A DNA stretch of 64,000 nucleotides from Opitutia bacterium. Its GTDB lineage: Bacteria > Verrucomicrobiota > Verrucomicrobiia > Opitutales > T3Sed10-336. Each line of letters opens with the position of its first letter. Positions within the stretch are counted from its first letter, which is position 1. Location of the stretch: NCBI GenBank assembly GCA_050506795.1, contig JBJHCF010000008.1:1-64000 (forward strand), written 5' to 3'. The notes under the pieces were generated by a model. That model was not told the origin of the DNA. It searched no databases and saw nothing but the letters and a program-made list of their open reading frames with translations. This document shows, piece by piece, positions 1 through 64,000 of the stretch. Position numbers and translations under genes: made by a program.

Positions 1-80
1 CAACGCCATGATATCACCGCTCACCAGTGGCTGGTTTTGAATCGACCATAGGTGGCGGGTTTTGAACCGACCGGTGACAG

Positions 81-101
81 CCGGCTAAAGCACGGCGCTA
101 C
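81..101 (-). repeat. GTAG-type REP-like element (one of about 10 copies in the window)
   Basis: CCGGCTAAAGCACGGCGCTAC, identical to the copy at 20400-20420. The reverse complement starts with GTAG. Confidence 0.75.
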
Positions 102-140
102 GGTGAAATAAATCCGAAGCCCGGACGTCGAATCTTGTAT

Positions 141-908
141 ATGACAACTGAAGCCGCCGTTCAGAATAACAAGCGAAGCAATCTTATCAAACTGTCCGCC
201 CTGGCGCTGGTGCTGGTCGGACTCTTTTTGCTGAGCCGTTTCCTGCCGGTCGGCGAGTGGCTCCAGGCATTCAACCGTTGGGTCGGAGAGCTCGGAGTGG
301 CCGGAGTGGCCCTGTACGCGGTGATTTACGCTGTCGCCACGGTACTGATGCTTCCCGGCGCGATTTTCACTCTGGGCGCGGGATTCGCTTTTGGGCTCGG
401 CTGGGGATTCCTGGCAGTGGTGGTCGGCGCAACGACCGGCGCCGCGCTGGCGTTTCTCATTGGGCGCTTCCTGGCGCGCGACAAGATCGAAGCCATGACC
501 CGCGACCAGCCGAAGTTTCGCGCCCTGGATAACGCCATTGGCAGGAAAGGCGCCCGTCTGATTTTTCTCCTGCGCCTCAGCCCGTTGATCCCCTTCAATT
601 TAAGCAACTTCTTCTACGGCCTCACCGCAGTGCGGTTCTGGCCGTACGTCCTGGCAAGCGGTATCGGTATGATGCCGGGAATCCTGGTCTATGTTTACCT
701 CGGCACCCTCGGGCGCGCCGGGCTGGAAACGGCGGCGGGAGCCGATACCGAACGCACGCCGTTGGAATGGACGCTGATGGTGGTCGGATTGATCGCGACG
801 GTGGCGGTCACGATCTGGATCTCCAAAATCGCCCGTCAGGCCCTGCGGGAAGCGGGGGAAAACGGAGTTACGACGGAGGTCGGTCTCGTCCAACAGGGCA
901 GAGATTAA
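141..908 (+). CDS. TVP38/TMEM64 (VTT/DedA, SNARE-associated-Golgi family) membrane protein
   Basis: Multi-TM hydrophobic protein with family motifs 'LPGAIFTLGAGFAFG', 'GRFLAR' and 'LLRLSPLIPFNLSNF'. ATG at 141. Confidence 0.9.
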   Translation: MTTEAAVQNNKRSNLIKLSALALVLVGLFLLSRFLPVGEWLQAFNRWVGELGVAGVALYAVIYAVATVLMLPGAIFTLGAGFAFGLGWGFLAVVVGATTGAALAFLIGRFLARDKIEAMTRDQPKFRALDNAIGRKGARLIFLLRLSPLIPFNLSNFFYGLTAVRFWPYVLASGIGMMPGILVYVYLGTLGRAGLETAAGADTERTPLEWTLMVVGLIATVAVTIWISKIARQALREAGENGVTTEVGLVQQGRD

Positions 909-1001
909 TGCGCCCCAGGAAGGCATGTCCTGTCCGCGCCGGCTTCTCTGTCGCATTCGCGCTGCGAGGGTCAAAACGGGTAAGCAGCGTACTTTCGCCG
1001 T

Positions 1002-1742
1002 TCATTTGCCCTTATCATTCCTCCTGCAACGGAATACCTCCACACCGACCATTTCATCGTTTTCGTCGAATTCGATCAGCAGGGGAAGTTTTTCGAGTAC
1101 GGCTTTGGGCAATTCGGAAACAAACGCCCCGGAAGGAGGTCGCTCGCCTGGTTTGTGCTTTTTCAGTTTCAGGTGAATCTGTAAATCGCCGAACGAACAC
1201 TCGACGCCGCCTTCTTCAATATCGACCAACCGCTCCGCGGCAACGGCAATGTCGAGATCGCCCTTGGCGAGCTGCTTCGAGCGGTAAGCGTTGTGGGCAT
1301 CAACCTTCGCTTTCGCGCCGTGAAACCGGATCGAATCTTCGAGAATCGAAGCTTGCTTCTTGTTGCGAAAGGTCTTCGTCGAGTTGGGCTTCACCCTGCT
1401 TCCAATGCGCTTCTGTCCATTCCGCGGCAACAAGAGCCAACGCTCCTCCACATCCCGCACGGTTCCGCACACCTTGCATGCCGTCCGCCCCTCTCGGGTT
1501 TTTCGCCAGCCTGCACGGTGCGGACACTGTAGGGACAGAAACTCCCACAATTCTCCGAGTTGCTGATAAATCTCTCCCATCCGCTCTCCCTCCTCGCCTT
1601 TGTCCAACGATGGATGCTTCGACACAAAGTCCATACTGAGAAAGAGCTGCTTGAACCGGGATTTGAGGTTGTCCTGTTTCGCTTTCATTGGGGGCGGAGA
1701 TGTTTCAGGTTTTGAAAGATTCGTTCGGTTGATGTTAGACAC
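1002..1742 (-). CDS. Hypothetical protein downstream of the RT, with a Zn-ribbon-like C-x-H...CxxC and a DUF2283-like C-terminus; candidate retron effector/accessory protein
   Basis: GTG start overlaps the RT stop (GGTGTCTAA); alternative ATG at 1688. Motifs 'QCPH...ACKVCG' and 'LLIEFDENDEMVGVEV'. Confidence 0.6.
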   Translation of the reverse strand: MSNINRTNLSKPETSPPPMKAKQDNLKSRFKQLFLSMDFVSKHPSLDKGEEGERMGEIYQQLGELWEFLSLQCPHRAGWRKTREGRTACKVCGTVRDVEERWLLLPRNGQKRIGSRVKPNSTKTFRNKKQASILEDSIRFHGAKAKVDAHNAYRSKQLAKGDLDIAVAAERLVDIEEGGVECSFGDLQIHLKLKKHKPGERPPSGAFVSELPKAVLEKLPLLIEFDENDEMVGVEVFRCRRNDKGK

Positions 1743-2595
1743 CGACTCCGGCGCGAGCTGATTTGCGTGTACTTAAAAGATTCCTGTTTCGGCGTTCAAT
1801 CGCACGAATGTAGCGGCGATATCCGATGGCCTGCGGAGAGTTGTGACCGTGTGTCAAAACACACTGCTGGAACTTGTCCAATGTTTTCTGGGCCGGTTTG
1901 ATCGAGTGGTTCACCCTCAGTCCCAGGTTTTCCTGTTCGTCGGAGCATTTCATTACCTTCGTCTTGCTGCCTTGAATCGCGAAGCCGTGGCGGCGAAAAA
2001 TCTTTTGGGCAAGCTTCAGTGTTCTTGCAAGTCCGATTGGGCCGCTGATGGTTAGGTCATCCACCCATAGCGTGAGATTACACCGTGGATCGATCGCTTT
2101 CAGTGCCTTCTTCAGGTCCAGAAACGCTGGCTCGATCGCCAGTCGAGCCAATCCCGGGCTCGACGGAGCTCCTTGTGGCAGAGCGTTTTTCCAAGTGACG
2201 ATCCTGACAAAATCCGATGCCATCTCCGGATCGTCCAATATCCGCTCGAAAATTCGAATCAACATCCGCCTTCTTACGGTTGGAAAGAAGTCGGCCAGAT
2301 CCATTGCAATGACAACCCGTTTTTCGACATGTGGGATCATCGCATCAACCGTCGAAGTCTTCGGCCTTCCCGCAATTTCCGGCGTGACCGAGATCTTGTT
2401 TATCTCGTCTTTCAACAGAGTCTGAACGGTTTTGAGTTTCCCGGAAGGTGCACTTATGACGCGATGCCCTCCTCCGGATTTGGGTTCGGCCCAGGTCCGA
2501 TACTGTCGGGGAGCACGCTTGGCCAGATTAGAGAACGCCTCGACGGTCATAGCGCACTTGCTGGCAATGAATGAGTTAACGCAGATTTTTTGCAT
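1735..2595 (-). CDS. Retron-like reverse transcriptase (RT domain only, ~270-290 aa)
   Basis: RT motifs 'PKSGGGHRVISAP', 'MDLADFFPTV', 'LPQGAPSSP' and catalytic 'WVDDLTISG'. Region X-like 'DAMIPH' and region Y-like 'QENLGLRV'. Start is 2595 (MQKI) or 2550 (ATGA-coupled to the upstream ORF). Confidence 0.9.
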   Translation of the reverse strand: MQKICVNSFIASKCAMTVEAFSNLAKRAPRQYRTWAEPKSGGGHRVISAPSGKLKTVQTLLKDEINKISVTPEIAGRPKTSTVDAMIPHVEKRVVIAMDLADFFPTVRRRMLIRIFERILDDPEMASDFVRIVTWKNALPQGAPSSPGLARLAIEPAFLDLKKALKAIDPRCNLTLWVDDLTISGPIGLARTLKLAQKIFRRHGFAIQGSKTKVMKCSDEQENLGLRVNHSIKPAQKTLDKFQQCVLTHGHNSPQAIGYRRYIRAIERRNRNLLSTRKSARAGVGV

Positions 2596-2993
2596 GGTAA
2601 CTTTCGGTAGAGAGAAATCAGGGGAAGGAAACCATTGTACCACAGCCATACTACAACACGTTCGAAAAGCGCCCTTGCGTTTCGCACGAGACGCTTTACG
2701 GACCTCAAGCCAAGCCAATCCAGAATCTTTGCCCGGTTGGCTTCGACCTGCAGCCGATCAATTACGCCGGTCAAAATCGCTCGGTCTTCCCGTGCCAGAG
2801 TCGACACGAGAAAGAGCCGTTCCAGATTTTGAACCGCGTCTTGATATTGGCCTGTCGACGTTGCCTTGACAGCTGAGTCCAACAGTCCCTTCCCCCTATA
2901 TCCTCCTCCCAGCCTTCGACTGACGCTCTTCAAATCATGAAGCGCCAGATCCACCCTGGGAGAGAATCGAGGGTGACCTATTTCCGTTTTCAT
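2547..2993 (-). CDS. Hypothetical 148-aa basic protein, first gene of the RT operon
   Basis: Strong RBS AAAGGAGG-taaat-ATG (MKTEIG...). Its stop forms an ATGA overlap with an in-frame RT ATG at 2550. Confidence 0.7.
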   Translation of the reverse strand: MKTEIGHPRFSPRVDLALHDLKSVSRRLGGGYRGKGLLDSAVKATSTGQYQDAVQNLERLFLVSTLAREDRAILTGVIDRLQVEANRAKILDWLGLRSVKRLVRNARALFERVVVWLWYNGFLPLISLYRKLPCKKSALTHSLPASAL

Positions 2994-3018
2994 ATTTACC
3001 TCCTTTCTGTTTAACGGA

Positions 3019-3240
3019 TTTGAAAAAGAAAGCGTCTCTGGGAGAATCAGCCATGCCCTTTCTAGGATCGCCGACTCAACGGGAGAGCACTTCGCCTTTG
3101 GACCCCACGTTTCGCGGGCCACGAGACCGGACCCAGGCCCGATAATTCCGGGTCTGAGACTTGCCTCGATCTTGTGCCGCCGGGCAATGCCGACGGGAGG
3201 AGGTGCAGCGGATGGTCATCCGTGACGATTCTTTCAAAGA
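3019..3240 (-). ncRNA. Putative structured RT-associated ncRNA (msr/msd-like leader)
   Basis: Terminal inverted arms 3224-3238 and 3019-3036 enclose about 5 hairpins (3209-3222, 3177-3196, 3130-3154, 3104-3118, 3057-3066). It lies between a predicted promoter and the RBS of the RT operon. Confidence 0.55.
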
Positions 3241-3248
3241 ACGAAATG

Positions 3249-3277
3249 ATTTGAGCAGATTTTGGAGATCTTGTCAA
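3249..3277 (-). promoter_or_regulatory. Putative sigma70 promoter for the ncRNA/RT operon
   Basis: Minus strand TTGACA (3277-3272), 17 nt, TCAAAT (3254-3249). The predicted TSS near 3242 is just 5' of the inverted arm. Confidence 0.45.
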
Positions 3278-3340
3278 CCATGTTTTGCTCTTGACGCACC
3301 ACGATATAACAAATGTCATAAAGCCTTAAAGAAATTAAAT

Positions 3341-6300
3341 GTGATAGGTAAAGGTCAAGAAAAAGAGCAATTTGCAGGCCGGCTTAAACAAATACGAGGT
3401 CGGCTGAGTCTCACACAACAAGCTCTAGCTGAAGAGCTTGGAGTATCATTTGCCACTGTCAATCGTTGGGAAAATCGCCAAACGAGGCCTTCTCGCATTG
3501 TCCTGGAGAAGATAGCGGCCCTTGAGGCGAGAACCCGCTCGGACCGTGCACATTCTTCCGGGGAGTCGGTTTCCCCGCATCCGGTCAATCTCGACTTTTC
3601 CGCAAATTCCGAGGTTATCCGGACGATCACGGAGGGGGAGAGGCTCGGTTTCGGTCATGCCGCGAATCCGGCCTTCGCCACAGAGATTTCCCGAATCGAC
3701 CCCCTGCCGCACCAGCGGATTGCCGTGTATCAAAAAATGCTCGCGAGTGAGCGCCTGCGATTTCTGCTCGCTGACGACGCAGGCGCCGGAAAAACGATTA
3801 TGACCGGTCTCTATCTCCGTGAAATGCTTTCACGGCGCCTGATCCGGCGGATTCTGATCGTTCCACCCGCGGGACTTGTCGGAAACTGGCACAGCGAGAT
3901 GGAGAAGCTTTTCAGCCTCGGCTTCACCATCGTTTCCGGAAACGACGCAGCAAAGGGTAATCCTTTTGAGGGGGAGGATTCGGATCGTGTCATCGTCAGC
4001 GTCGACAGCTTGAGGGGCAAGAGGCTCTTTGGTTGGCTTGCCCACGAATCCACCATACCCTATGACCTTGTCGTCTTTGACGAAGCTCACAAATTGTCTG
4101 CCGACCAGCAGGCGGATTTTCGTATCAAGAAGACCAGCCGTTACGAACTGGCGGAGGCGCTGGCCGGGGTAAGCGATTGTTCGGAACAGTGGAAGCTTCC
4201 CTGGAGCACGAACCACCTGCTCTTGCTGACTGCCACCCCCCACATGGGCAAGGATTATCCCTACTACGCGCTCTGGCGATTGCTTCTGCCCAATCAGCTT
4301 ACGACGATCGAGGCGTTCAACGAGTTCTCAAAATCCGTCCGGGAGCACCATTTCATTCGTCGCACCAAGGAGGAAATGGTCCATTTGGATGGCCGCCCCC
4401 TCTACCCGACACGGAGATGCGATACTCTTGGATTCGACCTCACCGCCGGCGACGAAGGCGAGCAGGTTCTCTACGAAAAAACAACCGCTTACCTAAAGCA
4501 TGTTTACAACAAAGCCAAGATGCTGAATCGCTCGGCCGCGAAGCTGGCTATGAGCGTATTCCAGCGCCGACTTGCCAGCTCGACCTATGCGCTGTTGCGT
4601 TCGTTCGAACGGCGGATGGAAAAACTGGACGCACTCATCGAGCAGCTTCAGCAGGGCGTTCTCTCCGTGGAGGAGATGAATCGCCTCCAAAAGAAGCGAT
4701 TTGCCGTCGACTCGGATGTCTTCGAGTCAAAAACCGCCGACGAGGAAATCGAAGGTGAATCGGAGGAAAACGAGGTCGGTGAAGTCGAGCTTCTTGGTTA
4801 TTTTGTCGCCGCATCCCTTCGGGATTTGCTGACCGAGCGTGAAGAAGTAAAGACCCTGCTCGATCTGGCAAAAGCGGTTCACGAGACAGGCATGGAGTCC
4901 AAGTTTGAGAAACTGCGGGAGATTTTGATCGAACCCTCCTACGAAAACGAAAAACTCATCATCTTTACCGAGCACAAAGATACCCTCGACTACCTGATCC
5001 GCCGGCTGAACGGCCTGGGATACACAGGCAAGGTGGCCCAGATTCACGGGGGCATGCACTACACGGAACGAACGGCGGAAGTCGAAAGGTTCCGCAGGGA
5101 CCACGATGACGGCGGGGCGCGTTTTATGGTTTGTACCGATGCGGCGGCAGAGGGGATCAACCTCCAGTTCTGCTGGATCATGATCAACTACGACATCCCC
5201 TGGAATCCCGCTCGTCTGGAACAACGCATGGGGAGGATTCACCGCTACGGTCAAAAACATGATCCCGTCGTCATCCTCAATCTTGTCGCCCCCAGGACCC
5301 GGGAGGGACGCGTATTGAAAACGCTCCTCGAAAAGTTGGAGCGCATTCGGAAACAGCTCAATTCGGACAAGGTGTTCGATGCCATTGGGCGGGTTTTCGA
5401 GGGTGTTTCGATCCGCGACTACATGGAACGGATCGTCGAAACCGGCGACGCCGACGCGGTCCAGTCCGATATAGAGGGCAAACTGACCAAGGAACAGATC
5501 GAAGCGTTAATGGTAAAGGAAGCTACCCTTTACGGCAGCGGTGGCGATGTGAAATCGAAGTTGCCGGAATTGCGAGCGGCGATGGATCGTGAAACCTACT
5601 TCAAACTTCTTCCGGGCTATGTTCGCAGCTATTTCGAAAAGGCGGCGCCCCTCGCGGGCCTCCGGATTCACGATGACGGATCCGGCACTTTCACTTTGAG
5701 TCCGGATCCAAAGCAAAGAAGTGCTGTGCAAGACCGGATATTCTCCGAAGCGAATGCGGAAGAACAAAAGTTTGCCTTCGTGAAGCCGAAAGAGGGAGAG
5801 CACGTTGTCTGGCTGCATCCGGGTGAGCCCATCTTTGAGAACTTCCGCGAGGATTTTAAAAGGGCTCACCACCAAGATTCCCTACGCGGCGGCGTGTTTA
5901 TCGACCCGAATGCCGCCGCCCCCTATTTGTTTCATCTGGCCCGTATTACGATTTTCCGGAGCGCGGATCCCGAGGTGCTGGAACTGGCGCGTGAGGAGAC
6001 CATTGAATTCCGGCTGGTCGGACTGAAGCAATACGAAGGTTCCGAAATAGAAATCTGTCCGCTGGAACACCTTCTCTTGTTGCGGGGAACACGCGGAATC
6101 CCGAAAGGGGCTCAGATTCTGGCGGCGGAGGCCAAGAATTTGCGTGAACAGGCAAGCGCATACCTCATGGAGCGAAACGTCCGCGAGTTGGCGCTCTCGC
6201 ACAAGAGGCGTCTTGAGGCCACGTTGGCCGAAAGGGCCGGAACGATCGAACGCGGCTTCGCTTTTCAGACGGCCGAACTGGCCAAGACACGGGCCAAGCT

Positions 6301-6913
6301 TTCCAAGAAGGCCCGCGAAGGAAACAAGTCCGCCCAAATCGACCTGGAGGTCATCAAGAAGCGTCAGCGCACTAAGGGCGAACGTCGCGAACAAGCGCTT
6401 CGCGCCATCCGTCGCGAACCGGCTTTGATCAAATGCGCTCCTGTTGAATTCATTACCCATGCGCTCGCGGTTCCATCGAACGATCCCGTCGAACGGGAAC
6501 GGCACGAGGCCGATGTCGAACAGGTCGCGATGAACCTCGCCTGGGCCTACGAGAAATCATCCGGCGCCATCGTTAAAGATGTCCACACCCCGCCGCTGGC
6601 CCGGGCCGCCGGGTTGGGTGACAATCCGGGATTCGACCTCCTTGCCACCTATCCGAACGGAGAAGAACGCTGCATCGAAGTCAAAGGGCGGGCTCGGACG
6701 GGTGACGTAGAGGTGACCCGCAACGAATGGGCGAAGGCCTGCAACCTGGGCGACCGGTACTGGCTTTACGTCGTTTACAATTGCGCGACTCCGGCGCCCC
6801 AGATGGAACGCGTACAGGATCCGTTTCTTAACATTCTCGCGAAAACCAAAGGAAGCCTGCTGATCGACTCCAGGTCCGTGATCGACGCTTCCATCAATGA
6901 GGCTCCAAAATGA
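3341..6913 (+). CDS. XRE-HTH / SNF2-family helicase / DUF3883 (PD-(D/E)xK-like) fusion
   Basis: HTH 'LTQQALAEELGVSFATVNRWEN'; Walker A 'LLADDAGAGKT'; 'VFDEAH'; 'LLLTATPH'; 'EGINLQ'; 'WNPARLEQRMGRIHRYGQ'; C-terminal 'GFDL...RCIEVKG'. Probable GTG start at 3341. Confidence 0.92.
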   Translation: MIGKGQEKEQFAGRLKQIRGRLSLTQQALAEELGVSFATVNRWENRQTRPSRIVLEKIAALEARTRSDRAHSSGESVSPHPVNLDFSANSEVIRTITEGERLGFGHAANPAFATEISRIDPLPHQRIAVYQKMLASERLRFLLADDAGAGKTIMTGLYLREMLSRRLIRRILIVPPAGLVGNWHSEMEKLFSLGFTIVSGNDAAKGNPFEGEDSDRVIVSVDSLRGKRLFGWLAHESTIPYDLVVFDEAHKLSADQQADFRIKKTSRYELAEALAGVSDCSEQWKLPWSTNHLLLLTATPHMGKDYPYYALWRLLLPNQLTTIEAFNEFSKSVREHHFIRRTKEEMVHLDGRPLYPTRRCDTLGFDLTAGDEGEQVLYEKTTAYLKHVYNKAKMLNRSAAKLAMSVFQRRLASSTYALLRSFERRMEKLDALIEQLQQGVLSVEEMNRLQKKRFAVDSDVFESKTADEEIEGESEENEVGEVELLGYFVAASLRDLLTEREEVKTLLDLAKAVHETGMESKFEKLREILIEPSYENEKLIIFTEHKDTLDYLIRRLNGLGYTGKVAQIHGGMHYTERTAEVERFRRDHDDGGARFMVCTDAAAEGINLQFCWIMINYDIPWNPARLEQRMGRIHRYGQKHDPVVILNLVAPRTREGRVLKTLLEKLERIRKQLNSDKVFDAIGRVFEGVSIRDYMERIVETGDADAVQSDIEGKLTKEQIEALMVKEATLYGSGGDVKSKLPELRAAMDRETYFKLLPGYVRSYFEKAAPLAGLRIHDDGSGTFTLSPDPKQRSAVQDRIFSEANAEEQKFAFVKPKEGEHVVWLHPGEPIFENFREDFKRAHHQDSLRGGVFIDPNAAAPYLFHLARITIFRSADPEVLELAREETIEFRLVGLKQYEGSEIEICPLEHLLLLRGTRGIPKGAQILAAEAKNLREQASAYLMERNVRELALSHKRRLEATLAERAGTIERGFAFQTAELAKTRAKLSKKAREGNKSAQIDLEVIKKRQRTKGERREQALRAIRREPALIKCAPVEFITHALAVPSNDPVERERHEADVEQVAMNLAWAYEKSSGAIVKDVHTPPLARAAGLGDNPGFDLLATYPNGEERCIEVKGRARTGDVEVTRNEWAKACNLGDRYWLYVVYNCATPAPQMERVQDPFLNILAKTKGSLLIDSRSVIDASINEAPK

Positions 6914-6937
6914 GTTTCCCGGCTGTCAGTAAAGGAG

Positions 6938-7834
6938 GTGGCTGTGTATTTTTTCTATTTTGATGAAAGCGGCTCGCGCGATCCAAAGGTCGAGGGTCAG
7001 GATAAGGGAGGGTCAAATTTCGCCAAGGACCACCTTTATGTGCTGACCGCCTTGAGCCTCTACGAGAAGAAGTGGGCCGCGTTCGATCAAGAAATCAGTG
7101 CGCTCAAACTTCGCTTGAGAACGAAACTCTACCGCGAGAAACAAATCGAACTGCCATCGCTTGCCGATTGCGAAGTCAAATCCACGAGCCTGCGCCTGAG
7201 CAAATCACCAGGGAAGAAGGGGTATAGCCCGTTTGTCCACAACCTCGACGACTCGGAAAAGACCACGCTTTCCGAGTTGTTCTTTTCGCAGTTGGCCAAA
7301 CACAACATGCGGCTGTTCGCCGTTGTGATCGATAAACGAAAGCTCCGCGACCACATGACCGGAGAGCAGATGCATAAGAAGGCCTACGAGTTGTTGCTTG
7401 AGCGGATCGAACACTACCTCTGGGAGTACTACCCGAAGCACGGCGGGTTGATTGTGATGGACGATACGCAGAAGCAACTGAATCACGCAGTCGCCATGAA
7501 ACACGCCTGGTTCCAGCGGGACGGGAACGCGAATCTCCGCTTCAAACACATTATCGAATACCCGTTTTTCACCGACAGTCGGCTTTCAAACGGCGTTCAA
7601 CTCGCCGATTTGTGCAGTTACAACATCTACCGGGCCTTTCGAAGCGGGGACTTCACCTATCCCTACTTTGAGAAACTGCTGCCGCATTTTTACCGGTCCC
7701 GGCGCACGGGCGACGGCAAACTCGATGGTCTCAAAGTATTTCCGGATGATTCTGAATTGATCCAATTCGCCGCCGACGGATACCGGGAATTCCAGGCTCT
7801 GGACACGAAAAAGCCCGCCGAGGAGGCGGGCTGA
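6938..7834 (+). CDS. DUF3800 family protein (predicted RNase H-like fold)
   Basis: N-terminal 'FYFDESG' and C-terminal 'DSRLSNGVQLADLCSY'. RBS AAGGAG overlaps the GTG region. Confidence 0.85.
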   Translation: MAVYFFYFDESGSRDPKVEGQDKGGSNFAKDHLYVLTALSLYEKKWAAFDQEISALKLRLRTKLYREKQIELPSLADCEVKSTSLRLSKSPGKKGYSPFVHNLDDSEKTTLSELFFSQLAKHNMRLFAVVIDKRKLRDHMTGEQMHKKAYELLLERIEHYLWEYYPKHGGLIVMDDTQKQLNHAVAMKHAWFQRDGNANLRFKHIIEYPFFTDSRLSNGVQLADLCSYNIYRAFRSGDFTYPYFEKLLPHFYRSRRTGDGKLDGLKVFPDDSELIQFAADGYREFQALDTKKPAEEAG

Positions 7835-7889
7835 AAAAAATGAAACTGGGCTGGGATGACCATATCAAGCCTGCGTGAGGCACCCAGTT
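7812..7889 (+). ncRNA. Possible structured RNA / terminator 3' of the DUF3800 gene
   Basis: Hairpin AGCCCGCC-GAGGA-GGCGGGCT (7812-7832), then stem AACTGGG (7844-7850)/CCCAGTT (7883-7889) enclosing GCCT-GCGTG-AGGC. Confidence 0.4.
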
Positions 7890-7939
7890 ATGCTCGAAAG
7901 TTCGTCTATTTCTCGGTCATAGTCAAGAAAGATTTATCC

Positions 7940-10900
7940 ATGAACGACACACCCAGGCTCATCGAACACGCATTCCCGCTCGAACAGGCGTCACTTAACT
8001 CGGTGCACGAGAAGAACGTCCGTCACGGCCACATCTCGACGCTACACATCTGGCCGGCTCGGCGGCCGCTCGCGGCCTGCCGGGCCGCCCTCCTCGCCAC
8101 GCTTCTCCCGGATCCCGGGGATGAAAAGAAGCGACAGGAACTCTGCGAAAAGATCGGCGGAAAGTTCGTTGAGGTGAGAAAGCGCAAGAAGAAGCCCGAC
8201 GGAAGCATAGAGGAGCGCGTCGCCCGGGAGACGCACGGAGGCGTGCTCCACTGGCACGGGCAATCCCGGACTCCGGAGGAATGGAAGTCCGCCCGGCAGC
8301 ATGAGACGGACCTGGAATGGTTTCGCCAGGAAATCCGCAAGGTGTACGGGCGCGCGCCCAAAGTGCTCGACCCCTTCGCCGGGGGCGGCGCCATTCCACT
8401 CGAGGCGATGCGCCTCGGTTGCGAAACGACCGCCGTAGACATCAACCCGGTCGCCTGGTTCATCCTCAAGTGTACGCTGGAATACCCGCAGAAGCTGGCC
8501 GGGCAGCGGAAGCGTCTGCCCGACTTCGCGCTGAAGGACCGGGGGTTCATGGAAGACTATTTCAAGGCGATTCCCGGCAGCGATGGGCGTCCCAAGTACC
8601 GCACCCGAAAACAGTTGGAGGACCGTCTGCGTCAACACTTCGGCGAATCCCCAGCCAAACGCGGAAAGGCCCGCCAGGAGCAGGCCGAGTTCAACGACGA
8701 CCATCCGGACTGGAGCGAAGAAGACCACGGGCACGGCGAGGAACTGGAGGCCGATCTCGCCTGGCACGTCCGCGCCTGGGGGCACTGGGTACTGGCCGAA
8801 GCGCGCAAGGAACTTGCGCCGTTCTACCCGACCTACGCCGATTGGGAACCGCTGAAACCCGGACAAAAGCAGTACGAGAAACAACCCATGCGCCTCGTGC
8901 CCCTCAAGGAAGACGGCACACTCAACATGGACGCCCTCAACGGAAACCTCGGCGACGATTATCTGGAGGACAAAACCAATCCCCGCTGGGTGGCGAAGCC
9001 CACCGTCGCGTACCTCTGGGCTCGGACCGTCCAATGCAAGGACTGCGGCGCCACCGTCCCGCTTCTTAAAACCCGCTGGCTCTGCAAAAAGGATCGCAAG
9101 CGCGTGATGCTGACCATGGAATCGTTGGGGCGGGCAAATGGCGTTAACTTCGGGATTGAGAAGAATGTTCCCTCCAAAGGTGGCAACGCGGCGCAGAAAC
9201 GGGAACACGATAAAAAGATCGGAGCCGGGACTATGTCGCGGTCGGGTGCGACTTGTCCTTGTTGTGGAACCACACACACAATGGAAGACATTAAGGTATA
9301 CGGTTCTCAGAGCGAATCCGGCGAATGCTTAACCGTGGTAGTAACTGATGGTCCACACGGAAAAGAATACCGTTTGCCAACCAAACATGAAATACCAGCG
9401 TCACGGAATTTGGAGAATCTATTAGGTCAAATTTATCAAGTAATCCCACGTCATTTACCCAGTGAAAAAATCGTTGAAGATGCCAAAAGGAACACTTGGT
9501 GCGTTCAGCATGGAATAACTGAGTTTAATAAACTTTTCACCAACCGCCAACTGTTAGCCCTCGGTATTTTTGCGAAACATATTCGAACAATTGAATCGGA
9601 CTTCCATCCTGAATTAATAAGAAGTTATTTGGTTTGTGTATTTGGTAAACTTCTCGATTATGAAAACAAATGTACCTCTTGGTATTCACAGAACGAACAA
9701 ATAAGCCACCTGTTTAAACGTTTCGCGTTGCCTATGCTATGGGACTACACAGAAGCATCGCCGATCGGAGGTGCTTCTGGGAGTTGGAAATCAATGCTAA
9801 ACTCAGTAACCAAGGCTGTCGATACAGCTGTAAAATATTCTGCTGATCTTGAAGTGCCCTGCATTGAGAATAGATCGGCGATCTCATTTCAGTATCAGAA
9901 CTTCGATCTAATTATCACTGATCCACCGTATTACGATGCCATCGGGTATGCCGCTGTAATGGATTTCTTTTATGTTTGGCTAGCGCGATTAATAGGCGAC
10001 TACGACAAAAATTATGCTAGCGTATTTTCTGATCAACTATCTCCGAAGTGGAATGAGAACACGAAAGACGGAGAGCTTGTTGATGATGCGAGTCGACACG
10101 GAAATGACAAGGAAGCTTCGAAGAAGGCGTACGAAAATGGAATGGCATTAGTATTCAGGAATTGCTGCGAATCACTCGTTCCATCAGGACGATTTGTTGT
10201 TGTATTTGCAAACAAGAATCCTGATGCATGGGAGACTTTAGTATCTGCAATTATTAGAGCCGGCTTTGTCGTAGATGGAAGTTGGCCAATCCAAACGGAG
10301 ATGGCAAATCGTGCTCGTGCACACAGCTCATCCGCTCTCGCCTCCTCCGTCTGGCTCGTCTGCAAAAAGCGCCCTACTACCGCCCGCCCCGGCTGGGACA
10401 ACACGGTGCTCAACGAGATGCGTTCTAACATCACCGAAAAACTTCGCAACTTCTGGGATGCCGGGATTCGCGGCCCAGACTTTGTGTGGGCGGCGACGGG
10501 ACCCGCGCTGGAGGCTTACAGCAAACACCCCATCGTCAAGAAGGCGGATGAACCGGGCAAATTGATGACGGTGTCCGACTTTCTCGTCCACGCCCGGCGT
10601 ATGGTCGTCGATTTTGTGGTGGGACAGGTGCTCACGGGCCGGGAGAGCGATGAGGCCGATCTTTCGGCCGCGGACCGCTTGGACGAGCAAACCGCCTACT
10701 ACCTGCTTCACCGGAACGATTTCGGCTTCAATGAAGCGCCGACCGGGCCGGTTATTCTCTATGCGGTTTCGTGCGGGATGACCGATGGCGAGCTGGTCGA
10801 TACCTGGAGTCTTCTGGCCCGGGTGGGTAAAAAGTCCGCCGACGGCGATGAGGAGGACGACGATCCGGATTCCGATTCGGATACCGAAGCGGATTCAGGG

Positions 10901-11212
10901 AGCAAGGTAAAGTTGAAGACGTGGCAACAACGCAATCACAAGAGCCTCGGACTGGAGGCACCTAAAGGGCGAACAGTTCCGTTGATCGACCGCGTTCACC
11001 GGCTCATGCATCTCTGGAAGGCGGGGGATCTCACCAAGGTGAACGATTACATCGACGAGCACGGACTCCGTCGCAACGAACTCTTCAAGCGAGTGGTGCA
11101 GTCCCTGATCGAACTCTCGGAGGGGGGAAGCAGCGAACGGGCGCTCCTCGAAAGCATCAGCAACCACATTGGCGCAAAAGGCGCTATTGCACAGCAGACG
11201 CTGGACTACTAG
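7940..11212 (+). CDS. DUF1156-domain amino (N6-adenine-type) DNA methyltransferase with Zn ribbons
   Basis: 'LHIWPARRPLAACRA' (DUF1156), SAM-binding 'VLDPFAGGGAIPLEA', catalytic 'TDPPYYD', CxxC pairs. ATG at 7940. Confidence 0.92.
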   Translation: MNDTPRLIEHAFPLEQASLNSVHEKNVRHGHISTLHIWPARRPLAACRAALLATLLPDPGDEKKRQELCEKIGGKFVEVRKRKKKPDGSIEERVARETHGGVLHWHGQSRTPEEWKSARQHETDLEWFRQEIRKVYGRAPKVLDPFAGGGAIPLEAMRLGCETTAVDINPVAWFILKCTLEYPQKLAGQRKRLPDFALKDRGFMEDYFKAIPGSDGRPKYRTRKQLEDRLRQHFGESPAKRGKARQEQAEFNDDHPDWSEEDHGHGEELEADLAWHVRAWGHWVLAEARKELAPFYPTYADWEPLKPGQKQYEKQPMRLVPLKEDGTLNMDALNGNLGDDYLEDKTNPRWVAKPTVAYLWARTVQCKDCGATVPLLKTRWLCKKDRKRVMLTMESLGRANGVNFGIEKNVPSKGGNAAQKREHDKKIGAGTMSRSGATCPCCGTTHTMEDIKVYGSQSESGECLTVVVTDGPHGKEYRLPTKHEIPASRNLENLLGQIYQVIPRHLPSEKIVEDAKRNTWCVQHGITEFNKLFTNRQLLALGIFAKHIRTIESDFHPELIRSYLVCVFGKLLDYENKCTSWYSQNEQISHLFKRFALPMLWDYTEASPIGGASGSWKSMLNSVTKAVDTAVKYSADLEVPCIENRSAISFQYQNFDLIITDPPYYDAIGYAAVMDFFYVWLARLIGDYDKNYASVFSDQLSPKWNENTKDGELVDDASRHGNDKEASKKAYENGMALVFRNCCESLVPSGRFVVVFANKNPDAWETLVSAIIRAGFVVDGSWPIQTEMANRARAHSSSALASSVWLVCKKRPTTARPGWDNTVLNEMRSNITEKLRNFWDAGIRGPDFVWAATGPALEAYSKHPIVKKADEPGKLMTVSDFLVHARRMVVDFVVGQVLTGRESDEADLSAADRLDEQTAYYLLHRNDFGFNEAPTGPVILYAVSCGMTDGELVDTWSLLARVGKKSADGDEEDDDPDSDSDTEADSGSKVKLKTWQQRNHKSLGLEAPKGRTVPLIDRVHRLMHLWKAGDLTKVNDYIDEHGLRRNELFKRVVQSLIELSEGGSSERALLESISNHIGAKGAIAQQTLDY

Positions 11213-11234
11213 TAAATGGCGAAAGGATAAAACA

Positions 11235-14200
11235 ATGCCGAAATTACCATGGAAGCCCTGGCACGAAGTGGTCGCTTTGCGCGACGATCTGAAAACGGGC
11301 GAGCTTTCGCTCAGTCTCTTCGCCGCCGATCTTTACGAAGTGCTCATGCAGAGCGGCAAGCGGCCGGTCTATGAACATGCGGAGGAATTCTTCGCGCTCA
11401 CCTATCCCACGCATAATTTGCGGACCCTCGTGCGCGACGTGGCGCTGCGGATCGCGGGGAAAAACGACAAGGCGGTCCGGCAACTGGAGCTCACTTACGG
11501 CGGCGGCAAGACGCATACCCTGATCACGCTGCGCCACCTGCACCACGATCCGGCCAACCTGCCGAACGTGCCCTCGGTCGCGGAGTTTAAGGAGGAAATC
11601 GGTGAAACGCCCACGCGTGCGAAGATTGTGGGGCTCTGCTTCGACAAGATCGACGTCGAAACCCCCATTGAGGCAAGGGGACCCGAGGGGGAGGAGCGAA
11701 AGTTGCTCCAGCCCTGGAGCTTCCTCGCCTACCAGTTGCTCGGTGATGAAGGGTTGAAGATTCTTCACAAGGACGGAAAGGCGGAAGAACGGGTCTCGCC
11801 GCCTTCGGAGTTGCTGATCACCAAGCTGTTCGATGCGGCCACGGCCAATGGCGACGGTGTGCTGGTTCTGCTCGACGAGGTGATCGCCTATGCCCGTCAA
11901 AAGATCAATCTGGATGCCAAGTGGGAGAGCATCATGGAAGACTTTTTTCAGTTTCTCACCCAGGCGGCAGGAAAAACGAACCGGTGCTGTATCGTCGCGT
12001 CGATCCTGGCATCCGACGTGAAATACCAGGATGCCGTCGGCAATCGGCTTCGGGACAAGTTCTACGCGATCTTCCAGCGACAACGGGAAGAGGCGATCGA
12101 ACCCGTCGAGAAGCGGGATGTCGCCGAGGTGCTGCGCCGTCGCTTTTTCAAACCGGAATCCATCCGGGACGTTGCAAGCTTCAAACCCCATGTGATCGCG
12201 GCGCTCAAGGGAGTTATCGAAGCCGACGACGAGACCCGCCGGAATCAAGCGGACGCGGAGGACCGCTATCTGCGGAGCTATCCATTCGATCCCGAGCTTA
12301 CCGATGCCTTTTATTCCAAATGGACCTCGATCAATGGTTTTCAGAAAGCCCGAGGCGTACTCCGGGTCTTCGCTCTGGCGATTCGCGAGGCGGCCCGGTG
12401 GGACACCAGTCCGCTCATCGGCGCGGGGGCCTTTCTGCGTGAACCCGAGGAGGAAGGTCTCTCGAACGCGGCTCATGAGTTGGTGACGATCGCCGACGGA
12501 CAGGATACCGAGGGCAAGCGGGCAAACTGGACGGGTATCCTGACGAGTGAGATTGGTCGGGCGAAGAAGATTCAGAACGACTCGATCGGACTGGACTCAC
12601 GCGAGATCGAAATCGCGGCATTTGCAACCTTCCTGCACTCCCAGCCCACGGGCCGGTCGGCACGACTGCGCGACCTGATCCTGTTGCTCGCGCCTTCCCG
12701 GCCCGACAAGATTGAGCTGGAAAAAGGGCTGAAGCGATGGGCCCGCATGAGTTTTTGGCTGGATGATCGTCACACCGCGAACGCGGAAGAGAAGCTTCCC
12801 GAAACATGGGCGCTGGGCAATCGCCCCAATCTGAATCAAATGCACGCAAAGGCGGCTGCGGAAATCGACGGGGATGTCGTGAAGGCGCGTCTTCTCGATG
12901 AAATCGGCAAAGCAAAGGATCTGACGCGTGGCGCCTCCGCCAGCGGAGTCCGCGTTCACACACTCCCGCAGAAGCCCAAGGACGTCGAAGACGACGGCGA
13001 TTTCCATTACGCCATACTCGGCCCCGACGCGACCTCCGAATCCGGCAAGCCGAGCGCGGAGGCCACCCGATTTCTCAATGAAACCACCAGTGCGGAGAAG
13101 CCCCGGGTGTATCGAAATGCAATCATCCTGCTTACCCCGACCAGGGACGGGGTTGAGTTGGCCAGAAGTGCGATACGTGACTACCTCGCTTGGGAGCAGG
13201 TGCGCACCGACTTGAAGGACGAAAGCGATGACGGCCAGGTCGACGTGGCGCGCATGCAGACGCTGGCAATCCGTGTGAAGGAAGCTCAGGGCAAAATCAG
13301 CGGCGCGATTTATCAGGCGTACAGCACGGTGGTGACCATCAACGAGAAAAACGAACCTCACGCCTTCAAGCTGTCGATCAGCGACGAGCCGCACTTCCAG
13401 ATCATCAAGAACGAGCCGCGGTCCCGGATAAAAGATACGGCGATCAATGCCGAGTCGCTTCTCCCGGGTGGTCCCTACGACTTGTGGAATGAGGGTCAAA
13501 CGACGAGGCGTGTCAAAGATTTGACCGGCGCTTTTGCTCAGCTTCCAAGGCTTCCCAAGATGCTCAAGGCGGAAACGATTCTGGAGACACTTGTGGATGG
13601 ATGCAAAAACGGCGCCTTTGTTCTCAAACTTCGAAGACCGGACGGTTCCGAGCGATCATGGTGGTTCTCCACCCCGGACGACAACGCGCTTAAAGATCCG
13701 GCTCTGGAGCTGGTTCTGGCGGACAAATCCGAGCTAGTCGAAGTCGACCCGTCGTTGATCGCAAAGGACAAACTCCCCGGTCTCTGGAACGAGTCCGAAA
13801 TCACGGTGCAGGACGTGTACGACTATTTCAAGGGCGAGCACGTGATCCAGGTGACGAAAGGTGAATACGAGGAACCGCTGATCATCCCAATGGCACATCA
13901 GACAGTCGTTGATAAAGCCATCAAGGCCGCCGTCGAAAAAGGTGACGTCTGGCTCATCAATGGTCCGACCAGCATCTGCGGCGAAGAAGTCGCTCCCGGG
14001 ATATTAAACGCCAAGGCAACGTTACTTCCGCCCCCGGAGCCCATTAGCGTTACGGACATACTCCCGGAGGTGTTACCTGAAGCTTGGGCTGAGGGAAAGG
14101 CCAGCGCATCCGCAATTGCTTCCGCGCTCGCGCAAAAAGCAGGCAAGACACTTCCGTGGAAGACGGTCGAGGCTGTTATCACACAATCGATCAACAACCG

Positions 14201-14573
14201 CTACTTGAAATTGAGCAATAAATCCGCGGAATGGCCCTGCGACTTCTCCGGAGCAGAAAAGGTTACCCTGGAAGAAACCGGACAGGAGGCTAAAAAGGAC
14301 GATTCCGTCGAAGAAGGGAGTTCCAAGCATTTCGCCTCGGCAGTTGTCGACCTGGACGATGCCCAAGACCTTCTCGACACCCTGGCCAACGAAACCGTAC
14401 CAACACTCCTCGAAATCAAAGCGAAAAGCGGTGTCGCAATGAAGATTCGTATACGAATCGAACGCGACGCCGAATCAGGAGAATTGACAGCCGAAACCAC
14501 CGCAGAGATCCGAAAAGCACTGAAGGCCGCCTCAGGAGAGTTCAAGGTGAATCACTCAACCAGCGCCCATTAA
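11235..14573 (+). CDS. DUF499 family AAA+ ATPase
   Basis: 'KPWHEVVALRDDL...FAADL', Walker A 'YGGGKTH', Walker B 'LVLLDE', 'YPFDPEL'. RBS GAAAGGA before ATG 11235. Confidence 0.9.
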   Translation: MPKLPWKPWHEVVALRDDLKTGELSLSLFAADLYEVLMQSGKRPVYEHAEEFFALTYPTHNLRTLVRDVALRIAGKNDKAVRQLELTYGGGKTHTLITLRHLHHDPANLPNVPSVAEFKEEIGETPTRAKIVGLCFDKIDVETPIEARGPEGEERKLLQPWSFLAYQLLGDEGLKILHKDGKAEERVSPPSELLITKLFDAATANGDGVLVLLDEVIAYARQKINLDAKWESIMEDFFQFLTQAAGKTNRCCIVASILASDVKYQDAVGNRLRDKFYAIFQRQREEAIEPVEKRDVAEVLRRRFFKPESIRDVASFKPHVIAALKGVIEADDETRRNQADAEDRYLRSYPFDPELTDAFYSKWTSINGFQKARGVLRVFALAIREAARWDTSPLIGAGAFLREPEEEGLSNAAHELVTIADGQDTEGKRANWTGILTSEIGRAKKIQNDSIGLDSREIEIAAFATFLHSQPTGRSARLRDLILLLAPSRPDKIELEKGLKRWARMSFWLDDRHTANAEEKLPETWALGNRPNLNQMHAKAAAEIDGDVVKARLLDEIGKAKDLTRGASASGVRVHTLPQKPKDVEDDGDFHYAILGPDATSESGKPSAEATRFLNETTSAEKPRVYRNAIILLTPTRDGVELARSAIRDYLAWEQVRTDLKDESDDGQVDVARMQTLAIRVKEAQGKISGAIYQAYSTVVTINEKNEPHAFKLSISDEPHFQIIKNEPRSRIKDTAINAESLLPGGPYDLWNEGQTTRRVKDLTGAFAQLPRLPKMLKAETILETLVDGCKNGAFVLKLRRPDGSERSWWFSTPDDNALKDPALELVLADKSELVEVDPSLIAKDKLPGLWNESEITVQDVYDYFKGEHVIQVTKGEYEEPLIIPMAHQTVVDKAIKAAVEKGDVWLINGPTSICGEEVAPGILNAKATLLPPPEPISVTDILPEVLPEAWAEGKASASAIASALAQKAGKTLPWKTVEAVITQSINNRYLKLSNKSAEWPCDFSGAEKVTLEETGQEAKKDDSVEEGSSKHFASAVVDLDDAQDLLDTLANETVPTLLEIKAKSGVAMKIRIRIERDAESGELTAETTAEIRKALKAASGEFKVNHSTSAH

Positions 14574-14589
14574 GTATGGTTTGAATGGA

Positions 14590-15183
14590 TCAGACGGGCT
14601 CCAGGACGAACAACCGTTGTTTGTGCAGACCGCTCGACAGCCATTTCTCGGATTCCAAGCGAAGTCCGTTCCGCTCGAAAACCCTGCGCCACGTGGCCGT
14701 TGTTTTGAAATGAAGCGCTTCGGGCATTGTGTCGTCCGAACGAACGCGATTGAAGGTGCGGTCCATGAAGGTAAGAAAGCGCCTTCCGAGGCGTGTCTGA
14801 TAGACGGATTCCGTGACGATCACCCTTCGGCGCGCCACCCGGGAGGCTTCGGCGAGAACCCGGCCGGGATCGGTGCAATGGTGAAGGGTGAGCAGCAGTG
14901 TGACCGTGTCGAAGGAACTCTCGGGATGAGGGATCGTACGGCCATCGTAAAGGCGGAGCGGAAGCGATGTTCGATTGAGATCGACCACATCGAGAAGCTG
15001 GGCCTCCATTCCCGTTTCCTTTGCCGCGTCTTCCGCAACCCATCCCTCCGCCGCCCCGATGTCCAGAAGGCGGCGGCCCACGAGGTAAGGCTGGATCTGG
15101 CGGAACCGCTTCCGGCTGTTCTTCCTCATCCAGCTGGAAAAGCCGTGGGCGGCAGGTTCGGATTGTATTCGCTTTTCAGGCAT
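14590..15183 (-). CDS. Class I SAM-dependent methyltransferase
   Basis: 'LLDIGAAEG', 'FDTVTLLLTLHH', 'LAEASRV'. Confidence 0.85.
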   Translation of the reverse strand: MPEKRIQSEPAAHGFSSWMRKNSRKRFRQIQPYLVGRRLLDIGAAEGWVAEDAAKETGMEAQLLDVVDLNRTSLPLRLYDGRTIPHPESSFDTVTLLLTLHHCTDPGRVLAEASRVARRRVIVTESVYQTRLGRRFLTFMDRTFNRVRSDDTMPEALHFKTTATWRRVFERNGLRLESEKWLSSGLHKQRLFVLEPV

Positions 15184-15256
15184 TTGAGATCTTCAGATCT
15201 TCGCGGTTTGTGTGTGCTTCGAACGTGCGACATCCATAAGTATATTCGCACCAGAA

Positions 15257-15319
15257 GGTCCGGCTTAAGCACGGACCTACGTGAGGAGGCGCGGAGTAGC
15301 GCCGTGCTTCAGCCGGCGC
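15257..15319. repeat. Inverted pair of GTAG-type REP-like palindromes
   Basis: GGTCCGGCTTAAGCACGGACCTAC (15257-15280) and GTAGCGCCGTGCTTCAGCCGGCGC (15296-15319). Confidence 0.8.
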
Positions 15320-15396
15320 AGGGCCCGCGTAGAAAGCAACCAGGCGCTGTCGTGATTCACCCTTCATAAATCAAACTTCAGCCTTCATCCTTTCTA

Positions 15397-16932
15397 TCAC
15401 CTCGTCCACGCGAGCCACTTTCCAAACAGTTTTTTCAGAAGTGGTGTGAAGCGGGTGCGGTTGTAGGCGTCGCCGATGCGCTGGATGGCCTCCGCGGTGG
15501 TGGGATACGGGTGGATGACCCCCGACAGCGCGCTCAGCTTCATGCCGGCGTGCACGGCGACGGTGATTTCCGAAATCAGGTCGCCGGCGTGTTCGCCGAC
15601 AATCGTCGCCCCGACAATGCGGCCCTTGACCGCGTGGACCTTTACAAATCCTTCGTCGTGGCCTTCCAGGATGGCGCGGTCGACCTCGTCGAATTTTTGC
15701 ATGAAGGTCTGCACGGCGTCGCCGTAGGTTTCCTTCGCCTCGTTTTCATACAGACCCACATGAGCGATCTCCGGTTGGGTGTATGTGCACCAGGGCACGA
15801 TAAGATCGGTGTGCTTCTTCCGACCTTTGAACAGCGCGTTCTGAATCACCAGCCGCGCCGTCGCCCCCGCCATGTGGGTGAATTTCTGTTTCATGGCCAC
15901 GTCGCCAATGGCGAAGATCCGGGGATTGGTGGTGCGGAGGGCGCCGTCCACCTTGACCCCGGCCCGCTGGTCGAATTCCACCCCCGCCGCCTCCAGGCCA
16001 ATCCTTTCCACATTGGGAGCGCGGCCGACACCGACCAGGATCTGATCAAACTCCAGTCGTTCCTCCTCCCCTTCCTTCGTCAGGTGAATGATCCTGGTGT
16101 CGCCGGAACGTTCCACCTTCTCGATTTTGACCTCGCAGCGGGAGGTGACCCCGTCCGCGTGCAGCGCGTTGCGGACGATCTCCGCGGCTTCCGTGTCCTC
16201 GCGAGGCAGGATGCGGCATTCGGCTTCGAACAGGGTGACCCTGCTGCCGAATCGGGCGAAGGCCTGCGCCATTTCGCAGCCGATGGGGCCCGCGCCGATA
16301 ATGGCCAGGCGCTCGGGCAATGCCGTCAGGGAAAACAGCGTTTCATTGGTCAGGGCGCCGGATTCCGCCAGTCCGGGGATGGGCAGAACGATGGCCCGTC
16401 CCCCCGTGGCGATCACCGCTTTGGAGAACTTGAGTTCCTTTCCCTCCACAAGCACGGTTTCCCCATCCCGGAACGTCGCTTCGCCGAAAAACACATCGAC
16501 CCCGAGATCCCGAAACCGTTCGGCGGAATCGTTCGGTCCGATACCGGCGCGCAGTTTCCGCATGCGCTCCATGACCGCCGGGAAATCGACCTTCGGCTCC
16601 CCCTCCACCCTCACGCCGAACTCCCCGGCGCTCCGCACCGCCGCCGCCCGCTTGGCCGCGGCCAGCAACGCTTTGGAGGGCACGCAGCCGACGTTCAGGC
16701 AATCGCCGCCCAGGGCGTGTTTCTCAATCAACGCCACCCTGGCCCCCAGGCCCGCGGCGCCGGCCGCGGTGACCAGCCCGCCGCCGCCCGCGCCGAGAAC
16801 GACAAGGTTGTAGCGTCCGGACGGCTCCGGATTTCGCCAATCCGGCGGCGCCACATGGGAGCGCAGCTCGCGGTTGGTCGGAGTATCCGGTTGAAAAAGA
16901 TCAGGCAGGGATTCGGTCGTTGTTTCGGTCAT
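15397..16932 (-). CDS. FAD-dependent pyridine nucleotide-disulfide oxidoreductase (mercuric reductase/dihydrolipoamide dehydrogenase-like)
   Basis: 'VVLGAGGGG', 'LGGDCLNVGCVPSK', 'IIGAGPIGCE', 'HPYPTTAE'. Lacks the C-terminal Cys-Cys of true MerA. Confidence 0.9.
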   Translation of the reverse strand: MTETTTESLPDLFQPDTPTNRELRSHVAPPDWRNPEPSGRYNLVVLGAGGGGLVTAAGAAGLGARVALIEKHALGGDCLNVGCVPSKALLAAAKRAAAVRSAGEFGVRVEGEPKVDFPAVMERMRKLRAGIGPNDSAERFRDLGVDVFFGEATFRDGETVLVEGKELKFSKAVIATGGRAIVLPIPGLAESGALTNETLFSLTALPERLAIIGAGPIGCEMAQAFARFGSRVTLFEAECRILPREDTEAAEIVRNALHADGVTSRCEVKIEKVERSGDTRIIHLTKEGEEERLEFDQILVGVGRAPNVERIGLEAAGVEFDQRAGVKVDGALRTTNPRIFAIGDVAMKQKFTHMAGATARLVIQNALFKGRKKHTDLIVPWCTYTQPEIAHVGLYENEAKETYGDAVQTFMQKFDEVDRAILEGHDEGFVKVHAVKGRIVGATIVGEHAGDLISEITVAVHAGMKLSALSGVIHPYPTTAEAIQRIGDAYNRTRFTPLLKKLFGKWLAWTR

Positions 16933-17108
16933 GGTATCTGTTAATCCAATTAAATTCACCTCTATAAGACCCGACGAGCACGCGGATTGATTATTCCCGG
17001 GAATAATCACCCGAAAGCATCGTCATATTCCCTATTGAGAAAGTGCCGGTACGATGCCGATTTCAATCAATGCTTTCCGTTAAACCGACTCAACGACAAC
17101 CACGATTC

Positions 17109-17681
17109 ATGATCCGTTCCTCCACAACACCGACCGCCGACAAACCGTGCCTCGACGCGGCCGTCGAGGCGCTTTTTCAAGGAGAGCTCATGTTGAGCCT
17201 GGTCAACGAAACCACCTATACGAAGCCTGTACCGGAGGTTTTTAACGCAACTATCGGCGGACATTTTCGCCATGTGCTCGATCACTTTCAGATCGTGCTC
17301 GATGCCCTGGAGACCCGTACGTTGGACTACAGCAGACGTCCGCGCGAGCAGGCGATCGAAACCTCCCCCGCGCGAGCTCTCGACCGAACCCGCGACCTGG
17401 CGGATCGATTCGCCGGCATTGAAGCAACAGCCATGGCGCGACCCATCCAGGTAACCGACACCCTTTCCGAGGAGAACGACAGCCCAACCGCCATATTTTC
17501 ATCATCCATCGCCCGCGAAACCCTTTACGCGGTCCACCACGCGATCCACCACTTCGCCATGATTCGCGTCATGGGCCAGCTGATGGACGTCCGCTTTCCG
17601 GAGGACTTCGGAGTGGCGATTTCGACCCTGCGACACCGTCGCCATAACGGAGACCTTCGAAGGGACCAATCCTCCGGTTAG
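17109..17681 (+). CDS. DinB/YfiT-family putative metalloprotein
   Basis: 'IGGHFRHVLDHF', 'LDYSRRPRE', 'HHAIHHFAMIR', 'FGVAIST'. Start uncertain. Confidence 0.75.
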   Translation: MIRSSTTPTADKPCLDAAVEALFQGELMLSLVNETTYTKPVPEVFNATIGGHFRHVLDHFQIVLDALETRTLDYSRRPREQAIETSPARALDRTRDLADRFAGIEATAMARPIQVTDTLSEENDSPTAIFSSSIARETLYAVHHAIHHFAMIRVMGQLMDVRFPEDFGVAISTLRHRRHNGDLRRDQSSG

Positions 17682-17742
17682 CACACCGTTTAGCCTCCCT
17701 TGACTCAGCAACAACAATCGCAAAACCACACGTCGCCAACTT

Positions 17743-18537
17743 ATGTGCACCGCTTCCTGGATACGCTTCCAAGGAGGATTCATCCTTCTCTTCAACCGCG
17801 ATGAACGTCGCGACCGGGCCAGGGCCGGTAGGCCGCGGATAATCGAGGTCAATGGTGGGAAAGCGGTCGCTCCCCGCGACGAAGAAGCGGGAGGAACCTG
17901 GATTTTCGCCAACGACTCAGGGTGTGCCGGCGCGCTGCTGAATCACTACCCCCTGCAAAAAACCGATGAGGACAGTACCCGCGATTTCATCAGCCGCGGC
18001 CGACTTCTGCACGAATGCTCCGGCGCCCCCTCCTCGGAAGCCCTGGCCGCCACCCTGCGCAATACCCTGGATTCGGGACCGTTTCGTCCCTTCCTGCTGG
18101 CCTTTTTTTCTCCGCAGGAGCCTCCGTTGCTATGGACCTGGGACGGAACCCGTCTGCACCCGCCGTCGGCGCCCGAACCCCCCGTGACAACGTCTTCGTG
18201 GCAATCGTCCGTGGTCGAAGCAAACCGGCGACGGGCCTTCGAAAACCGGTTTCCGAAAGGACAACCCGTCTCCCCCGACGACCTGGAAGCTTTCCATCTC
18301 GGCAAAGACGTAACCCCGGGACCGGGTGGGGTATTAATGGAACGGGACGACGCCCGGACGGTCAGTTTTACGCGGATCGATGTCGGGCCGCTCCATGTTC
18401 AAATGACCTACCGTGAACGGCTTTCCGGCAACCGTTTCGAAGCGCCTCACCGTACCGTGCTTCCCCGAAGTGAATCCATCACTTTTCCCCACCCGCCCAA
18501 CCGCCGCTCTCACCATCGGATCCGCTCATGCCATTGA
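17743..18537 (+). CDS. NRDE (TANGO2-like) family Ntn-fold protein
   Basis: N-terminal 'MCT...LFNRDE', 'AGGTWI', 'SRGRL', 'TTSS'. Confidence 0.88.
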   Translation: MCTASWIRFQGGFILLFNRDERRDRARAGRPRIIEVNGGKAVAPRDEEAGGTWIFANDSGCAGALLNHYPLQKTDEDSTRDFISRGRLLHECSGAPSSEALAATLRNTLDSGPFRPFLLAFFSPQEPPLLWTWDGTRLHPPSAPEPPVTTSSWQSSVVEANRRRAFENRFPKGQPVSPDDLEAFHLGKDVTPGPGGVLMERDDARTVSFTRIDVGPLHVQMTYRERLSGNRFEAPHRTVLPRSESITFPHPPNRRSHHRIRSCH

Positions 18538-20333
18538 TCGACACCGCTCGTTTCCTTCCCGGTCCCCGTCTGCGCGCCTGCTACCGGTCGGTCCAGCCCT
18601 TGATTGAAACGGCGCTCGGCTTCCGGGATTTGGAAAGGCGGTACACCCGGCTTCCCCATCGCGGCGATTCCCCCGCCGAATTCGCCCGCATCGCCCTGCA
18701 GGCCCTGAGCGTGACCTGGGAAATGTCCGAGACCGAACGAAATGATCTCGCCGCGATCCCGGGGCCGGTAGTGATCTGCGCCAATCACCCCTGCGGTCCC
18801 CTCGAACCGCTCGCTTTGATAGCTCTCCTGGATGAAACCCGCCCCGAGGCCTGCAAGGTATTGGCAAATCGAATACTTTCCACCATTCCCGAACTCCAAC
18901 CGGGACTCATTCCGGTGGAACCCCTGTATCCCGAAACCGGCCGCAAAAGCGGCATTAACGGTTTCCGCCAGGCGATCGGGCACCTCGCCGGGCATCAGGG
19001 AACCGTCCTGATATTCCCTGCCGGAAGGGTTTCCGGCTGGTCGCGGGAATTGCGAGTAGTCTTTGACCGCCCCTGGTCGGAGCACCCCGTAAAATTGGCG
19101 GCACACACCGGTGCTTCGCTGGCCTGCGTTCATGTCGAGGGCACGCCCAGTCGTCTCTTTCTGTCGATTCCCCGCAACTGGAGCCACCTGCGCGGTCTTT
19201 TGCTGGCCCGGGAACTCACCGGCACTCCCACCCGTCACCTCAGGATTCGACTCGCGAAGGTTTTCACTCCGGATGAGACAAGACGCCTGGCCGCGCAAAC
19301 CCGCCCCGCCGACCGGCTCCGCGCCCACTGTTACCTCGGCGCCGACCGAGCACTCGCTGCGGCCAAACCGCCGCCTGGTGTACCGGAAACGACCACCGAA
19401 ACCGCTTCCCCCGTGGCCTCCGCATTGTCCCACGACATCGCACGCCTTACAACGAACGGCCACAAAGTGGCCGACGCCGGGAACTACGCGGTTCTCCTCC
19501 TTCGCGGCGACGAGTCCGAACCCATCCTGACCGAAATCGGACGCCTCCGTGAAATCACATTCCGTGCGGCGGGCCAGGGCACGGGCAACGAGATCGATCT
19601 TTCCCCGGAAGACCAATACTACCACCATCTCGTGCTCTGGGACGAAAACGCCGCCGCACTGATTGGCGCCTATCGTATCGGATTCAGTGATACTATAGCG
19701 GCCGAACAAGGAAGGGACGCCCTCTACCTCCAACCTCTTTTCCGATTCCCGGAACGCTTTTACCGCACGATCGGTCCGGCCATGGAGCTGAGTCGCTCCT
19801 TCATCGTTCCCTCCCGCCAACGCGATGGACGCGCCCTCGCCACGCTTTGGCGGGGACTGGCCGCCGCGGCCCAAAGTCGGGCCTGCCGGACCTGCTACGG
19901 ATGCGTCACGATCTCCAACGCCTTTCACCCCGCCAGCCGCGCGATCCTCGTCGATTTCCTCGACCGCTGGTATGGCGATTCCCACGACCTGCGGAAACTC
20001 GTTCATCCCCGCAATCCTTTTCGAGCGGAGACAAGATACCACCGCCTCTGGACCAAGGCTCTGGCCGGCGAGAAAATCGACGACCTCCGTCCAATCATCG
20101 AAGACCTCGAAAACCACCACCGTTCGATCCCGCCCCTCATTCGCTACTACTGCGCCCTGGGCGCCCGGTACCTCGCCTTCCACGTCGAACCCTCCTTCAA
20201 CAACGCCCTCTACTGCCTCTTGCGCGTCGATATAGCCCAGATCAGCCATCGCTATAAAAGTCGCTTCGGTGCGACGAGTTCCGCGAGATCCGAACCGGCG
20301 ATGGCTTCGCATCGGAACAAACCGGGAAATTGA
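18528..20333 (+). CDS. PlsC-type acyltransferase / GNAT N-acyltransferase fusion (amino-lipid synthase-like, 'putative hemolysin')
   Basis: 'ANHPCGPLE' and 'IFPAG' (PlsC); 'EIGRLREITFRAAGQG', 'IGAYRIG', 'ELSRSFI', 'IPPLIRYY' (GNAT_5). Confidence 0.85.
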   Translation: MPLIDTARFLPGPRLRACYRSVQPLIETALGFRDLERRYTRLPHRGDSPAEFARIALQALSVTWEMSETERNDLAAIPGPVVICANHPCGPLEPLALIALLDETRPEACKVLANRILSTIPELQPGLIPVEPLYPETGRKSGINGFRQAIGHLAGHQGTVLIFPAGRVSGWSRELRVVFDRPWSEHPVKLAAHTGASLACVHVEGTPSRLFLSIPRNWSHLRGLLLARELTGTPTRHLRIRLAKVFTPDETRRLAAQTRPADRLRAHCYLGADRALAAAKPPPGVPETTTETASPVASALSHDIARLTTNGHKVADAGNYAVLLLRGDESEPILTEIGRLREITFRAAGQGTGNEIDLSPEDQYYHHLVLWDENAAALIGAYRIGFSDTIAAEQGRDALYLQPLFRFPERFYRTIGPAMELSRSFIVPSRQRDGRALATLWRGLAAAAQSRACRTCYGCVTISNAFHPASRAILVDFLDRWYGDSHDLRKLVHPRNPFRAETRYHRLWTKALAGEKIDDLRPIIEDLENHHRSIPPLIRYYCALGARYLAFHVEPSFNNALYCLLRVDIAQISHRYKSRFGATSSARSEPAMASHRNKPGN

Positions 20334-20399
20334 ATTTCCCGCGGCGACCTGGTCATCCAAGGAACTGGGAAAGCATTCCCTTTGCGGAGGTGCGGGCTG

Positions 20400-20420
20400 C
20401 CGGCTAAAGCACGGCGCTAC
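20400..20420 (-). repeat. GTAG-type REP-like element
   Basis: CCGGCTAAAGCACGGCGCTAC, identical to 81-101. Confidence 0.75.
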
Positions 20421-20492
20421 TGAATCATGCCTCCGTCATGTAACTCTGCGTCAAACGCCGGACCTTTTGGAGTACGCAAGTTCAAGGTATTG

Positions 20493-21308
20493 CTAGAACA
20501 AACTTCTGATCAGGCTGTGACGGTAATCCTTGCCCAGGTCGGACTGGTCGTTGAGGCCCCAGTGGTAGTCCATGTAAGTCACCCGGAACCCGTCTTCAAA
20601 AAACTTCCGGTGTTCGTCGGGCCCAAACCGTTTGATAACGTTTTCAATGCTGTTCTCGCCGGTGTAGTCACCGGAATACCAACTGAAAATGCGTGACACC
20701 TCTACTGTACTGCGCCAGCGCCCGGTGTCGTACCGGTTCAGATCGTCCCGTGCCAGCCACACGCGGTAACGCTCCTCCATTTTCTCCTCCCAGTCCTCGG
20801 CGTAGTAGGCGCGGTTCAGCAGGGGCGGACAACTGCGCGCCGCGCACACCACCACGGAATGCGCCTTCCACCCGATAATCGGGCGCAAGGCGTCGTGTTC
20901 GATCTGGTCCACGCTCACTTTTTTGCCGCCCACAAGATGCCGCTCGCCATCGAACGGATCATCGAGCGTTCGGATACTCTCGGTCGGGTAATTATCGAGG
21001 ATAAACTCGATCGTAAAGGCGTTGTAGGCATTGATCAGACCCGCGATCTTGTCGTCTCCCGTCGCCGGATCCTCGGGAGCGGGAGCGTACTGTTCGAGGT
21101 ACTCCTTCAAAGCCCGTAAGTCTTCCCGGTTTTCCTTCCAACCGGCGTAATCGACCAAGCCCCTGTCGTCCACGTACTCGCGCACAAGCCGATCCCAGGG
21201 ATCGTGATCGATTCCGGCCGGAAAATCGACGGCCGCTTTCGCCGTCAAGGCGGTCAGTCCCGCGGTGGCGAAGAAAAACATGAGAATAGGTGTGAATTTT
21301 GTCTTCAT
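20493..21308 (-). CDS. DUF547 domain secreted protein
   Basis: Signal peptide; 'GLVDY', 'INAYNAFTI', 'VCAARSCPPL', 'SRIFSWY', 'YHWGLN'. Confidence 0.88.
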   Translation of the reverse strand: MKTKFTPILMFFFATAGLTALTAKAAVDFPAGIDHDPWDRLVREYVDDRGLVDYAGWKENREDLRALKEYLEQYAPAPEDPATGDDKIAGLINAYNAFTIEFILDNYPTESIRTLDDPFDGERHLVGGKKVSVDQIEHDALRPIIGWKAHSVVVCAARSCPPLLNRAYYAEDWEEKMEERYRVWLARDDLNRYDTGRWRSTVEVSRIFSWYSGDYTGENSIENVIKRFGPDEHRKFFEDGFRVTYMDYHWGLNDQSDLGKDYRHSLIRSLF

Positions 21309-21621
21309 AAGTCCCTAATATTTCTACCGTGTCCCAAAAAATAGTTTCGTTTCATAGAAAATCGAAACGCCTCAAATACAGGCGAGTGACCCATCTACAA
21401 TAACATGACGTTCACATTGCGATTATATTCCTTCCCCGGCCCTGATTATCCCACTGGAGAAACGTGTGTCCTTCATGCCACACGACAATAGTCATTGCTT
21501 AAACGAATCCGATTTGGGAATTAGAAGCCCGATCCGCACGTCCTAATCCACAATGCGGAAATAAACACCGTTCTTTTTCTCCACAGGTCAGTGGAGATTC
21601 AAACATCAACAAGGATCAACC

Positions 21622-22338
21622 ATGAAAACACGAAATCAGGGCTTCACTTTAATAGAGTTGCTCACTGTAATCGCTATAATCGGTATTCTGGCGGCCATAC
21701 TGATACCGGTGGTATCAAGAGTTCGCGAGTCGGCACGCCGTGCCAATTGCGTAAGCAACCTTCGTCAGATTGCCGTTTCATCGATGCTGTTCGCATCGGA
21801 AAACAATGATAGGCTGCCGGTGATCACGCAAGGGAACTGGGCTTGGGACGTTGACGTCTCCGTCATGAACCAACTGGTCAATACAGGTGGCGGTGAACGG
21901 GACATGTTCTTCTGTCCGTCGGGAAAGTTTGAGGATCGGATCGAGCTATGGGGGTTCGCCGACGAGAGCACGGAAGACGATGTGGCCGGCTTCAGGGTCA
22001 TCACCTACGTATTACTCTATGAGGGCGCCAATGGGGTTGACCCGAGGTTCACCAACCGAAGAATCGGCGAACCAGAGCCCTACACCCAGGGACGGCAAAC
22101 CGTTTACCCTTCCGAAAGCGAACGAGAGCTGGCGGTCGACGCAGTGATGTCGCAAGACGGCGACAACTTCCACTCTATCACTCTTGGAGGCGCACAGAAT
22201 CCCGACCGTACCAACCATCTCGACGGACAGATGCCAGCGGGAGGCAATATTGTCTTTCTGGACGGACACGTCGAATGGCGACCATTTCACGAAATGGACA
22301 GCACCAAACACGATGGGGCTCCCCAATTCTGGTGGTAA
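21622..22338 (+). CDS. Prepilin-type N-terminal cleavage/methylation protein with H-X9-DG C-terminal motif (DUF1559-like)
   Basis: '[22 protein letters not shown]', 'CVSNLRQI', 'FFCPS', 'NH...[13 protein letters not shown]'. Confidence 0.9.
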
Positions 22339-22494
22339 GCGACCTTATTCCATGACGCGACGCCGGGAAACCCATGCCCGGCGTCGCACCGACGCTGAGG
22401 GCTCTCGTCCGCATCCACATACGATTCATCGTACACTGAAATAACCAAATCGATCGCATCATCCCTAATGAAACGTATCTACTCGCCCTTCGAC

Positions 22495-22713
22495 TCAGTT
22501 TAACGATCCGTTACGTGGCGGGAGGTCCCGGTAGTATTCCCAGCACTTTGTGCAAACTCCGTTTTCTTCCGTCCACTCCGGATGCTCGTGCTGAATTCGA
22601 TCCAACACCCAGCGTTCGGCAAACGTGTGCTCTTTCAGATCCCACCTGTTAATCAGATGTCCGCAAATGGGACAAGGGATCCGATCATATTCTCGTCTTT
22701 TCGTTTCCATCAT
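22495..22713 (-). CDS. Small Cys/His metal-binding protein (CPIC...H...CTKC)
   Basis: RBS GAGGAG upstream; directly downstream of the ECF sigma gene. Confidence 0.7.
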   Translation of the reverse strand: MMETKRREYDRIPCPICGHLINRWDLKEHTFAERWVLDRIQHEHPEWTEENGVCTKCWEYYRDLPPRNGSLN

Positions 22714-22821
22714 TTACTTAAACTCCTCGTCTTAGTCGGTAATGTTTGGATTTCACTGGCTTCACCTGAGGCGGACGCACGCCCGGAAGCGTGATCGGCT
22801 CCTTCCCTTCTGAAACCGGGG

Positions 22822-23385
22822 TCAGCAGGAGCCAACGGCCTTGACGTTGCCTTGCTCGGGAGCGTTTCGTGCTCGCCGTTCGGGCTCCTCCATCACCTCC
22901 CGCAACCGGTCTTTGCCTCTGCGCAGACGAGACATCACCGTGCCCATTGGAACGTCCAATACGTCCGCGATTTCCTGGTAGGAATGGTGCTCCAGATAAA
23001 ACAGGACCAGCGGGGCGCGGTACCGTTCATCCAACTCCTCAAGAGCCGCCACGGCAGCCTTGGCGTCGATCTTATCCCTCGGATGCTCGGTTGTGGAGTC
23101 GGGCCGAATCTCGTCGTTCAGCTCGTAGTGCGGAAAACGCTTCTTCTTTCGAAACCGGTCCACGAATTGATTATAGAGCGTGGCGAACAACCAGGACTTC
23201 ATCTTGCGCGTATCACGCACCTGATGACCCTTGGTTTGGAGCAGAAAGAACGTTTGTTGGGTGTAATCCGCGGCATCCTCGGCATTTCCGGTCAATCCGT
23301 AGGCAAAGCGATAGAGCGGATCGTAGTATTCGGCCACAAGTATCGAGGCTTCTTCGGCTTCCATGGTCTCCTTATTTGCGCTCAT
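22822..23385 (-). CDS. ECF RNA polymerase sigma factor
   Basis: 'LYRFAYGLTGNAEDAAD.TQQTF', 'SWLF', 'SYQEIADVLDVPMGTVMSRLRRG'. Confidence 0.92.
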   Translation of the reverse strand: MSANKETMEAEEASILVAEYYDPLYRFAYGLTGNAEDAADYTQQTFFLLQTKGHQVRDTRKMKSWLFATLYNQFVDRFRKKKRFPHYELNDEIRPDSTTEHPRDKIDAKAAVAALEELDERYRAPLVLFYLEHHSYQEIADVLDVPMGTVMSRLRRGKDRLREVMEEPERRARNAPEQGNVKAVGSC

Positions 23386-23403
23386 GATCAGTCCTCTTCT
23401 CTT

Positions 23404-24099
23404 TCAGGTTGAACGTTTATTACTTGGTAAATCCAGGGCCGACAGAATATCCTTAATCTCCATCCGCCGTGTCGGATCCTTCTCGACCACCGCCGCCCGT
23501 ATCCGGCGGTCCGTGCCGACCACATAGGTTGCCGGCAGCGGCAAATGCCAATGGTCGGTTCCATTAAACTCGGGAAGGGAAAAACCCCATTTCCGATATA
23601 GGCTTTGCAGGGATTCGGGGATGTCATGAACGATCCCGAACCTGCGGGCCACCGAGTTGTCCGCATCGGTCAGCACCGGAAAATCCAGCTTCTCTCGGCC
23701 ACAAAGGGAGACAGCGCGTTCGCCTATTTCCGGCGAGATCGCCAGTACCTCCGCACCCCGACTCCGAATCTCTGGAAGCGCCTCGCGCAGAGCGTGGAGC
23801 TCCAACAGGCAGAACACGGACCACCCCCCGCGGAAGAAATTCAGCACCAGCGGACCGCGCCGCAGCATCTCCGACAGCGAGACGTCCCGGCCGTTGCCAT
23901 CGGGTAAAGTGAAATCGGGCGCCGTATCTCCGGCTTTCACCGCCTTGGTGGCCACCGTGGAAGCGGCCAGCTTCTCCAGGAACGTCACCACTGTGGTTCG
24001 ATCCTCGGACGGAATCTCCGACAACATCCGGACATACAAATGCCGCAAACGTTCGTTCAGTGACTCTCCCGGAACTTCCTTGATGCTGTCAGTCGACAT
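23404..24099 (-). CDS. Peroxiredoxin-like AhpC/TSA family protein (SxxC variant)
   Basis: 'GDTAPDFTLPD', 'FFRGGWSVFCLLEL', 'AISPE', 'LPLPATYVV'. Confidence 0.88.
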   Translation of the reverse strand: MSTDSIKEVPGESLNERLRHLYVRMLSEIPSEDRTTVVTFLEKLAASTVATKAVKAGDTAPDFTLPDGNGRDVSLSEMLRRGPLVLNFFRGGWSVFCLLELHALREALPEIRSRGAEVLAISPEIGERAVSLCGREKLDFPVLTDADNSVARRFGIVHDIPESLQSLYRKWGFSLPEFNGTDHWHLPLPATYVVGTDRRIRAAVVEKDPTRRMEIKDILSALDLPSNKRST

Positions 24100-24115
24100 G
24101 CGCAAGAAAACGTAC

Positions 24116-24130
24116 GCATCTCCCGTGCCA
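24116..24130 (-). promoter_or_regulatory. sigma54 -24/-12 promoter
   Basis: Minus strand TGGCACGGGAGATGC (GG-N10-GC), directly upstream of the peroxiredoxin-ECF operon and downstream of a sigma54 activator gene. Confidence 0.7.
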
Positions 24131-24216
24131 ACCGGACCATACTTTACTTAGGTCACTATCCCACAGTTACTTCAGAAATCCCAAAATTTCGGGGTAAGCT
24201 TGAAACCCCGATTTAC

Positions 24217-24251
24217 CCACGGATACCGTGGCATTTCCACAGAATCCGTGG
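24217..24251. promoter_or_regulatory. Tandem palindromic upstream activator sites (putative bEBP UAS)
   Basis: CCACGGATACCGTGG (24217-24231) and CCACAGAATCCGTGG (24237-24251), 20 bp apart and ~90-120 bp upstream of the -24 box. Confidence 0.55.
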
Positions 24252-24368
24252 CGCTTTTCCTATTTCGGCGGGCAGGGATGCCCGCGTTCCCAGTGATCGC
24301 GCGCCCCTCGCCCCACGTCACCCGTCCCTCGCCCCAAGCCCCTACCTGTGCCCATCCGCGGTTGAGGA

Positions 24369-26201
24369 TCAGTCCTTGGAGCGCTTTCTCTGAAGGCCGT
24401 ATTTTCGCATCCGTTCCCGCAGGGTGCTCGGCGGGATTCCGAGCCGGGTGGCGGCGCCGGATTTTCCCTCGATCACTCCGCCGGATTCCTGTAAGGCCTC
24501 GGCAATCATGGTCTTTTCCACGTCTTCAAGCGTCCGGGATCCCGGCGTCTCGCCCTCGGTCCGCCCCGGTGACCCTGAACGGTCGGACCGAAGGTCGGCG
24601 TCCTCGATGCTCAGTTCGGAACCGGGACATACAATCAGGCTGCGCTCGATGAGGTTTTCCAGTTCCCGAACGTTTCCCGGCCACCGGTAAGACTGCATCT
24701 TTCGCACGGTCGCTTCCGCGATGGGCCGCACCGGCACACCGATTCGCGGCGCGTGCTTCTCCACGAAATGTTTGGCCAGGAGGGGAATGTCCTTCGGTCG
24801 CTGACGCAGCGGGGGCACCTCCAGCGGAAACACGTTCAGGCGATAATACAAATCTTCCCGAAACTCTCCCTTTTCCACCGCATGAGCGAGATCTCGATTG
24901 GTGGCGGCAATGATCCGGACGTCCACCTTGATGGTTTCCATTCCTCCCAGGCGCTCGAACTCGCCCTCCTGAAGGACCCGCAACAATTTGCTTTGCAATT
25001 CCAAGGGCAATTCACCGATCTCATCGAGAAACAAGGTTCCCCCGGAGGCCAGTTCGAAGCGTCCCTGACGGCGCGATGAGGCTCCGGTAAACGCGCCCTT
25101 TTCGTGTCCGAAGAGTTCGCTTTCGATCAGGTGAGTGGGGAGCGCGGCGCAATTCACTTTCACCAATGGCCTGTCCCGGCGGGCGCTGCGTGCGTGAATG
25201 GCGCGCGCCACCAACTCCTTTCCCGTACCGGTTTCGCCGAAAATCAGTACCGCCGCGGAAGTCCCGGCCACCCGCTCCGCCTTTTCCAGCACCTGCTTGA
25301 ACGCCGGATCGTCCGTCAGAACACCATCCTCCTTTTGCGTCCCCCGAATCTCATCCTGCAGGTAGATGTTCTCCGCCATGAGGCGATCCTTGAGCTGCTT
25401 GACCTGCTCGTAAGCTCCCTTCAATTCCCCTTCGGCCCGCTTGCGCTCGGTTATATCGCGCGCGATAACCATCAGACAGTTCTCCTCCTGAAAGCGCAGC
25501 ACCGACGCCGAAATTTCTACGGGCACCGAAGAGCCGGATTTCGCCAGACAGGAAAACTCCTCCGATCGACCGGCACCTTTTCCATAAACCTCGTCCGCGA
25601 ATTTCCTCAATCGCGGCATTTCCTCGGGATGAATCCGGGAAACGGCAAGCCCCTCCAATTCATCGCGTTCATAACCTGTAATCCGGCAGGCCTGACGATT
25701 CACCTGAACGATGCGATCCTCGTCCAAATCAACGATGAAAATCGCGTCGTTGGACGCTTCGAAGATCGTACGCAACCTCTCCTCCGCGGTGTGGATCGTT
25801 TGCTCCGCCCGCTTTCTCCGGGTGATATCCCGCACGAACGCGCAACAGAATTCCTTCCCATCCACCTCCACGAATGAAACCAGGACTTCCACCGGAAAAC
25901 GGGTCCCATCCTTCCGCACGTGGTGAGATTCCTTGATCATCGACTTTTCCCGGCGCAAGGCTTTCCAGAAATCTTTCCATCCGGCTTCGGTGTAGGCGCT
26001 TGTAACATCCCACACGGTGCTGCCCAACAGCTCCCCGCGCGTCATTCCGTGCAATACGCAGGCCGCCTGATTGACCCGATGAAATCGCCCCTCCGAATCG
26101 ACCCAGAAGATCGCCTCTCCGGCGTCCTCGATGGTCACTTCCGCCAGTCGATCTCGCATCTCCTCTGTTGCCTCTGGCGGTCTGTTTCGAACGGCTGTCA
26201 T
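24369..26201 (-). CDS. PAS-PAS / sigma54-interaction AAA+ / Fis-HTH transcriptional activator
   Basis: Two PAS domains, 'GETGTGKE', '[15 protein letters not shown]', 'LFLDEIGE', '[10 protein letters not shown]', C-terminal HTH. Start MTAVRN at 26201. Confidence 0.95.
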
Positions 26202-26515
26202 TTTATTTGACTTATATAAAGTCGACAAGCCGCATTGTAAACCCCAAGATCCATTTGTTTCCACGCAATAGGGGTGACCCCGAATAGGCAGTAGTCGAAC
26301 CTTTAACATCAACGTCAAAGAGCCGCGTCGCTCATCGGAGCACCCCAAGTCCTCGTCCCGTTCGTCATCCGTAGTAAGGACCCTGATACTCGGAATCCGG
26401 AATAGTCCGACACCGTGGTTCGTCTGAATGGAAATCGATCACTCACCGGCCGCGAACGCGGGCGCTCGACTCGCGAACCGCGCCGGCGATTTGACAAGGT
26501 TTAACCGACCTTTTC

Positions 26516-27943
26516 ATGCATGGAATCCGGCACATATTCATCGCCCTGCCCGTTCTGCTCTCCTGGGGCTGCGCCAGCACATTCAATGCGCCGGAGTTGC
26601 GGGAGGTTTATGAGGACTCCGCCCAGCATCGCTCCCCCGACCGTAATCCCGTTATCCTCATTCCCGGAATGATGGGATCGCAATTGGTTGACACAGAAAC
26701 TGATCAAATCCTTTGGGGAGCTTACGAACGCTCTCAGATCAACCTGAACAGTCGTGACGGAATCCGCAAGGCCGCCCTTCCGATGGAATCCGGCGCGCGG
26801 CTGCAAGATCTCCGGGACGACATCCGTGCCACACAGGTGCTCGATCGGCTGCACGTGCCCGTTCTGGGAACTCCGGTCGAACTCCGCGCCTATACCTCGC
26901 TGATGGCTTCGATGGGCCTCGGAGGGTTCCAGAACCGGGAGCTGGCCGCCGCCGGAGCCGTCGATTACGGCGACGAGCATTACACCTGTTTCCAGTTTCC
27001 CTACGATTGGCGCCGCGACATGACGGAAAGCGCCCGGCACCTGCACGAATATCTCCTCGAAACCAAAGCTTTCGTCGCACAACAGAATCTCGAACGATTC
27101 GGCCAAACGGGCAAGCCCATCCGGTTCGATATCGTTGCCCATTCCGCCGGCGCCCTCCTATTGCGCTACTATCTGCGATATGGAGACGCTCCGTTGCCGG
27201 AAGATGGCAGCCTCCCCAAACTGACCTGGGCCGCCGCCGAACTTGTCGAGACCGCCATCCTGGTCGCTCCCCCAAACGCCGGCTCCGCCGAAGCGATGAT
27301 GCGGCTCGTCGACGGCTACCGGTGGGCTCCCCTTTTCACACCATCAATCCCGCCCGCCGTTATCGGAACCATGCCCTCCGCGTATCAACTGCTGCCGCGA
27401 GAGAGGCACCAAAGCCTCGTTTCGACCGTCGACGGAACCCGGAAACAACGCGACCCGTTGGACAAAGAATTGTGGGTTGAAATGGGATGGGGGCTGGCGG
27501 ATCCGGGCCAGGACGAAATCCTTGAAATCCTTCTTCCGAATGTTCCGGACTCTGAGACTCGCCGGGAAATCGCCCTCAATCATCTCGATAAATCCCTGAA
27601 ACGCGCCCGCCAGTTTCACACCGCCATAGACCGGCCGGCCAAACCGCCCGAAGGCCTCGACCTTCACTTGATTGCCGGAGACGGTAAGCGCACGCCCGCG
27701 GTCCTCGAAATTGATCCGCGAAACGAGAAACTGACGGTGAGCTCATACCGGGCCGGCGACGGACTCGTCCCGCGCAGCAGTGCACTCATGGACGAACGCG
27801 TCAACGCCGACTGGCAGCCGACGCTCGTTTCGCCGATCGAATGGACGAGCACCCAATTCCTCGACTCCACCCACCTGAGGATGACACGAACCCGCAGCTT
27901 CACCAACAACCTCCTTTACCTCCTGCTTGAGGCTCCGCGCTGA
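26516..27943 (+). CDS. Lipoprotein alpha/beta hydrolase (LCAT/lipase-like)
   Basis: Lipobox 'SWGC', 'PVILIPGMMGSQL', 'YDWRR', 'IVAHSAG', 'GDGLV'. Confidence 0.82.
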   Translation: MHGIRHIFIALPVLLSWGCASTFNAPELREVYEDSAQHRSPDRNPVILIPGMMGSQLVDTETDQILWGAYERSQINLNSRDGIRKAALPMESGARLQDLRDDIRATQVLDRLHVPVLGTPVELRAYTSLMASMGLGGFQNRELAAAGAVDYGDEHYTCFQFPYDWRRDMTESARHLHEYLLETKAFVAQQNLERFGQTGKPIRFDIVAHSAGALLLRYYLRYGDAPLPEDGSLPKLTWAAAELVETAILVAPPNAGSAEAMMRLVDGYRWAPLFTPSIPPAVIGTMPSAYQLLPRERHQSLVSTVDGTRKQRDPLDKELWVEMGWGLADPGQDEILEILLPNVPDSETRREIALNHLDKSLKRARQFHTAIDRPAKPPEGLDLHLIAGDGKRTPAVLEIDPRNEKLTVSSYRAGDGLVPRSSALMDERVNADWQPTLVSPIEWTSTQFLDSTHLRMTRTRSFTNNLLYLLLEAPR

Positions 27944-27969
27944 CCGACTCCCGCCACCGGGCTTCGACC

Positions 27970-29346
27970 ATGCCGATGACACAAACAATCCAAGAAGCAG
28001 CCTGGAAGGAATTGCAGCGTTCCATCGCCACCTACCGCGACAAGCCCGTCGGTACCGTCGCCGCCCGCGATCCCGAACAAAAGGCGGTAAACTACGACCA
28101 GATTTTCACCAGAGATTTCGTCGTTTCGGCAGCGGCCTTCCTGCTGAAAGGAGAGCCTGAAATCGTTCGGCAATTCCTGAAACGCACCCTGGAACTTCAA
28201 AGCCGTGAAAAAAACATGGACTGCTACACTCCGGCACAGGGCCTCATTCCGGCCAGTTTCGTGGTGCGCACCAACGAGCGTGGCGAAGAAACCCTCGAAG
28301 CGGATTTCGGAAACAAGGCCATCGGCAGGGTGGCTCCGATGGACGCTCCCTTCTGGTGGCTCTATCTTCTGCGTTTTTACACCAAAGCTACCGGCGATGC
28401 CGAACTCGCACGCCTCCCGAGATTCCAAAACGGAATCCGTCTCATTCTCGGCCAGGCTCTGCCTCCGCGTTTTGACATGTTCCCCACGCTGCTGGTACCC
28501 GACGGATCCTTCATGATCGACCGGCGTCTCGGCGTTTACGGCCACCCGCTCGAAATCCAGGCCCTCTTTTTTGCGGGACTTCGTTCGGCATTGGAGCTGT
28601 TGACAAACACCGAGGAAAACCGCCCCTACATCGAAGCGGCTCGCAGACGCGCACGGCAACTCCGGGAGCATATTCGCTGCTACTATTGGGTCGACTTGAA
28701 CCAGTTGACCACCCTGAACCGCGCTCCGATGGACGATTACGGCGAGGGCTCGGGAAACCGCTTCAATATTAATCCAAATGCGATTCCCCCCTGGGTAATC
28801 GACTGGCTTACGGAAGAAGGCGGTTACTTCGCGGGCAATGTGGGCCCGGGCCGCATGGATCACCGATTCTTCAGCGGGGGCAACCTGCTCGCTGTCCTGA
28901 CATCCCTCGCCGCGCAACACCAGGCCGAATCCCTTGTCAGTTTGATGGAGTACCGGCAAAACGACCTTGTCGCCAAGATGCCATTAAAAGCGGTTTTTCC
29001 CGCACTCACAGGCAAAGGGTGGGAATTGCTCACCGGCAGCGATCTGAGAAACTCGCCATGGTCCTACCAAAACGGAGGAGGTTGGCCCTTTCTTCTCTGG
29101 CTTTTGGCCGCCGCGGCGACCCAAACCGGACACCGGGAATTCGCCAAAGAAACGCTCGCCGTTGCCGAAACTCGACTGAACGCTGATCAGTGGCCGGAGT
29201 ATTACGACGGCAGGAACAGCCGATTGATCGGGAAAGAGGCTCGTCTGTATCAGACATGGTCGATCGCCGGTTACCTGACGGCGAGCCTATTGATGCAAAA
29301 GCCTCAGTATGTAACGTGGTTCAGGTTTTTGGAAGAGATAGACTGA
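27970..29346 (+). CDS. Alkaline/neutral invertase (GH100)
   Basis: 'NYDQIFTRDF', 'ADFGNKAIGRVAP', 'DGSFMIDRRLGVYGHPLEIQ', 'PWSYQNGG', 'WPEYYDG'. Confidence 0.92.
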   Translation: MPMTQTIQEAAWKELQRSIATYRDKPVGTVAARDPEQKAVNYDQIFTRDFVVSAAAFLLKGEPEIVRQFLKRTLELQSREKNMDCYTPAQGLIPASFVVRTNERGEETLEADFGNKAIGRVAPMDAPFWWLYLLRFYTKATGDAELARLPRFQNGIRLILGQALPPRFDMFPTLLVPDGSFMIDRRLGVYGHPLEIQALFFAGLRSALELLTNTEENRPYIEAARRRARQLREHIRCYYWVDLNQLTTLNRAPMDDYGEGSGNRFNINPNAIPPWVIDWLTEEGGYFAGNVGPGRMDHRFFSGGNLLAVLTSLAAQHQAESLVSLMEYRQNDLVAKMPLKAVFPALTGKGWELLTGSDLRNSPWSYQNGGGWPFLLWLLAAAATQTGHREFAKETLAVAETRLNADQWPEYYDGRNSRLIGKEARLYQTWSIAGYLTASLLMQKPQYVTWFRFLEEID

Positions 29347-29610
29347 TTTCCGCGCTTCCCTGTTTGCCGCGGCTTCCATGCGGCGCGTGGAACGCACGGC
29401 GCTACTTTACCAGTGCCGCGAAGCCATAAAGTATTTTGGTGCCCATACCAATATTCAAAGCACGGATCATTCTCGAAGAAGGGATCGTCATTTCGGATAC
29501 CCTCACTCCGGAATATTTAGTGCACCTTACACGTCACAAACGACAAGATTAAGTCATTGGACATTTATCTTAAATCAAAACAAGCAACGATACGTAAGAA
29601 GGATCATCTC

Positions 29611-30426
29611 ATGCAAACAAAACCCACCCTCACAAAGATCGCGGCAGCGGGGATACTCTTTTCTCCCGTCGCTCAACTTGCAGCCGAAAGAGAAACGCTG
29701 TTCGCGGATAACCCGCATATCTCCGTTTCATCGGAATTCGGATTCGCATCGGAATATGTTTTCCGCGGACTCGAACTCGGCGACCGATCGTTTCAAGCCG
29801 GCGTGGAGCTGGATGTGTATGGCATTTACCTCGGTGTCTGGACGAACCAACCCATAGAGAACCAACAGACGGGTGTGATCGACGATCGCATCGTTTATTC
29901 CACGGGATTCCGTCACGATATCCCTGTTTACAGGACGATGGAAGTCGGTTTCGATATCGGACTCAACGTCTACCAGCACAACGATCAACGCGACCGGCTT
30001 CAGAACAGTCCTCTCTTTCCTCGAAGCCATGAATTCTACGTCGGTCTCGGTGCTGCCGATTTCGGCGAATCCATTGGCGTGGCGAACCTCGATACCTCGG
30101 TGTATTACTATCACGATATCGACATTAAGTCGAACGTCTTCGAAGCCGATCTCAGTCAGCATTCCTCGCTCAAAGAATGGGGAATCCCGATCGGCTTCAA
30201 ACCTCGCGCGTTTATCGGAACGCAATTCGGCGAAAAGGACACGCCCGCCTACAACTACTGGGGCGTTGGGCTGGAAGCGCCCGTATCGCTTTCCCGGCAC
30301 TCGGAGATCAGCGCCGGGGTAAGCTACGCCGACGCCTGGAACCAGGAAAAGGATCGAACCTCGGAGAAGTTTCTCGGAAGGGGAGAAAACTTGTGGTGGA
30401 CGGTGGCCTATCGAGCCGCATTCTGA
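29611..30426 (+). CDS. Outer-membrane beta-barrel protein (TorF/TIGR02001-like)
   Basis: Signal peptide, 'SEYVFRG', alternating aromatic strands, C-terminal Phe. Confidence 0.7.
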   Translation: MQTKPTLTKIAAAGILFSPVAQLAAERETLFADNPHISVSSEFGFASEYVFRGLELGDRSFQAGVELDVYGIYLGVWTNQPIENQQTGVIDDRIVYSTGFRHDIPVYRTMEVGFDIGLNVYQHNDQRDRLQNSPLFPRSHEFYVGLGAADFGESIGVANLDTSVYYYHDIDIKSNVFEADLSQHSSLKEWGIPIGFKPRAFIGTQFGEKDTPAYNYWGVGLEAPVSLSRHSEISAGVSYADAWNQEKDRTSEKFLGRGENLWWTVAYRAAF

Positions 30427-30452
30427 GATCCGGAATCAAACCCACCACGTCT

Positions 30453-30484
30453 CGCCCGCGGCCATCCCCGGCCGCGGGCGTTTT
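30453..30484 (+). terminator. Rho-independent terminator
   Basis: CGCCCGCGGCC-ATCCCC-GGCCGCGGGCG followed by TTTT. Confidence 0.85.
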
Positions 30485-30518
30485 GTATCGGCATCACAAT
30501 GCCGCAGGCTCTCGTCTT

Positions 30519-30750
30519 TCACGGAATTTTTGACCACAGATGGCCCAGATGACACAGATCCAAAAAACAGAGGCTTAGTATCTTTGCGCCTCCGCGTCTT
30601 GAACGACCGAAGGGAGTCGGCGCGAGATTTTTACCGAGAGTGTTGAAAACCACTAATTGACGCTAATTCACACTAATCAAAAACCAATCAATAGCTGTAG
30701 TTGTATTTAAGCCATTTATTAGTGCTGACTAGTGAAGATTAGTCGTAAAA
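30519..30750. repeat. Cluster of short intergenic repeats (ACCACAGAT...CAGAT and ACCACTAAT...CTAAT types)
   Basis: ACCACAGATGGCCCAGATGACACAGAT; AACCACTAATTGACGCTAATTCACACTAAT with an inverted partner ATTAGTGCTGACTAGTGAAGATTAGT. Related copies near 49885, 51724 and 52072-52115. Confidence 0.6.
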
Positions 30751-30994
30751 CCAACTCCGGAATTAAGGTTCCCAGTCACTGTGTTTTTCTCTGCCCGGTA
30801 TCTGTGATTTGAGATCGATTCCCGGTTCGAGGTCATCCCGCAAGGCAGGATGCTGCGATCAAGCGCTTTAACCGGGTCGCGTTCAGGCTAGTCTCATTTC
30901 GTGTGACAGTTGCAGGACCCGTGATGACCCAACGTCCCCAACAACATCATTGATCGATTCCCGCTGACCGTTTATAATCCGAAAATAACGATAA

Positions 30995-32773
30995 ATGAAA
31001 GCGAACCACATCGTCGCGTTTCGATCCGGGAACATCTCCGAATTCACCTATTGGGCCGAACACGCCGCCGGACTCAACGCCACACATGTCCTCGTAACCG
31101 AAGACCTGCCGAAAGCGTCCTGGCAATTGGATCGAAGTCGCGATCCCTACCCGGCCTGGTTCATCCACCAGCCGGGGCTCTTGAAGATCTTTCCCTCGGG
31201 AATTTTGAAACCGTTCGTCGATCTCGACCATGCCGAGCGCGTGGCATCGCTGATCGAGGAGCGGTGCCGCATTCTGCGCCGTCTGGGACTGAAGGCCTGC
31301 TATCAGACCAACGAGCCCCAGGTCCTTCCCGAAGAGTTTTTCCGGACGTATCCGGAACTCCGGGGCCCCCGGGTTGACCACCCGCACCGCTCCCGCCTCC
31401 CCCACTTCGCTCCCTGTACAGACCGGCGGGAGATTCTGGATCTTTATTCCGCGGCAATCCGGGCGCTCCTGACCCGCTGCCCCGAGGTCGAGGTGTTTTT
31501 CATGATGACCACCGATTCCGGATCGGGCTTCTGCTGGGCTCCCTCCCTGTACCCGGGAAACAACGGCCCCTCGAATTGTTACGGTGCGGATCCGGATGCC
31601 CGGGTGGTGCGTTTCCTGACAACACTGCAGGAGGCCGGACGGGAAGCGGGGTGCGCGGCCTCCGCGGACCTCGTGGAAATTCCTCCGCGTCCGTGGATGG
31701 TTCCTACCTTCCAAAACCCCGCCGCCCTGGCAGCGCGGCTGCCCCGTGGGCTGGCAGTCAACCACCGGGAGGGACCGGACGGACGCCGCTTCACAGGTAC
31801 GCTGGGGATCGAAGGGCTTTGGTGGAACGCCTTCTATCCGGTCATCGGGGTGCCCCGGCCCGCGGCATTCCTGCGTAAACTGAGCGCGGGGGCGCAAACC
31901 CCGGCGAACTGGCAGGTCGTTTCCTTTAATGACCGGCTGAACAACGAGCTCAATTTCGCCGTATGGAGAGCCTTCAAATCGAACGTCCCGGCCGGCGCGG
32001 TGGAACGTCTGTCTCTGCTGCGAGACGTCGCCGCCGCATCCATCGGCCGGGACAAGGCCAACACCTTGCTCGAACTCTGGCTGCAAATCGACGAAGCCGA
32101 ATCCCTCCTGGAAACACTGGACTTCGGCCCGGTGCTGCTGATGGGGTGCGTCCTCACGCGATGGATCAACCGCCCGTTCGTTCCTTTTCCGGAGGAACTG
32201 CCCGACGAAGACCTCCGCACCTGGAAGCCGTTTCTGCTTCAGGCGAAAAGCGACGCACAGGCCTTCAATCTGGCGGACATCCAGGCCATGCGCATGTTTG
32301 AGGGCTGGGGCTCGCGCCTGATCGTGGAAAATGTGACCGGCCTCGTCCTCCGGAAAATCAACCGAGCGATCTCTCTCGCCGGGGATATCGAAGACACTTC
32401 CATGGCAATCCGTCTCCGCGTGCTGCGTTGTTTCATCCGATGCGTTTCCCACGCGGTGGCCTATCAGGCGCAACTCGATCGCATCAAACAAATCGAGACA
32501 CCTCCCACTGACAACCCGCCGCTCGGAGCCAGGGGAAGCTGGGAACGCGACGATCTTCAAGGGATCGCGCGGCGGGAAATCTCGAATGCGATCGATTTAA
32601 GAGAACTCTGGATCAACTCGACAGAGCCCCTAATCGACATCGCCTCTTCAGCGGAGGAAGAAACCATCACCCAACTCGGCCCGGACCTCCCCGACCAACT
32701 CGCGCGGAAAATCGCCATCATGGACTCCGCGTGGGGCGACTACGACCGCCTCTTCACCCCGCCCAACCCTTGA
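30995..32773 (+). CDS. Hypothetical protein (592 aa), possibly a carbohydrate-active TIM-barrel
   Basis: Long ORF with GC3-biased codons; no motif I can confidently assign. Confidence 0.6.
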   Translation: MKANHIVAFRSGNISEFTYWAEHAAGLNATHVLVTEDLPKASWQLDRSRDPYPAWFIHQPGLLKIFPSGILKPFVDLDHAERVASLIEERCRILRRLGLKACYQTNEPQVLPEEFFRTYPELRGPRVDHPHRSRLPHFAPCTDRREILDLYSAAIRALLTRCPEVEVFFMMTTDSGSGFCWAPSLYPGNNGPSNCYGADPDARVVRFLTTLQEAGREAGCAASADLVEIPPRPWMVPTFQNPAALAARLPRGLAVNHREGPDGRRFTGTLGIEGLWWNAFYPVIGVPRPAAFLRKLSAGAQTPANWQVVSFNDRLNNELNFAVWRAFKSNVPAGAVERLSLLRDVAAASIGRDKANTLLELWLQIDEAESLLETLDFGPVLLMGCVLTRWINRPFVPFPEELPDEDLRTWKPFLLQAKSDAQAFNLADIQAMRMFEGWGSRLIVENVTGLVLRKINRAISLAGDIEDTSMAIRLRVLRCFIRCVSHAVAYQAQLDRIKQIETPPTDNPPLGARGSWERDDLQGIARREISNAIDLRELWINSTEPLIDIASSAEEETITQLGPDLPDQLARKIAIMDSAWGDYDRLFTPPNP

Positions 32774-32828
32774 AGCACCACAAAACGACAAGATTTTTGT
32801 CGAAAGAAGTTTTGCATCCGAGTTGTCC

Positions 32829-35180
32829 TCACAATCCCGATACCCCATCCCCTGCCGAAGCGGTCTGAAACGCTGACAAAGAAGAAATCGTCCTTTCCAT
32901 CCACTGAGCGGCAGCGGCCACCGTGTCGCCGGTCAGCCGTCTTTCCTTTCCAGCCAAAAGAGCGCCCAAAAGCAAACCCAGAAATTCGTCCGGTTCCTCC
33001 GCACTACCGTCCTCCGGCCCTCCCACCCGTCGGATCTCCCGAAGCGTCACCGCTTTGCCAACCAGTTTGGGATCCGACGCTTCGATCCGGCTGCCCGCGG
33101 AAGCCTGCTCCCGTATAAGCGAAAACGGTCGATTGCGAAGCTCCACGCGCCAGGGTAATCCGAGCGTCTTGACTTCGCCTGGACGTCCGGCAAGGAGGCA
33201 GATTCCTCCTGCGACAGACCCCTTGGCGAATGCCGAAGGCCACACCCATTGGTCGACGCCATTGCCGTTCTTTTCCGGCAGCCACAATCGGCCCGTCGGC
33301 AACTCACTTCCCTCCTCCGGCATGATTTCAACAATCCCGTGAAGAGGGATTTCCTCGGAAGACCGATGCCCCAGCCGGTGGAGGTGTTCCCCTAAAGCCA
33401 TCAGTACTTCCGAGAGGGAATTGTCGCCGGAGAGAACCTCGTCCTGCGACAACAAAACGTAGCCGTGTCCGAACTGCCGGATATCCAAACTGATTTCCTG
33501 TTCGTCCGGTCCATTCGCCGGCCGGTCCGGCAACGGGACAAAGGCCCTCCGCACCCGGTCCGCCACGGCTTCGGTCGGACAGTTTATCCGGCACACAATC
33601 GAACCAACGGAAAGCCTTACCCCGACCGCGTCGCGCTGCCGAAACGGACCGACACCGGACGGATCGGGTTGTGCCGCCGCTCGGCCGGCACTCAGCATTT
33701 CCTGCGCCGTCCAATCCGCCAGCAAAGACCAGACCTGGTTTCGGAGGACGGAGGGAGCCACTGCTTGGCCCGCATTCTCGTACCCCTCCGTCAAAGCCTC
33801 GACGATTTCTTCCGGCGACTTGCCTTCCGTGGCCATAAACCAGATCCAGGCCGCCGTGTCGTTGAGATCGAGCAAGCGTCCGTCACTCTCCCTATAAAGG
33901 CAAAGCCGCTCGTTTCGCACGACCTCTCCGACGCGATGGCGCCGCAAAGGACGCGCTTCCGGATTAACACCATACAGCCGCTCGGCCACGGCCACATCGG
34001 CGTAGCGGGGAAAAGGGAAACAACTGAGGGAAAAACCGCTGTCCGCGCAGGGAAAAAGTCTCGTGTAACCACCGCGACGCCGTTCTTCCGCCTCCGTCTC
34101 CTTGATCCACCGCTCCGGCAACGAATCTTCGACGTCGGCCCGATCACGGCCCACCGCCGCCAGAGACAACGTGTCCTCAACCAGGGCGCGTTTATTTTCT
34201 TCTTCCTCTTCTCTTCCATGCCCGCGGGAGGCGCACAGGTCCAGGGAAGGGCTGAGATTGCACTCCATCACCCACGGTTTTAAATCGGCGTCGATCATAC
34301 AATCCACCCCGAGCAATTCGTAACACCCGGTCGGGTCTCCCTTGATTTGACGCGTACGCGCCAAAAAAGTCTCGCGCGCGGAAATCAGGAGCAGGGTCAG
34401 CATCTCGCGGATACGGTGAAACAGGGCATCCCCGTCGATTCCTTCAGCGGCCAGCCATTCCTTGTACTTCTGCAAACTCAAAAACGTCACCGGCGATTCC
34501 ACCCCCGAGTTGGCGGCGTTGATGTCCGGATTGGTCAAATGAGCGAACAAATTGTCCCGGTTTTCAGGATCATAAGGCGCCGAAGCCAGCTTCGCCGACC
34601 CTTCGCGGTAAAGATAAACACGCAGGGGCTCGACCGAGGTCACCAGGACATAAAGGCGCAACACGTACTTGTGCCCCTGATACAGGTGGGGACGCCGAAG
34701 GTACTGCTGAACCATCCATTTATCGTCCAAAGGGACCGCCGCCGGGTCCTCGACCAGCGAAATCCCCTTTCCTTTGGAGGCGTTTTTGGGTTTGAGAATC
34801 CACTCGCTTCGGGGGTCGGCAAAAGCGGCCTCCTGCAAGGCACGATAATCTTCGGGCATTTCAAAAACGGGCGGAACGAAATCAAAGCGGGACGCCGATT
34901 CGCCTCCCCACTCGATTCGCGCCCGCTCCCGCGCCGCCCTTACGGTCGACGCCAGCCGACTTTTTATCGTCAGACAGTGATTCCCCGGAATATGGTTCAG
35001 GGTCATGCCCCGCTTCAGCCGATCGAAGAAGGCGGCGGGCGGCATTCCGGTAAACCAGCAATCGGTCCACCGTTTCTCCGTTCCGGGCTTCGCCCCGCCT
35101 TTTAATAAGGCTTCCTTAAAAAACAAGTCCTGGGCGGGCTTCCGCTTGCCGCCGAGGAAGAAGAGTCGCGGTTGGGACAT
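32829..35180 (-). CDS. Tubulin-tyrosine ligase (TTL/TTLL)-family ATP-grasp ligase fused to a PqqD/RRE domain and a C-terminal domain of unclear function
   Basis: TTL motifs 'NHIPG..LTIK', 'WILKPKNASKGKGI', 'VQQYL', 'KYVLRLYVLV', 'HLTN', 'YELLGVDCMID...PWVMECNLSPSL'. PqqD-like 'LDLNDTAAWIW...SPEEIVEAL...VWSLLADW...EML'. RBS AAAGGAGG. Confidence 0.88.
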   Translation of the reverse strand: MSQPRLFFLGGKRKPAQDLFFKEALLKGGAKPGTEKRWTDCWFTGMPPAAFFDRLKRGMTLNHIPGNHCLTIKSRLASTVRAARERARIEWGGESASRFDFVPPVFEMPEDYRALQEAAFADPRSEWILKPKNASKGKGISLVEDPAAVPLDDKWMVQQYLRRPHLYQGHKYVLRLYVLVTSVEPLRVYLYREGSAKLASAPYDPENRDNLFAHLTNPDINAANSGVESPVTFLSLQKYKEWLAAEGIDGDALFHRIREMLTLLLISARETFLARTRQIKGDPTGCYELLGVDCMIDADLKPWVMECNLSPSLDLCASRGHGREEEEENKRALVEDTLSLAAVGRDRADVEDSLPERWIKETEAEERRRGGYTRLFPCADSGFSLSCFPFPRYADVAVAERLYGVNPEARPLRRHRVGEVVRNERLCLYRESDGRLLDLNDTAAWIWFMATEGKSPEEIVEALTEGYENAGQAVAPSVLRNQVWSLLADWTAQEMLSAGRAAAQPDPSGVGPFRQRDAVGVRLSVGSIVCRINCPTEAVADRVRRAFVPLPDRPANGPDEQEISLDIRQFGHGYVLLSQDEVLSGDNSLSEVLMALGEHLHRLGHRSSEEIPLHGIVEIMPEEGSELPTGRLWLPEKNGNGVDQWVWPSAFAKGSVAGGICLLAGRPGEVKTLGLPWRVELRNRPFSLIREQASAGSRIEASDPKLVGKAVTLREIRRVGGPEDGSAEEPDEFLGLLLGALLAGKERRLTGDTVAAAAQWMERTISSLSAFQTASAGDGVSGL

Positions 35181-35197
35181 GCCGAAAGACTCCTCCT

Positions 35198-35551
35198 TTA
35201 ATGAGAGTCTGCTTCGGCTTCCCCCTCAGCTTCGGCCTCTCCTTCGGCTTCCCCCTCGGCTTCCGCTTCCGCCTCGGCTTCTGCTTCTGCTTCGGCTTCC
35301 GCTTCGGCTTCGGCTTCGGCTTCTCCTTCGGCTTCAGCTTCTCCCTCGGCTTCCGCTTCCGCTTCGGCTTCTCCCTCAGCCTCGCCTTCTCCTGCCGCCA
35401 TCACGTAATACCCGCTTTCCGACGTGAAATCGGAAAGAATGGCATGGCCTCCGGCAACGGCCCCAATGGCAATCACCACCGGGGCTGAAAGGGTCACCCC
35501 TTTGGCCACCAGTTTCTGCAGTTCATTTCGCCGTTTTTCTTCTTCAGACAT
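35198..35551 (-). CDS. Putative precursor peptide: 54-aa leader with a hydrophobic stretch, then 30 x Glu-(Ala/Gly), then DSH
   Basis: Repeat codons vary (GAA/GAG; GCC/GCG/GCA/GCT), which indicates protein-level selection. 17 nt to the TTL start, 12 nt from the DoxX stop. Confidence 0.85.
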   Translation of the reverse strand: MSEEEKRRNELQKLVAKGVTLSAPVVIAIGAVAGGHAILSDFTSESGYYVMAAGEGEAEGEAEAEAEAEGEAEAEGEAEAEAEAEAEAEAEAEAEAEAEGEAEGEAEAEGEAEADSH

Positions 35552-35563
35552 AGTAAAAATCGG

Positions 35564-35974
35564 TTAGGAGTTATTGCCGCGGATAAAAAGGTAGCCGGCC
35601 ACAAGCAAAAGGGTCACCTGAAAACCGGCGCCTCCCATCGGGTGCGTGTCGGTGGGCATCATGTGCCATTGCCCCCAATGAACCATCAGGATCGCCCCCA
35701 ACATGACGGGGAAGACCAGAAACGCTCCGATCCGCGTGATCACGCAAAAGGTGAAACCACCGATCAGAATGAGCGCACCGGCGACGATTTCCGTCACCGC
35801 CACCAATCCGGCGATCGCTTCGGGCAAACCGGTGCCCGCCGAAAATTCGGCGATACCGCCACCCAGGAATTTATCGACCCCGTAGTAGAGAAAAATCGAA
35901 GCCAGCGCCACTCGCAGAAGCCAATGGGCGTGGCGATCCAACGGGGTGTCGGGAGCATTTGTTTGAGAAGTCAT
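35564..35974 (-). CDS. DoxX family membrane protein
   Basis: 'WLLRVALASIFLYYGVDKF', 'EIVAGALILIG...TR', 'MLGAILMVHW', 4 TM helices. Confidence 0.88.
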   Translation of the reverse strand: MTSQTNAPDTPLDRHAHWLLRVALASIFLYYGVDKFLGGGIAEFSAGTGLPEAIAGLVAVTEIVAGALILIGGFTFCVITRIGAFLVFPVMLGAILMVHWGQWHMMPTDTHPMGGAGFQVTLLLVAGYLFIRGNNS

Positions 35975-36091
35975 GGGTTATGGTCGTGGTCGTTTGTCTG
36001 GTGTTCGTTCTAAGAATTAACGACGAAAGTATCGGCGGCTTATTCCGGAATATCGAAATTTTCGGAGCGCTCGCCCCGACAAGCTGCTAAT

Positions 36092-36505
36092 TCACGGAGA
36101 TTCGTCATTCCCGTCGCCGCGGGCGAACATACAGCGAATGAACTCAATTTGATGCCGGCGAAGAAGAAGAATCAGGGCGGCCGCGCACCAATTAGTGGCA
36201 GCGGCAACAGTCATGGGCAGCATCGGACCCGTCAGACCGAGTTCGGTCAGGTGGGCGATGAGGGCGCCGCTCATCACCCCCCAAGTCAGTATCGCCCCCC
36301 AAGGCGCACTGTAAGGGATGAGAAGCAGGACCGCGGCGGCAAGCTCAAGCACGGCAATGAGGTAACGGCCCCCCGGCTCCATGCCTAGCGTTTCGAAAAC
36401 CGCGATGGATTCAGCGTGGCCCGTGAGCTTGGCGGCGGCGGAAGCCCCGAGGATAATGGCCGCCATGATTTGGAGAATCCACGCGCTGAAGATACGGAGT
36501 TTCAT
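36092..36505 (-). CDS. DoxX-like membrane protein
   Basis: 'AKLTGHAESIAVF..LGMEP.GRY', 'ELAAAVLLLIP', 'MSGALIAHL'. Confidence 0.85.
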   Translation of the reverse strand: MKLRIFSAWILQIMAAIILGASAAAKLTGHAESIAVFETLGMEPGGRYLIAVLELAAAVLLLIPYSAPWGAILTWGVMSGALIAHLTELGLTGPMLPMTVAAATNWCAAALILLLRRHQIEFIRCMFARGDGNDESP

Positions 36506-36511
36506 GGAAGC

Positions 36512-38065
36512 TTAGCGTTTTAGCGTTTCGCGGAGGTCGGGCCGCTCGGCAACCATGCGCCAGAGGTTGCTCCCGGTGGGAATGTAGAGGTCGTCGACGG
36601 TCAGTTCACTCGGGCAGACTTTCCCCATGGCGATGGTGAGTTCCTCCAGTTCGTGGCAGGTGTTGTCGATATAGTTCTTGACCCGTACCGCCTTGGCCTC
36701 TGGAACGAGACCGGCCTGAAGTCTCGGGTCCTGGGTTGTAATTCCGACCGGACAGGTGTTGTTGCCACACTCGCGGGCCTGGATACAACCGAGTGCGAAC
36801 ATGAAACCGCGGGCCGTGTAGCAGGCGTCGGCTCCGAGGGCGAAGGCGATGCACTGGCGGCCGGCCTCGACGAGTTTTCCGGCGGCGAAGACGTGCGTTC
36901 GGTCGCGCACCTCTTCACTCTTCAGGATCTGCACGAGGCCGTGAAGAGCGGGAAAGAGCGGCAGGCCGATACGGTCCAGAAAGGCGCTCGGTGCCGCCCC
37001 GGTGCCGCCCTCCCCACCATCAATCGCGATCGAGTCGGGAAAGACGTCCTGCCGCTTCATTTCCACGACCAACGCGTGCAATTCGTCGAATGAGCCGACG
37101 CAGAGTTTGATTCCCACCGGTAGGGCGACCAGCGACTGAACATGACCGATGAACCGGACGGTGGAGGGAAGGTCGACGCACTCGGAGTGATAAGGCGGAG
37201 AAATGATGTCCTCCCCCATCGGAACCTTCCGCAACTCCGCGATTTCCGGGGTGATTTTTTCCTTCGGCAGGAGGCCGCCCTTGCCCGGCTTGGCGCCTTG
37301 GGAAAACTTGATTTCGATCATTTTGACCTGGGGCTTGTCGGCCACTTCGCGGAGTAAGTCGGGGTCGAGCGCGCCGCTTTCGGTGCGAACACCGAACTTG
37401 GCGGTCCCTATCTGGAAAGTCAGATCGGCTTCCTCCATCAGGTGGTACTTCGGGTAACCGCCCTCGCCGGTGTTCATGGTGACCCCGGCCATCGCGGCCC
37501 CCCGCGCCAGGGCGCGGACGGCGTTTTCTCCGAGCGCACCGTAGCTCATGGCACTAATCATCAGCGGACGGGTCAGAGTGTGCGGCCGTTCCACCCCGCG
37601 ACTCTCGCCCAGCGTGAGCCGGAACGGCCGGGCCGCCTCCTTGTGGGTTGGGAACATGGAGTGGCGCAGCTTGATTTCGGTCGCGTCGTAGTCGAGCAAA
37701 CTTCCGAAGGAGGCGGCGGATTCGACGTTCTTGGCCTTGCGGTAGAGGTTGGTCCGTTCCAGGCGATTGAAGGGACGCTCTTCGCGGTCGTTGTTGAAGA
37801 GATACTGGCGAAGTTCCGGGCCCAGGCTTTCAATCAGGTAACGGCCCTGCCCGATGAGACCGAAGTTGCGCAGGAGGGTGTGTTCGCTCTGAACGTAACG
37901 GTAGAAGAGGTTGACAATCAGGAAAAAAAGCGCGGCGACCGTAGCGAAGTGAAAGTAAAAGGAGATCGTGCTGCCAAGCGCGAAAAAGAATGCCGGCAAG
38001 ACAAACAGGGCCGCATTCGTAAACCGAGCCAGCTTATGGAGATCGACGCGAAGTGCTTGTGGCAT
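36512..38065 (-). CDS. FMN-binding glutamate synthase family protein (membrane-anchored, YerD-like)
   Basis: 'ISAMSYGALG', 'NTGEGG', 'EIKFSQGAKPGKGGLLP', 'DGGEGGTGAAP', 'GCIQARECGNNTCPVGITTQ'. Confidence 0.92.
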   Translation of the reverse strand: MPQALRVDLHKLARFTNAALFVLPAFFFALGSTISFYFHFATVAALFFLIVNLFYRYVQSEHTLLRNFGLIGQGRYLIESLGPELRQYLFNNDREERPFNRLERTNLYRKAKNVESAASFGSLLDYDATEIKLRHSMFPTHKEAARPFRLTLGESRGVERPHTLTRPLMISAMSYGALGENAVRALARGAAMAGVTMNTGEGGYPKYHLMEEADLTFQIGTAKFGVRTESGALDPDLLREVADKPQVKMIEIKFSQGAKPGKGGLLPKEKITPEIAELRKVPMGEDIISPPYHSECVDLPSTVRFIGHVQSLVALPVGIKLCVGSFDELHALVVEMKRQDVFPDSIAIDGGEGGTGAAPSAFLDRIGLPLFPALHGLVQILKSEEVRDRTHVFAAGKLVEAGRQCIAFALGADACYTARGFMFALGCIQARECGNNTCPVGITTQDPRLQAGLVPEAKAVRVKNYIDNTCHELEELTIAMGKVCPSELTVDDLYIPTGSNLWRMVAERPDLRETLKR

Positions 38066-38086
38066 GGCGATTGAATGAGGCCGGTT

Positions 38087-39256
38087 TCAAGTGCGGGCGG
38101 CTTCGGTGACCGCGCGTGCGACGCGACGCGGGACCTCTTCATCGAGAGCCGACGGCAGGATCCGCTCCGGGTCCGGCTCCGGGATGCTCCGGGCGATCGC
38201 CTCGGCGGCGGCCGCTTTCATCGCGTCCGTTATGCGCGGTGCGCGCGCATCCAGGGCGCCGCGAAAAATGCCGGGAAAGACCAGTACGTTGTTGACCTGG
38301 TTGGGGAAATCACCACGGCCGGTGGCGACCACCGACGCGCCGCCGGCCCGGGCCTCGTCGGGGAGTATCTCCGGATCCGGGTTGGCCAGGGCGAAAATGA
38401 TCGGGTCCGACGCCATGCGGCGAATATCCGCCGCCGTGAGCAATCCCCCGCGGCTGACTCCGACGAAGACGTCGGCTCCCTCGAGCATGGATTTGAGGCC
38501 ACCCGCTCGATCCTCGGGATTGCTGTATTCGAGCACGGCTTGTTTCACCGGGCCGAGGTCGTCGCGGCCGGAGTGGAGCGCCCCCTTGGAATCACAGACC
38601 ACCACTTCGCCCACCGTATCACAAACCCCGGAGACCTGATCGACACAACGGAGCAAACGCACAATGGCGCGCCCGGCCGCGCCCGCGCCGGAAATGACAA
38701 TCCGCAAATCGGAAAACTTTTTCCCGGCCACTCGGGCGGCGTTAATCAATCCCGCCAGCAAGACCACGGCGGTGCCGTGCTGATCGTCATGCATGACGGG
38801 AATACCGAGATCCTGGAGCCGGTCTTCGATTTCGAAGCAGCGGGGAGCGGAAATATCTTCGAGATTCACGCCGGCGAATCCGGGCGCCAACGCGCGCACC
38901 GCAGCCACCACGGCATCGGGCTCGCGAACGTCGAGGCAGATCGGCCAGGCGTCGATGCCGGCAAGTTTTTTGAAGAGAGCCGCCTTCCCCTCCATTACGG
39001 GCATGGCGGCGGCGGAACCGATATCGCCGAGTCCGAGCACGGCTGAACCATCGGTAACCACGGCCACGGCGTTGCCCGCCACAGTCAAATCGCGCCGGGC
39101 AGACCGATCGTCCCGGATCGCCCGGCACACCGCGGCCACACCGGGAGTGTAGGCGCGACTCAAATCCTCGAGATCCTCGAGGGGAACCTTCAACGCGAGT
39201 TCGATCTTGCCGCGACAGGCACGATGCAGTTCCAGGCTTTCGCGGTCAATTGTCAT
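38087..39256 (-). CDS. NAD(P)-dependent malic enzyme (short form)
   Basis: 'AYTPGVA', 'VTDGSAVLGLGDIG', 'VMEGKA', 'NLEDISAPRCF', 'HDDQHGT', 'PNQVNN'. Confidence 0.95.
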   Translation of the reverse strand: MTIDRESLELHRACRGKIELALKVPLEDLEDLSRAYTPGVAAVCRAIRDDRSARRDLTVAGNAVAVVTDGSAVLGLGDIGSAAAMPVMEGKAALFKKLAGIDAWPICLDVREPDAVVAAVRALAPGFAGVNLEDISAPRCFEIEDRLQDLGIPVMHDDQHGTAVVLLAGLINAARVAGKKFSDLRIVISGAGAAGRAIVRLLRCVDQVSGVCDTVGEVVVCDSKGALHSGRDDLGPVKQAVLEYSNPEDRAGGLKSMLEGADVFVGVSRGGLLTAADIRRMASDPIIFALANPDPEILPDEARAGGASVVATGRGDFPNQVNNVLVFPGIFRGALDARAPRITDAMKAAAAEAIARSIPEPDPERILPSALDEEVPRRVARAVTEAART

Positions 39257-39435
39257 AAGGCATGCATTTCTGGACGCACCGGTCGGCGTTTTATTCCGTC
39301 CCCCAACTCTTGTCCGCGCAAATCCGGGAAAGCTTTGACACGGCATCCCGGCCTGCCGGTACGATTCGCAGATCGGGGGAATATATGGGTGTTGGGCACG
39401 TCATGGCAGGAGCGGTATCACAAAAGGATCAAACC

Positions 39436-40632
39436 ATGGGAAAACGGATACATTTTAAAAGTCGTCAGGGACATCAATTGATCGGTGATGTCGAATTGCC
39501 GCCCGGTGGCGACTACCAGGCGACCGCACTTTTCGCACACTGCTTTACCTGCAATCGCAATATCAAAGCAGCCCGCGATATCACTCGATCGCTCGCGAAA
39601 GCCGGATTCGCCGTGTTGCGTTTTGATTTTACCGGACTCGGACAGAGCGAGGGCGATTTCAGTGATACGACATTTTCCTCGAATCTCGACGACCTCGAAG
39701 ACGCCGCCGGCTGGATGCTCGATAACCTGGCGGCGCCTCAGTTGCTCGTGGGTCATTCTTTGGGCGGAACGGCGGTTTTGGCGGTCGCGGAACGCCTCGA
39801 CTCCGTGCGGGCGGTAGCGTCCATCGGCGCCCCATTGCGACCGGATCACGTCCTCAAGCAGTTTGGCGATCAAATCGAAGAAATTGATAATACCGGTTCC
39901 GCGGAAGTCGATTTGGCGGGCCGGCCCTTTCAGGTCCGTCGGGACTTTATCGAAGACGCGCGCCACCACCCGATGGAGGAGCGCCTGGGACGGCTGGGCC
40001 GGGCCCTGCTGGTGCTCCATTCGCCGGTGGACCAGACGGTCTCTGTGGATCAGGCGCAAGGGATCTTCACCGCCGCCAGGCACCCGAAGAGTTATGTGAG
40101 CCTCGACGACGCCGACCACCTGCTCTCAAACGCGGCGGATTCCCGCTATGCGGGCTCGGTCATCGCCTCGTGGGCGGCACGATTTCTCGAGGTCGACGAG
40201 CCGGAAGCCGTCGAGGACGTACACGTATCCGGAACGACCGCGGACGGATTCCTTTGCCGGATTCGAAGCGGCGTTCACCGTCTGGTGGGCGATGAACCCG
40301 AATCGGTCGGGGGCGTGGACGAAGGTCCGACTCCTTACGATTTTCTGTCCGCCGCCCTGGGAGCTTGCACCGTGATGACCCTCAACATGTATGCCCGCCA
40401 CAAAGGCTTGCCGGTAGAGCGCGTCGACTGTCGGGTCCGACACGAAAAGACACACGCCGAGGATTGCGACAACTGCGAAAGCAACTCGGAAAAGCTCGAC
40501 ACATTTCAGCGCAAAATCCACATCGAAGGCGATCTGAACCAGGCACAGCGAGACAGAATGCTTGAAATCGCGAATCGCTGCCCTGTGCACAAGACGTTGT
40601 CGGGGAACATCCGAATCAAGACTAAGGAATAA
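39436..40632 (+). CDS. Bifunctional alpha/beta hydrolase / OsmC family protein
   Basis: 'FAHCFTC', 'RFDFTGLGQSEG', 'GHSLGG', 'DEPESVGG.DEGPTPYD', 'ALGACT', 'RCPVHKTL'. Confidence 0.92.
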   Translation: MGKRIHFKSRQGHQLIGDVELPPGGDYQATALFAHCFTCNRNIKAARDITRSLAKAGFAVLRFDFTGLGQSEGDFSDTTFSSNLDDLEDAAGWMLDNLAAPQLLVGHSLGGTAVLAVAERLDSVRAVASIGAPLRPDHVLKQFGDQIEEIDNTGSAEVDLAGRPFQVRRDFIEDARHHPMEERLGRLGRALLVLHSPVDQTVSVDQAQGIFTAARHPKSYVSLDDADHLLSNAADSRYAGSVIASWAARFLEVDEPEAVEDVHVSGTTADGFLCRIRSGVHRLVGDEPESVGGVDEGPTPYDFLSAALGACTVMTLNMYARHKGLPVERVDCRVRHEKTHAEDCDNCESNSEKLDTFQRKIHIEGDLNQAQRDRMLEIANRCPVHKTLSGNIRIKTKE

Positions 40633-40713
40633 CAAGCGGGCTCCGCAGCCTCGGGATTCGAAATATTCGAGAATCGAATCACGCCGGCACAAGAGAAGTG
40701 GCGACAACGTTTT

Positions 40714-41475
40714 TCATTCGGAAACGATTCTTATGAAGTCGATCGCCGCCGCGGTCGATTGGCCGGTATCGTCGGAGTCGGTCATAATTGCGATTCGTGC
40801 CGTTTCCGGCGGGTCCTCCCCAAAGAACCGTTCGTAGTCCTCCAGAATATGAATGGATTCCTCCCGCCATTCGCCCAACGGAGTGTCTTCCCCGCGCAGG
40901 ACAAACATCCCGACCCGGTCGGTGTAGGGACTCGGATAGTTGTCTTCTTCGACCGAAACCGCCGTCCACACGTAAGTCAGTCCGGAATGCGGCGGGAATT
41001 CTCCCCGGAGCGCCCGATACGCACGGTACCGGATCCGTGTTCCGAGATCGAGACCCTGCCGTTCGTACTCAAAGAATACGTACAAGCGCGCCGGATAGTC
41101 ATCGCCATCCCGCCGGAGGTGATCGACCCCCTCGATCGCCTTATCCACCCTCCACCGCCATTCGACGACCGGATAATCGCGGACGCGGAAGGGTTCCTTG
41201 AGAACGATTCCCGACCCTCCTCCATCACTCGTCATCAGAAGGAAGGGATTCCCCTCGTCATCCTCCTCGACGGCGTACACCGACTCGCGCGGGACCGCCG
41301 GAAAGGTGTGCGGTTCCCACCGGTCCAAATCGGCAAATGTCTCCTCCAGGCATACCTCGCGGCCGGAGGTTGCCACGGCGGCCGCCGCCAAGCCGAGAAA
41401 CCATAACAGGGCCGCACTGCGGAAACCCCACGCGAATCTCTCGCGCTCATTGAACAACCTAAAGCAACACACCAA
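40714..41475 (-). CDS. DUF3047 domain secreted protein
   Basis: 'EWRWRV', 'GDDYPARLYVFF', 'LTYVW', 'SPYT', 'IAIMTDSDDTG'. Start uncertain. Confidence 0.85.
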   Translation of the reverse strand: MVCCFRLFNERERFAWGFRSAALLWFLGLAAAAVATSGREVCLEETFADLDRWEPHTFPAVPRESVYAVEEDDEGNPFLLMTSDGGGSGIVLKEPFRVRDYPVVEWRWRVDKAIEGVDHLRRDGDDYPARLYVFFEYERQGLDLGTRIRYRAYRALRGEFPPHSGLTYVWTAVSVEEDNYPSPYTDRVGMFVLRGEDTPLGEWREESIHILEDYERFFGEDPPETARIAIMTDSDDTGQSTAAAIDFIRIVSE

Positions 41476-41651
41476 TTAAGACGATCGTCACGCGACTTTA
41501 TTTCCTGGAAATAACCACCGCCTTCTCTCACGAATATCGGCCGAGATACGCCACCTCGATTGACCCCCACAGCGGTGCTCGAGAATTCGGATTCCGATGG
41601 GAATACTTCTGCTCCCGGTACGTCTCACTTCGTATCACAAATACAAATCCC

Positions 41652-42068
41652 ATGATGACCCAACCCATGACCCAACCCACCAACAACACCACCGAGCCAT
41701 TTCTGCTGATCGTTTACAATGCGGATCGCGGATTCTTTAACGCCATTTCGGCCTCAACACACAAACTGCTTTCGCCAAAAACCTATGAATGTCCGCTGTG
41801 TCAGCACACATTCGGAATCACCGGCATGTTGCAGCCCTGGAAGGAGTACCTCGACATGCAGCCGCTACCGGTGTCCTTCACCCACCGGAACGACTTTCAC
41901 AAGGATTATCCGAGACACGCCTCACTTACGCTGCCCGCTATCCTTCTCATCGATCCTGAAAAGGGGGTTACTCCGGTGCTCGAATCCAAATCCGTTCGCA
42001 ATGCCAAGAATCTCTCGCACCTCATTTCCTTGATGGAAGAACAGCTTGACGCCCTCGAGATCAAATAA
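41652..42068 (+). CDS. Conserved hypothetical thioredoxin-like protein (VYNAD.G...CPLC)
   Basis: 'LLIVYNADRG', 'SPKTYECPLCQHTFG', 'FTHRNDF', 'LPAIL'. Confidence 0.75.
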   Translation: MMTQPMTQPTNNTTEPFLLIVYNADRGFFNAISASTHKLLSPKTYECPLCQHTFGITGMLQPWKEYLDMQPLPVSFTHRNDFHKDYPRHASLTLPAILLIDPEKGVTPVLESKSVRNAKNLSHLISLMEEQLDALEIK

Positions 42069-42088
42069 CCGGTTGCCGCCTCGGACGC

Positions 42089-43414
42089 CTATCCGCCGCC
42101 GTTGAAATACCGGCTGGTTCCCAGCGCTTCGACCGCTTCTCCAATCCTTTGAAGCGCCAGCACATAGGCGGCGCGCCGCATGGAGATTCCGTGTCGATCC
42201 GCCAGGGCCTTCACCTCGCCGAATTGTTCCCGCATGCGTTTGTCCAACCGGCCATTCACCTCGTCTTCGCTCCAATAATCGCCCGAACGGTTCTGCACCC
42301 ATTCAAGGTAGCTCACCGTCACCCCGCCCGCATTGGCGAGGATGTCCGGCACGACCAGGACGCCCTTTTCATCCAGCACGGCGTCCGCCGAATCGTCGGT
42401 GGGACCGTTCGCCAGTTCGAGAACGACACCGGCCCGCACGTTTTTGGCGTTTTGTTCGCCGATGACGCCGGACAGGGCGGCCGGAATGAGAATATCGACG
42501 TCCAGAGCGAGCAATTCCTCATTGCTGAGTGTCTCGGCATCGACCGTTTCGCAAACGCTCCCTTCGCAATAGACCGCCTTGAGCTGACGCGTTTCGTTCT
42601 TGGAGTGAATCAGGCTTGGCACGTCGAATCCTTCTTTGCGGTAAATTCCCCCGCGTGAATCACTGACCGCCACCACCCGATAGCCGTCCGCATGCAGGAG
42701 CCGCGCCACCGCCTGACCGGCGTTGCCGAACCCCTGCACAGCCACGGTGGTTTTCGGAGGATTCCATCCCCGTTCCTCCTCCAACTGCTTCAAACAGATG
42801 TAACCCCCGCGACCGGTGGCCGCATCGCGTCCGAGACTGCCGCCCAGAGCGATCGGCTTTCCCGTGATGACGGCCGGTGTTCGGCGGCGGACGACGTTAG
42901 AATACTCGTCCATCATCCACCCCATGATCCGTGCGTTCGTGTACACATCGGGCGCCGGGATATCGGTTTCGGGGCCGATGAAATCGGCAATGCGGGCAAT
43001 GAACCCGCGGCTTAAACGCTCGAGTTCCCGCGTCGAAAGCGACTTCGGATCGACCATGATTCCACCCTTGGCCCCTCCCAGTGGCAGCCCCATGACCGCG
43101 CATTTGCAGGTCATCCAAAACGCCAGGGACTTGACCGTATCCAGGGTCAACCCGGGATGGAAGCGAATCCCTCCCTTGCCGGGCCCGCGCAGGTCGTTGT
43201 GGCGCACCCGATACCCCTCGAACACACGCAAACTTCCATCGTCCATCCGCACCGGCACCGATACGGTAACGATCGATTTTGGATACTTCAATCGTTCGAT
43301 CACCTCGGGATGAACATCGAGATAACCCGAGGCCTCGTCCAGCCGGGCAATCGCTCTTTCGTAACTTCCGCTGGAAGCGTTTTCGGTTCGTTGGGCCTTT
43401 TCGCGGTCAGACAT
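42089..43414 (-). CDS. gdhA: Glu/Leu/Phe/Val (glutamate) dehydrogenase
   Basis: '[11 protein letters not shown]', 'GGAKGG', 'DIPAPDV', 'ITGKP..LGGS.GR', 'VQGFGNAG', '[18 protein letters not shown]'. Confidence 0.95.
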
Positions 43415-43688
43415 AAAATTTGATGTTTCGCCTCCGCCACTCGTGTTCTCGGAAGCTCCGAACGTGGTCGGATCCTCGGCAAAGCTTAGCGCATGAGACG
43501 AAGCAAACGAAAGTTAATTCCGCCCACGTCCCAATCAGTACCCTAAAATCTGTGGTTAAGAGTTACCTCTTGATTCGGGATCATTCCGCAAAGGGGGGGA
43601 TGCTACGATCAAGCGCCTTATTCGTGCCATTCCAAACGATCCGCTGACCGGGCAACCGGTAACGTTCAGCAATCGCCACTTTTTACTT

Positions 43689-44324
43689 TCAACTTTCAAC
43701 TTTTACCTTCGAAGAAATCCTCATCATCCCCCACAGCGGGCGAATACGGAAATGCGTGGTGACGACGTTTTCGATTCCCGCCGATTCAAGATATCCGCGA
43801 ATCTGCTCCGCACGGTAAATCTGTTTCACCGAGGCGTCGCGGGCCCGAAGCCAGACGGAATACAAACGCATCGCCGGAAAATCGGCACACCAGTCTGTGA
43901 CAACCAACGTTCCCCCGGGACGGAGCACGCGCCCCATTTCCGAAATCGCCCGTCGCGCATCGGAAAAATAATGCAGGGCGCTCACACTGACCACGACATC
44001 GAACACGTCGTCTGCGAACGAAAGGGCTTCAGCCTCTCCCCGCTTCAGTTCCACCCTCCCTTCGCTCCGTTCCCTCGCTCTGTCCAGCATCGCTTCCGTG
44101 GGATCCACCCCGTGCAAAGCCAGCCCCGGGTGCGCGCTTCCCAGCCTCTCCAGCAAGACCCCCGTCCCGCACCCGACATCCAGCACCCGCTCGTCGCCGC
44201 CCAACTCCAACGCCTCCAGGGTTCGCCCGACGGAGACGTCCACGTAATGCCGCCAGCGCCGGTCGTAAATGCCCGCGAGCGAGTTGTATTCGTCCTGAAC
44301 ACCCATCCGACACATCAGACTCAT
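43689..44324 (-). CDS. Class I SAM-dependent methyltransferase (type 11)
   Basis: 'VLDVGCGTG', 'FDVVVSVSALHY', 'VLRPGG.LVVTDW'. Confidence 0.9.
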   Translation of the reverse strand: MSLMCRMGVQDEYNSLAGIYDRRWRHYVDVSVGRTLEALELGGDERVLDVGCGTGVLLERLGSAHPGLALHGVDPTEAMLDRARERSEGRVELKRGEAEALSFADDVFDVVVSVSALHYFSDARRAISEMGRVLRPGGTLVVTDWCADFPAMRLYSVWLRARDASVKQIYRAEQIRGYLESAGIENVVTTHFRIRPLWGMMRISSKVKVES

Positions 44325-44493
44325 GATTGGGGAAAAGTCAGCCGCAAAACAAAACTTTCAAGGTCCTCGACTTCGGCAAGGACATCCGAAGACTGAGTTG
44401 ACGCCAAGTTATTCAGCCCGAGGCCATTCCGTCACGGTTGTGCCCCAGCTTTCGCCGTTCGGAATAATCCACGCACCGACTCGTCCCAGAGAA

Positions 44494-44919
44494 ATGGATC
44501 ACATTGATAAAAAACTCGGTATCGCTCTTCTGCTTCTTCGCCTCGGGGTGTTCATCGTCATGTTCATGTGGACGTTGGACAAGTTCCTCCACCCCGATCA
44601 CGCCGCTGCGGTCTTTGCGAACTTCTACATGTTGGAAGGGCTCGGAGAAGGCGCTTTTTTCCTGATCGGCGCGGTGCAATTGGTGATCGTTCTCGGATTT
44701 GTCGCCGGAATGTTCCGTGCCTGGAGCTACGGACTCGTGCTGGCGATGCACACCGTCTCCACCTTCTCTTCCTGGAGGCAGTACCTGGATCCTTTTGAGA
44801 ACCTGCTCTTTTTCGCCGCCTGGCCTATGCTGGCGGCCTGTGTCGCCCTTTTTCTCCTAAGAAAATCCGACCGACTTCTGAACTTCGACGCCTGGCGGGA
44901 GAATAAAACGGCGGCTTGA
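44494..44919 (+). CDS. DoxX-like membrane protein
   Basis: 'LLLRLGVFIVMFMWTLDKF', 'MHTVSTFSSW', 'NLLFFAAWPML'. Confidence 0.82.
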   Translation: MDHIDKKLGIALLLLRLGVFIVMFMWTLDKFLHPDHAAAVFANFYMLEGLGEGAFFLIGAVQLVIVLGFVAGMFRAWSYGLVLAMHTVSTFSSWRQYLDPFENLLFFAAWPMLAACVALFLLRKSDRLLNFDAWRENKTAA

Positions 44920-44928
44920 TTGGAGCGT

Positions 44929-44964
44929 AAAAAACCCGGACAGGGCTCTTTCGGCCCTGCCCGG
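44929..44964. terminator. Hairpin terminator between convergent genes
   Basis: A-tract followed by CCGGACAGGGC-TCTTTCG-GCCCTGCCCGG. Confidence 0.6.
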
Positions 44965-44994
44965 CGGGATGTATGATAGAGCCTCTCCAGCGTT

Positions 44995-45180
44995 TCAGGA
45001 GGTCGCCGCGGCGATCTTGTTCCGGATGTCCTCGGCGGAATCCGCCCCCGTGATCCGTTCGACCACCTCGCGACTCTCCGCGTCGATCAGGAGGAGAAAC
45101 CCGGTTCTTCCCGCGTTCTCGCTGAAATGCTCGCCGAGTTGGAGCGCGTTCGCGAGCATCGCGGTGTGCCGGGTCGAAGC
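44995..45180 (-). pseudogene. 3' remnant of a thioredoxin-fold protein
   Basis: C-terminal segment 'GRTGFLLLIDAESREVVERITG' with no credible 5' half. Confidence 0.45.
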
Positions 45181-45297
45181 CGCCGCAGGGAACGCCGTCG
45201 CCGCAGCCCGCCGGTTCGGGATGATTGTAGAGAGCCTCGAACGTGTTGATACCTTATTTCCTTGGTTTTCCAGCAATGTCTGGGAATCATTTTAGAC

Positions 45298-45561
45298 ATG
45301 AAATCCGTGGCGCTAGTCACGCCGGCTTCGGCGCAACGCGAACCGAAGCCGTGGCCAGACCTGAGAAAACGACTCGCCGGCGCCCACGAAAAGCTCAAAC
45401 GGCGGGCGCCATCGGCATCAGACCTCATTTACCGCGAAAGGGGTTGAGGGGTGAGCGCGGCACTCTATTTGGGCTGCGCCGTTTTCGTAACCGGGGATAC
45501 AAGGCAGTCCAAACTGGCAAAGGCGGCAGGTCTCAACGCGGTCGATATCTTCCAGCGCTGA
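45298..45561 (+). pseudogene. Decayed antitoxin + VapC (PIN) toxin pair
   Basis: Antitoxin-like tail '...PWPDLRKRL...ASDLIYRERG*', then 45451-45561 'MSAALYLGCAVFVTGDTRQSKLAKAAGL', which is only the C-terminal PIN motif. Confidence 0.6.
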
Positions 45562-45665
45562 CGCCTTGATAATGTCATTGTACAAGGAAACCGGCATCCG
45601 ACCTATGCGTCGTCAGGTGAGCCGTAGTCCCGCGGGTGCGAGACGATGGTGAATTCCTTGCGGTG

Positions 45666-46187
45666 TCACCCGTAAAATATCTGGGTGATATAGAGAAATT
45701 CACGTTTCCGACTGACGCCAATCCCGGACAGCTTGAAATCGGGATCCATGAGATCCTTACGGTAGGCTTCGTTTCCCGCGAGTTCCCGGTATAGCCGAAA
45801 GGCAATTTCCTTTGCCCGCTCATGGAGCCGGCCGGTTGTCCCTATGGAGACGGCGGCGACATACTCCGCCTTCTTCTTTTTATACCCTTCGCGTCCCAAC
45901 CAAAGAATGAGGAGCCCCAGCAACGCGAATACCCAGGCAACGAGGAATCCCAGCGTAATCAGCGACCAGGCGATCGTGGCTTCGATCGGGTTCTTTATCA
46001 GTTCGGGAATCTTCGATGGTTTGGTGTGCTCCCAAAGTTTTTCCTTTCGCGACATTCGTTGACTGTGATTTCTCGCCAATCTCGAAAGGACTGGGTTCGG
46101 TTTGAGCTCCTTACGCGTATGTTTCGCGCGTTCCGCAGCGCACTGAGAAAAGACCGCGGCTTCGATGTTTTTCCGGTAGGGTCTCAT
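45666..46187 (-). CDS. CAP/SCP-like domain protein with an internal hydrophobic insertion
   Basis: 'LSRLARNHSQRMS', 'YRKDLMDPDF..SGIGV', 'YITQIF'; internal TM-like stretch. Confidence 0.65.
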   Translation of the reverse strand: MRPYRKNIEAAVFSQCAAERAKHTRKELKPNPVLSRLARNHSQRMSRKEKLWEHTKPSKIPELIKNPIEATIAWSLITLGFLVAWVFALLGLLILWLGREGYKKKKAEYVAAVSIGTTGRLHERAKEIAFRLYRELAGNEAYRKDLMDPDFKLSGIGVSRKREFLYITQIFYG

Positions 46188-46523
46188 ACGTGACTCATGG
46201 TTGTTCCGGATCTGGAAAGGACTTTACATGTGTATCGAATTCCTCGAGTGCCAACGGTTTCATGCGAGACAACCCTATCGGGCCGACCCGAATCTCACAA
46301 GCCTTCCGAGACGGAAAAATCGTTCCGGAAGCGATTGAAATTCGCAACGAAGATCGAGTTTCGCTCCATGATCCAGACCGAAATGATGGAATATCGAAAT
46401 TCAGCGAGGTGAGCCGTCCCAATTAATTGCGCGCCGGGAACGCGTGTTCCCGGGGTGGGCGGGGAATGGCTGCGCTCGCCTACGCGGTTTGGGTCGAACC
46501 GGACTGGGACGCCCAAAGCTACT

Positions 46524-47021
46524 TCAGCGTCCGTCCGCCCGTCCGTAACCCGGCGCCGTTCTCAAATCCGGCCAGGTCTCGTCCGCACGGGCGATCAATT
46601 CCTCGCTGTTGCCAGCCCAGCCTGCGTGGATGCCCGGAGTAAGATTAAAGAACAGCCGTCCGTCGATCACGTCGAACGCAGCCGGGTGCATATCGTCTTT
46701 GTAACCACTGGCCACGCCGAGAGCGCAGTAACCGCCATAGGCCGGAATATAATCCTCCGGAGCCTCCAGAAAGCGGTCCCGGTTCTCCTCCGACGAGAAC
46801 TGAAAGATGGCGTCTTCCCATTCGGCGGTGATTTCCGGAGAACCTTCGACCGCTCGATCCTCCGTGAAATAGGCCACAACGTCGTACCCCTTCACCGCGA
46901 TCCCATCCTCCGTACGATTGATCGGCCCGTCGCCGTCGAAGGAAAGCGAAAAGGGAAAAGACAACGCTTCAGACAGCATTCCCCCGGATCCGGTAAAAAC
47001 AACTCCGGACAAACCTAACAC
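46524..47021 (-). CDS. YHS-domain protein (5' end uncertain, possibly truncated)
   Basis: 'AVKGYDVVAYF', 'FSSEENRDRF...PEDYIPAYGGYCA', 'DGRLFFN'. An in-frame TGA lies shortly upstream of the hydrophobic N-terminus. Confidence 0.8.
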   Translation of the reverse strand: MLGLSGVVFTGSGGMLSEALSFPFSLSFDGDGPINRTEDGIAVKGYDVVAYFTEDRAVEGSPEITAEWEDAIFQFSSEENRDRFLEAPEDYIPAYGGYCALGVASGYKDDMHPAAFDVIDGRLFFNLTPGIHAGWAGNSEELIARADETWPDLRTAPGYGRADGR

Positions 47022-47177
47022 CAGGCCGGCACAGACGAGTCAAGTCTTGCAGAAGCAGTCAAAAACGTAGCCCCCGGGGAATTTGTTTAACTCACCCCCC
47101 CGGCCCCTCTGTCCGCCTCGTCCCGAAAACCACCACCAACGCTTGACAGAGACCCCAAGGATAACGGATGTTATCAC

Positions 47178-47408
47178 ATGGCCATGGAAACCAAAGTTCG
47201 CAGAATCGGCAATTCGCTGGGGATTGTGTTGCCCAAGGAAGCGTTGTACACGCTCAAGGTGGAAGAAGGCGCCAAGCTTTACCTGACCGGGGGACCGGAG
47301 GGTTCTCTGCGGATCACTCCCGAACGCCCCGGGTTCAAGGAGAAAATGGAAATCGCCGAAAGCCTCATGCAGCGATATCGCAACGCACTCCGTGAATTGG
47401 CCAAATGA
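47178..47408 (+). CDS. AbrB/MazE-type antitoxin
   Basis: 'KVRRIGNSLGIVLPKE', 'RYRNALRELAK'; ATGA overlap with the toxin. Confidence 0.9.
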   Translation: MAMETKVRRIGNSLGIVLPKEALYTLKVEEGAKLYLTGGPEGSLRITPERPGFKEKMEIAESLMQRYRNALRELAK

Positions 47409-47791
47409 GCGACCCGGTTTGGATCGAAACCGCCGACGCCCTCGCCATTCACGGTGAGCTGCTCCAGCGCTTCGGCGGAGCCGCGGGTGTCCGGGACGAA
47501 AAACTCCTCGAATCCGCACTTGACCGCCCAAAGAACGTGCACGCATACGGCGAACCTTCTCTCTTCGAGTTGGCCGCGGCCTATGCGGCCGGCATCATTA
47601 AAAACCATCCGTTTCTGGACGGAAACAAACGGACCGGTTTCATTGCCGCCGCGCTGTTTCTCGAATCCAACGGCATGCAATTTCAAGCCCCCGAAGAACA
47701 AGTCGTCGAGCGCACCTTCGCCCTCGCCGCCGGTGAAATCAAGGAGTCGGATTACGCCGCGTGGCTCGAGCGGTCGTGCGGGACGGAGTAA
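47405..47791 (+). CDS. doc: Death-on-curing (Fic/Doc) toxin
   Basis: 'FGGAAGVRD..LLESALDRP', 'NHPFLDGNKRTG'. Confidence 0.92.
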   Translation: MSDPVWIETADALAIHGELLQRFGGAAGVRDEKLLESALDRPKNVHAYGEPSLFELAAAYAAGIIKNHPFLDGNKRTGFIAAALFLESNGMQFQAPEEQVVERTFALAAGEIKESDYAAWLERSCGTE

Positions 47792-47826
47792 ACGCTTCCC
47801 CAAAATCTCATCGTCAGCCATCTTTT

Positions 47827-47891
47827 TGAAACTACGCTTCACACGGATTGCGCTCGTAATTGCGCCGGTATCGGGTGTTGAACGTGGCAAC
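47827..47891 (-). pseudogene. ~65-bp fragment of a DUF3179 gene paralogue
   Basis: Near-identical to 50551-50615 (shared CGGATTGCGCTCGTAATTGCGCC core). Confidence 0.75.
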
Positions 47892-48015
47892 GGAGATTTA
47901 CGCCAACGATGAAATAAATCCCGTTTCTTTTCGTCTTCCCATAAGTAAGCAGGCGGCTTGGGTTCTCGAAACCTTCCCCCTCAAACCAGATAACCAATCG
48001 AAAAGTCCAGATTCT

Positions 48016-48570
48016 ATGAAATTCACCTTGCACACAAAGGAAACGGCGCCGGAGGCCTCGAAACCCATTCTCGATCAAACGGAAAACAACTATGGCTTCA
48101 TCCCGAATATCCACGGGATCCTCGCCGAGTCGCCGGTCGCCCTCTCGGCCTACGCCCACATCACCGATCAATTGCAGAAAAACGGCGCGCTCAACGCTCA
48201 GGAACAGCAGATCGCCATGATCGCCGTGAGCGAGACCAACGGCTGCGACTACTGCGTGGCGGCGCACAGCATGGTGGCCGGCATGAGCAAGGTGCCGGAG
48301 GAGACCGTCAACGCCCTGCGCGAAGGCAAGGAACCTTCCGATCCAAAACAGGCCGCACTGGTCCGTTTCACCAAGGCCGTCCTCGAACACCGCGGATGGG
48401 TGCCGGAAGACGCGCAAAAGGCGTTCCTGGACGCCGGCTACACCCATCGGCACCTCCTCGATGTCCTGAGCGTCGTGGCGTTGAAAACCCTGAGCAACTA
48501 CACGAATCATCTCGCCCAAACGCCGCTGGACGCTGCCTTCGAGGCGCATAGCTGGAGCAGGAAAGGTTGA
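48016..48570 (+). CDS. Carboxymuconolactone decarboxylase / AhpD-like peroxidase-related protein
   Basis: 'GFIPNIHGILAESP', 'NGCDYCVAAH', 'KTLSNYTNH'. Confidence 0.9.
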   Translation: MKFTLHTKETAPEASKPILDQTENNYGFIPNIHGILAESPVALSAYAHITDQLQKNGALNAQEQQIAMIAVSETNGCDYCVAAHSMVAGMSKVPEETVNALREGKEPSDPKQAALVRFTKAVLEHRGWVPEDAQKAFLDAGYTHRHLLDVLSVVALKTLSNYTNHLAQTPLDAAFEAHSWSRKG

Positions 48571-48726
48571 CGATCGGCCCGCGAACCGCATCAACTTGCG
48601 GCATCGCTCCCCTGATGAACCTTATCGCGGCAATAGCCAGCGGCGATAAGGTTGAATGAAGCCTTCGAACCCCACCCGCACTGGGACTTCTCCTTTTTCG
48701 AAAAAGTCGCCTCCGGCCTGCGTGAA

Positions 48727-48904
48727 CTCATTTCCATGATGGAAGAACGGCTCGACGCCCTGGGGATCAAGTAGGCGGTCATCACCGCCTATCCGCCGCC
48801 GTTGAAATAGCGGTTGGTTCCCAGCGCCTCGACGGCTTCGCCGATCCGTTGAAGCGCCAGAACATAGGCGGCACGCCGCATGGAAATCCCGTGTCGATCC
48901 GCCA
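48727..48904. pseudogene. Diverged duplicate of the convergent 3' ends of the 41652 ORF and gdhA
   Basis: Aligns to 42021-42204, with mostly third-position differences. Confidence 0.85.
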
Positions 48905-49062
48905 CGACCTATGCTACAGGCGAAGGCCCGATGCGGCGGGCTCTGGTCTATCAGGGAATTTTTCAATCCACCACGAACTCCAGTTCGTACTCCCCCCACG
49001 GACGTCCATCGCCGTTGGGGTCGAGGGAGCCGCCGGTGTGGGCGTGGCGGATGGCGGCGCTG

Positions 49063-49440
49063 CTAATCGATTTTTGGCCAAAAGCGAACGTGCCCGCGTT
49101 CCAAAATCGTGAGACGCCGCGGCAGGCTCTTTACGAGGTCCGGCTTGAGCAGTAAGGATTCAAGGACATCCGCAATCTCATTGGCCCTGTCGTATTCCGG
49201 AACTCGAAGGACGAGTATGCCGGGGCAATCTTGTGGCGGGTGCGCGCGAATGTCGGCGAAATCCAGATCGCGAGTCACCAAAATAGCCTCCATCGCCTTC
49301 GCACGCTCCGCGATCAACGGATCAGGAGCATCGGCCAGGCCTATGTCTCTGACATGCTCGGCTCGATGTCCGTGCTTTTTCAAGACAGCCCATGCGGATC
49401 GCGGCAGGTTCGCATCGACGAGGAAGCGCTGGGACATCAC
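49063..49440 (-). CDS. DUF5615 PIN-like toxin
   Basis: 'RFLVDANLP', 'HVRDIGL..APD..I', 'LVTRDLDF'. Confidence 0.88.
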   Translation of the reverse strand: MMSQRFLVDANLPRSAWAVLKKHGHRAEHVRDIGLADAPDPLIAERAKAMEAILVTRDLDFADIRAHPPQDCPGILVLRVPEYDRANEIADVLESLLLKPDLVKSLPRRLTILERGHVRFWPKID

Positions 49441-49664
49441 GCCGAAAGCGGGTAAAAAGACCGTTCGTTGAGGAGATCCCCGGCGAATTTAAGGGCCGAC
49501 CGGATCTGTTCCTCCGTGAGGTCGTACTCCCTTGCCACCTCATCGAACGACATTCCACCCGCCAGGCTTCCCACCACAATCGCAACCGGCACGCGGGTTC
49601 CCGCGATGACGGGTTTGCCGTGGCAGATCGAGGGGTCAATCACGATGGAGTTCGACGGATTCAT
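49437..49664 (-). CDS. DUF433 antitoxin
   Basis: 'IDPSICHGKPVIAGTRVPV', 'YDLTEEQIRSALKFA'; overlaps the toxin start. Confidence 0.9.
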   Translation of the reverse strand: MNPSNSIVIDPSICHGKPVIAGTRVPVAIVVGSLAGGMSFDEVAREYDLTEEQIRSALKFAGDLLNERSFYPLSA

Positions 49665-50006
49665 ACCACCATTGTCGCACTTACCCAGTCGAATGCAAGT
49701 CGGGATCGACCGGGTAACCGCGGGTGATCCAAATCTCATTCGAAACGGTGCGACCTACGGAATGCCGGATAAGAACACCATCGTTATCTGGATCGGCGAT
49801 GCCTCGTCCGGCACGCCCGCGATCCGATTCGAGATCGATTGCGCCCGATGCCTTTTCTATCCGGAGGCATAGTCCCCCTACTTCAGCCACAAAGAGCACA
49901 AGGATCACGGGAGGAAAGGAGCTCCGTTGTCATCAATGGTTACCGTGATTCCTTGCCAAATCCTCTCCTCAATTTTCGCTATTCGCTGTTTGCCCCGGGT
50001 TCCATC

Positions 50007-50072
50007 CGCCGGCTTAAGCACGGCGCTACGGAGTGAGGGGCTGGTCGCGTAGGTCCGCGCTTAAGCCGGACC
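50007..50072. repeat. Inverted pair of GTAG-type REP-like palindromes
   Basis: CGCCGGCTTAAGCACGGCGCTAC and GTAGGTCCGCGCTTAAGCCGGACC. Confidence 0.8.
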
Positions 50073-50246
50073 TTTCAAGTTGTGCAGGGTCACCGGGGTT
50101 ACAACTTCAAAGCCCATTCGAACCAGTGAGGGACCTCAATTCTCAACTGATCACGAAGCGGTGGAATACACGGGATTTTGGCGGGCAGAATGCCCGCGTT
50201 CCCAATGATTCCGACGCCACGTCCCTCGCCGCCCGCTGCCCGTTGA

Positions 50247-51227
50247 TCACCGCTCCGACTCGAAGAGGTCCGTATCGGGGTGGAACGACGCCCACGCGAA
50301 CCAGAAGGTGTGGACGGTGTGAACCCCTTCGGGTTTTTCAACAACGCGGATCGAGCCGCCGTCCGAAGACGCTTCCAATACGATCCGGCCCGCCGGCGTC
50401 TCGTCCACCACGCGCCCGTCCGGCGCCGCCGCCACTTGTGCGACGGAATAAGCCCTCGCGAATCCGTCGGCTTGAACGCCGACGACGGGCTCCTTTTCCG
50501 GGAGGCGATCGTCGTCGCCACCCTTCGCCGGAAACATCAATCCCTCCCCTTGAAAGTACGCTTCATACGGATTGCGCTCGTAATTGCGCCTGTATCCGGT
50601 TTTGAACGTGGCGACTGTCGATCCCGGATGTTCCGCGCGCCATTGGTCGAACGTGGACAGCTTCCATGGCAGATGTTCCAGCGGCCGTCCCGCGTGCGGT
50701 CCGCTGATGGCCTTGAACGCGATCTGCGACCAGAGAGCATCGTGAGTTCGGTCGTACATCAGGACGTTCGAATTGTACAAGAGTCCGCTGATTCCGAACT
50801 CAAAGACCTCTCCATCGATCCGGCGGTCGAAGACGCTCGCCGAATCGCAGAGAGGGCAATAGATGGCGGTGAAATAGGTGTCTCCGAGACGGTCGTTCAC
50901 GGCTTCATGCCAGTTCAAAAGACGGATCGGATAAGCGCGCGCCTCGCCTTCGAACGACACTCCCAGCACGCGGTCGTCGTTCTCGAGAAAATCCACCTCA
51001 TCGACGGGAACCACATCGGGATCCGTCAGCGCCGGGATCCCGTCTTTCGGGGGTCCCCCGCGGTGGATCTCATTGAGCGGGACGCGAACATCGCTCATGT
51101 CGAACTGGTCGAAAAACGAATTGCTCCCTCCCGCTCGACCGCCGTTCGAAAGGACGAACAGAATTCCAAACGACAGCACGACACCCGCGATGCCGGCCCC
51201 TCCCATGATTTTGATCATTCTATGCAT
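50247..51227 (-). CDS. DUF3179 domain protein
   Basis: 'GGPPKDGIPAL', 'RAYP..LLNWHEAVND', 'YCPLCDS', 'FGISGLLYNSN', 'FWFAW'. Confidence 0.9.
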   Translation of the reverse strand: MHRMIKIMGGAGIAGVVLSFGILFVLSNGGRAGGSNSFFDQFDMSDVRVPLNEIHRGGPPKDGIPALTDPDVVPVDEVDFLENDDRVLGVSFEGEARAYPIRLLNWHEAVNDRLGDTYFTAIYCPLCDSASVFDRRIDGEVFEFGISGLLYNSNVLMYDRTHDALWSQIAFKAISGPHAGRPLEHLPWKLSTFDQWRAEHPGSTVATFKTGYRRNYERNPYEAYFQGEGLMFPAKGGDDDRLPEKEPVVGVQADGFARAYSVAQVAAAPDGRVVDETPAGRIVLEASSDGGSIRVVEKPEGVHTVHTFWFAWASFHPDTDLFESER

Positions 51228-51359
51228 AATAGCTCCTTCCGACTCTCCTGTGTAAACCGGTTCAAGCATTCGACGACTCACTCGCCGGAAAATTCCGCCC
51301 CTTCGCTCCTTGGACCGGGTTTCCGAGCGCAACCGCCATTAACTCGCGTCCCCCAAAAA

Positions 51360-51410
51360 GTCCGGCTGAAAGCACGGACCTACCGCGTAGCGCCGTTCTT
51401 CAGACGGCGC
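51360..51410. repeat. Inverted pair of GTAG-type REP-like palindromes
   Basis: GTCCGGCTGAAAGCACGGACCTAC-cgc-GTAGCGCCGTTCTTCAGACGGCGC. Further copies at 51814-51837 and 51876-51898. Confidence 0.75.
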
Positions 51411-52163
51411 ACAGCACCCATAGCAAACAACGAGGCACTCGATTTTCGGGAATCAATACACCTTCCAAACGTCTTAAATGCGTCATGAAATCACTACCGG
51501 GACTGATCATATTGTTGTTCGCTCTGGCGGTCACGGCCTATGTCCCCCGTTATCATCACGGATTCCGGCACCACCGCTTTCACCATCGTCGCCATTTCCA
51601 CCATCGCCGCGGGGGATTCTACGGGTATCACTATTATCACCATTATTAGCAGTGAGGCGCAGCCTCAGACCCAAGCGTAGCATCCCGCCCTGCGGGATGA
51701 CCCCGAACCGGGAATCGATATTTAACCACAGACGAAGCAGAGCGCAGATGGGCACAGACAGGGGCGTGGGGTTGGTTGTTGGACGGCGCGGAGCTACGGG
51801 GAATCTGGAACTCGTAGCGCCCTGCTTTAAGCGGGCGTTTGGCCGGCGTGAGGACGACGGTTGCCGTGACGAAGACTCCGGCTGAAGCACGGAGCTACGG
51901 GCGAGTTCGGAACTCATTAAAGCATTGCTGAACGGTGAAGCTTCTCACACGGAGGTGAGCCCAATTTCCGTTGTATTCATGGATTTGTTAACCGCATAAC
52001 AAACCAGAATTAATGACAACGTGAAATTCCCCCGAAACCGATCCGCAAAGATACCAAGCCTCTGCCTTTGAATCTGAGTCATCAGTCCTGCAATCTGTGG
52101 TCAAAAAATCCGTGATAAGCCGTCGTTTCTCAGCCATGCCAGATTGCTAAATCACTCCGGATC

Positions 52164-53414
52164 CTAATCTGGCTTCCGCCGTTCCGGATGTTCAAAGGAA
52201 AAATCCCCGGCACGGACCATGTCCAGTATCTCCTCGATCTTCGGGCGGTCTCCCCAATACGTTCCGTGATACGCGAGCCGGACGACGCCTTCCTTGTCCA
52301 CGATCACCGTAGCCGGCCGGTTGATCCATTCGGCGTGCACGACGTACTGCATGGGATCGACGCCATAGGTAGCCCCCACGCCACACGCCAGATCGACGAG
52401 ATGCGGCCACCAGCGGCCATCCAGATATCCCGCCTGCGGCGAGTCGTCACGGCTGAACCAATAAGTCGGCTGCATCTCTTCTCCGGTCATCACCCGGCTG
52501 CGAAAACGGTCGTGGCATTCGATGGTAAACACCTGAATATCCTCTTTTTCAAATTCCTCGCGCAGGCGAATCAAATCCTGAAACTCCCCGTGACAGACCG
52601 GGCACCAATCGGCGAAAATCCAGATCAGCACCACAGTTTTCTCACCGCGAAAGTCCGACAAGCGCCATGTCCTGCCCTCCGTATCTTCGAGTTCGAAATC
52701 GACAGCCGGCTCGCCTTCTTTCAGGCGCCGAAAATCATTTTCGTCGAGCGCAAGGTAAGCCCTGGCGAGACTGTCGTCGATGCCGAGACCGTTTTCGATC
52801 TGGTAAACCGAAATTTCGCACTGGTGGCGGACATCCCGGCTGGAGTCGTCGTTCGCCCGCTCGCGGAGCACATCCAGCGCGCGCTCCTCGCCGATCTGCC
52901 CGAGAGCCACCGCGGCCTGGCTGCGCACCGTTTCGTCCGGATCCGTTCGGAGGCGCTCGCTCAAGGCTTCGACCGCGGATCCGGCGCGAAGCACCCCGAG
53001 CGCCGTCGCTGCGACATGCCGGACGTGCGGATTCTCATCATCGAGAGACTCGATCAAAACCGGTATCCCCTCCTCCCCGAGCCGTACCGCGTCGCGAATC
53101 GCGAGCGTCCGAACCCGCCAGCCGTCGTCGTCCATGTCGGCGACGCCGTGGACGTCCAATTCCCGGTCGTAAGTAAACCCGTCACGCAACGGGTGAAAAC
53201 GGTGCTCCCTCAATTCATCAAACATAGGCGTTTCAGTTTCATTTTCCTGCGCTGCTGCTGCGTGCAGGCCCGCAAGCAATCCGGCAAGACCAACCGCCGT
53301 GCCGGCACACGATCTCGCCAAAGCAGTTAAAAGTAAACGAACGCGTTCTTCATGCATCCTGGTAATGACGAGCGAACCCTTCGAATATTTCAGCTCGCCT
53401 GTTTGTTTACTCAT
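52164..53414 (-). CDS. HEAT-repeat / AhpC-TSA (redoxin, WCPVC) fusion protein, probably exported
   Basis: HEAT repeats 'VRHVAATALG' and 'VRSQAAVALG'; 'DFELEDTEG', 'ADWCPVC', 'RPATVIVDKEG'; ATGA overlap with pstB. Confidence 0.85.
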   Translation of the reverse strand: MSKQTGELKYSKGSLVITRMHEERVRLLLTALARSCAGTAVGLAGLLAGLHAAAAQENETETPMFDELREHRFHPLRDGFTYDRELDVHGVADMDDDGWRVRTLAIRDAVRLGEEGIPVLIESLDDENPHVRHVAATALGVLRAGSAVEALSERLRTDPDETVRSQAAVALGQIGEERALDVLRERANDDSSRDVRHQCEISVYQIENGLGIDDSLARAYLALDENDFRRLKEGEPAVDFELEDTEGRTWRLSDFRGEKTVVLIWIFADWCPVCHGEFQDLIRLREEFEKEDIQVFTIECHDRFRSRVMTGEEMQPTYWFSRDDSPQAGYLDGRWWPHLVDLACGVGATYGVDPMQYVVHAEWINRPATVIVDKEGVVRLAYHGTYWGDRPKIEEILDMVRAGDFSFEHPERRKPD

Positions 53415-54265
53415 AAATCACCCCACGTCTCCAGGTCCTCCATGCGCTCGAACAGGCTTCGGCAGGCCGGGTTGCCGAACACGGCATCGCAGCACCCCTG
53501 CTCCAGTATCTCTCCGGCTCCGTTCCGAACACAGACACAGGCGATGCGGTCGGTAACGCGCCGGGCCTGGTCGAGATTGTGCGTGACCAGCAGGACCGTC
53601 CGGCGCTCGCGCATGCCGAGGATCAATTCCTCGATTGCCTCGCTCGAACGAGCGTCCAGAGCACTGGTGGGCTCGTCCATCAGGAGCATCTCCGGATCCA
53701 GGGCCAGAGCCCGGGCCAGGCAAAGACGTTGCTGCTGCCCCGTCGAAAGGTTCCGCGCGGAATCCTTGAGCCGGTCCTTCAACTCCCCCCAAAGGTGCGC
53801 CTCGCGCATTGCCCGTTCGACGACTTCGGCCCGCTCCGATCGAGGTACACCTTTCACTCGGCGCACCCCGAAGAGAACATTCTCGGCGATGGACACCGGA
53901 AATACGCTCGGTTGCTGGAAGACCATCCCGATCCGCACGCGCAAGGCATCGGTATCGACACGGCGAGACAGAATATCTTCTCCCCGGTAGAGGATCCGGC
54001 CTCGGACGCGAAAGCCCGGCTGCAAATCCACCAGACGGTTGATCGTTCGAAGCAGCGTACTCTTCCCCGCTCCCGAGGGTCCCAGGATGCCGAAGATTTC
54101 GCCCGGCTGAACATTGAGCGAAACACGGTTTAGAATGCTCTTGCCTTGCGCGGTAACGGAAACGTCCTCCAGAGCCAGCACGGGCGCTTGCGAGTTCTCG
54201 ATACCGCCGAGCGCAACGGTTTCTTCAGGATTCCCATCGGATTTCTGATTTTCAATCGGTTCCAT
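53411..54265 (-). CDS. pstB: Phosphate ABC transporter ATP-binding protein
   Basis: 'GPSGAGKSTLLRTINR', 'GMVFQQP', 'LSTGQQQRLCLARAL', 'MDEPTSALD'. Confidence 0.9.
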   Translation of the reverse strand: MEPIENQKSDGNPEETVALGGIENSQAPVLALEDVSVTAQGKSILNRVSLNVQPGEIFGILGPSGAGKSTLLRTINRLVDLQPGFRVRGRILYRGEDILSRRVDTDALRVRIGMVFQQPSVFPVSIAENVLFGVRRVKGVPRSERAEVVERAMREAHLWGELKDRLKDSARNLSTGQQQRLCLARALALDPEMLLMDEPTSALDARSSEAIEELILGMRERRTVLLVTHNLDQARRVTDRIACVCVRNGAGEILEQGCCDAVFGNPACRSLFERMEDLETWGDL

Positions 54266-55103
54266 GACTGGTACGGGTTTTCAGGCGCAGGGGCAGCGCC
54301 GTCAGGTTAACAACAAAAACGAGCATCACCAGCACCAGGGCCGCTCCCCAAAGTTGCTCCTGTGCGCCGGGATGGAAACTGTCCTGGGCCAAAACAAAAA
54401 TATGGTACGGCAGGGCCAGGACCGGATTGTCGCGAATGCCGTCCGGCAAGGTGGCACCCGAAAACACCGCCGCCACAAAAAGAATGGGCGCCGTCTCCCC
54501 CGCCGCACGCGCCAACCCCAGCAGCGACCCGGTCGCCAGGCTTCCAAAACTTTGCGGGAGGATTACCGAGGTGATGATCCTCGAACGCCGCAACCCCAGT
54601 CCCGCCGCCGCTTCCCATTGTTCGGGAGGAATGGCTCCGATGCCCTTGATCAGCGACACCGTCACCGTCGGCAAGATCATCAACGCCAGCACCGCTCCGC
54701 CGGCCAGCCAGGACTTGCCCATCCCCAGGATCTGCACGAAGAAGAGCAGGCCGAGAATGCCAAAAAGAATCGAAGGCAGCGCCGCCGCAAGATGTAGAGT
54801 GCCCAGCAAACTGTTCCGTGCTCTTTTCGGGAGATACACGGTCTGCGCCAAGGCCAGTCCCACCGCCAGCGGTACGGCCAACGCGAGCGAGGTCACCACC
54901 AGGATAACGGTTCCCAGAATCTGGTACCGCAACCCGCCTTCCGCGCCGGCCGCGGTACTCGGATCGACCAGCAAACTCCAGCTCAACGCCCCGACCCCGC
55001 GCCAAAGGATCCATCCCATCAAACCCGACGCGATCACCGCGCAACCGATCGCCGCGACTCCCGCGATCCACGCCACACCAAGATTTAACACCCGCCGTCT
55101 CAC
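54252..55103 (-). CDS. pstA: Phosphate ABC transporter permease
   Basis: 'LPSILFGILG', 'LGLARAAGETAPIL', 'LPYHIF'; GTGA overlap with the pstC stop. Confidence 0.88.
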   Translation of the reverse strand: MRRRVLNLGVAWIAGVAAIGCAVIASGLMGWILWRGVGALSWSLLVDPSTAAGAEGGLRYQILGTVILVVTSLALAVPLAVGLALAQTVYLPKRARNSLLGTLHLAAALPSILFGILGLLFFVQILGMGKSWLAGGAVLALMILPTVTVSLIKGIGAIPPEQWEAAAGLGLRRSRIITSVILPQSFGSLATGSLLGLARAAGETAPILFVAAVFSGATLPDGIRDNPVLALPYHIFVLAQDSFHPGAQEQLWGAALVLVMLVFVVNLTALPLRLKTRTSHGTD

Positions 55104-56044
55104 GCCCGCCCCTTTCCTTTGCCCTGCAAAAACCGGGCGGTCCCCAGGCAGACGACCGTGATGGCCACCAGAATCAAACACAGCCCCATCATCGCGCCCC
55201 AGTGCAACGGGTCGCCGGCAGCCAAGTGGGTTTCCGGCCCGCCGAGCTTCGAGGTCAACGTCTGCCCCGGCTGAAAAATCATCTCCAACGAAAACCACTT
55301 CTCCGGCAACTGGTTGTCCATCCGTCCCACCACCAGAAACACCGCGATCGTCTCGCCCAGCGCCCGGCCCAGCGCCAGCAGGGCGGCGCCCACCACGGCA
55401 GGCCAGGCCTGCGGCAACACCACGAGGAGCACGGTCTCGCCCCGAGTCAGGCCGAGGCCGCGTGCCGCAGCGCGCTGATCCTGATCGACCCCGCGCAAGG
55501 CGTCGTCGGACAGCGTCACCGTCAAGGGCAATGCCATCACCGCCAGCAACAAGCCCGCCGTCAAGAGCGTGTCCCCGGTCCATCCCCCGAACGGCTCCAC
55601 CGCGACGCCCACCCACTCCCGAAGCACCAGCACCCCGAACAGCCCGTACACCACCGACGGCACCGAAGCCAAAGCCTCCACAAGGAGTTTCATCCCCCAG
55701 CGCAGCCGGCGCGGCAGGTACTCCGACAAAAACACCGCCGCCAGCACCCCCAGCGGCGCCGCCACCAGAACCGCGATCGCCGCAACCGCGACCGACCCGT
55801 AAAGCATCGCCCCGGCGCCGAACAGTTCGTGGCGGTAAAACCATTCGCCTCCCAGCAAAAACCCCCACCCCTCGTGCCGCCATATCAGCAGCGACTGCCA
55901 AAGCAGGGTTGCCCCGGCAAAGAGGAACAACCCTCCCGAAAGTATCAGAGATCCCCATACGAGAGTCGCCCAGGGATCGCGGGTAAAACACCCGGTGCTG
56001 GCTAAAGCCGGGCACTCCTTTTCTATAGCATGCGCCCGCGTCAC
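55100..56044 (-). CDS. pstC: Phosphate ABC transporter permease
   Basis: 'AVFLSEY', 'LASVPSVVYGLFG', 'GRALGETIAV'. Confidence 0.9.
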   Translation of the reverse strand: MTRAHAIEKECPALASTGCFTRDPWATLVWGSLILSGGLFLFAGATLLWQSLLIWRHEGWGFLLGGEWFYRHELFGAGAMLYGSVAVAAIAVLVAAPLGVLAAVFLSEYLPRRLRWGMKLLVEALASVPSVVYGLFGVLVLREWVGVAVEPFGGWTGDTLLTAGLLLAVMALPLTVTLSDDALRGVDQDQRAAARGLGLTRGETVLLVVLPQAWPAVVGAALLALGRALGETIAVFLVVGRMDNQLPEKWFSLEMIFQPGQTLTSKLGGPETHLAAGDPLHWGAMMGLCLILVAITVVCLGTARFLQGKGKGRA

Positions 56045-56898
56045 AACCCCGCCTCCTCCAGCGACAGGTAACCGTGCCTGCGTACCAGCCTCTGCCCCTC
56101 CGGCCCGAGGAGAAATTCGACCAACTCCCGGGCCGCGCCCTCGGGTTCGCCGTCGGTTACCAGCAACAACGGCCGGCTCAACGGATAACCCCCGTTTGCC
56201 AGGGCTTCGCCCCCGGGTCGGATGGTCTCACCCGAATCGTTGACGATTCCCAGGGCAAACACCGTCCGCCCGTCCACCCAGGAAGCAGAGAGTTGTGAAA
56301 GCGCACCCCGCGTGCGCGACACCTTGGTTCGCACCTCCTCGTTCGCCCCGACCTCCGGGTGGCTCACCGGCGGGGCCTCGCCCGGATCGCCGTACAACCA
56401 TTCCGCAAACACCGACCACGTTCCGCGCCCGGGTTCCTTGTTAAAGAACACCACCCGGCGGTCCGGGCCGCCGAACTCTTTCCAGCTGACACCCGGCCGC
56501 TCGTAGATCACCTGCACCTGCTCGCGCGAGAGCGAACGCACACCCGCTCCCCAGACGTCCGGCCCGACCACCAACGCGACCGCGTCCACCGCGATGACCG
56601 TCTCATGGAAATCGATACTGGGATGACGCCGGCGGTCCTCGTCGCCGATCGCTTTCGAAGACATCCCCACCTCCGCCGCACCCGTCCCCACGGCACGAAT
56701 GCCGCCGGCGCTGCCGCCCAACGTGTCGATCCGATAGCGGATCCCCCGTTCCTCACGGAGAATCTCCAGGGCCTCCGTGACCACCGGATTCATCGTGGTG
56801 GACCCCTGTACCCGCAGCACCTCTCCGAACAGAGCCGGCGAAATCGTCCCGGCCAGCATCACACCCCAGACCAACAGCACAAGCTTGCGGAAACCCAT
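56041..56898 (-). CDS. pstS: Phosphate-binding periplasmic protein
   Basis: 'VQGSTT', 'GGSAGGI', 'GMSS', 'AVDAVALVV', 'YPLSRPL'. Confidence 0.88.
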   Translation of the reverse strand: MGFRKLVLLVWGVMLAGTISPALFGEVLRVQGSTTMNPVVTEALEILREERGIRYRIDTLGGSAGGIRAVGTGAAEVGMSSKAIGDEDRRRHPSIDFHETVIAVDAVALVVGPDVWGAGVRSLSREQVQVIYERPGVSWKEFGGPDRRVVFFNKEPGRGTWSVFAEWLYGDPGEAPPVSHPEVGANEEVRTKVSRTRGALSQLSASWVDGRTVFALGIVNDSGETIRPGGEALANGGYPLSRPLLLVTDGEPEGAARELVEFLLGPEGQRLVRRHGYLSLEEAGL

Positions 56899-57042
56899 AC
56901 CTCGCAAAGACGAACACGCCCTGTCGATATTCCCCCAGTCGGCCAAGTTGCTTTCGGAATCGGATTTTGGAACGTCTTATCAGGTTCTCATGGAAACCTG
57001 GGTGGTGGCGACCCGCAACATGGCGAAACCGGTTCCGGAGAA

Positions 57043-58185
57043 TCAGCAGCATCCCCCTTCCCGGCATTCCGCCGCTTCGGTGGTGGCGGAGTAGTCGGTG
57101 CCTTTGGTTTCGCGGGGATCGCGTTTCGCCGCGCGGCGACAGGCAAACGGCTGCGCCTCTTCGGGCGGGACGGCTTCGTGCGGTTCCAGGAAGACGAACG
57201 CATCGGCGTAGGGAGCGTTTTGGAGAAGCCGGAAGGTTTTATCGCACACGGCGATCCGCCGGCCCCGGGGATAACGGTGTCCGTCGTCGTCGAGGGCCTC
57301 CTTGAACGGCCCCCGGTACACCACCGCCTGCCGGTGCTCAAAGCACGGTCCCTGCTTCCCTTTCCATGCCTGCACGGTGACGGAACGGAACTCGATGCCT
57401 TCCACGGCGCGCCAGGGTTCGGTTTCGAATTTCAAACACTCCATCCCGTAAAAGCCGGCGTCGGCGAAGGCCTGGATAAACGCCTCCTCGGTCAGGGCGC
57501 CCGAGATGCACCCGCTCCACAGTTCCGGATCGTTCCGCATCGCTTCGGGGACGGGCTCGTCGCTGACGATGTCGGAAATCACCGCGCGCCCTCCCCGGCG
57601 AAGGATCCGGAAAATCTCCTGGAAAAGGCGGGCTTTCTCCCGTTCGTCCACCAGGTTCAAGACGCAGTTCGACACCACCACATCCACCGAGTCGGACGCC
57701 ACCAGCGGTCGTTTGACCCGCAATTCCTCCGCCAATTCGTCGGCGGCCAGAAAGGATGCGGCGTCGGTGATCGGACGTTTTTTCAGCTCGGCGTCGAGCA
57801 GTTCGAGATCGAGCCCGAGATCCTGGATGCGGCCCTTGCGAAACTCCACGTTCGCGAAGCCGATGTTTTCCGCCACCACCGGCGCGTTCCGCCGGGCGAC
57901 TTCGAGCATGTCATCGGTCATGTCGACCCCGATCACCTTCCCTTGCGGCCCCACCACCTGGGAGGCAATGAAACAAATCTTGCCGGTTCCGGAACCCAAA
58001 TCCAGCACCGTTTCACCTTCACGCAAGTAACGAGAAGGATCCCCACACCCGTAGTCCCGCTCGACTACCTCCTGCGGAATCGGCTTGAGATAACGAACAT
58101 CGTACTCGACGGGACAGCAAAGGGCGGGTTCGCTGGCGTTCGCAGCGGCGGCATAACGTTCTTTAACGACGGATTCATTTTTCAT
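57043..58185 (-). CDS. arsM: Arsenite methyltransferase-like SAM-dependent methyltransferase
   Basis: 'LCCP', 'YGCGDP', 'LDLGSGTG', 'SNCVLNL', 'WSGCISGA', C-terminal CC. Confidence 0.7.
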   Translation of the reverse strand: MKNESVVKERYAAAANASEPALCCPVEYDVRYLKPIPQEVVERDYGCGDPSRYLREGETVLDLGSGTGKICFIASQVVGPQGKVIGVDMTDDMLEVARRNAPVVAENIGFANVEFRKGRIQDLGLDLELLDAELKKRPITDAASFLAADELAEELRVKRPLVASDSVDVVVSNCVLNLVDEREKARLFQEIFRILRRGGRAVISDIVSDEPVPEAMRNDPELWSGCISGALTEEAFIQAFADAGFYGMECLKFETEPWRAVEGIEFRSVTVQAWKGKQGPCFEHRQAVVYRGPFKEALDDDGHRYPRGRRIAVCDKTFRLLQNAPYADAFVFLEPHEAVPPEEAQPFACRRAAKRDPRETKGTDYSATTEAAECREGGCC

Positions 58186-58400
58186 ATTTTTCGAGCACTG
58201 GTTGGGTGATTCTCTGATTCGGACGAGCCGGTCAGGAGATTATTCCCGGATTCCGGCTTCATCGCGCGAAGTCGAATCACCGGATCTCATCGTGCCTTCA
58301 GATTGCCCTGCACCAGGTTCCCTGGACATGGAATAAACTCCTTTTCGTTTCGTCTTCCCATGACGGAGATTTGCAGCCTGGTGATTCGAGATTTGAAAGG

Positions 58401-58652
58401 TCAATCCAGCATTCCTTCCGTCGGATCCAATCCATCCAAAACCAACCCCGGATGCCCCAGTCCCACTCTCTCGAGCAAGACCCCCGTCCCGCACCCGACA
58501 TCCAGCACGCGCTCGTCACCGCGCAGTTCCAACGCCTCCAGGGTTCGCCCGACCGAAACGCCCACGTAATGCCGCCAGCGTTGGTCGTAAATACCCGCAA
58601 GCGAATTATATTCGTCCCTAACATCCATCTGACCCATCAGACCCATAAACAA
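58401..58652 (-). pseudogene. Truncated paralogue of the 43689-44324 methyltransferase
   Basis: 'DEYNSLAGIYDQRWRHYVGVSVGRTLEALEL...DPTEGMLD*' matches the first ~80 aa of the intact gene, then stops. Confidence 0.88.
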
Positions 58653-58925
58653 GGAGAGAATTCAAACCTTTGAAACTCCCAGAACTTGATGCATGGATGC
58701 CTTTTCCCGACCCAGTCGGCGGTCAGTCGTTCCATCCGCGCACTGGAGCGAGACCTCGACTTTCGCCTTTGGGACCGCCCGGGCAAAAAGCACAGCTCAC
58801 CTTCCCCGGAGAACGCTTGCTGAAGAAAGGGCCCCCCGTTTTCGAGGTGTTTACGGAGGCCCGTCAGGTCGTCGAAGACACCTGCCGTTGGGGGAGGAAT
58901 AAGAATAGGTCGACGACGAAGGCCC

Positions 58926-60869
58926 TTAATAAACGCGAAAATCCCACAAACCGGGTTCGCCTTCGAGGATATGTACGCGCAGGTAACGGGCGCGTGCATT
59001 GTTTACGTCAATGTGGGGCGACTGGATTCGCAGCTTGTCGTTGCCGCCGAAGGGGCGCCAGGTGGAACCGTCGAGGGAGTATTCCACACGGTAGGCGTGG
59101 CCTTCGGTCGGTTTGACGAAATAAAGCTCTGAACGTCTCAGGTGGCGGGGTTCTCCGAGATCCAGTTTGAACCAGGGTTGAACATCGTCGTCCAGTGCCA
59201 TCCAGCGATTTCCGTTGGAGCCGTCAATCGCGTTGGCGGGGGAAAAGGTTTCAATCCGGTTCAGGCGTGGGTCGTTGATCGGCGGAATTCGCACCTCGGG
59301 CCGAGTGGTGGAGGCGGTCGCGGATGCGTCCCGTGCGAGATTCGGAGTGTTGTAAAAGGGATTCGGACGAAGGGCGCCGACACCTTCGAACGACAGCTCG
59401 ATCGGCTGGATCGTACCGTCGTCGTTAAAGTGCATCTCGGCAGCCATTACCTGACGGTTCGTTCCACTCCGCCCGTATTCAAGGTAAACGAAGTACCATT
59501 GATCGGAATCTTCGGGACTGAAGAAGCTGCCGTGACCGGGGCCGTAGATTCCTTTCTCATGATCGGTTGTGGAAATGATGTCTTGTTCTGGACCCTCCCA
59601 CGGTCCCAGAGGCGATGTCCGGCTCATCATGTAGGCGTACTGGTAGCCTTCGTGGCCCCCCAATGTGTAGAAGTAATAGTAGATGCCGTCGCGTTTCAGC
59701 ATGAACGGTCCTTCCGAATACCCGCCCCGTTTGGTCTGAATTCGCACGGGGTCGCCATCGAAGCCGGTGAAATCCGAATTCAGCCGCGCGATGTAGCGCT
59801 CGGACCACATCATGTAATAGGACCCGTCCTCGTCTCCAAATACTTCGGCGTCGATCGGATGTCCGGCCGTAATCGGGAAATGTTCCCATCCCGAGTCCGC
59901 GGTGATGTCTTTGCCGTCGAGTGTGCGGAACGGGCCTTCAGGGGAATCGCTGACAACCGCGACAATCCGATTGTCGAGGGTGGGGAAAAGGTAATAGCGG
60001 CCGTCTTTGTAGACAGGCGCGCTTGGAGCCCAGTATTTGGCGTCGAAATTCGAAGGGAAAATCGAGCCCGAGAAACTCCAGTTGACAAAATCCCTTGATT
60101 TCCAGACGACCGGGCGGCCGGAGGTGGCCAGGCCGTGGCCGTCGCCATCAGTCGTGCCGTAGCAGTAGAACATACCGTCGAATTCGACGACACTCGGATC
60201 GGCGTAGAGGGCGGGGATGAGCGCGTGGGGGAAGACCCTCTGCGCATCTTCGTCCGAAGGCGGACTGGCTTCCTCGATTAAATCGCCGTCGAGATAGGCG
60301 CGAATTGTGTCGCCTTCGATCTCAAGCCTGATGTCGTACCAGCGGCCGCTTTCGATTCGGCCCGGCACCCGTTCCGTGACAATGCCGGGAGCTTCGATTC
60401 CGTGGCCGGTATTGCCCCAACCGCCGATGTTCCAGAACGACTTGAACGTCGCGTCCGGTCCCGGGAGCCCAAACAGAATCAGGAAGCCTTCGCGGCCGCC
60501 CAGCTTGCGTGCTTGCAGGGTGATTGTGATGTCACTCCAGTCGGGGTCGCCAATGAGCGCCCGGGCATCCGCCACCTGACTGGTCTGGCGCAAGGCGCCC
60601 TCGACAACCTCCCAGTTGCCACGCCGGGTGTCCCAGGGCTCCAGCCCGCGGGAAAAGTCGCTCTCGAAAAGGGTTTCATCGCCCCGGACCACCTTGATGT
60701 CACGGAACTCAGCCTGTGTTTCCCATGTGCCTACGCCAACCATGCCGCGAATCTCCTGATCCCCGTGGACGGGGATGGTGCCGCCCCCCAGGGCGCAAGT
60801 GGTTGCCAGGATGGCGGCAATCCGCAGGACTCGTTTTCGTCGTGTCTGAACGTGTTTTGGTGCTGTCAT
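58926..60869 (-). CDS. Secreted GH43 glycoside hydrolase with an N-terminal lectin-like module and a C-terminal F5/8-type C (CBM32-like) domain
   Basis: 'YADPSV', 'YWAPS', 'IDAEVF', 'YSEGP', 'GPGHGS'; C-terminal 'AIDG...RW', 'ARYLRV'. Confidence 0.88.
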   Translation of the reverse strand: MTAPKHVQTRRKRVLRIAAILATTCALGGGTIPVHGDQEIRGMVGVGTWETQAEFRDIKVVRGDETLFESDFSRGLEPWDTRRGNWEVVEGALRQTSQVADARALIGDPDWSDITITLQARKLGGREGFLILFGLPGPDATFKSFWNIGGWGNTGHGIEAPGIVTERVPGRIESGRWYDIRLEIEGDTIRAYLDGDLIEEASPPSDEDAQRVFPHALIPALYADPSVVEFDGMFYCYGTTDGDGHGLATSGRPVVWKSRDFVNWSFSGSIFPSNFDAKYWAPSAPVYKDGRYYLFPTLDNRIVAVVSDSPEGPFRTLDGKDITADSGWEHFPITAGHPIDAEVFGDEDGSYYMMWSERYIARLNSDFTGFDGDPVRIQTKRGGYSEGPFMLKRDGIYYYFYTLGGHEGYQYAYMMSRTSPLGPWEGPEQDIISTTDHEKGIYGPGHGSFFSPEDSDQWYFVYLEYGRSGTNRQVMAAEMHFNDDGTIQPIELSFEGVGALRPNPFYNTPNLARDASATASTTRPEVRIPPINDPRLNRIETFSPANAIDGSNGNRWMALDDDVQPWFKLDLGEPRHLRRSELYFVKPTEGHAYRVEYSLDGSTWRPFGGNDKLRIQSPHIDVNNARARYLRVHILEGEPGLWDFRVY

Positions 60870-61081
60870 CGGTTTATCGAAATTTCGGGTTTCGGGAGTG
60901 TGCGGTGCTCCGCGGAGTGATTAACGGCCTAACTGCGCCCAACCCCGGCCAGTTATCGTATTGGATTGTGGCGAATGCTTAGGTCGGCGACAATCCGCAA
61001 CGACCGTTTCCGGATATGACGGTCAAATATGTGTGGCTCCCTGCCACCAGGAGCCCACCACGACAGCGCACAGATCGGCGC

Positions 61082-63124
61082 TCAGTCTTCGAAACCCAGA
61101 CGGTAGTCAATTTCGGGCGGCGGGACTTCACCGCCTTCGCCTTTGAGGTAATGATCCATCCAGCGCATCAGACGCAGGCTGTAGTCCCAACGGGAAGCCG
61201 CACGCCGGTTGCCGTGTCCTTCCCCGCGATAGAGCACCAGACGGACCGGCGGCGGATTGTCCTGCAGGGTCAGATAGCGATAGAGAATGCGTGACTGGGT
61301 GGGATCGACGCGCGGGTCGGCGTCTCCGTGCAGGATGAGAATTGGTGTTTTGGCGTTTTCAACATGGCGTATCGGGCTGGCGTTTCGATACAGATCCCAA
61401 TCCTCCCAGGGCCAGGTCCGGTAGTGGACCTGGTAAAGTTCCCGCGGAATGTCCGAGGTGCCGAGCATGGAAATTTTGTCGGACAGGCCGACGTTCATTA
61501 CAGCTGCGGCAAAACGGTCGGAGTAATAAGTCGCCGCCCAGGCCGAGGCGTAGCCGCCGTACGATCCGCCGGTAATGCCGACCCGGTCGGCATCGACCAG
61601 CCCCATCTCGATAAGCGCATCGACGCCATCGACCAGATCGTCGAACTCCTCCATCGCCGGCCGGCCCTGCGACAGCAGCGCAAACTCCACGCCGCGTCCG
61701 GTGCTGCCGCGGTAATTGGGATAGAACATAAAATAGCCTTCGGCCGCGGCGTGCTGGGCCGGCAGGCTGTAGCCGGTAAGCCAACCGTTCGAGTAATGCG
61801 CTTCGGGACCACCATGTGCGGCCAGGATCAGCGGATAGCGCTCGCCTTCCCTGAAGTCCAGCGGCCAGACCAACAGGCCCTGGAGCGTGAGACCGTCGCG
61901 CGCCTGCCACTCGAACACTTCCTGGCGGGCCAGTTCCACATCAGCGAGCCACGGATTGGAGTCGGTCAAACGCTCGGGTGCGCCGGATCCTTCTTCAAAG
62001 GCAAACACCTCCGGCGGATGCGCCGAACTGCTGGCAACGGCCGCCAACCGACCCTGATCGCTGACACTCAGAGCGGTAAAGATCAGGCCCGGGAGAGACG
62101 CAAGATCACGTTCTCCGTCGCCGTCCACGGAGATCGCCGCCACACGCGATTCCACGCCTTCATGGCTGATGAAGAGCAGGGTATCCGGCCCGATCCAGTC
62201 CACAGCGCGCACATGACCTTCCAGATTCGGAAGCAAATTGCGCGGCGCCCCGCCGTCGCCGTCGACAACCATCAGGCGGCCTTCGGCGGTATCGTAACTG
62301 GTTTCGGTCGCGATCAGGGCCAGGTAATCACCATCGGGCGACCAGCGCCAATCACCAAGCTTGCCGGGCGTATCGACCTCACCAATCAGATTCCCTTCGA
62401 CCGTGATAACGCGCAGGCTCTGGAAGATCAATCGGTCGTCGACCAATTCGCGCGGAGTCACCGAAACTGCCAGCCGTTCGCCGTGGGGTGACCAGCGTAC
62501 CTGCTGAACCGAACCTTCGATCTCCAGCGGTTCGCCCGCTTCGCCGTCAATTTCGGCGATCCACAGCTTGCGCGGTTTCAACTGCTCTTCAAAGACGACC
62601 TGATCGAACCCCTTCTCACGCAGTTTGGTGACCTCCTCGGCATCGACCTCGGTGGCAATCAGAGCCACACGCCCCCCATCGGGGCTAAAGCTGTACCCCC
62701 TCACCCCTTCGCCGACCGACACTACACGCCGGGCTTCGCCGCCGTCGATCGGGATCCGGTACAAAGTGGCCTCTTTATCCCCGTCCCGCTCGTCGATAAA
62801 GGTAATGGCCGAGCCGTCGGGCAACCAACCCACGCCGCCGATGTTGACCTGTCCGGCGACAAACGGCCGGCTTTCGCCTCCGGCGCCGACCACGTGCAGT
62901 TCCCGCCAGGCCGGGCCATCGTCCTCTTTAGCCAGGTCCCGCGGGATGGAGCGCGTGTAGGCAATCCATCGACCGTCCGGGCTGATCGCCACACTTTCGA
63001 CTCGTTCCAGCCGGGCGATCTGCTCCAGCGTCATGCCTTCTCCGAGTGCCAATTGCGGCAACAGAACAACGGCGGCGAACAGCAATGAGGACACACGGCG
63101 GCAGGCGTCAAAGAAGGATTCCAT
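61082..63124 (-). CDS. S9 family peptidase (acylaminoacyl/dipeptidyl peptidase-like) with beta-propeller
   Basis: 'ISPDG' repeats, 'HGGPE', 'PNYRGSTGRG', 'GGSYGG', 'HGDADPRV', 'EGHG'. Confidence 0.92.
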   Translation of the reverse strand: MESFFDACRRVSSLLFAAVVLLPQLALGEGMTLEQIARLERVESVAISPDGRWIAYTRSIPRDLAKEDDGPAWRELHVVGAGGESRPFVAGQVNIGGVGWLPDGSAITFIDERDGDKEATLYRIPIDGGEARRVVSVGEGVRGYSFSPDGGRVALIATEVDAEEVTKLREKGFDQVVFEEQLKPRKLWIAEIDGEAGEPLEIEGSVQQVRWSPHGERLAVSVTPRELVDDRLIFQSLRVITVEGNLIGEVDTPGKLGDWRWSPDGDYLALIATETSYDTAEGRLMVVDGDGGAPRNLLPNLEGHVRAVDWIGPDTLLFISHEGVESRVAAISVDGDGERDLASLPGLIFTALSVSDQGRLAAVASSSAHPPEVFAFEEGSGAPERLTDSNPWLADVELARQEVFEWQARDGLTLQGLLVWPLDFREGERYPLILAAHGGPEAHYSNGWLTGYSLPAQHAAAEGYFMFYPNYRGSTGRGVEFALLSQGRPAMEEFDDLVDGVDALIEMGLVDADRVGITGGSYGGYASAWAATYYSDRFAAAVMNVGLSDKISMLGTSDIPRELYQVHYRTWPWEDWDLYRNASPIRHVENAKTPILILHGDADPRVDPTQSRILYRYLTLQDNPPPVRLVLYRGEGHGNRRAASRWDYSLRLMRWMDHYLKGEGGEVPPPEIDYRLGFED

Positions 63125-63442
63125 TGTATTAAGAAATCGCTTTTCAGGCGGGACGGGCACACGCCCGCTGGAACCGGTCTAAAGGAGCGCTTTCAGGGAA
63201 AAACGATAGCTGATCTGCGATAAAGGGGTCAAGATCAACGAATACGAGGGATGGATCAGATCAAAATGGGGCCAGGACTGTCGCCGCGATCAATCCGAGA
63301 ACCAGCAATCCCGCGGTCGCCGTGATTCAGTTCCGCTTCCAATAATTACCGGCCACAGTCCATTCGATATCGAGATTGATCACCTCGCGTTCAACTGTCA
63401 TGGTATCGGGAAATCCAAACTGCAACCCACCCACCGCTGATC

Positions 63443-64000
63443 ATGACCAAAACCGACTCGACGCTCACCGCGAATGTGAAATCCTATCTCGCCTCCGTAT
63501 CGGGCGTGAGACCAATCTGTCTCGCGGCGGTTGCCCTTTCCCTGGGGTTTCAGACCACCGCTTGCGCGAACGCCTATATCGACCTGAGCGAGGCACAAGC
63601 TCACCCGGGATTTAGATTCCAGGGGGAGTTCACTGGAACGATCCAGGACTCCGCCGAATCGGAACCGGTCAATGCCGCACTGCAGGTCTCGATCCACGGC
63701 GGCCAGGCCCGGGGACTTCTGTATTATGATTCCCTGCCGGACGGGATCGACAATCACCACGAAACAAAAATCAGAGCGGAACTCGAAGGCGTCTACCGCG
63801 ACGACGAACTGGTTCTGCGCGGGGAAGGCGCGCCGCGATTCCGTCACACCGCGGACGGCTTCGTGGCCTTTGATAATGAACACGACAACCTTGGAGAGCT
63901 GAATCGGGTCGAACGCGAAAGCCCGACTCTGGGGCTGGCGCCACCGGATAACGCGATCACCCTCTTTGACGGCGAACATCTCGAACATTGGAATGATGGC
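63443..64000 (+). CDS. Partial (runs off the window) secreted DUF1080-type protein
   Basis: Open frame MTKTDS... with a signal-like segment, ending 'SPTLGLAPPDNAITLFDG...W'. Confidence 0.7.
   Translation, partial: MTKTDSTLTANVKSYLASVSGVRPICLAAVALSLGFQTTACANAYIDLSEAQAHPGFRFQGEFTGTIQDSAESEPVNAALQVSIHGGQARGLLYYDSLPDGIDNHHETKIRAELEGVYRDDELVLRGEGAPRFRHTADGFVAFDNEHDNLGELNRVERESPTLGLAPPDNAITLFDGEHLEHWNDG

Follow-up and report, generated by a model that had tools for sequence, protein, structure and literature searches.

A rare retron-type reverse transcriptase with a helical-bundle partner and a predicted msr-msd-like leader in an Opitutia bacterium

Layout of the locus

The window, by which we mean the whole stretch of 64,000 nucleotides analysed here (Opitutia bacterium, contig JBJHCF010000008.1, positions 1 to 64,000), carries a compact locus in which a putative promoter, a structured leader, a gene for a small protein (ORF1), a reverse transcriptase (RT) gene and a gene for a zinc-ribbon protein (ORF3) all lie on the minus strand (Table 1). 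A plus-strand operon runs divergently from it. The first-pass annotation of this DNA had described that operon as restriction-like and head-to-head with the RT genes; the arrangement is real, and by its PADLOC matches the operon is identified as an Hma defence system, the HmaA helicase, HmaB methylase and HmaC ATPase being found together. As judged from this gene content, the RT locus sits in a defence context.

Table 1. Features of the RT locus and of the divergent operon, with positions in the window.
Feature	Position	Strand	Evidence and remarks
Promoter-like site (putative)	3249..3277	-	TTGACA 3277..3272, 17-nt spacer, TCAAAT 3254..3249
Structured leader, candidate retron-type ncRNA	2998..3226	-	MFE and ensemble folds
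ORF1, 148-aa helical-bundle protein, RT partner	2547..2993	-	fusion and adjacency in relatives
Retron-type reverse transcriptase, 286 aa, catalytic box WVDD	1735..2595	-	Pfam, PADLOC, PDB profiles
ORF3, 228-aa zinc-ribbon protein	1002..1688	-	homologue starts
Divergent Hma defence operon (context only)	3161..14573	+	PADLOC and Pfam
HmaA	3161-6913	+	PADLOC 4.3e-158; true start uncertain
DUF3800 gene	6938-7834	+	Pfam
HmaB	7856-11212	+	PADLOC 1.2e-116
HmaC	11169-14573	+	PADLOC 9.2e-66

The two upstream reading frames that had been proposed are both genuine: ORF1 begins with an ATG preceded by a strong Shine-Dalgarno (SD) sequence, AAAGGAGGT, and the RT matches Pfam RVT_1 at 3.6e-19, with all the PADLOC matches listed (25 of 50) being retron RT models. 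The junctions between the genes had to be redrawn. When the RT is aligned with two fused relatives and the RT of the genome G445, its start falls at ATG 2595, the N-terminus MQKICVNSF corresponding to MKRINCNYF, MRKICCQSF and MRKLNCQHF in the aligned relatives, and this start gives an overlap of 49 nt with ORF1 in the -1 frame; the overlapping stop and start that had been read between the two genes does exist in the sequence, as an ATGA at 2550-2547, but is not where we begin the RT. The third reading frame ends where it was said to end, but its proposed length of 246 aa, and with it the claimed overlap with the RT stop, requires a GTG start at 1742. Many of 40 homologues begin at or near Met 1688 (MKAKQ...), and from this residue ORF3 follows the RT stop after a 46-nt spacer.

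Upstream of the leader, the two hexamers of the proposed promoter are present at the spacing given in Table 1, and a GTTGACA box occupies the matching position when the leader is aligned with that of G445. Scanning for consensus promoters gave no site on the minus strand, the TTGACA/TCAAAT pair having been missed because its -10 hexamer is weak.

The reverse transcriptase and its helical partner

Retrons are classified by the clade of their RT, the shape of their ncRNA and their effector. By its profile matches, the RT of the window sides with retron RTs and not with other classes of prokaryotic RT, as had been supposed and as the PDB profiles bear out: each of the best 12 matches is either a retron RT or an unnamed RNA-directed DNA polymerase, with Ec86 in first place (5.6e-24) and the Ec67, Kva2, Ec78 and Ec83 RTs also matched, while a group II maturase is reached at 2.7e-7 only. 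The further suggestion that it belongs to none of the described retron types is supported too: the top PADLOC model changes between relatives. For the window RT itself RT_VI (8e-40, 134.9 bits) and RT_III-A (1.6e-39, 133.9 bits) lead the matches, and across the family, at 108-156 bits, no type model is clearly preferred: RT_VI is the top model for the window RT, P0046 and P0044, with a lead of 22 bits in the last of these, whereas P0048 and P0047 score highest with RT_III-A and G445 with RT_X. The NCBIfam St85 RT model gives the window RT 104 bits against a cutoff of 235.

The motifs of the protein tell a similarly mixed story. Mestre et al. (2020, PMC7736814) name the His of NAXXH and the Gly of VTG as the best-conserved residues of these motifs, and it is the region X His and the region Y Gly of the window RT that line up with their counterparts in two retron RTs annotated as St85-family. 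The His is present in 8 of 8 aligned sequences, with N-A replaced so that the motif reads xAMxPH; the Gly is kept in five of the six family members (W in G445), with V-T changed to N-L, giving NLG. Unlike the YxDD of retron RTs, the catalytic box reads WVDD, WIDD or GVDD across the family, Tyr having given way to W (G in G445).

The clade is rare. Only four proteins were found as relatives of the RT at E<=1e-30, and none in the 400 other genomes of the class sample; in the phylum sample the best other RT is 36% identical to that of the window. On plasmids, a search with P0044 gave 59 matching records, every one under 60% identity and confined to the RT part. Contigs from sequencing runs that match the locus come from near-identical strains only.

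What accompanies this RT most faithfully is ORF1, a protein with no match in Pfam, PADLOC, NCBIfam or PHROGs and with only two close homologues in our search. In P0044 (404 aa, E 4.4e-9) and P0048 (406 aa, pairwise E 3e-10) an ORF1-like N-terminus is fused in frame to the RT, and these two proteins are only 37% identical over their full length, which argues that the fused form has been maintained and is not an artefact. Unfused forms occur as well: in G445 a homologue of ORF1 (E 1.1e-5) lies upstream of the RT with the genes overlapping, and in G242 an ORF1-like gene with weaker support (HMM E 0.0027) overlaps the RT. No ORF1 was found in G439, a metagenome-assembled genome (MAG) in which the end of a contig cuts off the RT. 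On the pattern of fusion in two proteins and overlapping adjacency in two other genomes, ORF1 is a genuine partner of the RT, and we infer that within the module it serves as a subunit or an N-terminal domain of the enzyme. Specific as this association is, PADLOC and Pfam recognise no effector domain in ORF1. An identification with DUF1800 was considered and set aside as chance, the ESM Atlas clusters scoring 0.90-0.91 but on only 87-101 shared features.

The AlphaFold model of ORF1 (pLDDT 76) is a helical bundle, and this invites comparison with Avd, the four-helix-bundle accessory protein of diversity-generating retroelement (DGR) RTs. Like Avd, ORF1 is a small helical bundle encoded just upstream of an RT to which it presumably binds. 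The model superposes on 8ub7_B (Avd; BPP-1 Bbp7) at Z 9.2, with an rmsd of 2.7 over 88 residues, and on 2rld_A (Z 8.7) and 2gsc_A (Z 8.4), Z values of 8.4-9.2 being in the range common to any helical bundle. The latter two structures we take to belong to the Avd-like 23S rRNA IVS family. By sequence the two are unrelated: alignment of the ORF1 family with BPP-1 Bbp7 by hhalign returned a probability of 0.1%. The window RT, unlike the partner of Avd, is of retron and not of DGR type. The likeness is, as far as fold and gene order allow it to be read, one of analogy and not of membership. What we regard as new here is a rare RT clade whose constant companion, a helical protein, also occurs naturally fused to the N-terminus of the RT. 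We know of no described retron type with such a partner, and the association points to a two-subunit retron RT, in the manner of DGR RTs with Avd.

The leader RNA

The leader had been called structured, and both MFE and ensemble predictions agree that it folds. A 5' hairpin (3226..3205) precedes a closing helix, P0, in which an anti-SD ACCUCCU (3204..3198) pairs with the SD AGGAGGU (3004..2998), so that the 3' arm of P0 is the SD of ORF1. Inside P0 lie three short hairpins, P1 (3196..3177), P2 (3168..3122) and P3 (3121..3099), followed by a long msd-like hairpin, P4 (3098..3025), and a 21-nt single-stranded tail. The ensemble gives the SD of the window a pairing probability of 0.85-0.99; for G445 the corresponding values are 0.75-0.85.

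It is the comparison of these two loci, the only two compared, that gives the predicted fold its weight. The G445 RT is 47% identical to that of the window and the leaders share 53% identity in aligned columns; folded independently, they give the same closing helix and the same four hairpins, of 20/47/23/74 nt in the window and 19/49/25/74 nt in G445. When the G445 interior was shuffled with dinucleotide content preserved, some four-hairpin form appeared in 50 of 300 shuffles and none of the 300 matched the domain lengths to within 4 nt. P1 carries two compensatory changes from GC to AU pairs between the window and G445. Against shuffles, the fold of the G445 leader is exceptional (z = -3.9), that of the window is not (z -1.7), and at G242, the third ORF1-RT locus, there is no comparable leader fold (z -0.28). 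A crude structure-aware alignment of the two leaders brought only 28 pairs into shared columns, with P2 and P4 out of register; an RNAalifold run based on MAFFT misaligned P2-P4. A search of 800-3500 against Rfam returned only chance-level matches (best E 0.32).

The retron ncRNAs described by Mestre et al. (PMC7736814) have inverted repeats at their ends, 1-3 msr hairpins and a single long msd stem-loop, and this layout is found, by prediction, in both the window and G445. The leader of the window departs from retron ncRNAs in that its 3' inverted repeat doubles as the SD of the first gene. No residue was assigned as the branching G of a retron: an xGC is conserved after the 5' repeat but sits inside hairpin P1 in the MFE fold. 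A 7-nt direct repeat of the kind seen in type VI retrons, CUCCCGU, occurs in the a1 region and in P4 of the window only; it is absent in G445 and was taken as chance.

ORF3 and the extent of the module

ORF3 combines a C-x-H...C-x-x-C zinc ribbon with a conserved, beta-rich C-terminal half. Its match to DUF6255, at 25.6 bits, barely clears the cutoff of 25 and covers profile positions 2-28 of 70, that is, the zinc ribbon only, with 34 of the 40 family members matching at E<=1. The AlphaFold model (pLDDT 62) found nothing in the PDB by Foldseek at E<=0.001. A wider structure comparison (best Z 5.2; GntR effector-domain-like folds at Z ~4) was taken as uninformative, a PDB profile search returned GATA zinc-finger noise only (E 0.017), and a reading of the C-terminus as DUF2283 was dropped, one of 40 members matching at E 0.13. 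ESM Atlas gave no usable match, PHROGs and plasmids gave none, and none of the 41 stretches of viral contigs that matched the ORF3 pattern encodes a relative. Prediction of a complex of RT, ORF1 and ORF3, with ORF3 taken as the partner, scored 0.00 and gives no verdict. That neither protein partner resembles a known retron effector, as had been noted, is upheld for ORF1 and ORF3 by PADLOC, Pfam and NCBIfam; in particular, neither matched the phosphoribosyltransferase (PRTase) and winged-helix proteins of type III-A, the IHF/VHL membrane protein of type X or the SWIM/ARM proteins of type XIII (PADLOC E<=1, Pfam).

Relatives of ORF3 are encoded on 216 metagenome stretches, and in 80 loci examined, with at least 300 nt of upstream sequence in 68 and at least 900 nt in 40, no RT was detectable with that of the window. 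Scanning of 65 neighbouring ORFs returned a single RT, which is that of L001, an orthologous locus in the MAG G439. Genes of defence or toxin-antitoxin type are among the neighbours (TOTE AEP, PIN, ParE, SNF2+SWIM, RAMP and HSDR_N). In G445, whose RT is the nearest relative to come with its whole locus, ORF3 is missing behind the RT. The earlier view of a three-gene unit in which the RT has two partners is supported for ORF1, with its fusions and overlaps, and not supported, as stated, for ORF3. As judged from these neighbourhoods, the ORF3 family is probably free-standing as a rule and horizontally mobile, its place behind the RT being confined to this narrow lineage, and ORF3 probably lies outside the conserved RT core, as an unrelated defence-island neighbour or a recently captured effector. 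It would be less a retron-specific effector than one member of a widespread orphan family, with over 200 loci in variable, defence-like surroundings. A second copy, a 78-aa remnant, lies elsewhere in the genome beside an Xre/RES-like pair and with no RT. No effector is evidently conserved with the RT, and a retron that lacked one would be incomplete; this counts against a module that leaves ORF3 out, and ORF3 may be a real effector here.

We suggest, as somewhat probable, that the conserved unit is a rare, unclassified retron-type module made up of the leader RNA of about 205 nt, ORF1 and the RT, with ORF3 probably outside it. Transcription would start near 3240, downstream of the conserved TTGACA box, and the leader would fold in msr-msd-like fashion, a1/a2-like terminal inverted repeats closing three msr-like hairpins and one msd-like hairpin of 74 nt, as predicted at two loci. 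As the 3' repeat is itself the predicted SD partner strand, any one RNA molecule would serve either as a folded, untranslated template or, once opened, as a message, and how much ORF1 and RT is made would hence depend on the ncRNA. Translational coupling through its overlap with ORF1 would then yield the RT; the two proteins probably form a complex, as suggested by the pair of fusions found in nature and by the gene overlaps at three loci, and the msd-like hairpin would be the template from which this complex makes msDNA. To our knowledge, translational control by a retron RNA has so far been shown for type VI retrons only. Through the overlap of terminal repeat and ribosome-binding site, folding of the ncRNA could be linked to production of the enzyme in a way that is simple and open to test.

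We would also make the distinction between this module and type VI itself, which two preprints (bioRxiv 10.1101/2025.10.22.683967; 10.64898/2026.04.27.721009) describe, in their treatment of its components, as a small-protein (SP) toxin, a Cro/C1 helix-turn-helix (HTH) protein and an RT, with a hybrid RNA. So described, type VI resembles the present locus in having a small protein gene upstream of and overlapping the RT and, on a single transcript, a structured RNA together with a reading frame whose ribosome-binding site is masked (here by prediction), and RT_VI is the top model for three of the RTs. Unlike type VI as there described, the masked gene of the window encodes an RT partner, fused to the RT in relatives, and not a separate toxin; no SP of 75-79 aa was found at the locus, no Cro/C1-type HTH (cl2_1) was detected in ORF1 or ORF3, upstream of or overlapping the RT (Pfam E<=1, PADLOC), and the RTs of P0048, P0047 and G445 prefer other models.

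It is quite possible, if on balance doubtful, that the locus is instead a true tripartite retron, in which the ncRNA and the RT, with ORF1 as accessory, guard or control ORF3 as a toxic effector captured from its free-standing family. ORF3 is co-oriented with the RT and close behind it, no terminator-like site being called between them on the minus strand; the arrangement is kept at L001, where ORF3 is 79% identical, and in a near-identical soda-lake strain, in which one contig spans the junction; ORF3 homologues elsewhere keep company with defence or toxin-antitoxin genes; and msr-msd-RT cassettes capture stand-alone effectors modularly, according to Mestre et al. (PMC7736814). However, L001 and the soda-lake strain represent one orthologous locus and not independent cases, ORF3 is missing from G445, none of the 80 other ORF3 loci has an RT, and ORF3 homologues exist at 60-63% identity (P0005, P0006), yet no RT of the same clade was found at comparable distance.

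The ORF3-free module could be extended into an undescribed retron lineage with an RT dependent on an Avd-like subunit (separate here, fused in relatives), a priming repeat that doubles as SD, and ORF3 captured from a zinc-ribbon family that would itself be a new stand-alone defence or toxin gene, an extension that we offer tentatively and hold to be rather unlikely as a whole. The priming repeat being the SD of the operon, priming-competent folding and translation of the enzyme would be mutually exclusive, and the result, if true, would be a self-limiting or trigger-released riboregulated retron.

That the leader is a 5' UTR for translational control and nothing else, ORF1-RT using another template or none, like some defence-associated RTs, we consider unlikely. 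Of all the features predicted for the leader, pairing of the SD is indeed the strongest, Rfam has no retron family that matches, regions X and Y and the catalytic box are atypical, and G242 combines an ORF1-like gene and an RT without a comparable fold; but a preserved interior of four hairpins, the 74-nt one included, exceeds what masking of an SD needs, its layout agrees with the ncRNA description in PMC7736814, and the close sequence relatives of the RT are all retron RTs. Production of ORF1 and RT as one polypeptide by -1 ribosomal frameshifting is improbable: the RT is read in the -1 frame with respect to ORF1 and a six-A run at the RT start (gcAAAAAAtc) is placed exactly where a -1 slip would yield a product colinear with P0044 and P0048, but the RT frame in G445 is +1 relative to ORF1 with no slippery run visible there, P0042 keeps the same 148-aa stop, and the RT's own ATG is conserved with an internal Met of both fusions.

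A retron-type RT and the boundaries of its operon

The first-pass annotation described a three-gene, retron-like RT operon with overlapping stop/start junctions on both sides of the RT. We find this largely right: the operon and its head-to-head layout stand, and both junctions require revision. The accompanying proposal of an undescribed retron subtype is supported for a core consisting of the ncRNA, ORF1 and the RT, and is unproven for the third gene, ORF3.

The retron affinity of the RT was borne out by the PADLOC comparison that had been suggested at that stage. The protein matches Pfam RVT_1 (3.6e-19) and 50 PADLOC families, the best 25 of which represent retron RTs without exception, with RT_VI (8e-40, 134.9 bits) and RT_III-A (1.6e-39, 133.9 bits) at the top; on the NCBIfam model for the retron St85 RT it reaches 104 bits, short of the cutoff of 235. 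A PDB profile search with six RT family members returned Ec86 RT first (5.6e-24), then Ec67, Kva2, Ec78 and Ec83, with a group II maturase (2.7e-7) below the retron RTs. In an alignment of the family with two plasmid-borne RTs annotated by NCBI as St85-family retron RTs, the NAxxH of region X becomes (D/H/S/T)AMxPH, with the His invariant, and the VTG of region Y becomes NLG, with the Gly kept in five of six members; Mestre et al. (PMC7736814) single out this His and this Gly as the best-conserved positions in the two retron motifs. The catalytic box reads WVDD, WIDD or GVDD across the family. The top PADLOC model varies between relatives, being RT_VI for the window RT and the database proteins P0044 and P0046, RT_III-A for P0048 and P0047, and RT_X for G445, the genome with the closest complete locus, at 108-156 bits overall. 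Judged by its sequence, the window RT thus appears to be retron-type, with no assignable type.

It is also rare. Only four proteins, its own included, match at E<=1e-30 in a collection of 5.8 billion. In a phylum sample, seven of 401 genomes match at E<=1e-20; outside the window's own genome the best is G242, at 36% identity. The single match among 401 genomes of a class sample is the window's own. P0044 finds matches at E<=1e-15 in 11 of the 401 genomes of an order sample, where the only close RTs are those of G445 (47% identical to the window's) and of the related Opitutales MAG G439, in which a contig end cuts it.

Features of the RT operon and its surroundings
Feature	Coordinates	Strand	Remarks
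ORF1	2993..2547	minus	148 aa; ATG start preceded by AAAGGAGGT
RT frame	open 2718 to 1735	minus	
Third frame (ORF3)	open 1742 (GTG) to 1002	minus	
DedA/VTT membrane-protein gene	135-908	plus	convergent with RT operon
Hma defence system	3161-14573 (start about 3161)	plus	divergent from RT operon; PADLOC
DUF3800 gene	6938-7834	plus	inserted between HmaA and HmaB

An ATGA at 2550-2547 does offer a stop/start overlap between ORF1 and the RT. The RT most likely starts upstream of it, at ATG 2595, because its N-terminus from there, MQKICVNSFIASKC, aligns with MKRINCNYFIDNIC in P0044, MRKICCQSFIENRC in P0048 and MRKLNCQHFISQRC in G445; this would give a protein of 286 aa in the -1 frame and a 49-nt overlap with ORF1. 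On the other side, the third frame is open far enough upstream to overlap the RT. Many of the 40 ORF3 homologues begin at or near a Met equivalent to ATG 1688, which favors a 228-aa protein that would follow the RT stop after a 46-nt gap, with no overlap.

ORF1 as a candidate partner of the RT

Searches of Pfam, PADLOC, NCBIfam and PHROGs gave nothing for ORF1, and its close homologues number only two. When 1.84 billion representatives were searched exhaustively with phmmer, one further relative came up: P0044 (404 aa), which resembles ORF1 over residues 1-128 (E 4.4e-9) and is otherwise an RT of the window RT's clade (RT_VI 2.1e-46). A second fusion, P0048 (406 aa), emerged from the RT search, its N-terminus matching ORF1 at a pairwise E of 3e-10. 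The two fusions are only 37% identical across their whole length, which suggests that the fused architecture is an old and maintained state. The two parts also occur as separate genes: G445 has an ORF1-like gene (E 1.1e-5) that shares 116 nt with its RT gene, and in G242 a 142-aa ORF with a weak ORF1 HMM match (E 0.0027 in a small ORF set) overlaps the RT start. Taken together, these arrangements point to ORF1 as a partner of the RT. The G242 pair (L089 3799-5047) is a third instance of a small helical ORF overlapping a retron-type RT, here with a YVDD box.

At the RT start of the window (2586-2595, minus strand) lies a six-A run, gcAAAAAAtc, where a -1 slip out of ORF1 would yield a product colinear with the fusions P0044 and P0048. 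Programmed frameshifting as a conserved feature is nevertheless unlikely, because the RT lies in the -1 frame relative to ORF1 in the window and in the +1 frame in G445; since G445 would need a +1 shift, the position of the run is probably a coincidence.

The AlphaFold model of ORF1 is a helical bundle (pLDDT 76; helices 12-28, 35-46, 50-63 and 68-119) for which Foldseek returned no significant match. VIA-wide listed many four-helix bundles, including 2rld_A and 2gsc_A, as well as the DGR accessory protein Avd of the bRT-Avd complex (8ub7_B; Z 9.2, rmsd 2.7, 88 residues), all at Z values in the range that the tool rates as common among helical bundles. Together with an hhalign probability of 0.1% against BPP-1 Avd, this argues against kinship, and we would regard Avd as a functional analogy to ORF1 rather than a relative.

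The predicted leader and type VI retrons

About 245 nt separate a TTGACA box (3277..3272) from ORF1. Folded alone, the leader is predicted to be closed by a helix in which ACCUCCU (3204..3198) pairs with the Shine-Dalgarno sequence of ORF1, AGGAGGU (3004..2998). This helix encloses hairpins P1-P4 of 20, 47, 23 and 74 nt, after which comes a single-stranded tail of 21 nt. The G445 leader, 53% identical in aligned columns, independently folds into an equivalent helix around hairpins of 19, 49, 25 and 74 nt; the linker after P1 is 8 nt in both, P1 carries two compensatory changes (GC>AU), and the Shine-Dalgarno is paired with a probability of 0.85-0.99 (window) or 0.75-0.85 (G445). When the G445 interior was shuffled 300 times with its dinucleotides preserved, 50 shuffles formed any four-hairpin structure and none matched the window domain lengths within 4 nt. 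Only two sequences, those of the window and G445 (fold z -1.7 and -3.9), support this architecture; the G242 leader has no comparable predicted fold (z -0.28). An Rfam scan of the leader found no family match, and no branching G could be assigned in it. The predicted layout corresponds to that given for msr-msd by Mestre et al. (PMC7736814): inverted repeats at the two ends, between one and three msr hairpins, and a single long msd stem-loop. A 7-nt direct repeat, CUCCCGU, occurs in the window just after the anti-Shine-Dalgarno and in the 5' arm of P4 (3185-3191 and 3075-3081, minus strand); it recalls the msd/riboregulator repeats of type VI retrons but is absent from G445.

Type VI retrons are described as having the order SP-HTH-RT, the HTH gene lying upstream of or overlapping the RT (bioRxiv 10.64898/2026.04.27.721009). 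In Retron-Vpa2, a hybrid RNA joins msr-msd to the coding sequence of a toxin with a sequestered ribosome-binding site, and translation release requires msDNA (bioRxiv 10.1101/2025.10.22.683967); Retron-Sen3 is reported to use a different, post-translational control (bioRxiv 10.64898/2026.04.27.721009). The window locus likewise has a small gene overlapping the RT and a single RNA that would be both putative template and masked mRNA, but it carries neither a Cro/C1 HTH nor a small toxin, and the gene predicted to be masked is the RT's own partner, ORF1. Among the papers returned by a full-text search on ribosome-binding site/msd sequestration in retrons, the Retron-Vpa2 study was the only one on a natural retron, and neither "Verrucomicrobiota" nor "N-terminal" occurs in the main text of the SPIRE retron survey (PMC13712802). 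Mechanistic steps beyond gene content, the fusion evidence and the predicted RNA structure are ones we infer.

ORF3 and the neighboring Hma operon

Forty members of the ORF3 family occur in the protein collection (44-80% identity), with relatives on a further 216 metagenome stretches. The family is marked by a conserved C-x-H...C-x-x-C zinc ribbon, which produces a marginal DUF6255 match, and by an invariant FHG motif; its C-terminal half is beta-rich. In the best 80 of the 216 stretches, with upstream spans of at least 300 nt in 68, at least 600 nt in 54 and at least 900 nt in 40, tblastn with the window RT and ORF1 found neither beside an ORF3 homologue. A Pfam scan of 65 of 110 listed neighbor ORFs found a sole RT, that of L001, the locus in G439; L001 is orthologous and shares the DedA/VTT neighbor, and is therefore no independent case of ORF3 with an RT. 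The other neighbors are diverse (TOTE primase, DNA methylase, HSDR_N, ParE, PIN, SNF2+SWIM helicases, RAMP, ORF6N, rhodanese). A convergent SDR-type gene occupies the expected ORF3 place in G445, and among 400 phylum-sample genomes the ORF3 profile matched no other. A second family copy, a 78-aa C-terminal remnant, lies on another contig of the window's own genome (L110 1498-1734, minus strand). These observations mark ORF3 as a mobile gene that is normally free-standing.

The remnant closely resembles the ORF3 homologue P0003 and has no RT nearby; its neighbors resemble an antitoxin of the DUF2384/Xre type and a toxin with a RES domain. In one ORF3 subclade (L078, L080, L081 and L082), the homologue follows an SNF2 helicase of ~805-808 aa with a SWIM finger and precedes a protein of 381 aa that has no Pfam hit, and the three could form a separate conserved system. 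Soda-lake metagenome contigs (runs X2 and X3) carry pieces of ORF3, of the RT, of ORF1 and of some of the leader that are 90-99% similar to window 900-3092, and one contig crosses from the RT into ORF3. This places a closely related strain in a habitat differing from the likely source sample, mine tailings.

The head-to-head operon, previously called restriction-like, is a complete Hma defense system by PADLOC (HmaA 4.3e-158, HmaB 1.2e-116, HmaC 9.2e-66). HmaA has HTH_3 as its N-terminal domain and NOV_C as its C-terminal one. Type VII retrons also have DUF3800, as their effector domain, but the DUF3800 gene of the window belongs to the Hma operon, separate from the RT operon.

Follow-up and report, generated by a model that had tools for sequence, protein, structure and literature searches.

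We identified a structured RNA at about positions 3242 to 2991 of the minus strand of the window (the whole 64,000-nt stretch of an Opitutia bacterium contig that was analysed), and conclude that it is, on balance, likely to be the ~250-nt leader of a two-gene retron-like defence operon, working by the steps proposed below. The leader would correspond to the part of the Type VI retron ncRNA (the 'hybrid RNA') that is non-coding, and the operon would be a previously undescribed variant, without an HTH, of retrons of the Type VI kind. As two preprints from 2025-2026 present it, Type VI had until then been the only retron type without a recognised ncRNA (10.1101/2025.10.22.683967; 10.64898/2026.04.27.721009).

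Comparison of loci reveals one leader RNA family 5' of a rare clade of reverse transcriptases (RTs) and of the Type VI-like neighbours of that clade. Ten leaders (the window and nine loci, among 214 RT loci examined) have one common layout. From 5' to 3' it comprises a promoter, the nearly invariant word GUUCUUUGAA, a small hairpin, a pyrimidine anti-Shine-Dalgarno strand (anti-SD) and a hairpin, SL2, followed by a variable multi-hairpin core (110-300 nt across leaders), a terminal hairpin and the extended Shine-Dalgarno sequence (SD) AGAAAGGAGGU. This signature is accompanied by a retron-type RT in 10/10 cases, and none of the other RT loci examined carries it. The first-pass annotation had proposed a multi-hairpin RNA upstream of the RT operon, and the ten leaders show such an RNA to be conserved (shuffle p 2.1e-5 to 2.5e-7); the hairpins, arms and promoter-like hexamers that it named are all present on the minus strand. 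The window leader (249 nt) and that of locus L001 (250 nt) are alike in the order of their hairpins and unrelated in core sequence, and the two RTs share 50% identity.

Folding and conservation of the leader

The leader extends slightly past the interval first marked (3019-3240). The minimum-energy fold of 3019-3240 on the minus strand (-85.5 kcal/mol) is closed by a 5' arm and a 3' arm. Its folding z score is -1.76, with equal folding in 9 of 200 dinucleotide shuffles, so that the folding energy alone is not beyond chance, and the arms lose once the SD is included. Judged by sequence comparison of related loci, the conserved leader is more than chance folding. The conservation sample consisted of 10 sequences from 9 lineages, with stems drawn from each sequence's own fold; combined p values are Fisher combinations of shuffle tests over the 9 lineages.

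No Rfam match was found at the leader at E<=1 in a scan of positions 1-10000. The only Rfam entry in that range is a terminator-like Trp_leader at 7805-7873 (E 0.2). A covariance model (R1) built from four seeds recovered its seeds and otherwise returned L081 (E 0.16) and L082 (E 0.23), beside one chance match. MAFFT with RNAalifold predicted 0 pairs in the anti-SD/SL2 segment, because MAFFT cannot align the unrelated SL2 stems. Contigs of a near relative (run X2), which cover only 2500-3092, carry four substitutions at 3010-3092, three on unpaired bases and one that changes G-C to G-U.

Architecture of the leader

The elements of the leader are, from 5' to 3':

3272-3277, minus strand: -35-like hexamer TTGACA, read directly
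3249-3254, minus strand: -10-like hexamer TCAAAT, with TG at 3257-3256, read directly
3233-3242, minus strand: conserved 5' word GUUCUUUGAA, exact in 6/8 clade leaders
3209-3222, minus strand: SL1, 5-bp hairpin CGGAU-GACC-AUCCG just 5' of the anti-SD, from folding
3197-3204, minus strand: anti-SD ACCUCCUC, a 7-nt perfect complement to AGGAGGU
3177-3196, minus strand: SL2, 7-bp hairpin CCGUCGG-CAUUGC-CCGGCGG directly 3' of the anti-SD, -11.1 kcal/mol
3167-3176, minus strand: A-rich linker CACAAGAUCG, 3' of SL2
3122-3168, minus strand: SL3, 47-nt stem-loop of the variable core, enclosing GACCCGG...CUGGGUC, -23.8 kcal/mol
3100-3120, minus strand: SL4, short hairpin around CCCGCG-AAA-CGUGGG, -9.7 kcal/mol
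3030-3092, minus strand: SL5, imperfect terminal hairpin of 63 nt with tip CCU-AGAA-AGG, -25.4 kcal/mol
2998-3008, minus strand: extended SD AGAAAGGAGGU, with the ATG of the accessory ORF at 2993

The promoter-like site TTGACA-N17-TCAAAT, which had been placed before the 5' arm, is present there (3277-3249), with a 17-nt spacer and TG one base ahead of TCAAAT. TTGACA with a 16-17-nt spacer also lies 5' of the conserved word in L003, L004, L091, L095, L001 and L005. An automated promoter scan did not list the TTGACA/TCAAAT site, because TCAAAT lacks an A at position 2. Transcription starting ~7 nt past TCAAAT would begin at the G of the conserved word. Variants of the word occur in L003 (GUUCUCUGAA), L005 (GUUCUUUCAC), L091 (GGUCUUUGAA) and L095 (GCUCUUUGAA), and the window's own genome has a single case of the word followed by an anti-SD. 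A search up to 2.5 kb downstream found no conserved reverse complement of the word, and a hairpin 5' of the word is absent in the window.

Small hairpins occupy the place of SL1 in most relatives, at a level that is not significant against shuffles (Fisher p 0.16). A hairpin at the SL2 position is present in 10/10 leaders (Fisher p 2.1e-5). Its stems are unrelated (CCAUUAGC, CCAGGCUC, CAAUCGG, UACAGC, CUGC, CCGCC and CCCG), and comparison of the leaders points to SL2 as a covarying hairpin directly after the anti-SD. In the window, L001, L081, L003 and L004, the bases after SL2 include the motif AAAUCG or AAGUCG. Within the variable core, L001 has a hairpin that matches SL3 in size and place with unrelated sequence, as well as a 25-nt hairpin at the place of SL4. 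The terminal hairpin region is conserved across the 9 lineages (Fisher p 1.5e-6), and SL5 is, by analogy, a candidate template stem. The first-pass annotation was mistaken in seeing no long hairpin here, given the 47-nt SL3 and the 63-69-nt SL5.

The closing helix

As read from the compared sequences, the conserved closing helix is the anti-SD:SD helix, rather than the a1/a2-like arms. In the window, CACCUCCU (3205-3198, minus strand) is an 8-nt copy of the 3' tail of the genome's own 16S rRNA (16S read from contig C25), and the anti-SD lies 39 nt after the 5' word (p 0.008). Perfect complements of 6-8 nt to the SD window are found at +32 to +49 from the word in 10/10 leaders, and this conservation of position is significant over the 9 lineages (Fisher p 2.5e-7). 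On the SD side, AGAAAGGAGG is present in 8/10 leaders; L081 has AGAGAGGAGG and L095 has GAGGUG. L095 is altered on both sides of the helix (SD GAGGUGC, anti-SD GCACCUC). The window SD matches 11 nt of the 16S tail, which is unusually long, and the 10-nt SD word is rare, with only 8 copies in the 4.9-Mb genome, one of which is the 16S gene itself.

The anti-SD strand is 200-390 nt 5' of the SD, with a large structured domain enclosed between the two. The pair probability of the anti-SD:SD helix is 0.94 in the window. The helix is contained in the minimum-energy fold of 6/8 clade leaders, and 5.0-10.5 of its pairs are expected in 7/8 (only 2.2 in L005). Pairing of GGAGG with any partner is no more probable than in shuffled leaders for 8/8 sequences at the 1-in-20 level; thus, the case for SD masking rests on the specific partner and its position. 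The basal stem is predicted to sequester the ribosome binding site (RBS) of the small protein.

Genes of the operon

The genes downstream of the leader are:

2547-2993, minus strand: 148-aa accessory protein, with four helices in its N-terminal part and a hydrophobic helix at its C terminus (AF2)
1735-2550, minus strand: 271-aa retron-type RT, whose start overlaps the accessory stop (ATGA), read directly
1002-1742, minus strand: 246-aa ORF 3' of the RT, of doubtful operon membership, with a weak DUF6255 match (1.7e-05)

No gene other than the 148-aa ORF separates the leader from the RT, and a homologous ORF precedes the RT in 8/8 clade loci. The AF2 model is all helical (mean pLDDT 74.9; helices 12-28, 35-46, 50-63 and 68-121), and the hydrophobic stretch is VVVWLWYNGFLPLISLY. 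The accessory protein has no Pfam, PADLOC or NCBIfam match, nor a PDB match by Foldseek at E<=0.001; the weaker Foldseek hits are generic helical bundles. In a search for an HTH gene, no Pfam HTH match was found in the accessory ORF of 8/8 clade members. The family is rare (70 representatives). The protein is fused to the RT in L002 and in 4/70 family representatives, and these fusions point to a physical partnership. The small protein is probably toxic. For the 246-aa ORF, tblastn identified no relative in any related locus.

On the evidence of its matches and its place in the tree, the RT is assigned to the retron RT group. It matches Pfam RVT_1 (3.6e-19), and its PADLOC matches, among the best 25 of 45, are to retron RT models throughout, with RT_VI (8e-40) and RT_III-A (1.6e-39) at the top. 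The best NCBIfam match is retron_St85_RT (5.6e-29), which falls under the curated cutoff of 235 bits. Across the 8 clade RTs the best PADLOC type is RT_VI in 3, RT_III-A in 4 and RT_X in 1, at scores (1e-40 to 1e-54) that are much weaker than those of typed retron RTs (1e-100 to 1e-190). In the tree the RT groups with retron RTs and falls in a rare clade (support 100), which is sister to RT_VI-labelled entries and not nested within them; the tree is by FastTree only, and the sister join to L091 (support 83) involves a long branch. L091 and L095 adjoin the clade and have the gene order small protein, XRE-type HTH, RT (SP-HTH-RT). Their leaders carry the word, SL1, anti-SD, SL2 and SD.

The clade RT was identified in 1 other of 401 genomes of the phylum and, among 101 relatives, only in the genome of L001 and as a cut copy. 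L231 was considered as a clade relative and rejected, as it belongs to another retron type. A plasmid tblastn search with the L091 RT found nothing above 33% identity. Pattern scans of viral contigs found 0 RT relatives among the 233 loci listed, and a scan of viral proteins found no clade member.

Alternative explanations

The two arms named by the first-pass annotation are:

3238-3224, minus strand: 5' arm UUUGAAAGAAUCGUC, read directly
3019-3036, minus strand: 3' arm GACGCUUUCUUUUUCAAA, able to pair with 3238-3224 in an alternative conformer

The template of retron RTs is the ncRNA next to them. In classical msr-msd RNAs (e.g., Ec86/Retron-Eco1) this ncRNA has an a1/a2 duplex, a branching G (at the end of a1 in Ec86) and one long msd stem. 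Were the leader of this kind, which we consider improbable, the arms (3238-3224 and 3036-3019) would be a1/a2, a G just past the 5' arm would prime and the hairpins between them would be msr and msd. The arms do close the fold of 3019-3240 through a 9-bp core (UUUGAAAGA/UUUUUCAAA), a forced arm fold (-90.8 kcal/mol) is only 1.7 kcal/mol above the optimum (-92.5 kcal/mol), and the 3' arm ends, as was claimed, just before the RBS (10 nt ahead of the SD at 3008-2998). Similar ungapped pairing ~26 nt before the ATG is found only in the window, in L082 (7 bp) and partly in L001. However, the duplex is not conserved: RNAduplex pairing of the 5' leader with the 3' region is matched by 14/200 shuffles for the window and 8/200 for L081, does not exceed shuffles in the remaining 6 of the 8 leaders tested, and gave no conserved a1/a2 duplex in the 8 leaders. 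The arms also cross the conserved anti-SD:SD helix, so that both cannot coexist in a nested fold, and their pair probability is ~0.05 with the SD in the fold. The a1/a2-like arms of the first-pass annotation close the shorter interval; as the conserved closing helix they give way to the anti-SD:SD pairing (0.05 vs 0.94). Nor could a branching G be identified next to a closing helix. Neither candidate 5' strand is followed immediately by a conserved G; the Gs that do not vary are the one that opens the 5' word and, in most leaders, that of ...AUCG 3' of SL2.

That no priming G and no conserved a1/a2 duplex were found would also suit a purely cis-acting translational leader (e.g., an autoregulatory or a temperature- or ligand-sensitive switch) that is never reverse transcribed, with the RT template elsewhere or the RT acting otherwise. 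This is unlikely, though it deserves serious weight: all that the comparisons establish concerns SD masking and conserved hairpins, and the window has two near-isoenergetic conformers (the -92.5 and -90.8 kcal/mol folds). Against it are the strict co-occurrence with a retron-type RT (10/10 leaders and 0 other RT loci), the 110-300 nt of stable hairpins, which exceed what SD masking needs, and the use of an adjacent ncRNA as template by retron RTs, described for Type VI in a preprint (10.1101/2025.10.22.683967). Far less credible is chance folding, with no RNA function, of a GC-rich divergent promoter region shared with an Hma-like helicase operon. The z score of -1.76 and the location between divergent operons agree with chance folding, as does the overlap of the leader with a plus-strand ORF that starts at a TTG (3161); the HTH domain of the helicase begins at residue 70 of this ORF, so the real start is probably near 3320. 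Yet the same layout is found 5' of related RTs in other phyla with no Hma neighbour, and the combined shuffle tests reach 2e-5 to 2.5e-7.

Relation to known systems

The leader shares features with several kinds of RNA. Anti-SD leader elements are translational riboregulators in which initiation is blocked by a CCUCC-containing strand that pairs in cis with the SD. A CCUCC-containing strand is likewise predicted to pair with the SD in cis here; unlike in those elements, the masking strand is 200-390 nt away, a large domain is enclosed, an RT is linked and the SD is long. As in classical msr-msd RNAs, the ncRNA is directly 5' of a retron-type RT and has hairpins on its 5' side and a longer hairpin by the 3' end of the domain. 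It differs from them in the a1/a2 duplex and branching G discussed above, in having several core hairpins and in a closing helix that uses the SD of the next gene.

Type VI in the Mestre 2020 sense reportedly combines a clade-3 RT, a Cro/C1 HTH and, in many cases, a small protein. As in the Type VI systems Retron-Vpa2 and Retron-Sen3, a structured multi-hairpin leader precedes the gene of a small protein and a short retron-type RT, its basal long-range stem sequesters (here, by prediction) the small protein's RBS, a small stem-loop is found immediately 5' of the first strand of that stem, and the internal hairpins vary. In both cases the small protein is a helical bundle whose C-terminal helix is hydrophobic. 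In the tree the two sets of RTs are nearest neighbours, and the SP-HTH-RT loci L091 and L095 have the same leader signature. Unlike Type VI, the window lineage has no Cro/C1 HTH gene, the accessory protein is larger (130-175 aa vs 75-95 aa) and sometimes fused to the RT, and the RTs form a separate clade (support 100) with about equal matches to the RT_VI, RT_III-A and RT_X models. Also lacking is an inverted repeat 3' of the small-protein gene, which here overlaps the RT start. Direct repeats of 7 nt like those of Vpa2 (linker after SL2 vs linker before the SD) were not above shuffles in any of the ten leaders (0/10).

That the layout departs from classical msr-msd RNAs, as the first-pass annotation had suggested, is in keeping with the accounts in the two Type VI preprints. 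One describes a Type VI RT that uses the adjacent ncRNA as template and, in Retron-Vpa2, a masked RBS, with msDNA derepressing translation of a toxin that has a hydrophobic C-terminal helix (10.1101/2025.10.22.683967). Toxin control, as presented there, is translational in Retron-Vpa2 (10.1101/2025.10.22.683967), and post-translational in Retron-Sen3 according to the other (10.64898/2026.04.27.721009), so that the only two systems studied to date are at odds on this point. The latter also gives ~78% of Type VI entries as having an HTH, so HTH-less ones exist (10.64898/2026.04.27.721009).

Proposed mechanism and implications

In the retron-like operon that we favour, the mimic of the 16S tail would pair with the extended SD and so close the whole domain, as thermodynamics and conservation of position predict. 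The anti-SD:SD helix would hide the RBS of the accessory gene, and translation is thus predicted to be off at rest. By analogy with Retron-Vpa2 and Retron-Sen3, the RT may bind the 5' part of the leader RNA and, upon phage infection, copy a core hairpin (SL5 or SL3) into single-stranded DNA. This copying, or the competing 5'-arm:3'-arm fold, could open the anti-SD:SD helix, after which the hydrophobic-tailed protein would be made and would stop the infected cell. In a lineage without an HTH gene, RNA masking, perhaps together with the larger N-terminal bundle, would have to replace the role of the HTH.

A more specific version is a tentative possibility. The operon may represent a minimal HTH-less retron lineage in which the in-cis copy of the 16S tail is the only 'antitoxin' for a membrane-active effector, and reverse transcription of the core frees the SD. 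The effector bundle would dock on the RT, GUUCUUUGAA would be the site of RT recognition or priming, and the RNA would be a two-state switch whose 'on' state is the arm fold.

With these leaders, Verrucomicrobiota, Kiritimatiellota and Aminicenantes-like genomes join the known range of the RNA family. More members may be sought by three simple sequence marks, namely the 5' word, a mimic of the 16S tail at +32 to +49 and an extended SD. Since the lineage lacks the HTH protein and keeps the RNA, it may be a natural minimal system in which to ask whether masking of the RBS by RNA alone is enough to restrain a retron toxin, and the two-gene operon with its ~250-nt leader is small enough to be tested directly in laboratory E. 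coli.

Operon and genomic neighbourhood

The reverse transcriptase (RT) gene follows a leader and a small accessory ORF on the minus strand, and lies next to a divergent operon on the plus strand.

Features of the operon and its neighbourhood
~3242-2994, minus: leader of the operon
2993-2547, minus: 148-aa accessory ORF, preceded by the Shine-Dalgarno (SD) sequence AGAAAGGAGGU at 3008-2998
2550-1735, minus: 271-aa RT; its ATG shares bases with the stop codon of the 148-aa ORF (ATGA)
1742-1002, minus: 246-aa ORF directly after the RT, with a zinc-ribbon-like stretch (CPH...CKVCG) and a weak match to DUF6255 (1.7e-05)
3161-11212, plus: Hma-like defence operon of three genes, divergent from the retron leader
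Within it, plus: HmaA-like SNF2 helicase (PADLOC 4.3e-158) with N-terminal XRE HTH and C-terminal NOV_C domains
6938-7834, plus: DUF3800 protein
Within it, plus: HmaB-like DUF1156 methyltransferase (1.2e-116)

Given the divergent helicase, DUF3800 and methyltransferase genes, the neighbourhood is a defence island. Because the HTH begins at residue 70, the helicase probably starts later than the TTG at 3161, which would place its 5' end over the leader on the opposite strand; a GTG near 3320 is likelier. As we identified no relative of the 246-aa ORF in any related locus, it probably does not belong to the core system. The Rfam scan gave no match within the leader region. Its sole row was a sub-threshold Trp_leader match (E 0.2) at 7805-7873 on the minus strand. 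The match falls between the DUF3800 and methyltransferase genes, and its GC-rich hairpin with the U run after it (GCCCGCC...GGCGGGCUUUUU) resembles an intrinsic terminator.

The RT and its accessory protein

Close relatives of the RT are few (two at ~80% identity, the next ten at 30-43%). Seven loci of its clade are available with DNA: L001 (Opitutales, 50% identity), L081 and L082 (metagenomic), L002 (PVC group), L003 and L004 (Aminicenantales), and L005 (= L162; Kiritimatiellaeota). All seven encode a 130-175-aa ORF directly before or overlapping the RT, with at least 400 nt of non-coding DNA upstream of it.

The RT matches only retron RT models among the best 25 of its 45 PADLOC hits. The best type is RT_VI for the window, L005 and L002, RT_III-A for L081, L082, L003 and L004, and RT_X for L001, with E-values of 1e-40 to 1e-54 across the clade versus 1e-100 to 1e-190 for ordinary retron RTs at other loci matched to their own type. 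The best NCBIfam match, retron_St85_RT, is under its cutoff. In a quick FastTree phylogeny of 83 RTs, with type labels taken from the best PADLOC hits among the matches listed, the window, the seven loci and protein relatives P0002-P0011 form one clade (support 100, branch length 0.73). Its sister is L091 (RT_VI; support 83), and together with L017, L035 (both RT_VI), L126, L089 and L095 the clade falls in one group of 24 rows (support 93). A genome of the same order carries an unrelated retron type (L231, G455:C102), whose 306-aa RT has YADD and VTG motifs and lies after a protein of 350-470 aa that contains several hydrophobic segments.

No family was identified for the accessory protein in Pfam, PADLOC or NCBIfam. 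The accessory ORFs of the clade loci share 19-26% identity with that of the window and have an invariant G..LL. The AF2 model (8-row alignment) is a helical bundle, with pLDDT ~90 at residues 11-90 (mean 74.9), whose long helix continues into a hydrophobic stretch; Foldseek found no match to the model at E<=0.001. A profile search of 1.84 billion representatives returned 70 at E<=0.001 (37 at <=1e-10), mostly of 120-170 aa. An RVT_1 domain follows the accessory part in four of the 70 (P0121, P0171, P0181 and P0175), and in L002 (836-2053) the accessory protein and RT are a single fused 405-aa protein. These natural fusions, of ~404 aa with RVT_1 in the C-terminal half, argue that the two proteins act together.

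An RNA family shared by the leaders

All eight clade leaders open with GUUCUUUGAA (the 5' word, 3242-3233 in the window), exact in six and altered at one or two positions in L003 and L005. In each, a pyrimidine element complementary to the SD (CCUCCUC, CCUCCUUUCUC or CCUUUCUCC; hereafter anti-SD) lies 32-49 nt past the word, and directly 3' of it is a hairpin (SL2) whose stem differs by lineage (CCGUCGG, CCAUUAGC, CCAGGCUC, CAAUCGG, UACAGC, CUGC). There follow an A-rich linker, commonly ending in AUCG, a variable core of stable hairpins and, in 8/8, a terminal hairpin with a short linker. An extended SD, AGAAAGGAGGU(G/A)A, closes the leaders, which total 249-435 nt.

The same signature is borne by L091 (1400-3366) and L095 (1-1745), metagenomic loci that adjoin the clade in the RT tree and whose genes are arranged as in canonical Type VI systems (small protein, XRE-type HTH, RT). 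Their leaders carry the hairpin, G(G/C)UCUUUGAA, the anti-SD, SL2 and an extended or matching SD, and these loci bridge the window's lineage to Type VI. In a loose scan of 214 loci with a plus-strand RT, the signature was confined to these nine loci; the other rows were rejected, as the remaining elements were missing. The window's genome has a single instance of the word with an anti-SD after it. The first-pass annotation took a lack of conservation among homologues as evidence against its structured RNA, and the layout does recur in the window and nine loci.

Local folding was compared with shuffles that keep only mononucleotide content, with p combined over nine lineages (ten sequences; L003 and L004 counted as one) and each stem read from its own sequence's fold. 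The hairpin after the anti-SD (combined p = 2.1e-5), the terminal hairpin region (1.5e-6) and a hairpin just upstream of the 5' word (3.6e-5; missing in the window, L001 and L005) stand out, and a small hairpin between word and anti-SD is not significant across the nine lineages (p = 0.16). A perfect Watson-Crick complement of 6-8 nt to the 15-nt SD window is present in 10/10 leaders, at +32 to +49 from the word (combined p 2.5e-7); L095 differs on both sides (SD GAGGUGC, partner GCACCUC). The long-range anti-SD:SD helix appears in the minimum-energy fold of six of the eight clade leaders, with 5.0-10.5 expected pairs in seven and 2.2 in L005. By a cruder measure, the probability of GGAGG pairing with anything, the leaders are not distinct from their shuffles. 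Weighing these results together, we regard chance as a very improbable source of the shared features.

Fold of the window leader

The five hairpins, both arms and the TTGACA-N17-TCAAAT site of the first-pass annotation were all found where it had placed them. The promoter scan did not list the site, because TCAAAT lacks an A at position 2; a promoter here is plausible even so, given the perfect -35 and a TG one base upstream of the second hexamer. The annotation had seen no long stem, and long imperfect hairpins do exist on the minus strand: one of 47 nt (3168-3122) at -23.8 kcal/mol and one of 63 nt (3092-3030), for which a folded stretch of 69 nt gives -25.4 kcal/mol.

It had also drawn the leader as closed by an a1/a2-like pair of arms (3238-3224 and 3036-3019, minus strand). 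The fold of 3019-3240 does close with the arms (-85.5 kcal/mol; z -1.76, 9/200 shuffles equally stable), but in the RNA 3242-2980 their pair probability is ~0.05 versus 0.80-0.94 for the anti-SD:SD helix. The arms cross that helix, so the two are mutually exclusive in a nested fold, and forced folds give -92.5 kcal/mol for the anti-SD:SD helix versus -90.8 for the arms. L082 also has an arm-like duplex, as does L001 in part. In six of the eight leaders of the family, however, 5'-3' duplexes do not exceed shuffles, which speaks against the arms as the family's closing helix. They may be an alternative 'SD-free' conformer in the window's branch; a classical a1/a2 retron is, in our estimate, highly unlikely.

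A near relative comes from run X2, a soda-lake metagenome with short contigs that differ from the window operon at ~3-7 per 100 bases. They cover 2500-3092 only, ending before the 5' half of the leader. Four substitutions fall inside the RNA (three at unpaired bases, one G-C to G-U), and an insertion lengthens the SD to GGAGGUGAUGA.

The 16S rRNA of the window's genome ends in ...GGAUCACCUCCUUUCUAAGGA (contig C25, ~31176, minus strand), and the leader holds CACCUCCU, an 8-nt copy of this tail. Only 8 copies of AGAAAGGAGG occur in the 4.9-Mb genome, the 16S gene itself among them. The SD matches 11 nt of the tail, a length possible in this genome because the tail is long. Since the leader copies 8 nt and the SD matches 11, the leader is predicted to use the ribosome's own sequence in competing with it for an SD of unusual length.

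Comparison with Type VI retrons and interpretation

In the literature searched, only the works cited here treat this subject. The definition of Type VI combines an RT of clade 3 with a Cro/C1 HTH and with small proteins of three helices (Mestre et al., 2020, PMC7736814). In Retron-Vpa2, one hybrid RNA carries the template and the small-protein gene, stem-loops mask both the RBS and the start codon, triggering leads to an accumulation of msDNA on which translation depends, and the toxin requires a hydrophobic C-terminal helix (Zhang et al., 2025, 10.1101/2025.10.22.683967). In the cl2075 lineage, the ncRNA lies at most ~280 nt from the small-protein start and has terminal inverted repeats, a basal stem that sequesters the RBS, a conserved stem-loop of 5 bp immediately preceding the 5' repeat, and a long internal stem-loop whose centre varies; an HTH is encoded in ~78% of Type VI entries (Garcia-Rodriguez et al., 2026, 10.64898/2026.04.27.721009).

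As far as these descriptions go, the window RNA matches the Type VI ncRNA design point by point, and it has sequence marks in common with two SP-HTH-RT loci. Unlike canonical Type VI, however, the system is without an HTH gene. Its accessory protein is larger than the Type VI small proteins described and in some relatives forms a fusion with the RT, no repeat follows the accessory gene, and Vpa2-type direct repeats were not found in the leaders.

Comparison of the leaders delineates an RNA family with conserved marks, a covarying hairpin and a positional anti-SD. The family is linked to an RT of the retron type and to a helical protein with a hydrophobic tail, and folding predicts that the leader masks the SD. 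Such masking would also suit a purely cis-regulatory leader, which, set beside the linkage to the RT, we consider unlikely. We favour as probable that the element is the leader (ncRNA) of a system related to Type VI retrons but lacking the HTH. By analogy with those systems, the RT would bind the leader RNA and make cDNA from a core hairpin, the SD would then be released, and the 148-aa protein thus translated may be toxic.

Follow-up and report, generated by a model that had tools for sequence, protein, structure and literature searches.

A TTL-family ligase with a PqqD-type recognition element and a neighbouring acidic-repeat peptide: a candidate RiPP-like system in an Opitutia bacterium

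Organization of the locus

The window, i.e. the whole stretch of 64,000 nucleotides of Opitutia DNA that was analysed, contains a compact trio of genes on the minus strand. The first gene (35564..35974) encodes a DoxX-family membrane protein of 136 residues (Pfam DoxX PF07681, E-value 4.2e-12), the second (35198..35551) a putative precursor peptide of 117 residues, and the third (32829..35180) a 783-residue enzyme in three parts: a tubulin tyrosine ligase (TTL) ATP-grasp domain, a PqqD-type RiPP recognition element (RRE) and an HprK/PEPCK-like domain. Only 12 nt separate the DoxX and peptide genes (35552-35563) and 17 nt the peptide and ligase genes (35181-35197). A Shine-Dalgarno sequence, AGGAGG, can be read directly on the minus strand at 35192..35197, with the ATG of the ligase 11 nt downstream. 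The first-pass annotation, made from the sequence alone, had described three tightly spaced genes headed by DoxX, with a strong ribosome-binding site before the ligase, and the locus is indeed arranged in this way. A terminator-like hairpin with a run of T (32786..32802, minus strand) lies 27 nt past the ligase stop; it is a consensus match only, and such sites number 8 against 8.4 expected in shuffled sequences.

A second DoxX-like gene (36092..36505, minus strand; Pfam DoxX_2, 3.1e-10) lies 117 nt upstream of the trio and is possibly part of the same operon. It is preceded, at a distance of 6 nt, by a gene for a membrane-anchored FMN glutamate-synthase-domain protein (36512..38065, minus strand; Pfam Glu_synthase, 1.7e-83). 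Homologues of the latter occur in 8 of the 80 related loci and adjoin the enzyme gene directly in six (L031, L040, L048, L061, L065, and L080), which is suggestive only of a tie to the TTL/repeat system. The DoxX protein of the trio weakly matches the NCBIfam HvfX family RiPP maturation protein (1.4e-05, under the curated cut-off). Of the 80 related loci, 9 contain homologues of it, compared to 44 for the commonest accessory gene, which is DinB-like. Genes for ECF sigma/anti-sigma factors and for cytochromes also occur at related loci.

The repeat peptide and its leader

The peptide consists of a leader (residues 1-54; 35390..35551, minus strand), with a basic N-terminal region, a conserved motif, a hydrophobic stretch and a GYY.MAAG junction, and a core (residues 55-114; 35210..35389, minus strand) of 30 E-A/E-G dipeptides; ADSH and the stop codon come next. 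As first described, the run is unbroken; it contains 23 EA and 7 EG units and no Cys. A six-frame scan of the whole genome of 4,942,667 bases finds exactly one run of at least 8 E[AG] units, and this is the core in the window.

In such repeats several frames are open, and shifted and opposite-strand ORFs overlap the same DNA. The ORF might thus be a DNA tandem repeat that stays open by chance and not a real gene, but we find this hardly credible. Because the DNA under the core matches itself at only 77-80%, while the E[AG] pattern holds in 30 of 30 units, the regularity is maintained at the protein level. The 54-residue leader is conserved in this frame only and is common to gamma- and alphaproteobacterial loci, and the leader profile, whose E-values for the gene are 1e-9 to 1e-25, detects it in no genome that lacks the enzyme.

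An alignment of 35 leaders (A3) gives the conserved motif L..L.(K/R)G...(Y/L)..P, in which P24 is invariant and L11 nearly invariant. In most relatives the motif reads L..LSRG..Y..P.L; the window version is TLSAPVV, with L instead of Y at the key position. The motif is found in 101 of 105 repeat ORFs; of these 101, 75 have Y three residues before the Pro (YxxP) and 99 have L, M, F or I two residues after it. The YxxPx[LMF] pattern of the relatives agrees with YxxPxL, given as the motif of actinobacterial lasso leaders (PMC6784204). Judged by its sequence, the leader resembles a Sec signal peptide into which an RRE recognition motif is built; the apparent Sec signal is a second role that had been overlooked. 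The cores of the repeat ORFs range from 20 to 109 residues and from 8 to 32 units, and the leader is conserved. The locus has the general layout of a RiPP system, in which the precursor gene adjoins the gene of the putative modifying enzyme and the core varies behind a conserved leader.

The TTL-type ligase domain

Residues ~31-344 of the enzyme (34149..35090, minus strand) form an ATP-grasp ligase domain of the TTL/TTLL type. Pfam TTL (PF03133) matches residues 60-314 with an E-value of 7.6e-55 and 186.6 bits against a cut-off of 20.1, in agreement with the original family assignment. The ATP-grasp motifs that had been recognized by eye are also borne out: K130, D293, E306, and N308 do not vary among 16 homologues, and the sequence MECNLSPS aligns with LEVNISPS of TTLL6 (E-C-N versus E-V-N). 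From TTL/TTLL structures, we take these four residues to have the ATP- and Mg-binding and catalytic E-x-N roles. The domain is likely to be an active ligase. The genome from which the window comes (4.9 Mb) has exactly one TTL-family gene, the one that adjoins the repeat gene, and none of 14 control genomes gave a match in the TTL search.

In sequence comparisons with the PDB, the enzyme matches TTLL7 (2.1e-33), TTLL6 (1.7e-32), TTLL11 (5.6e-19), TTL (1.6e-14), and 5vlq (2.1e-13), the last of which is presumably the glycylase TTLL3. TTLL7 and TTLL6 are the closest relatives of solved structure, which makes Glu the favoured candidate for the amino acid that would be added. Likeness to glutamylases leaves the identity of the ligated amino acid unfixed, and the TTLL6 determinant Q180 could not be mapped onto the window enzyme.

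ATP-grasp enzymes accept many amine nucleophiles. The Glu carboxylates could therefore be joined to a non-proteinogenic nucleophile, e.g. a polyamine, or enter graspetide-like intramolecular isopeptide links. The cores of relatives hold Lys (3% in short and 7% in long cores), so Lys-Glu links would be possible there. The window core, however, has no side-chain nucleophile because it is composed of E, A, and G alone before ADSH. Furthermore, the domain is clearly of the TTL family, whose characterized members use free amino acids, and a Pfam scan at E ≤0.1 gave TTL and otherwise two weak ATP-grasp families below cut-off. We regard a different nucleophile or internal links as unlikely, and ligation of free amino acids remains our preferred reading.

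Proposed site of modification and probable export

The repeat ends no more than 10 residues from the C-terminus in 67 of 104 repeat ORFs, and a good number of ORFs stop exactly at it. By analogy with the addition of Tyr by TTL and with TTLL11, which is described as lengthening primary tubulin chains in vitro (PMC12366701), the enzyme might extend the C-terminal α-carboxylate of the peptide and not modify Glu side chains. Against this, the other 37 ORFs, which have the same leader, run on from the repeat into a domain of ~120 residues with a CxxCH motif (37/37), one representative of which matches the SoxA/TsdA cytochrome c domain. The repeat is internal in these fused proteins, which we count in favor of side-chain over C-terminal addition, and in favor of export. 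The C-terminal residues of the repeat ORFs are also unconserved (G, A, GN, SY, DGY; ADSH in the window), and thirty evenly spaced Glu residues would be hard to account for if only the terminus were used. Extension of the C-terminus thus seems improbable, and branching of the Glu side chains is the reading that we follow below.

C-type cytochromes mature outside the cytoplasm. Together with the hydrophobic stretch and the small residues before the acidic part, the cytochrome fusions suggest that the short peptide is exported as well, consistent with the exported product proposed in the first-pass annotation.

The PqqD-type RRE

The PqqD-type RRE spans residues ~410-499 of the enzyme (33684..33953, minus strand). 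Pfam PqqD (PF05402) matches residues 431-495 with an E-value of 1.1e-07 and 32.4 bits against a cut-off of 23.4, so the PqqD-like domain proposed inside the enzyme is confirmed at the level of the profile. An AF2 model of the region (block pLDDT 89-96) has three strands followed by three helices (E23-28, E31-36, E41-44, H47-57, H62-75, and H82-98), the order expected of a winged helix. Foldseek retrieves TbiB1 with its leader (E-value 3.3e-04, probability 1.00, TM 0.79-0.86), and the best match in VIA-align is a lasso B1 protein with bound leader, 6jx3_B (Z 13.3, rmsd 1.7, 84 of 85 residues). The two lasso B1 matches have Z scores of 13.3 and 12.7 and rmsd values of 1.7-2.0. The region is thus predicted to fold as an RRE. 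The NCBIfam profile lasso_PqqD_Strm is matched by 28 of 40 family members, every one below the curated cut-off, and lasso_PqqD scores 19-21 bits against a cut-off of 70.

The window system shares the RRE fold with lasso B1/PqqD RREs (TbiB1, 6jx3), and the YxxPx(L/M/F) leader motif resembles YxxPxL. In contrast to lasso systems, the RRE here sits inside a fusion protein, with an ATP-grasp ligase before it and a kinase-like domain after it, and the leader is signal-peptide-like. A lasso peptide system was considered and rejected: Pfam scans of the ORFs at 24-45 kb revealed neither a B2-type leader protease nor an asparagine-synthetase-like cyclase.

The C-terminal HprK/PEPCK-like domain

The last 270 residues of the enzyme (32832..33647, minus strand), which the first-pass annotation had overlooked, form an HprK-related/PEPCK-like domain that has lost the Walker A loop. 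Its AF2 model (pLDDT 86.4) matches PEPCK structures with Z scores of 9.8, 9.6, and 9.5 over 226-260 of 272 residues, compared to 4.9 for the next unrelated structure; HprK/P structures match residues 97-272 with Z scores of 4.8-4.1. A profile of the RRE and the C-terminal domain retrieves stand-alone PqqD+HprK_rel_A proteins of ~400 residues, with E-values of 1e-30 to 1e-20 that span both domains, and 13 of 14 sampled hits match HprK_rel_A (1e-19 to 1e-32).

The C-terminal 390 residues of the enzyme are homologous to the HPr-rel-A modules (TIGR04353 PqqD chaperone, TIGR04352 HprK-related kinase A). The stand-alone forms keep the Walker A sequence GSGKSTL (7/7), whereas it is absent from the TTL-fused forms (0/7), which carry the TTL ligase in front. 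We did not assign the window protein to HprK-related kinase A itself: the NCBIfam profile (TIGR04352) has no match on it, the loop is absent in 7/7 fused forms, and homology to this family is seen solely through the enzyme profile A2 and the fold. As modelled, the domain is a probable pseudokinase lacking the P-loop.

Conservation and co-occurrence

We surveyed 80 homologous loci for acidic-repeat peptides next to the ligase gene, which the first reading had led one to expect. At 74 of them there is an (E[AG])n ORF; in 64 loci it is no more than 300 bp from the enzyme gene, and in another 6 no more than 1000 bp. The six loci without a clear repeat ORF comprise three with short flanks, two with weaker acidic ORFs and one (L078) with none within 6 kb. 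The leader profile A3 and the enzyme profile A2 pick out identical genomes, 25 of 121 in one family and 7 of 101 in a second. Presence and absence hence agree in 222 of 222 genomes (32 with both, none discordant), although this perfect co-occurrence overstates the statistical weight because related genomes are non-independent samples. There are one or two leader matches per genome, most of them on the contig of the enzyme gene and no more than a few kb from it; the farthest second copies lie ~15-35 kb away. The enzyme family occurs in at least 229 species genomes among those scanned. Carriers come from soda-lake, saline and marine habitats, and the window apparently from a mine-tailings metagenome.

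Modification of the peptide is itself a prediction, and the nearby DoxX, ECF sigma and cytochrome genes could mean a shared stress regulon. In that case the enzyme might act on another protein, and the acidic peptide, inherited alongside it, might be no more than a polyanion for export, a regulator or a decoy. The co-occurrence across 222 genomes and the short distance in 64 of 80 loci argue against this, as do the fusion of an RRE to the enzyme, the RRE-type motif in the leader and the resemblance of the core to known TTLL substrates, the Glu-Gly repeats of RPGR. We consider it very unlikely that the peptide is not the substrate.

Discussion

Because the enzyme and the repeat peptide co-occur in other bacteria, they probably constitute an undescribed peptide-modifying system. 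A literature search found no description of this enzyme/acidic-repeat peptide system, in line with the initial view that the combination is not a described RiPP class. The neighbourhood survey and the modelled fold of the RRE, two points on which the first-pass annotation could have failed, both speak for it. Our main reading, to which we assign a probability of roughly 0.6, is a conserved RiPP-like maturation system in which the leader docks on the RRE, core Glu residues are branched with amino acids and the product is then exported. All of the proposed chemistry is deduced from family membership.

In this mechanism, the 117-residue precursor, with an N-terminal leader resembling a Sec signal peptide and a core of 30 E-A/E-G units, would dock in the cytoplasm through its leader motif on the lasso-type RRE of the 783-residue enzyme. 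The TTL ATP-grasp domain would turn the carboxylates of the core Glu residues, which recur at regular intervals, into activated acyl-phosphates, and free amino acids would then be ligated as side-chain branches; Glu is the most likely of these, given that the glutamylases TTLL7 and TTLL6 are the nearest matches of the domain. The HprK-like domain, its P-loop lost, would probably be a non-catalytic scaffold or peptide-holding module. The modified product would be exported and the signal peptide cut off, leaving a polyanion in the periplasm or at the cell surface; the c-type cytochromes of relatives would bear an acidic N-terminal tail made of the same kind of leader and repeat. The bufferin work indicates that bulky modifications would hinder Sec export (PMC11626156 / PMC12452194). 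A peptide with long branches would be poorly suited to the Sec pathway, so a product exported in this way could carry only short ones. The product might serve in cation or metal buffering or in envelope charge, and the habitats of the carriers hint at cation/metal handling at the cell envelope.

The TTLL glutamylases (TTLL5/6/7) share the catalytic family PF03133 with the window enzyme, and also the logic of a separate docking module next to a catalytic domain. The presumed type of substrate is likewise similar, a disordered Glu-Gly-rich stretch: TTLL5 is described as glutamylating the Glu-Gly repeats of RPGR-ORF15 (PMC13052805). Unlike the eukaryotic TTLLs, which dock through microtubule-binding or cofactor-interaction domains, the window enzyme is bacterial and would use a PqqD-type RRE to dock on an N-terminal leader; its substrate would be a small, dedicated and apparently exported product of the neighbouring gene, and its activity is predicted.

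Bufferins are reported to be RiPPs that leave the cytoplasm through Sec and whose clusters hold DoxX and ECF sigma genes (PMC11626156, PMC12452194), which is in keeping with the earlier remark that DoxX accompanies some repeat-precursor RiPP loci. Bufferins and oxazolins resemble the window system in their signal-peptide precursors, which are long or repetitive and include Glu-Gly-Lys-Cys-Gly repeats, and in a periplasmic product; their clusters and the related TTL loci have DoxX and ECF sigma/anti-sigma genes in common (PMC11626156, PMC12452194). For bufferins, DoxX is described as not required for modification (PMC11626156 / PMC12452194). We rejected a bufferin/MNIO system: neither MNIO (DUF692) nor DUF2063 was found in Pfam scans of the ORFs of the locus (24-45 kb), and the core has no Cys. 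Since the window enzyme is an ATP-grasp ligase, its chemistry must differ from that of bufferins.

Graspetides (microviridin-type) and RimK offer a parallel, since in both cases an ATP-grasp enzyme targets the Glu/Asp carboxylates of a ribosomal peptide or protein; RimK extends ribosomal protein S6 with Glu residues (PMC4431377). They belong to another ATP-grasp family, however, whereas TTL is the only family above cut-off for the window enzyme, and the presumed target here is not S6. A graspetide was rejected on the composition of the window core, which offers no Ser, Thr or Lys for macrocycles (E, A, and G, then ADSH).

The TTL/TTLL enzymes are familiar from eukaryotes, where they write the tubulin code. 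A bacterial origin has been stated for them (PMC3495828), and our literature search found no bacterial substrate for TTL/TTLL enzymes in print. We tentatively propose, with rather less confidence than in the maturation system itself, that an RRE-guided TTL ligase branches the (Glu-Ala/Gly)n tails of peptides and c-type cytochromes before export, as the first bacterial substrate system of the TTL family and a new RiPP/protein-modification class, and that the family could represent the prokaryotic stock of the tubulin code writers. The native substrates resemble both the tails of tubulin and the Glu-Gly repeats of RPGR, so the family could be the source of the eukaryotic writers and of their taste for Glu-Gly. 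The locus provides a directly testable enzyme-substrate pair. If the chemistry is as proposed, RiPP biology would gain RRE-dependent side-chain aminoacylation, and TTL-type enzymes could also decorate exported redox proteins. The system would then offer a simple bacterial model of how TTLL enzymes read Glu-Gly tails, and a possible route to defined polyanionic peptides.

A ligase and an acidic-repeat peptide encoded side by side

The first-pass annotation had singled out three tightly spaced genes on the minus strand, and its ORFs and spacing can all be read in the sequence. A DoxX gene (35564-35974 (-), 136 aa; Pfam DoxX 4.2e-12) is followed by the ORF of a 117-aa peptide (35198-35551 (-)) and by that of a 783-aa enzyme (32829-35180 (-)). 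The intergenic gaps are 12 and 17 nt, and an AGGAGG lies 11 nt ahead of the ATG of the ligase gene, the third of the trio. The profile search that the annotation had proposed bears out its domain identities: the Pfam TTL match (7.6e-55) covers residues 60-314 of the enzyme and the PqqD match (1.1e-07, over the curated cut-off) residues 431-495. The claimed 30 consecutive E-A/E-G dipeptides were counted at residues 55-114 of the peptide, as 23 EA and 7 EG without a break. Because the DNA under this core matches itself at only 77-80%, its regularity is maintained in the protein sequence. Across the whole 4.94-Mb genome, read in six frames, runs of at least 8 E[AG] units belong to this precursor alone. 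A TTL-family search found a single gene in the genome, the one adjoining the repeat ORF, and gave no match in 14 control genomes. The 592-aa ORF at 30995-32773 (+), which converges on the ligase gene, matches nothing in Pfam or NCBIfam at E <= 0.1.

Enzyme and precursor families occur together across genomes

Among 8000 candidates scored, 462 proteins are homologous to the enzyme at E <= 0.001, the nearest being 44% identical. Most stem from Halomonas, Marinobacter, Ectothiorhodospiraceae, Aquisalimonas and Robiginitomaculum, and their database names include 'amylase', 'PqqD family peptide modification chaperone' and 'TTLL5'. The loci examined are the best 80 of 229 relatives from a scan with one genome per species. 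With a repeat ORF defined by at least 10 E[AG] inside a 40-residue window, 74 of the 80 loci have one, in line with the expectation that acidic repeat peptides adjoin the ligase homologues. The nearest is no more than 300 bp from the enzyme gene in 64 loci; 6 others have it at up to 1000 bp, 1 at up to 3000 bp and 1 farther off, and in the other 2 the enzyme ORF did not cluster and no distance was computed. Six loci show no clear repeat ORF: weaker acidic ORFs are present in L001 and L028, the flanks of L006, L014 and L068 are short, and L078 lacks such an ORF over 6 kb.

Two profiles were run over identical genome samples: A3, built from 35 leaders with the repeats removed, and A2, built from the RRE and C-terminal half of the enzyme. 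In the family of one Halomonas locus (121 genomes) A3 matches 25 genomes and A2 those same 25; in that of one Marinobacter locus (101 genomes) both match the same 7. Genomes with leader but no enzyme, or the reverse, number 0 among the 121 + 101 sampled, a perfect co-occurrence that cannot be read as a probability because related genomes are not independent. Each matched genome has 1 or 2 leader matches, mostly on the same contig and a few kb from the enzyme gene; the farthest second copies are ~15-35 kb off (genomes G104, G110, G146, G168 and G173). By these comparisons the precursor and enzyme families are adjacent and co-inherited. We put the probability that the 783-aa enzyme and the 117-aa peptide are a cognate enzyme-substrate pair at about 0.85.

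Since none of 60 genomes related to that of the window has the enzyme, the locus looks horizontally acquired. One of the 60 has a weak stand-alone TTL. Locus L083 (G055:C13, 1273-2514 (-)), in the same order as the window's genome, encodes a stand-alone 413-aa TTL-like ATP-grasp protein that lacks an RRE and matches the window enzyme at E 4.3e-20. Its gene lies directly upstream of what, judged by eye, appears to be a PEP mutase/isocitrate-lyase-family gene, and may belong to a different, phosphonate-type pathway.

Leader and core of the precursors

A leader pattern, (L/I/V)(S/T/A/G/V)(R/K/Q)-x6-P, is shared by 101 of the 105 repeat ORFs of the 80 loci. Its Pro is invariant in the 35-leader alignment, the position at -3 of it is Y in 75/101 and V in 17/101, and L, M, F or I stands at +2 in 99/101. 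The window leader reads TLSAPVV, with L where most relatives have Y. According to a passage of a review (PMC6784204), a YxxPxL motif occurs in the leaders of actinobacterial lasso peptides and is bound by B1-type RREs; the leaders of the precursor family match it and carry a conserved motif of the RRE type.

After the motif come 12-15 hydrophobic residues, and most relatives have small residues (AVA|S, ATA|A) between the hydrophobic stretch and the acidic part. The leader thus resembles a Sec signal peptide whose n/h boundary holds the RRE motif. A general Tat reading was prompted by the RR of Halomonas leaders and rejected, most leaders having KR, QR or NR; in the window leader RR is followed by NELQ, without a Tat-like consensus. 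The signal-peptide reading is strengthened by long forms of the precursor. Among 104 repeat ORFs analysed for core and length (one of the 105 was dropped for masked N), 37 run on for ~120 residues past the repeat, and all 37 contain CxxCH. One long-form representative matches a SoxA/TsdA cytochrome c domain (7e-09; NCBIfam SoxA 1e-08, under its cut-off). In these cytochrome fusions the repeat is internal. c-type cytochromes receive their haem outside the cytoplasm, and leader and repeat must therefore cross the membrane in the fusions.

Short cores contain 8-31 units, with a median of 16, and consist of 44% E, 25% G, 23% A and 3% K. Two different short precursors flank the ligase gene in some Ectothiorhodospiraceae, Aquisalimonas and Geminicoccaceae loci (L003, L004, L002, L036, L070). 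One, with a near-pure (EG)n core, is encoded just upstream of the ligase gene in the opposite orientation; the other is of the (EA/EG)n type with a HAI.SD...GY.MAA junction, as in the window.

Domain architecture of the enzyme

The N-terminal domain is, by sequence, a bona fide TTL-family ATP-grasp. In a PDB sequence search its best solved relatives are TTLL7 (2.1e-33), TTLL6 (1.7e-32) and TTLL11 (5.6e-19), all glutamylases; more distant are TTL (1.6e-14) and entry 5vlq (2.1e-13), which we take to be the glycylase TTLL3. K130, D293, E306 and N308 are invariant in 16 homologues, and E-C-N of the enzyme aligns to E-V-N of TTLL6; judged from these alignments, the TTL active-site signature is intact. 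Because the domain resembles glutamylases, Glu is favoured as the added residue, a tentative assignment that we hold at somewhat less than even odds. In TTLL6 itself the elongase determinant is Q180 (passages of PMC12366701).

The first-pass annotation had also proposed that the PqqD-like region folds as an RRE, and the structural model agrees. Residues 395-783 were modelled with a 40-sequence alignment (pLDDT 84.5), and residues ~410-499 fold into three strands and then three helices. Foldseek places this part with TbiB1, a lasso B1 protein solved with its leader (E 3.3e-04, probability 1.00, TM 0.79-0.86), and VIA-align superposes it on the leader-bound lasso B1 structures 6jx3_B (Z 13.3, rmsd 1.7, 84/85 residues) and 5v1u_A (Z 12.7). 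NCBIfam lasso_PqqD_Strm is matched, under its cut-off, by 28 of 40 family members. The region is thus predicted to have a lasso-type RRE fold. When the RRE and C-terminal half (alignment A2) were paired with the leader (alignment A3) in a complex prediction, the score was 0.05 against a mark of 0.32, which weighs neither for nor against their binding.

The enzyme ends in an HprK/PEPCK-like domain that the earlier sequence-only reading had missed. It is recognised only by fold comparison and a profile bridge; sequence and profile searches against the PDB gave no relative (best E 1.7). The last 272 residues, modelled separately (pLDDT 86.4), resemble PEP carboxykinases (Z 9.8, 9.6 and 9.5 over 226-260 residues; next unrelated Z 4.9), and the second lobe resembles HPr kinase/phosphorylase (Z 4.8-4.1). 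Foldseek agreement is weak (best E 1.1e-03). Against 1.84 billion representatives, the profile of RRE and C-terminal domain matches 1614 proteins at E <= 0.001, of which 597 reach E <= 1e-10 and 53 reach E <= 1e-30. Beyond the fused enzymes these are mainly stand-alone proteins of ~400 aa, matched across both domains. Among 14 sampled stand-alone proteins, 13 match NCBIfam 'HprK-related kinase A' (1e-19 to 1e-32, under cut-off) and 13 match Pfam PqqD at E <= 0.01. In an alignment, a Walker A loop reading GSGKSTL, or nearly so, is present in 7/7 stand-alone and 0/7 TTL-fused proteins; the window enzyme reads NGNGVDQW there. Because of this homology and the Walker A loss, we read the enzyme as a TTL ligase fused ahead of a PqqD-plus-kinase module in which the kinase has decayed.

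Neighbouring genes

The commonest accessory gene over the 80 loci, found in 44, encodes a DinB-like protein of ~200 aa directly after the short precursor (Pfam DinB_2 0.0017, under cut-off; its Atlas look-alikes are DinB families). An ECF sigma factor of the NCBIfam TIGR02943 family (over cut-off) occurs in 30 loci, a small anti-sigma factor in 11, a rhodanese in 20 and DoxX in 9. In 14 loci there is a permuted papain-like amidase of family C92, which could serve to remove the branches again. The amidase, sigma and anti-sigma genes make up neighbour-gene clusters F8, F3 and F13, with examples at 10259-11014 in locus L053 and at 9545-10162 and 9330-9548 in locus L015.

With its related loci the window has in common DoxX, a membrane FMN glutamate-synthase-domain protein (36512-38065 (-), upstream of the trio and 6 nt from the second DoxX-like gene at 36092-36505 (-)) and a DUF3047 protein (40714-41475 (-), Pfam 5.1e-58). 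Eighteen of the 80 loci, mostly Halomonas, have a DUF3047 gene no more than 6 kb from the ligase. The glutamate-synthase-domain family is found in 8 Marinobacter loci and directly adjoins the ligase gene in six. A malic enzyme gene (38087-39346 (-)) follows at a gap of 21 nt from the glutamate-synthase-domain gene, and glutamate dehydrogenase (42089-43414 (-)) 4 kb further on; a link of these glutamate-metabolism genes to glutamate supply is only a thought.

A relative of the accessory DinB-like gene (17043-17681 (+); 30% identity, E 2.4e-15) and a TANGO2/NRDE-family gene after it (17743-18537 (+), Pfam 1.8e-09) lie 15 kb from the ligase operon, adjoining an acyltransferase/GNAT fusion at 18528-20333. 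In several Marinobacter loci such a DinB-like/TANGO2 pair sits between the short precursor and the repeat-cytochrome. Unrelated to the ligase system are a 1134-aa DUF499 protein (11169-14573 (+)) and a protein with a prepilin-type N-methylation motif and DUF1559 (21622-22338 (+)), a combination typical of Planctomycetota and Verrucomicrobiota.

Passages of the bufferin papers (PMC11626156, PMC12452194) describe a signal-peptide precursor combined with genes for DoxX and an ECF sigma factor as the hallmark of bufferin clusters and report that bufferin modification does not require DoxX. The earlier association of DoxX with repeat-precursor RiPP loci is accordingly in print, and signal-peptide-like precursors, DoxX and ECF sigma genes also recur at the TTL-RRE loci.

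Relation to known systems and proposed mechanism

In the literature searched, no paper connects a TTL-family enzyme to PqqD, to an RRE or to RiPPs, and the two RRE genome-mining papers have no 'tubulin' or 'TTL' in the main text or the supplements examined. Within that literature we likewise find no description of the combination as a RiPP class, as the first reading had judged. Iyer et al. 2009 may contain an earlier note on these bacterial TTL gene neighbourhoods; a passage of PMC3495828, citing it, attributes a bacterial origin to TTL ATP-grasp domains. The domains of the enzyme had already been named by database annotators. The system would extend two known kinds of process, the maturation of RiPPs guided by an RRE and the modification of Glu-Gly tails by TTLL enzymes. 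In function its nearest precedent is TTLL5: according to a passage of PMC13052805, this enzyme docks on a separate domain of RPGR-ORF15 and then glutamylates its Glu-Gly repeats.

In the mechanism we propose, the leader would dock on the RRE of the enzyme in the cytoplasm, the ATP-grasp domain would activate the gamma-carboxylates of core Glu residues, and free amino acids, with Glu favoured, would be ligated to them as branches. We consider such side-chain ligation onto the 117-aa peptide rather probable, with less assurance than the pairing itself. As the bufferin authors state, bulky modifications hinder Sec export, and branches should therefore be short if export is via Sec. The exported product would be a periplasmic polyanion or, on cytochromes, an acidic tail. 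The habitats of the carriers and the neighbouring genes hint that its physiological role may perhaps be cation or metal buffering.
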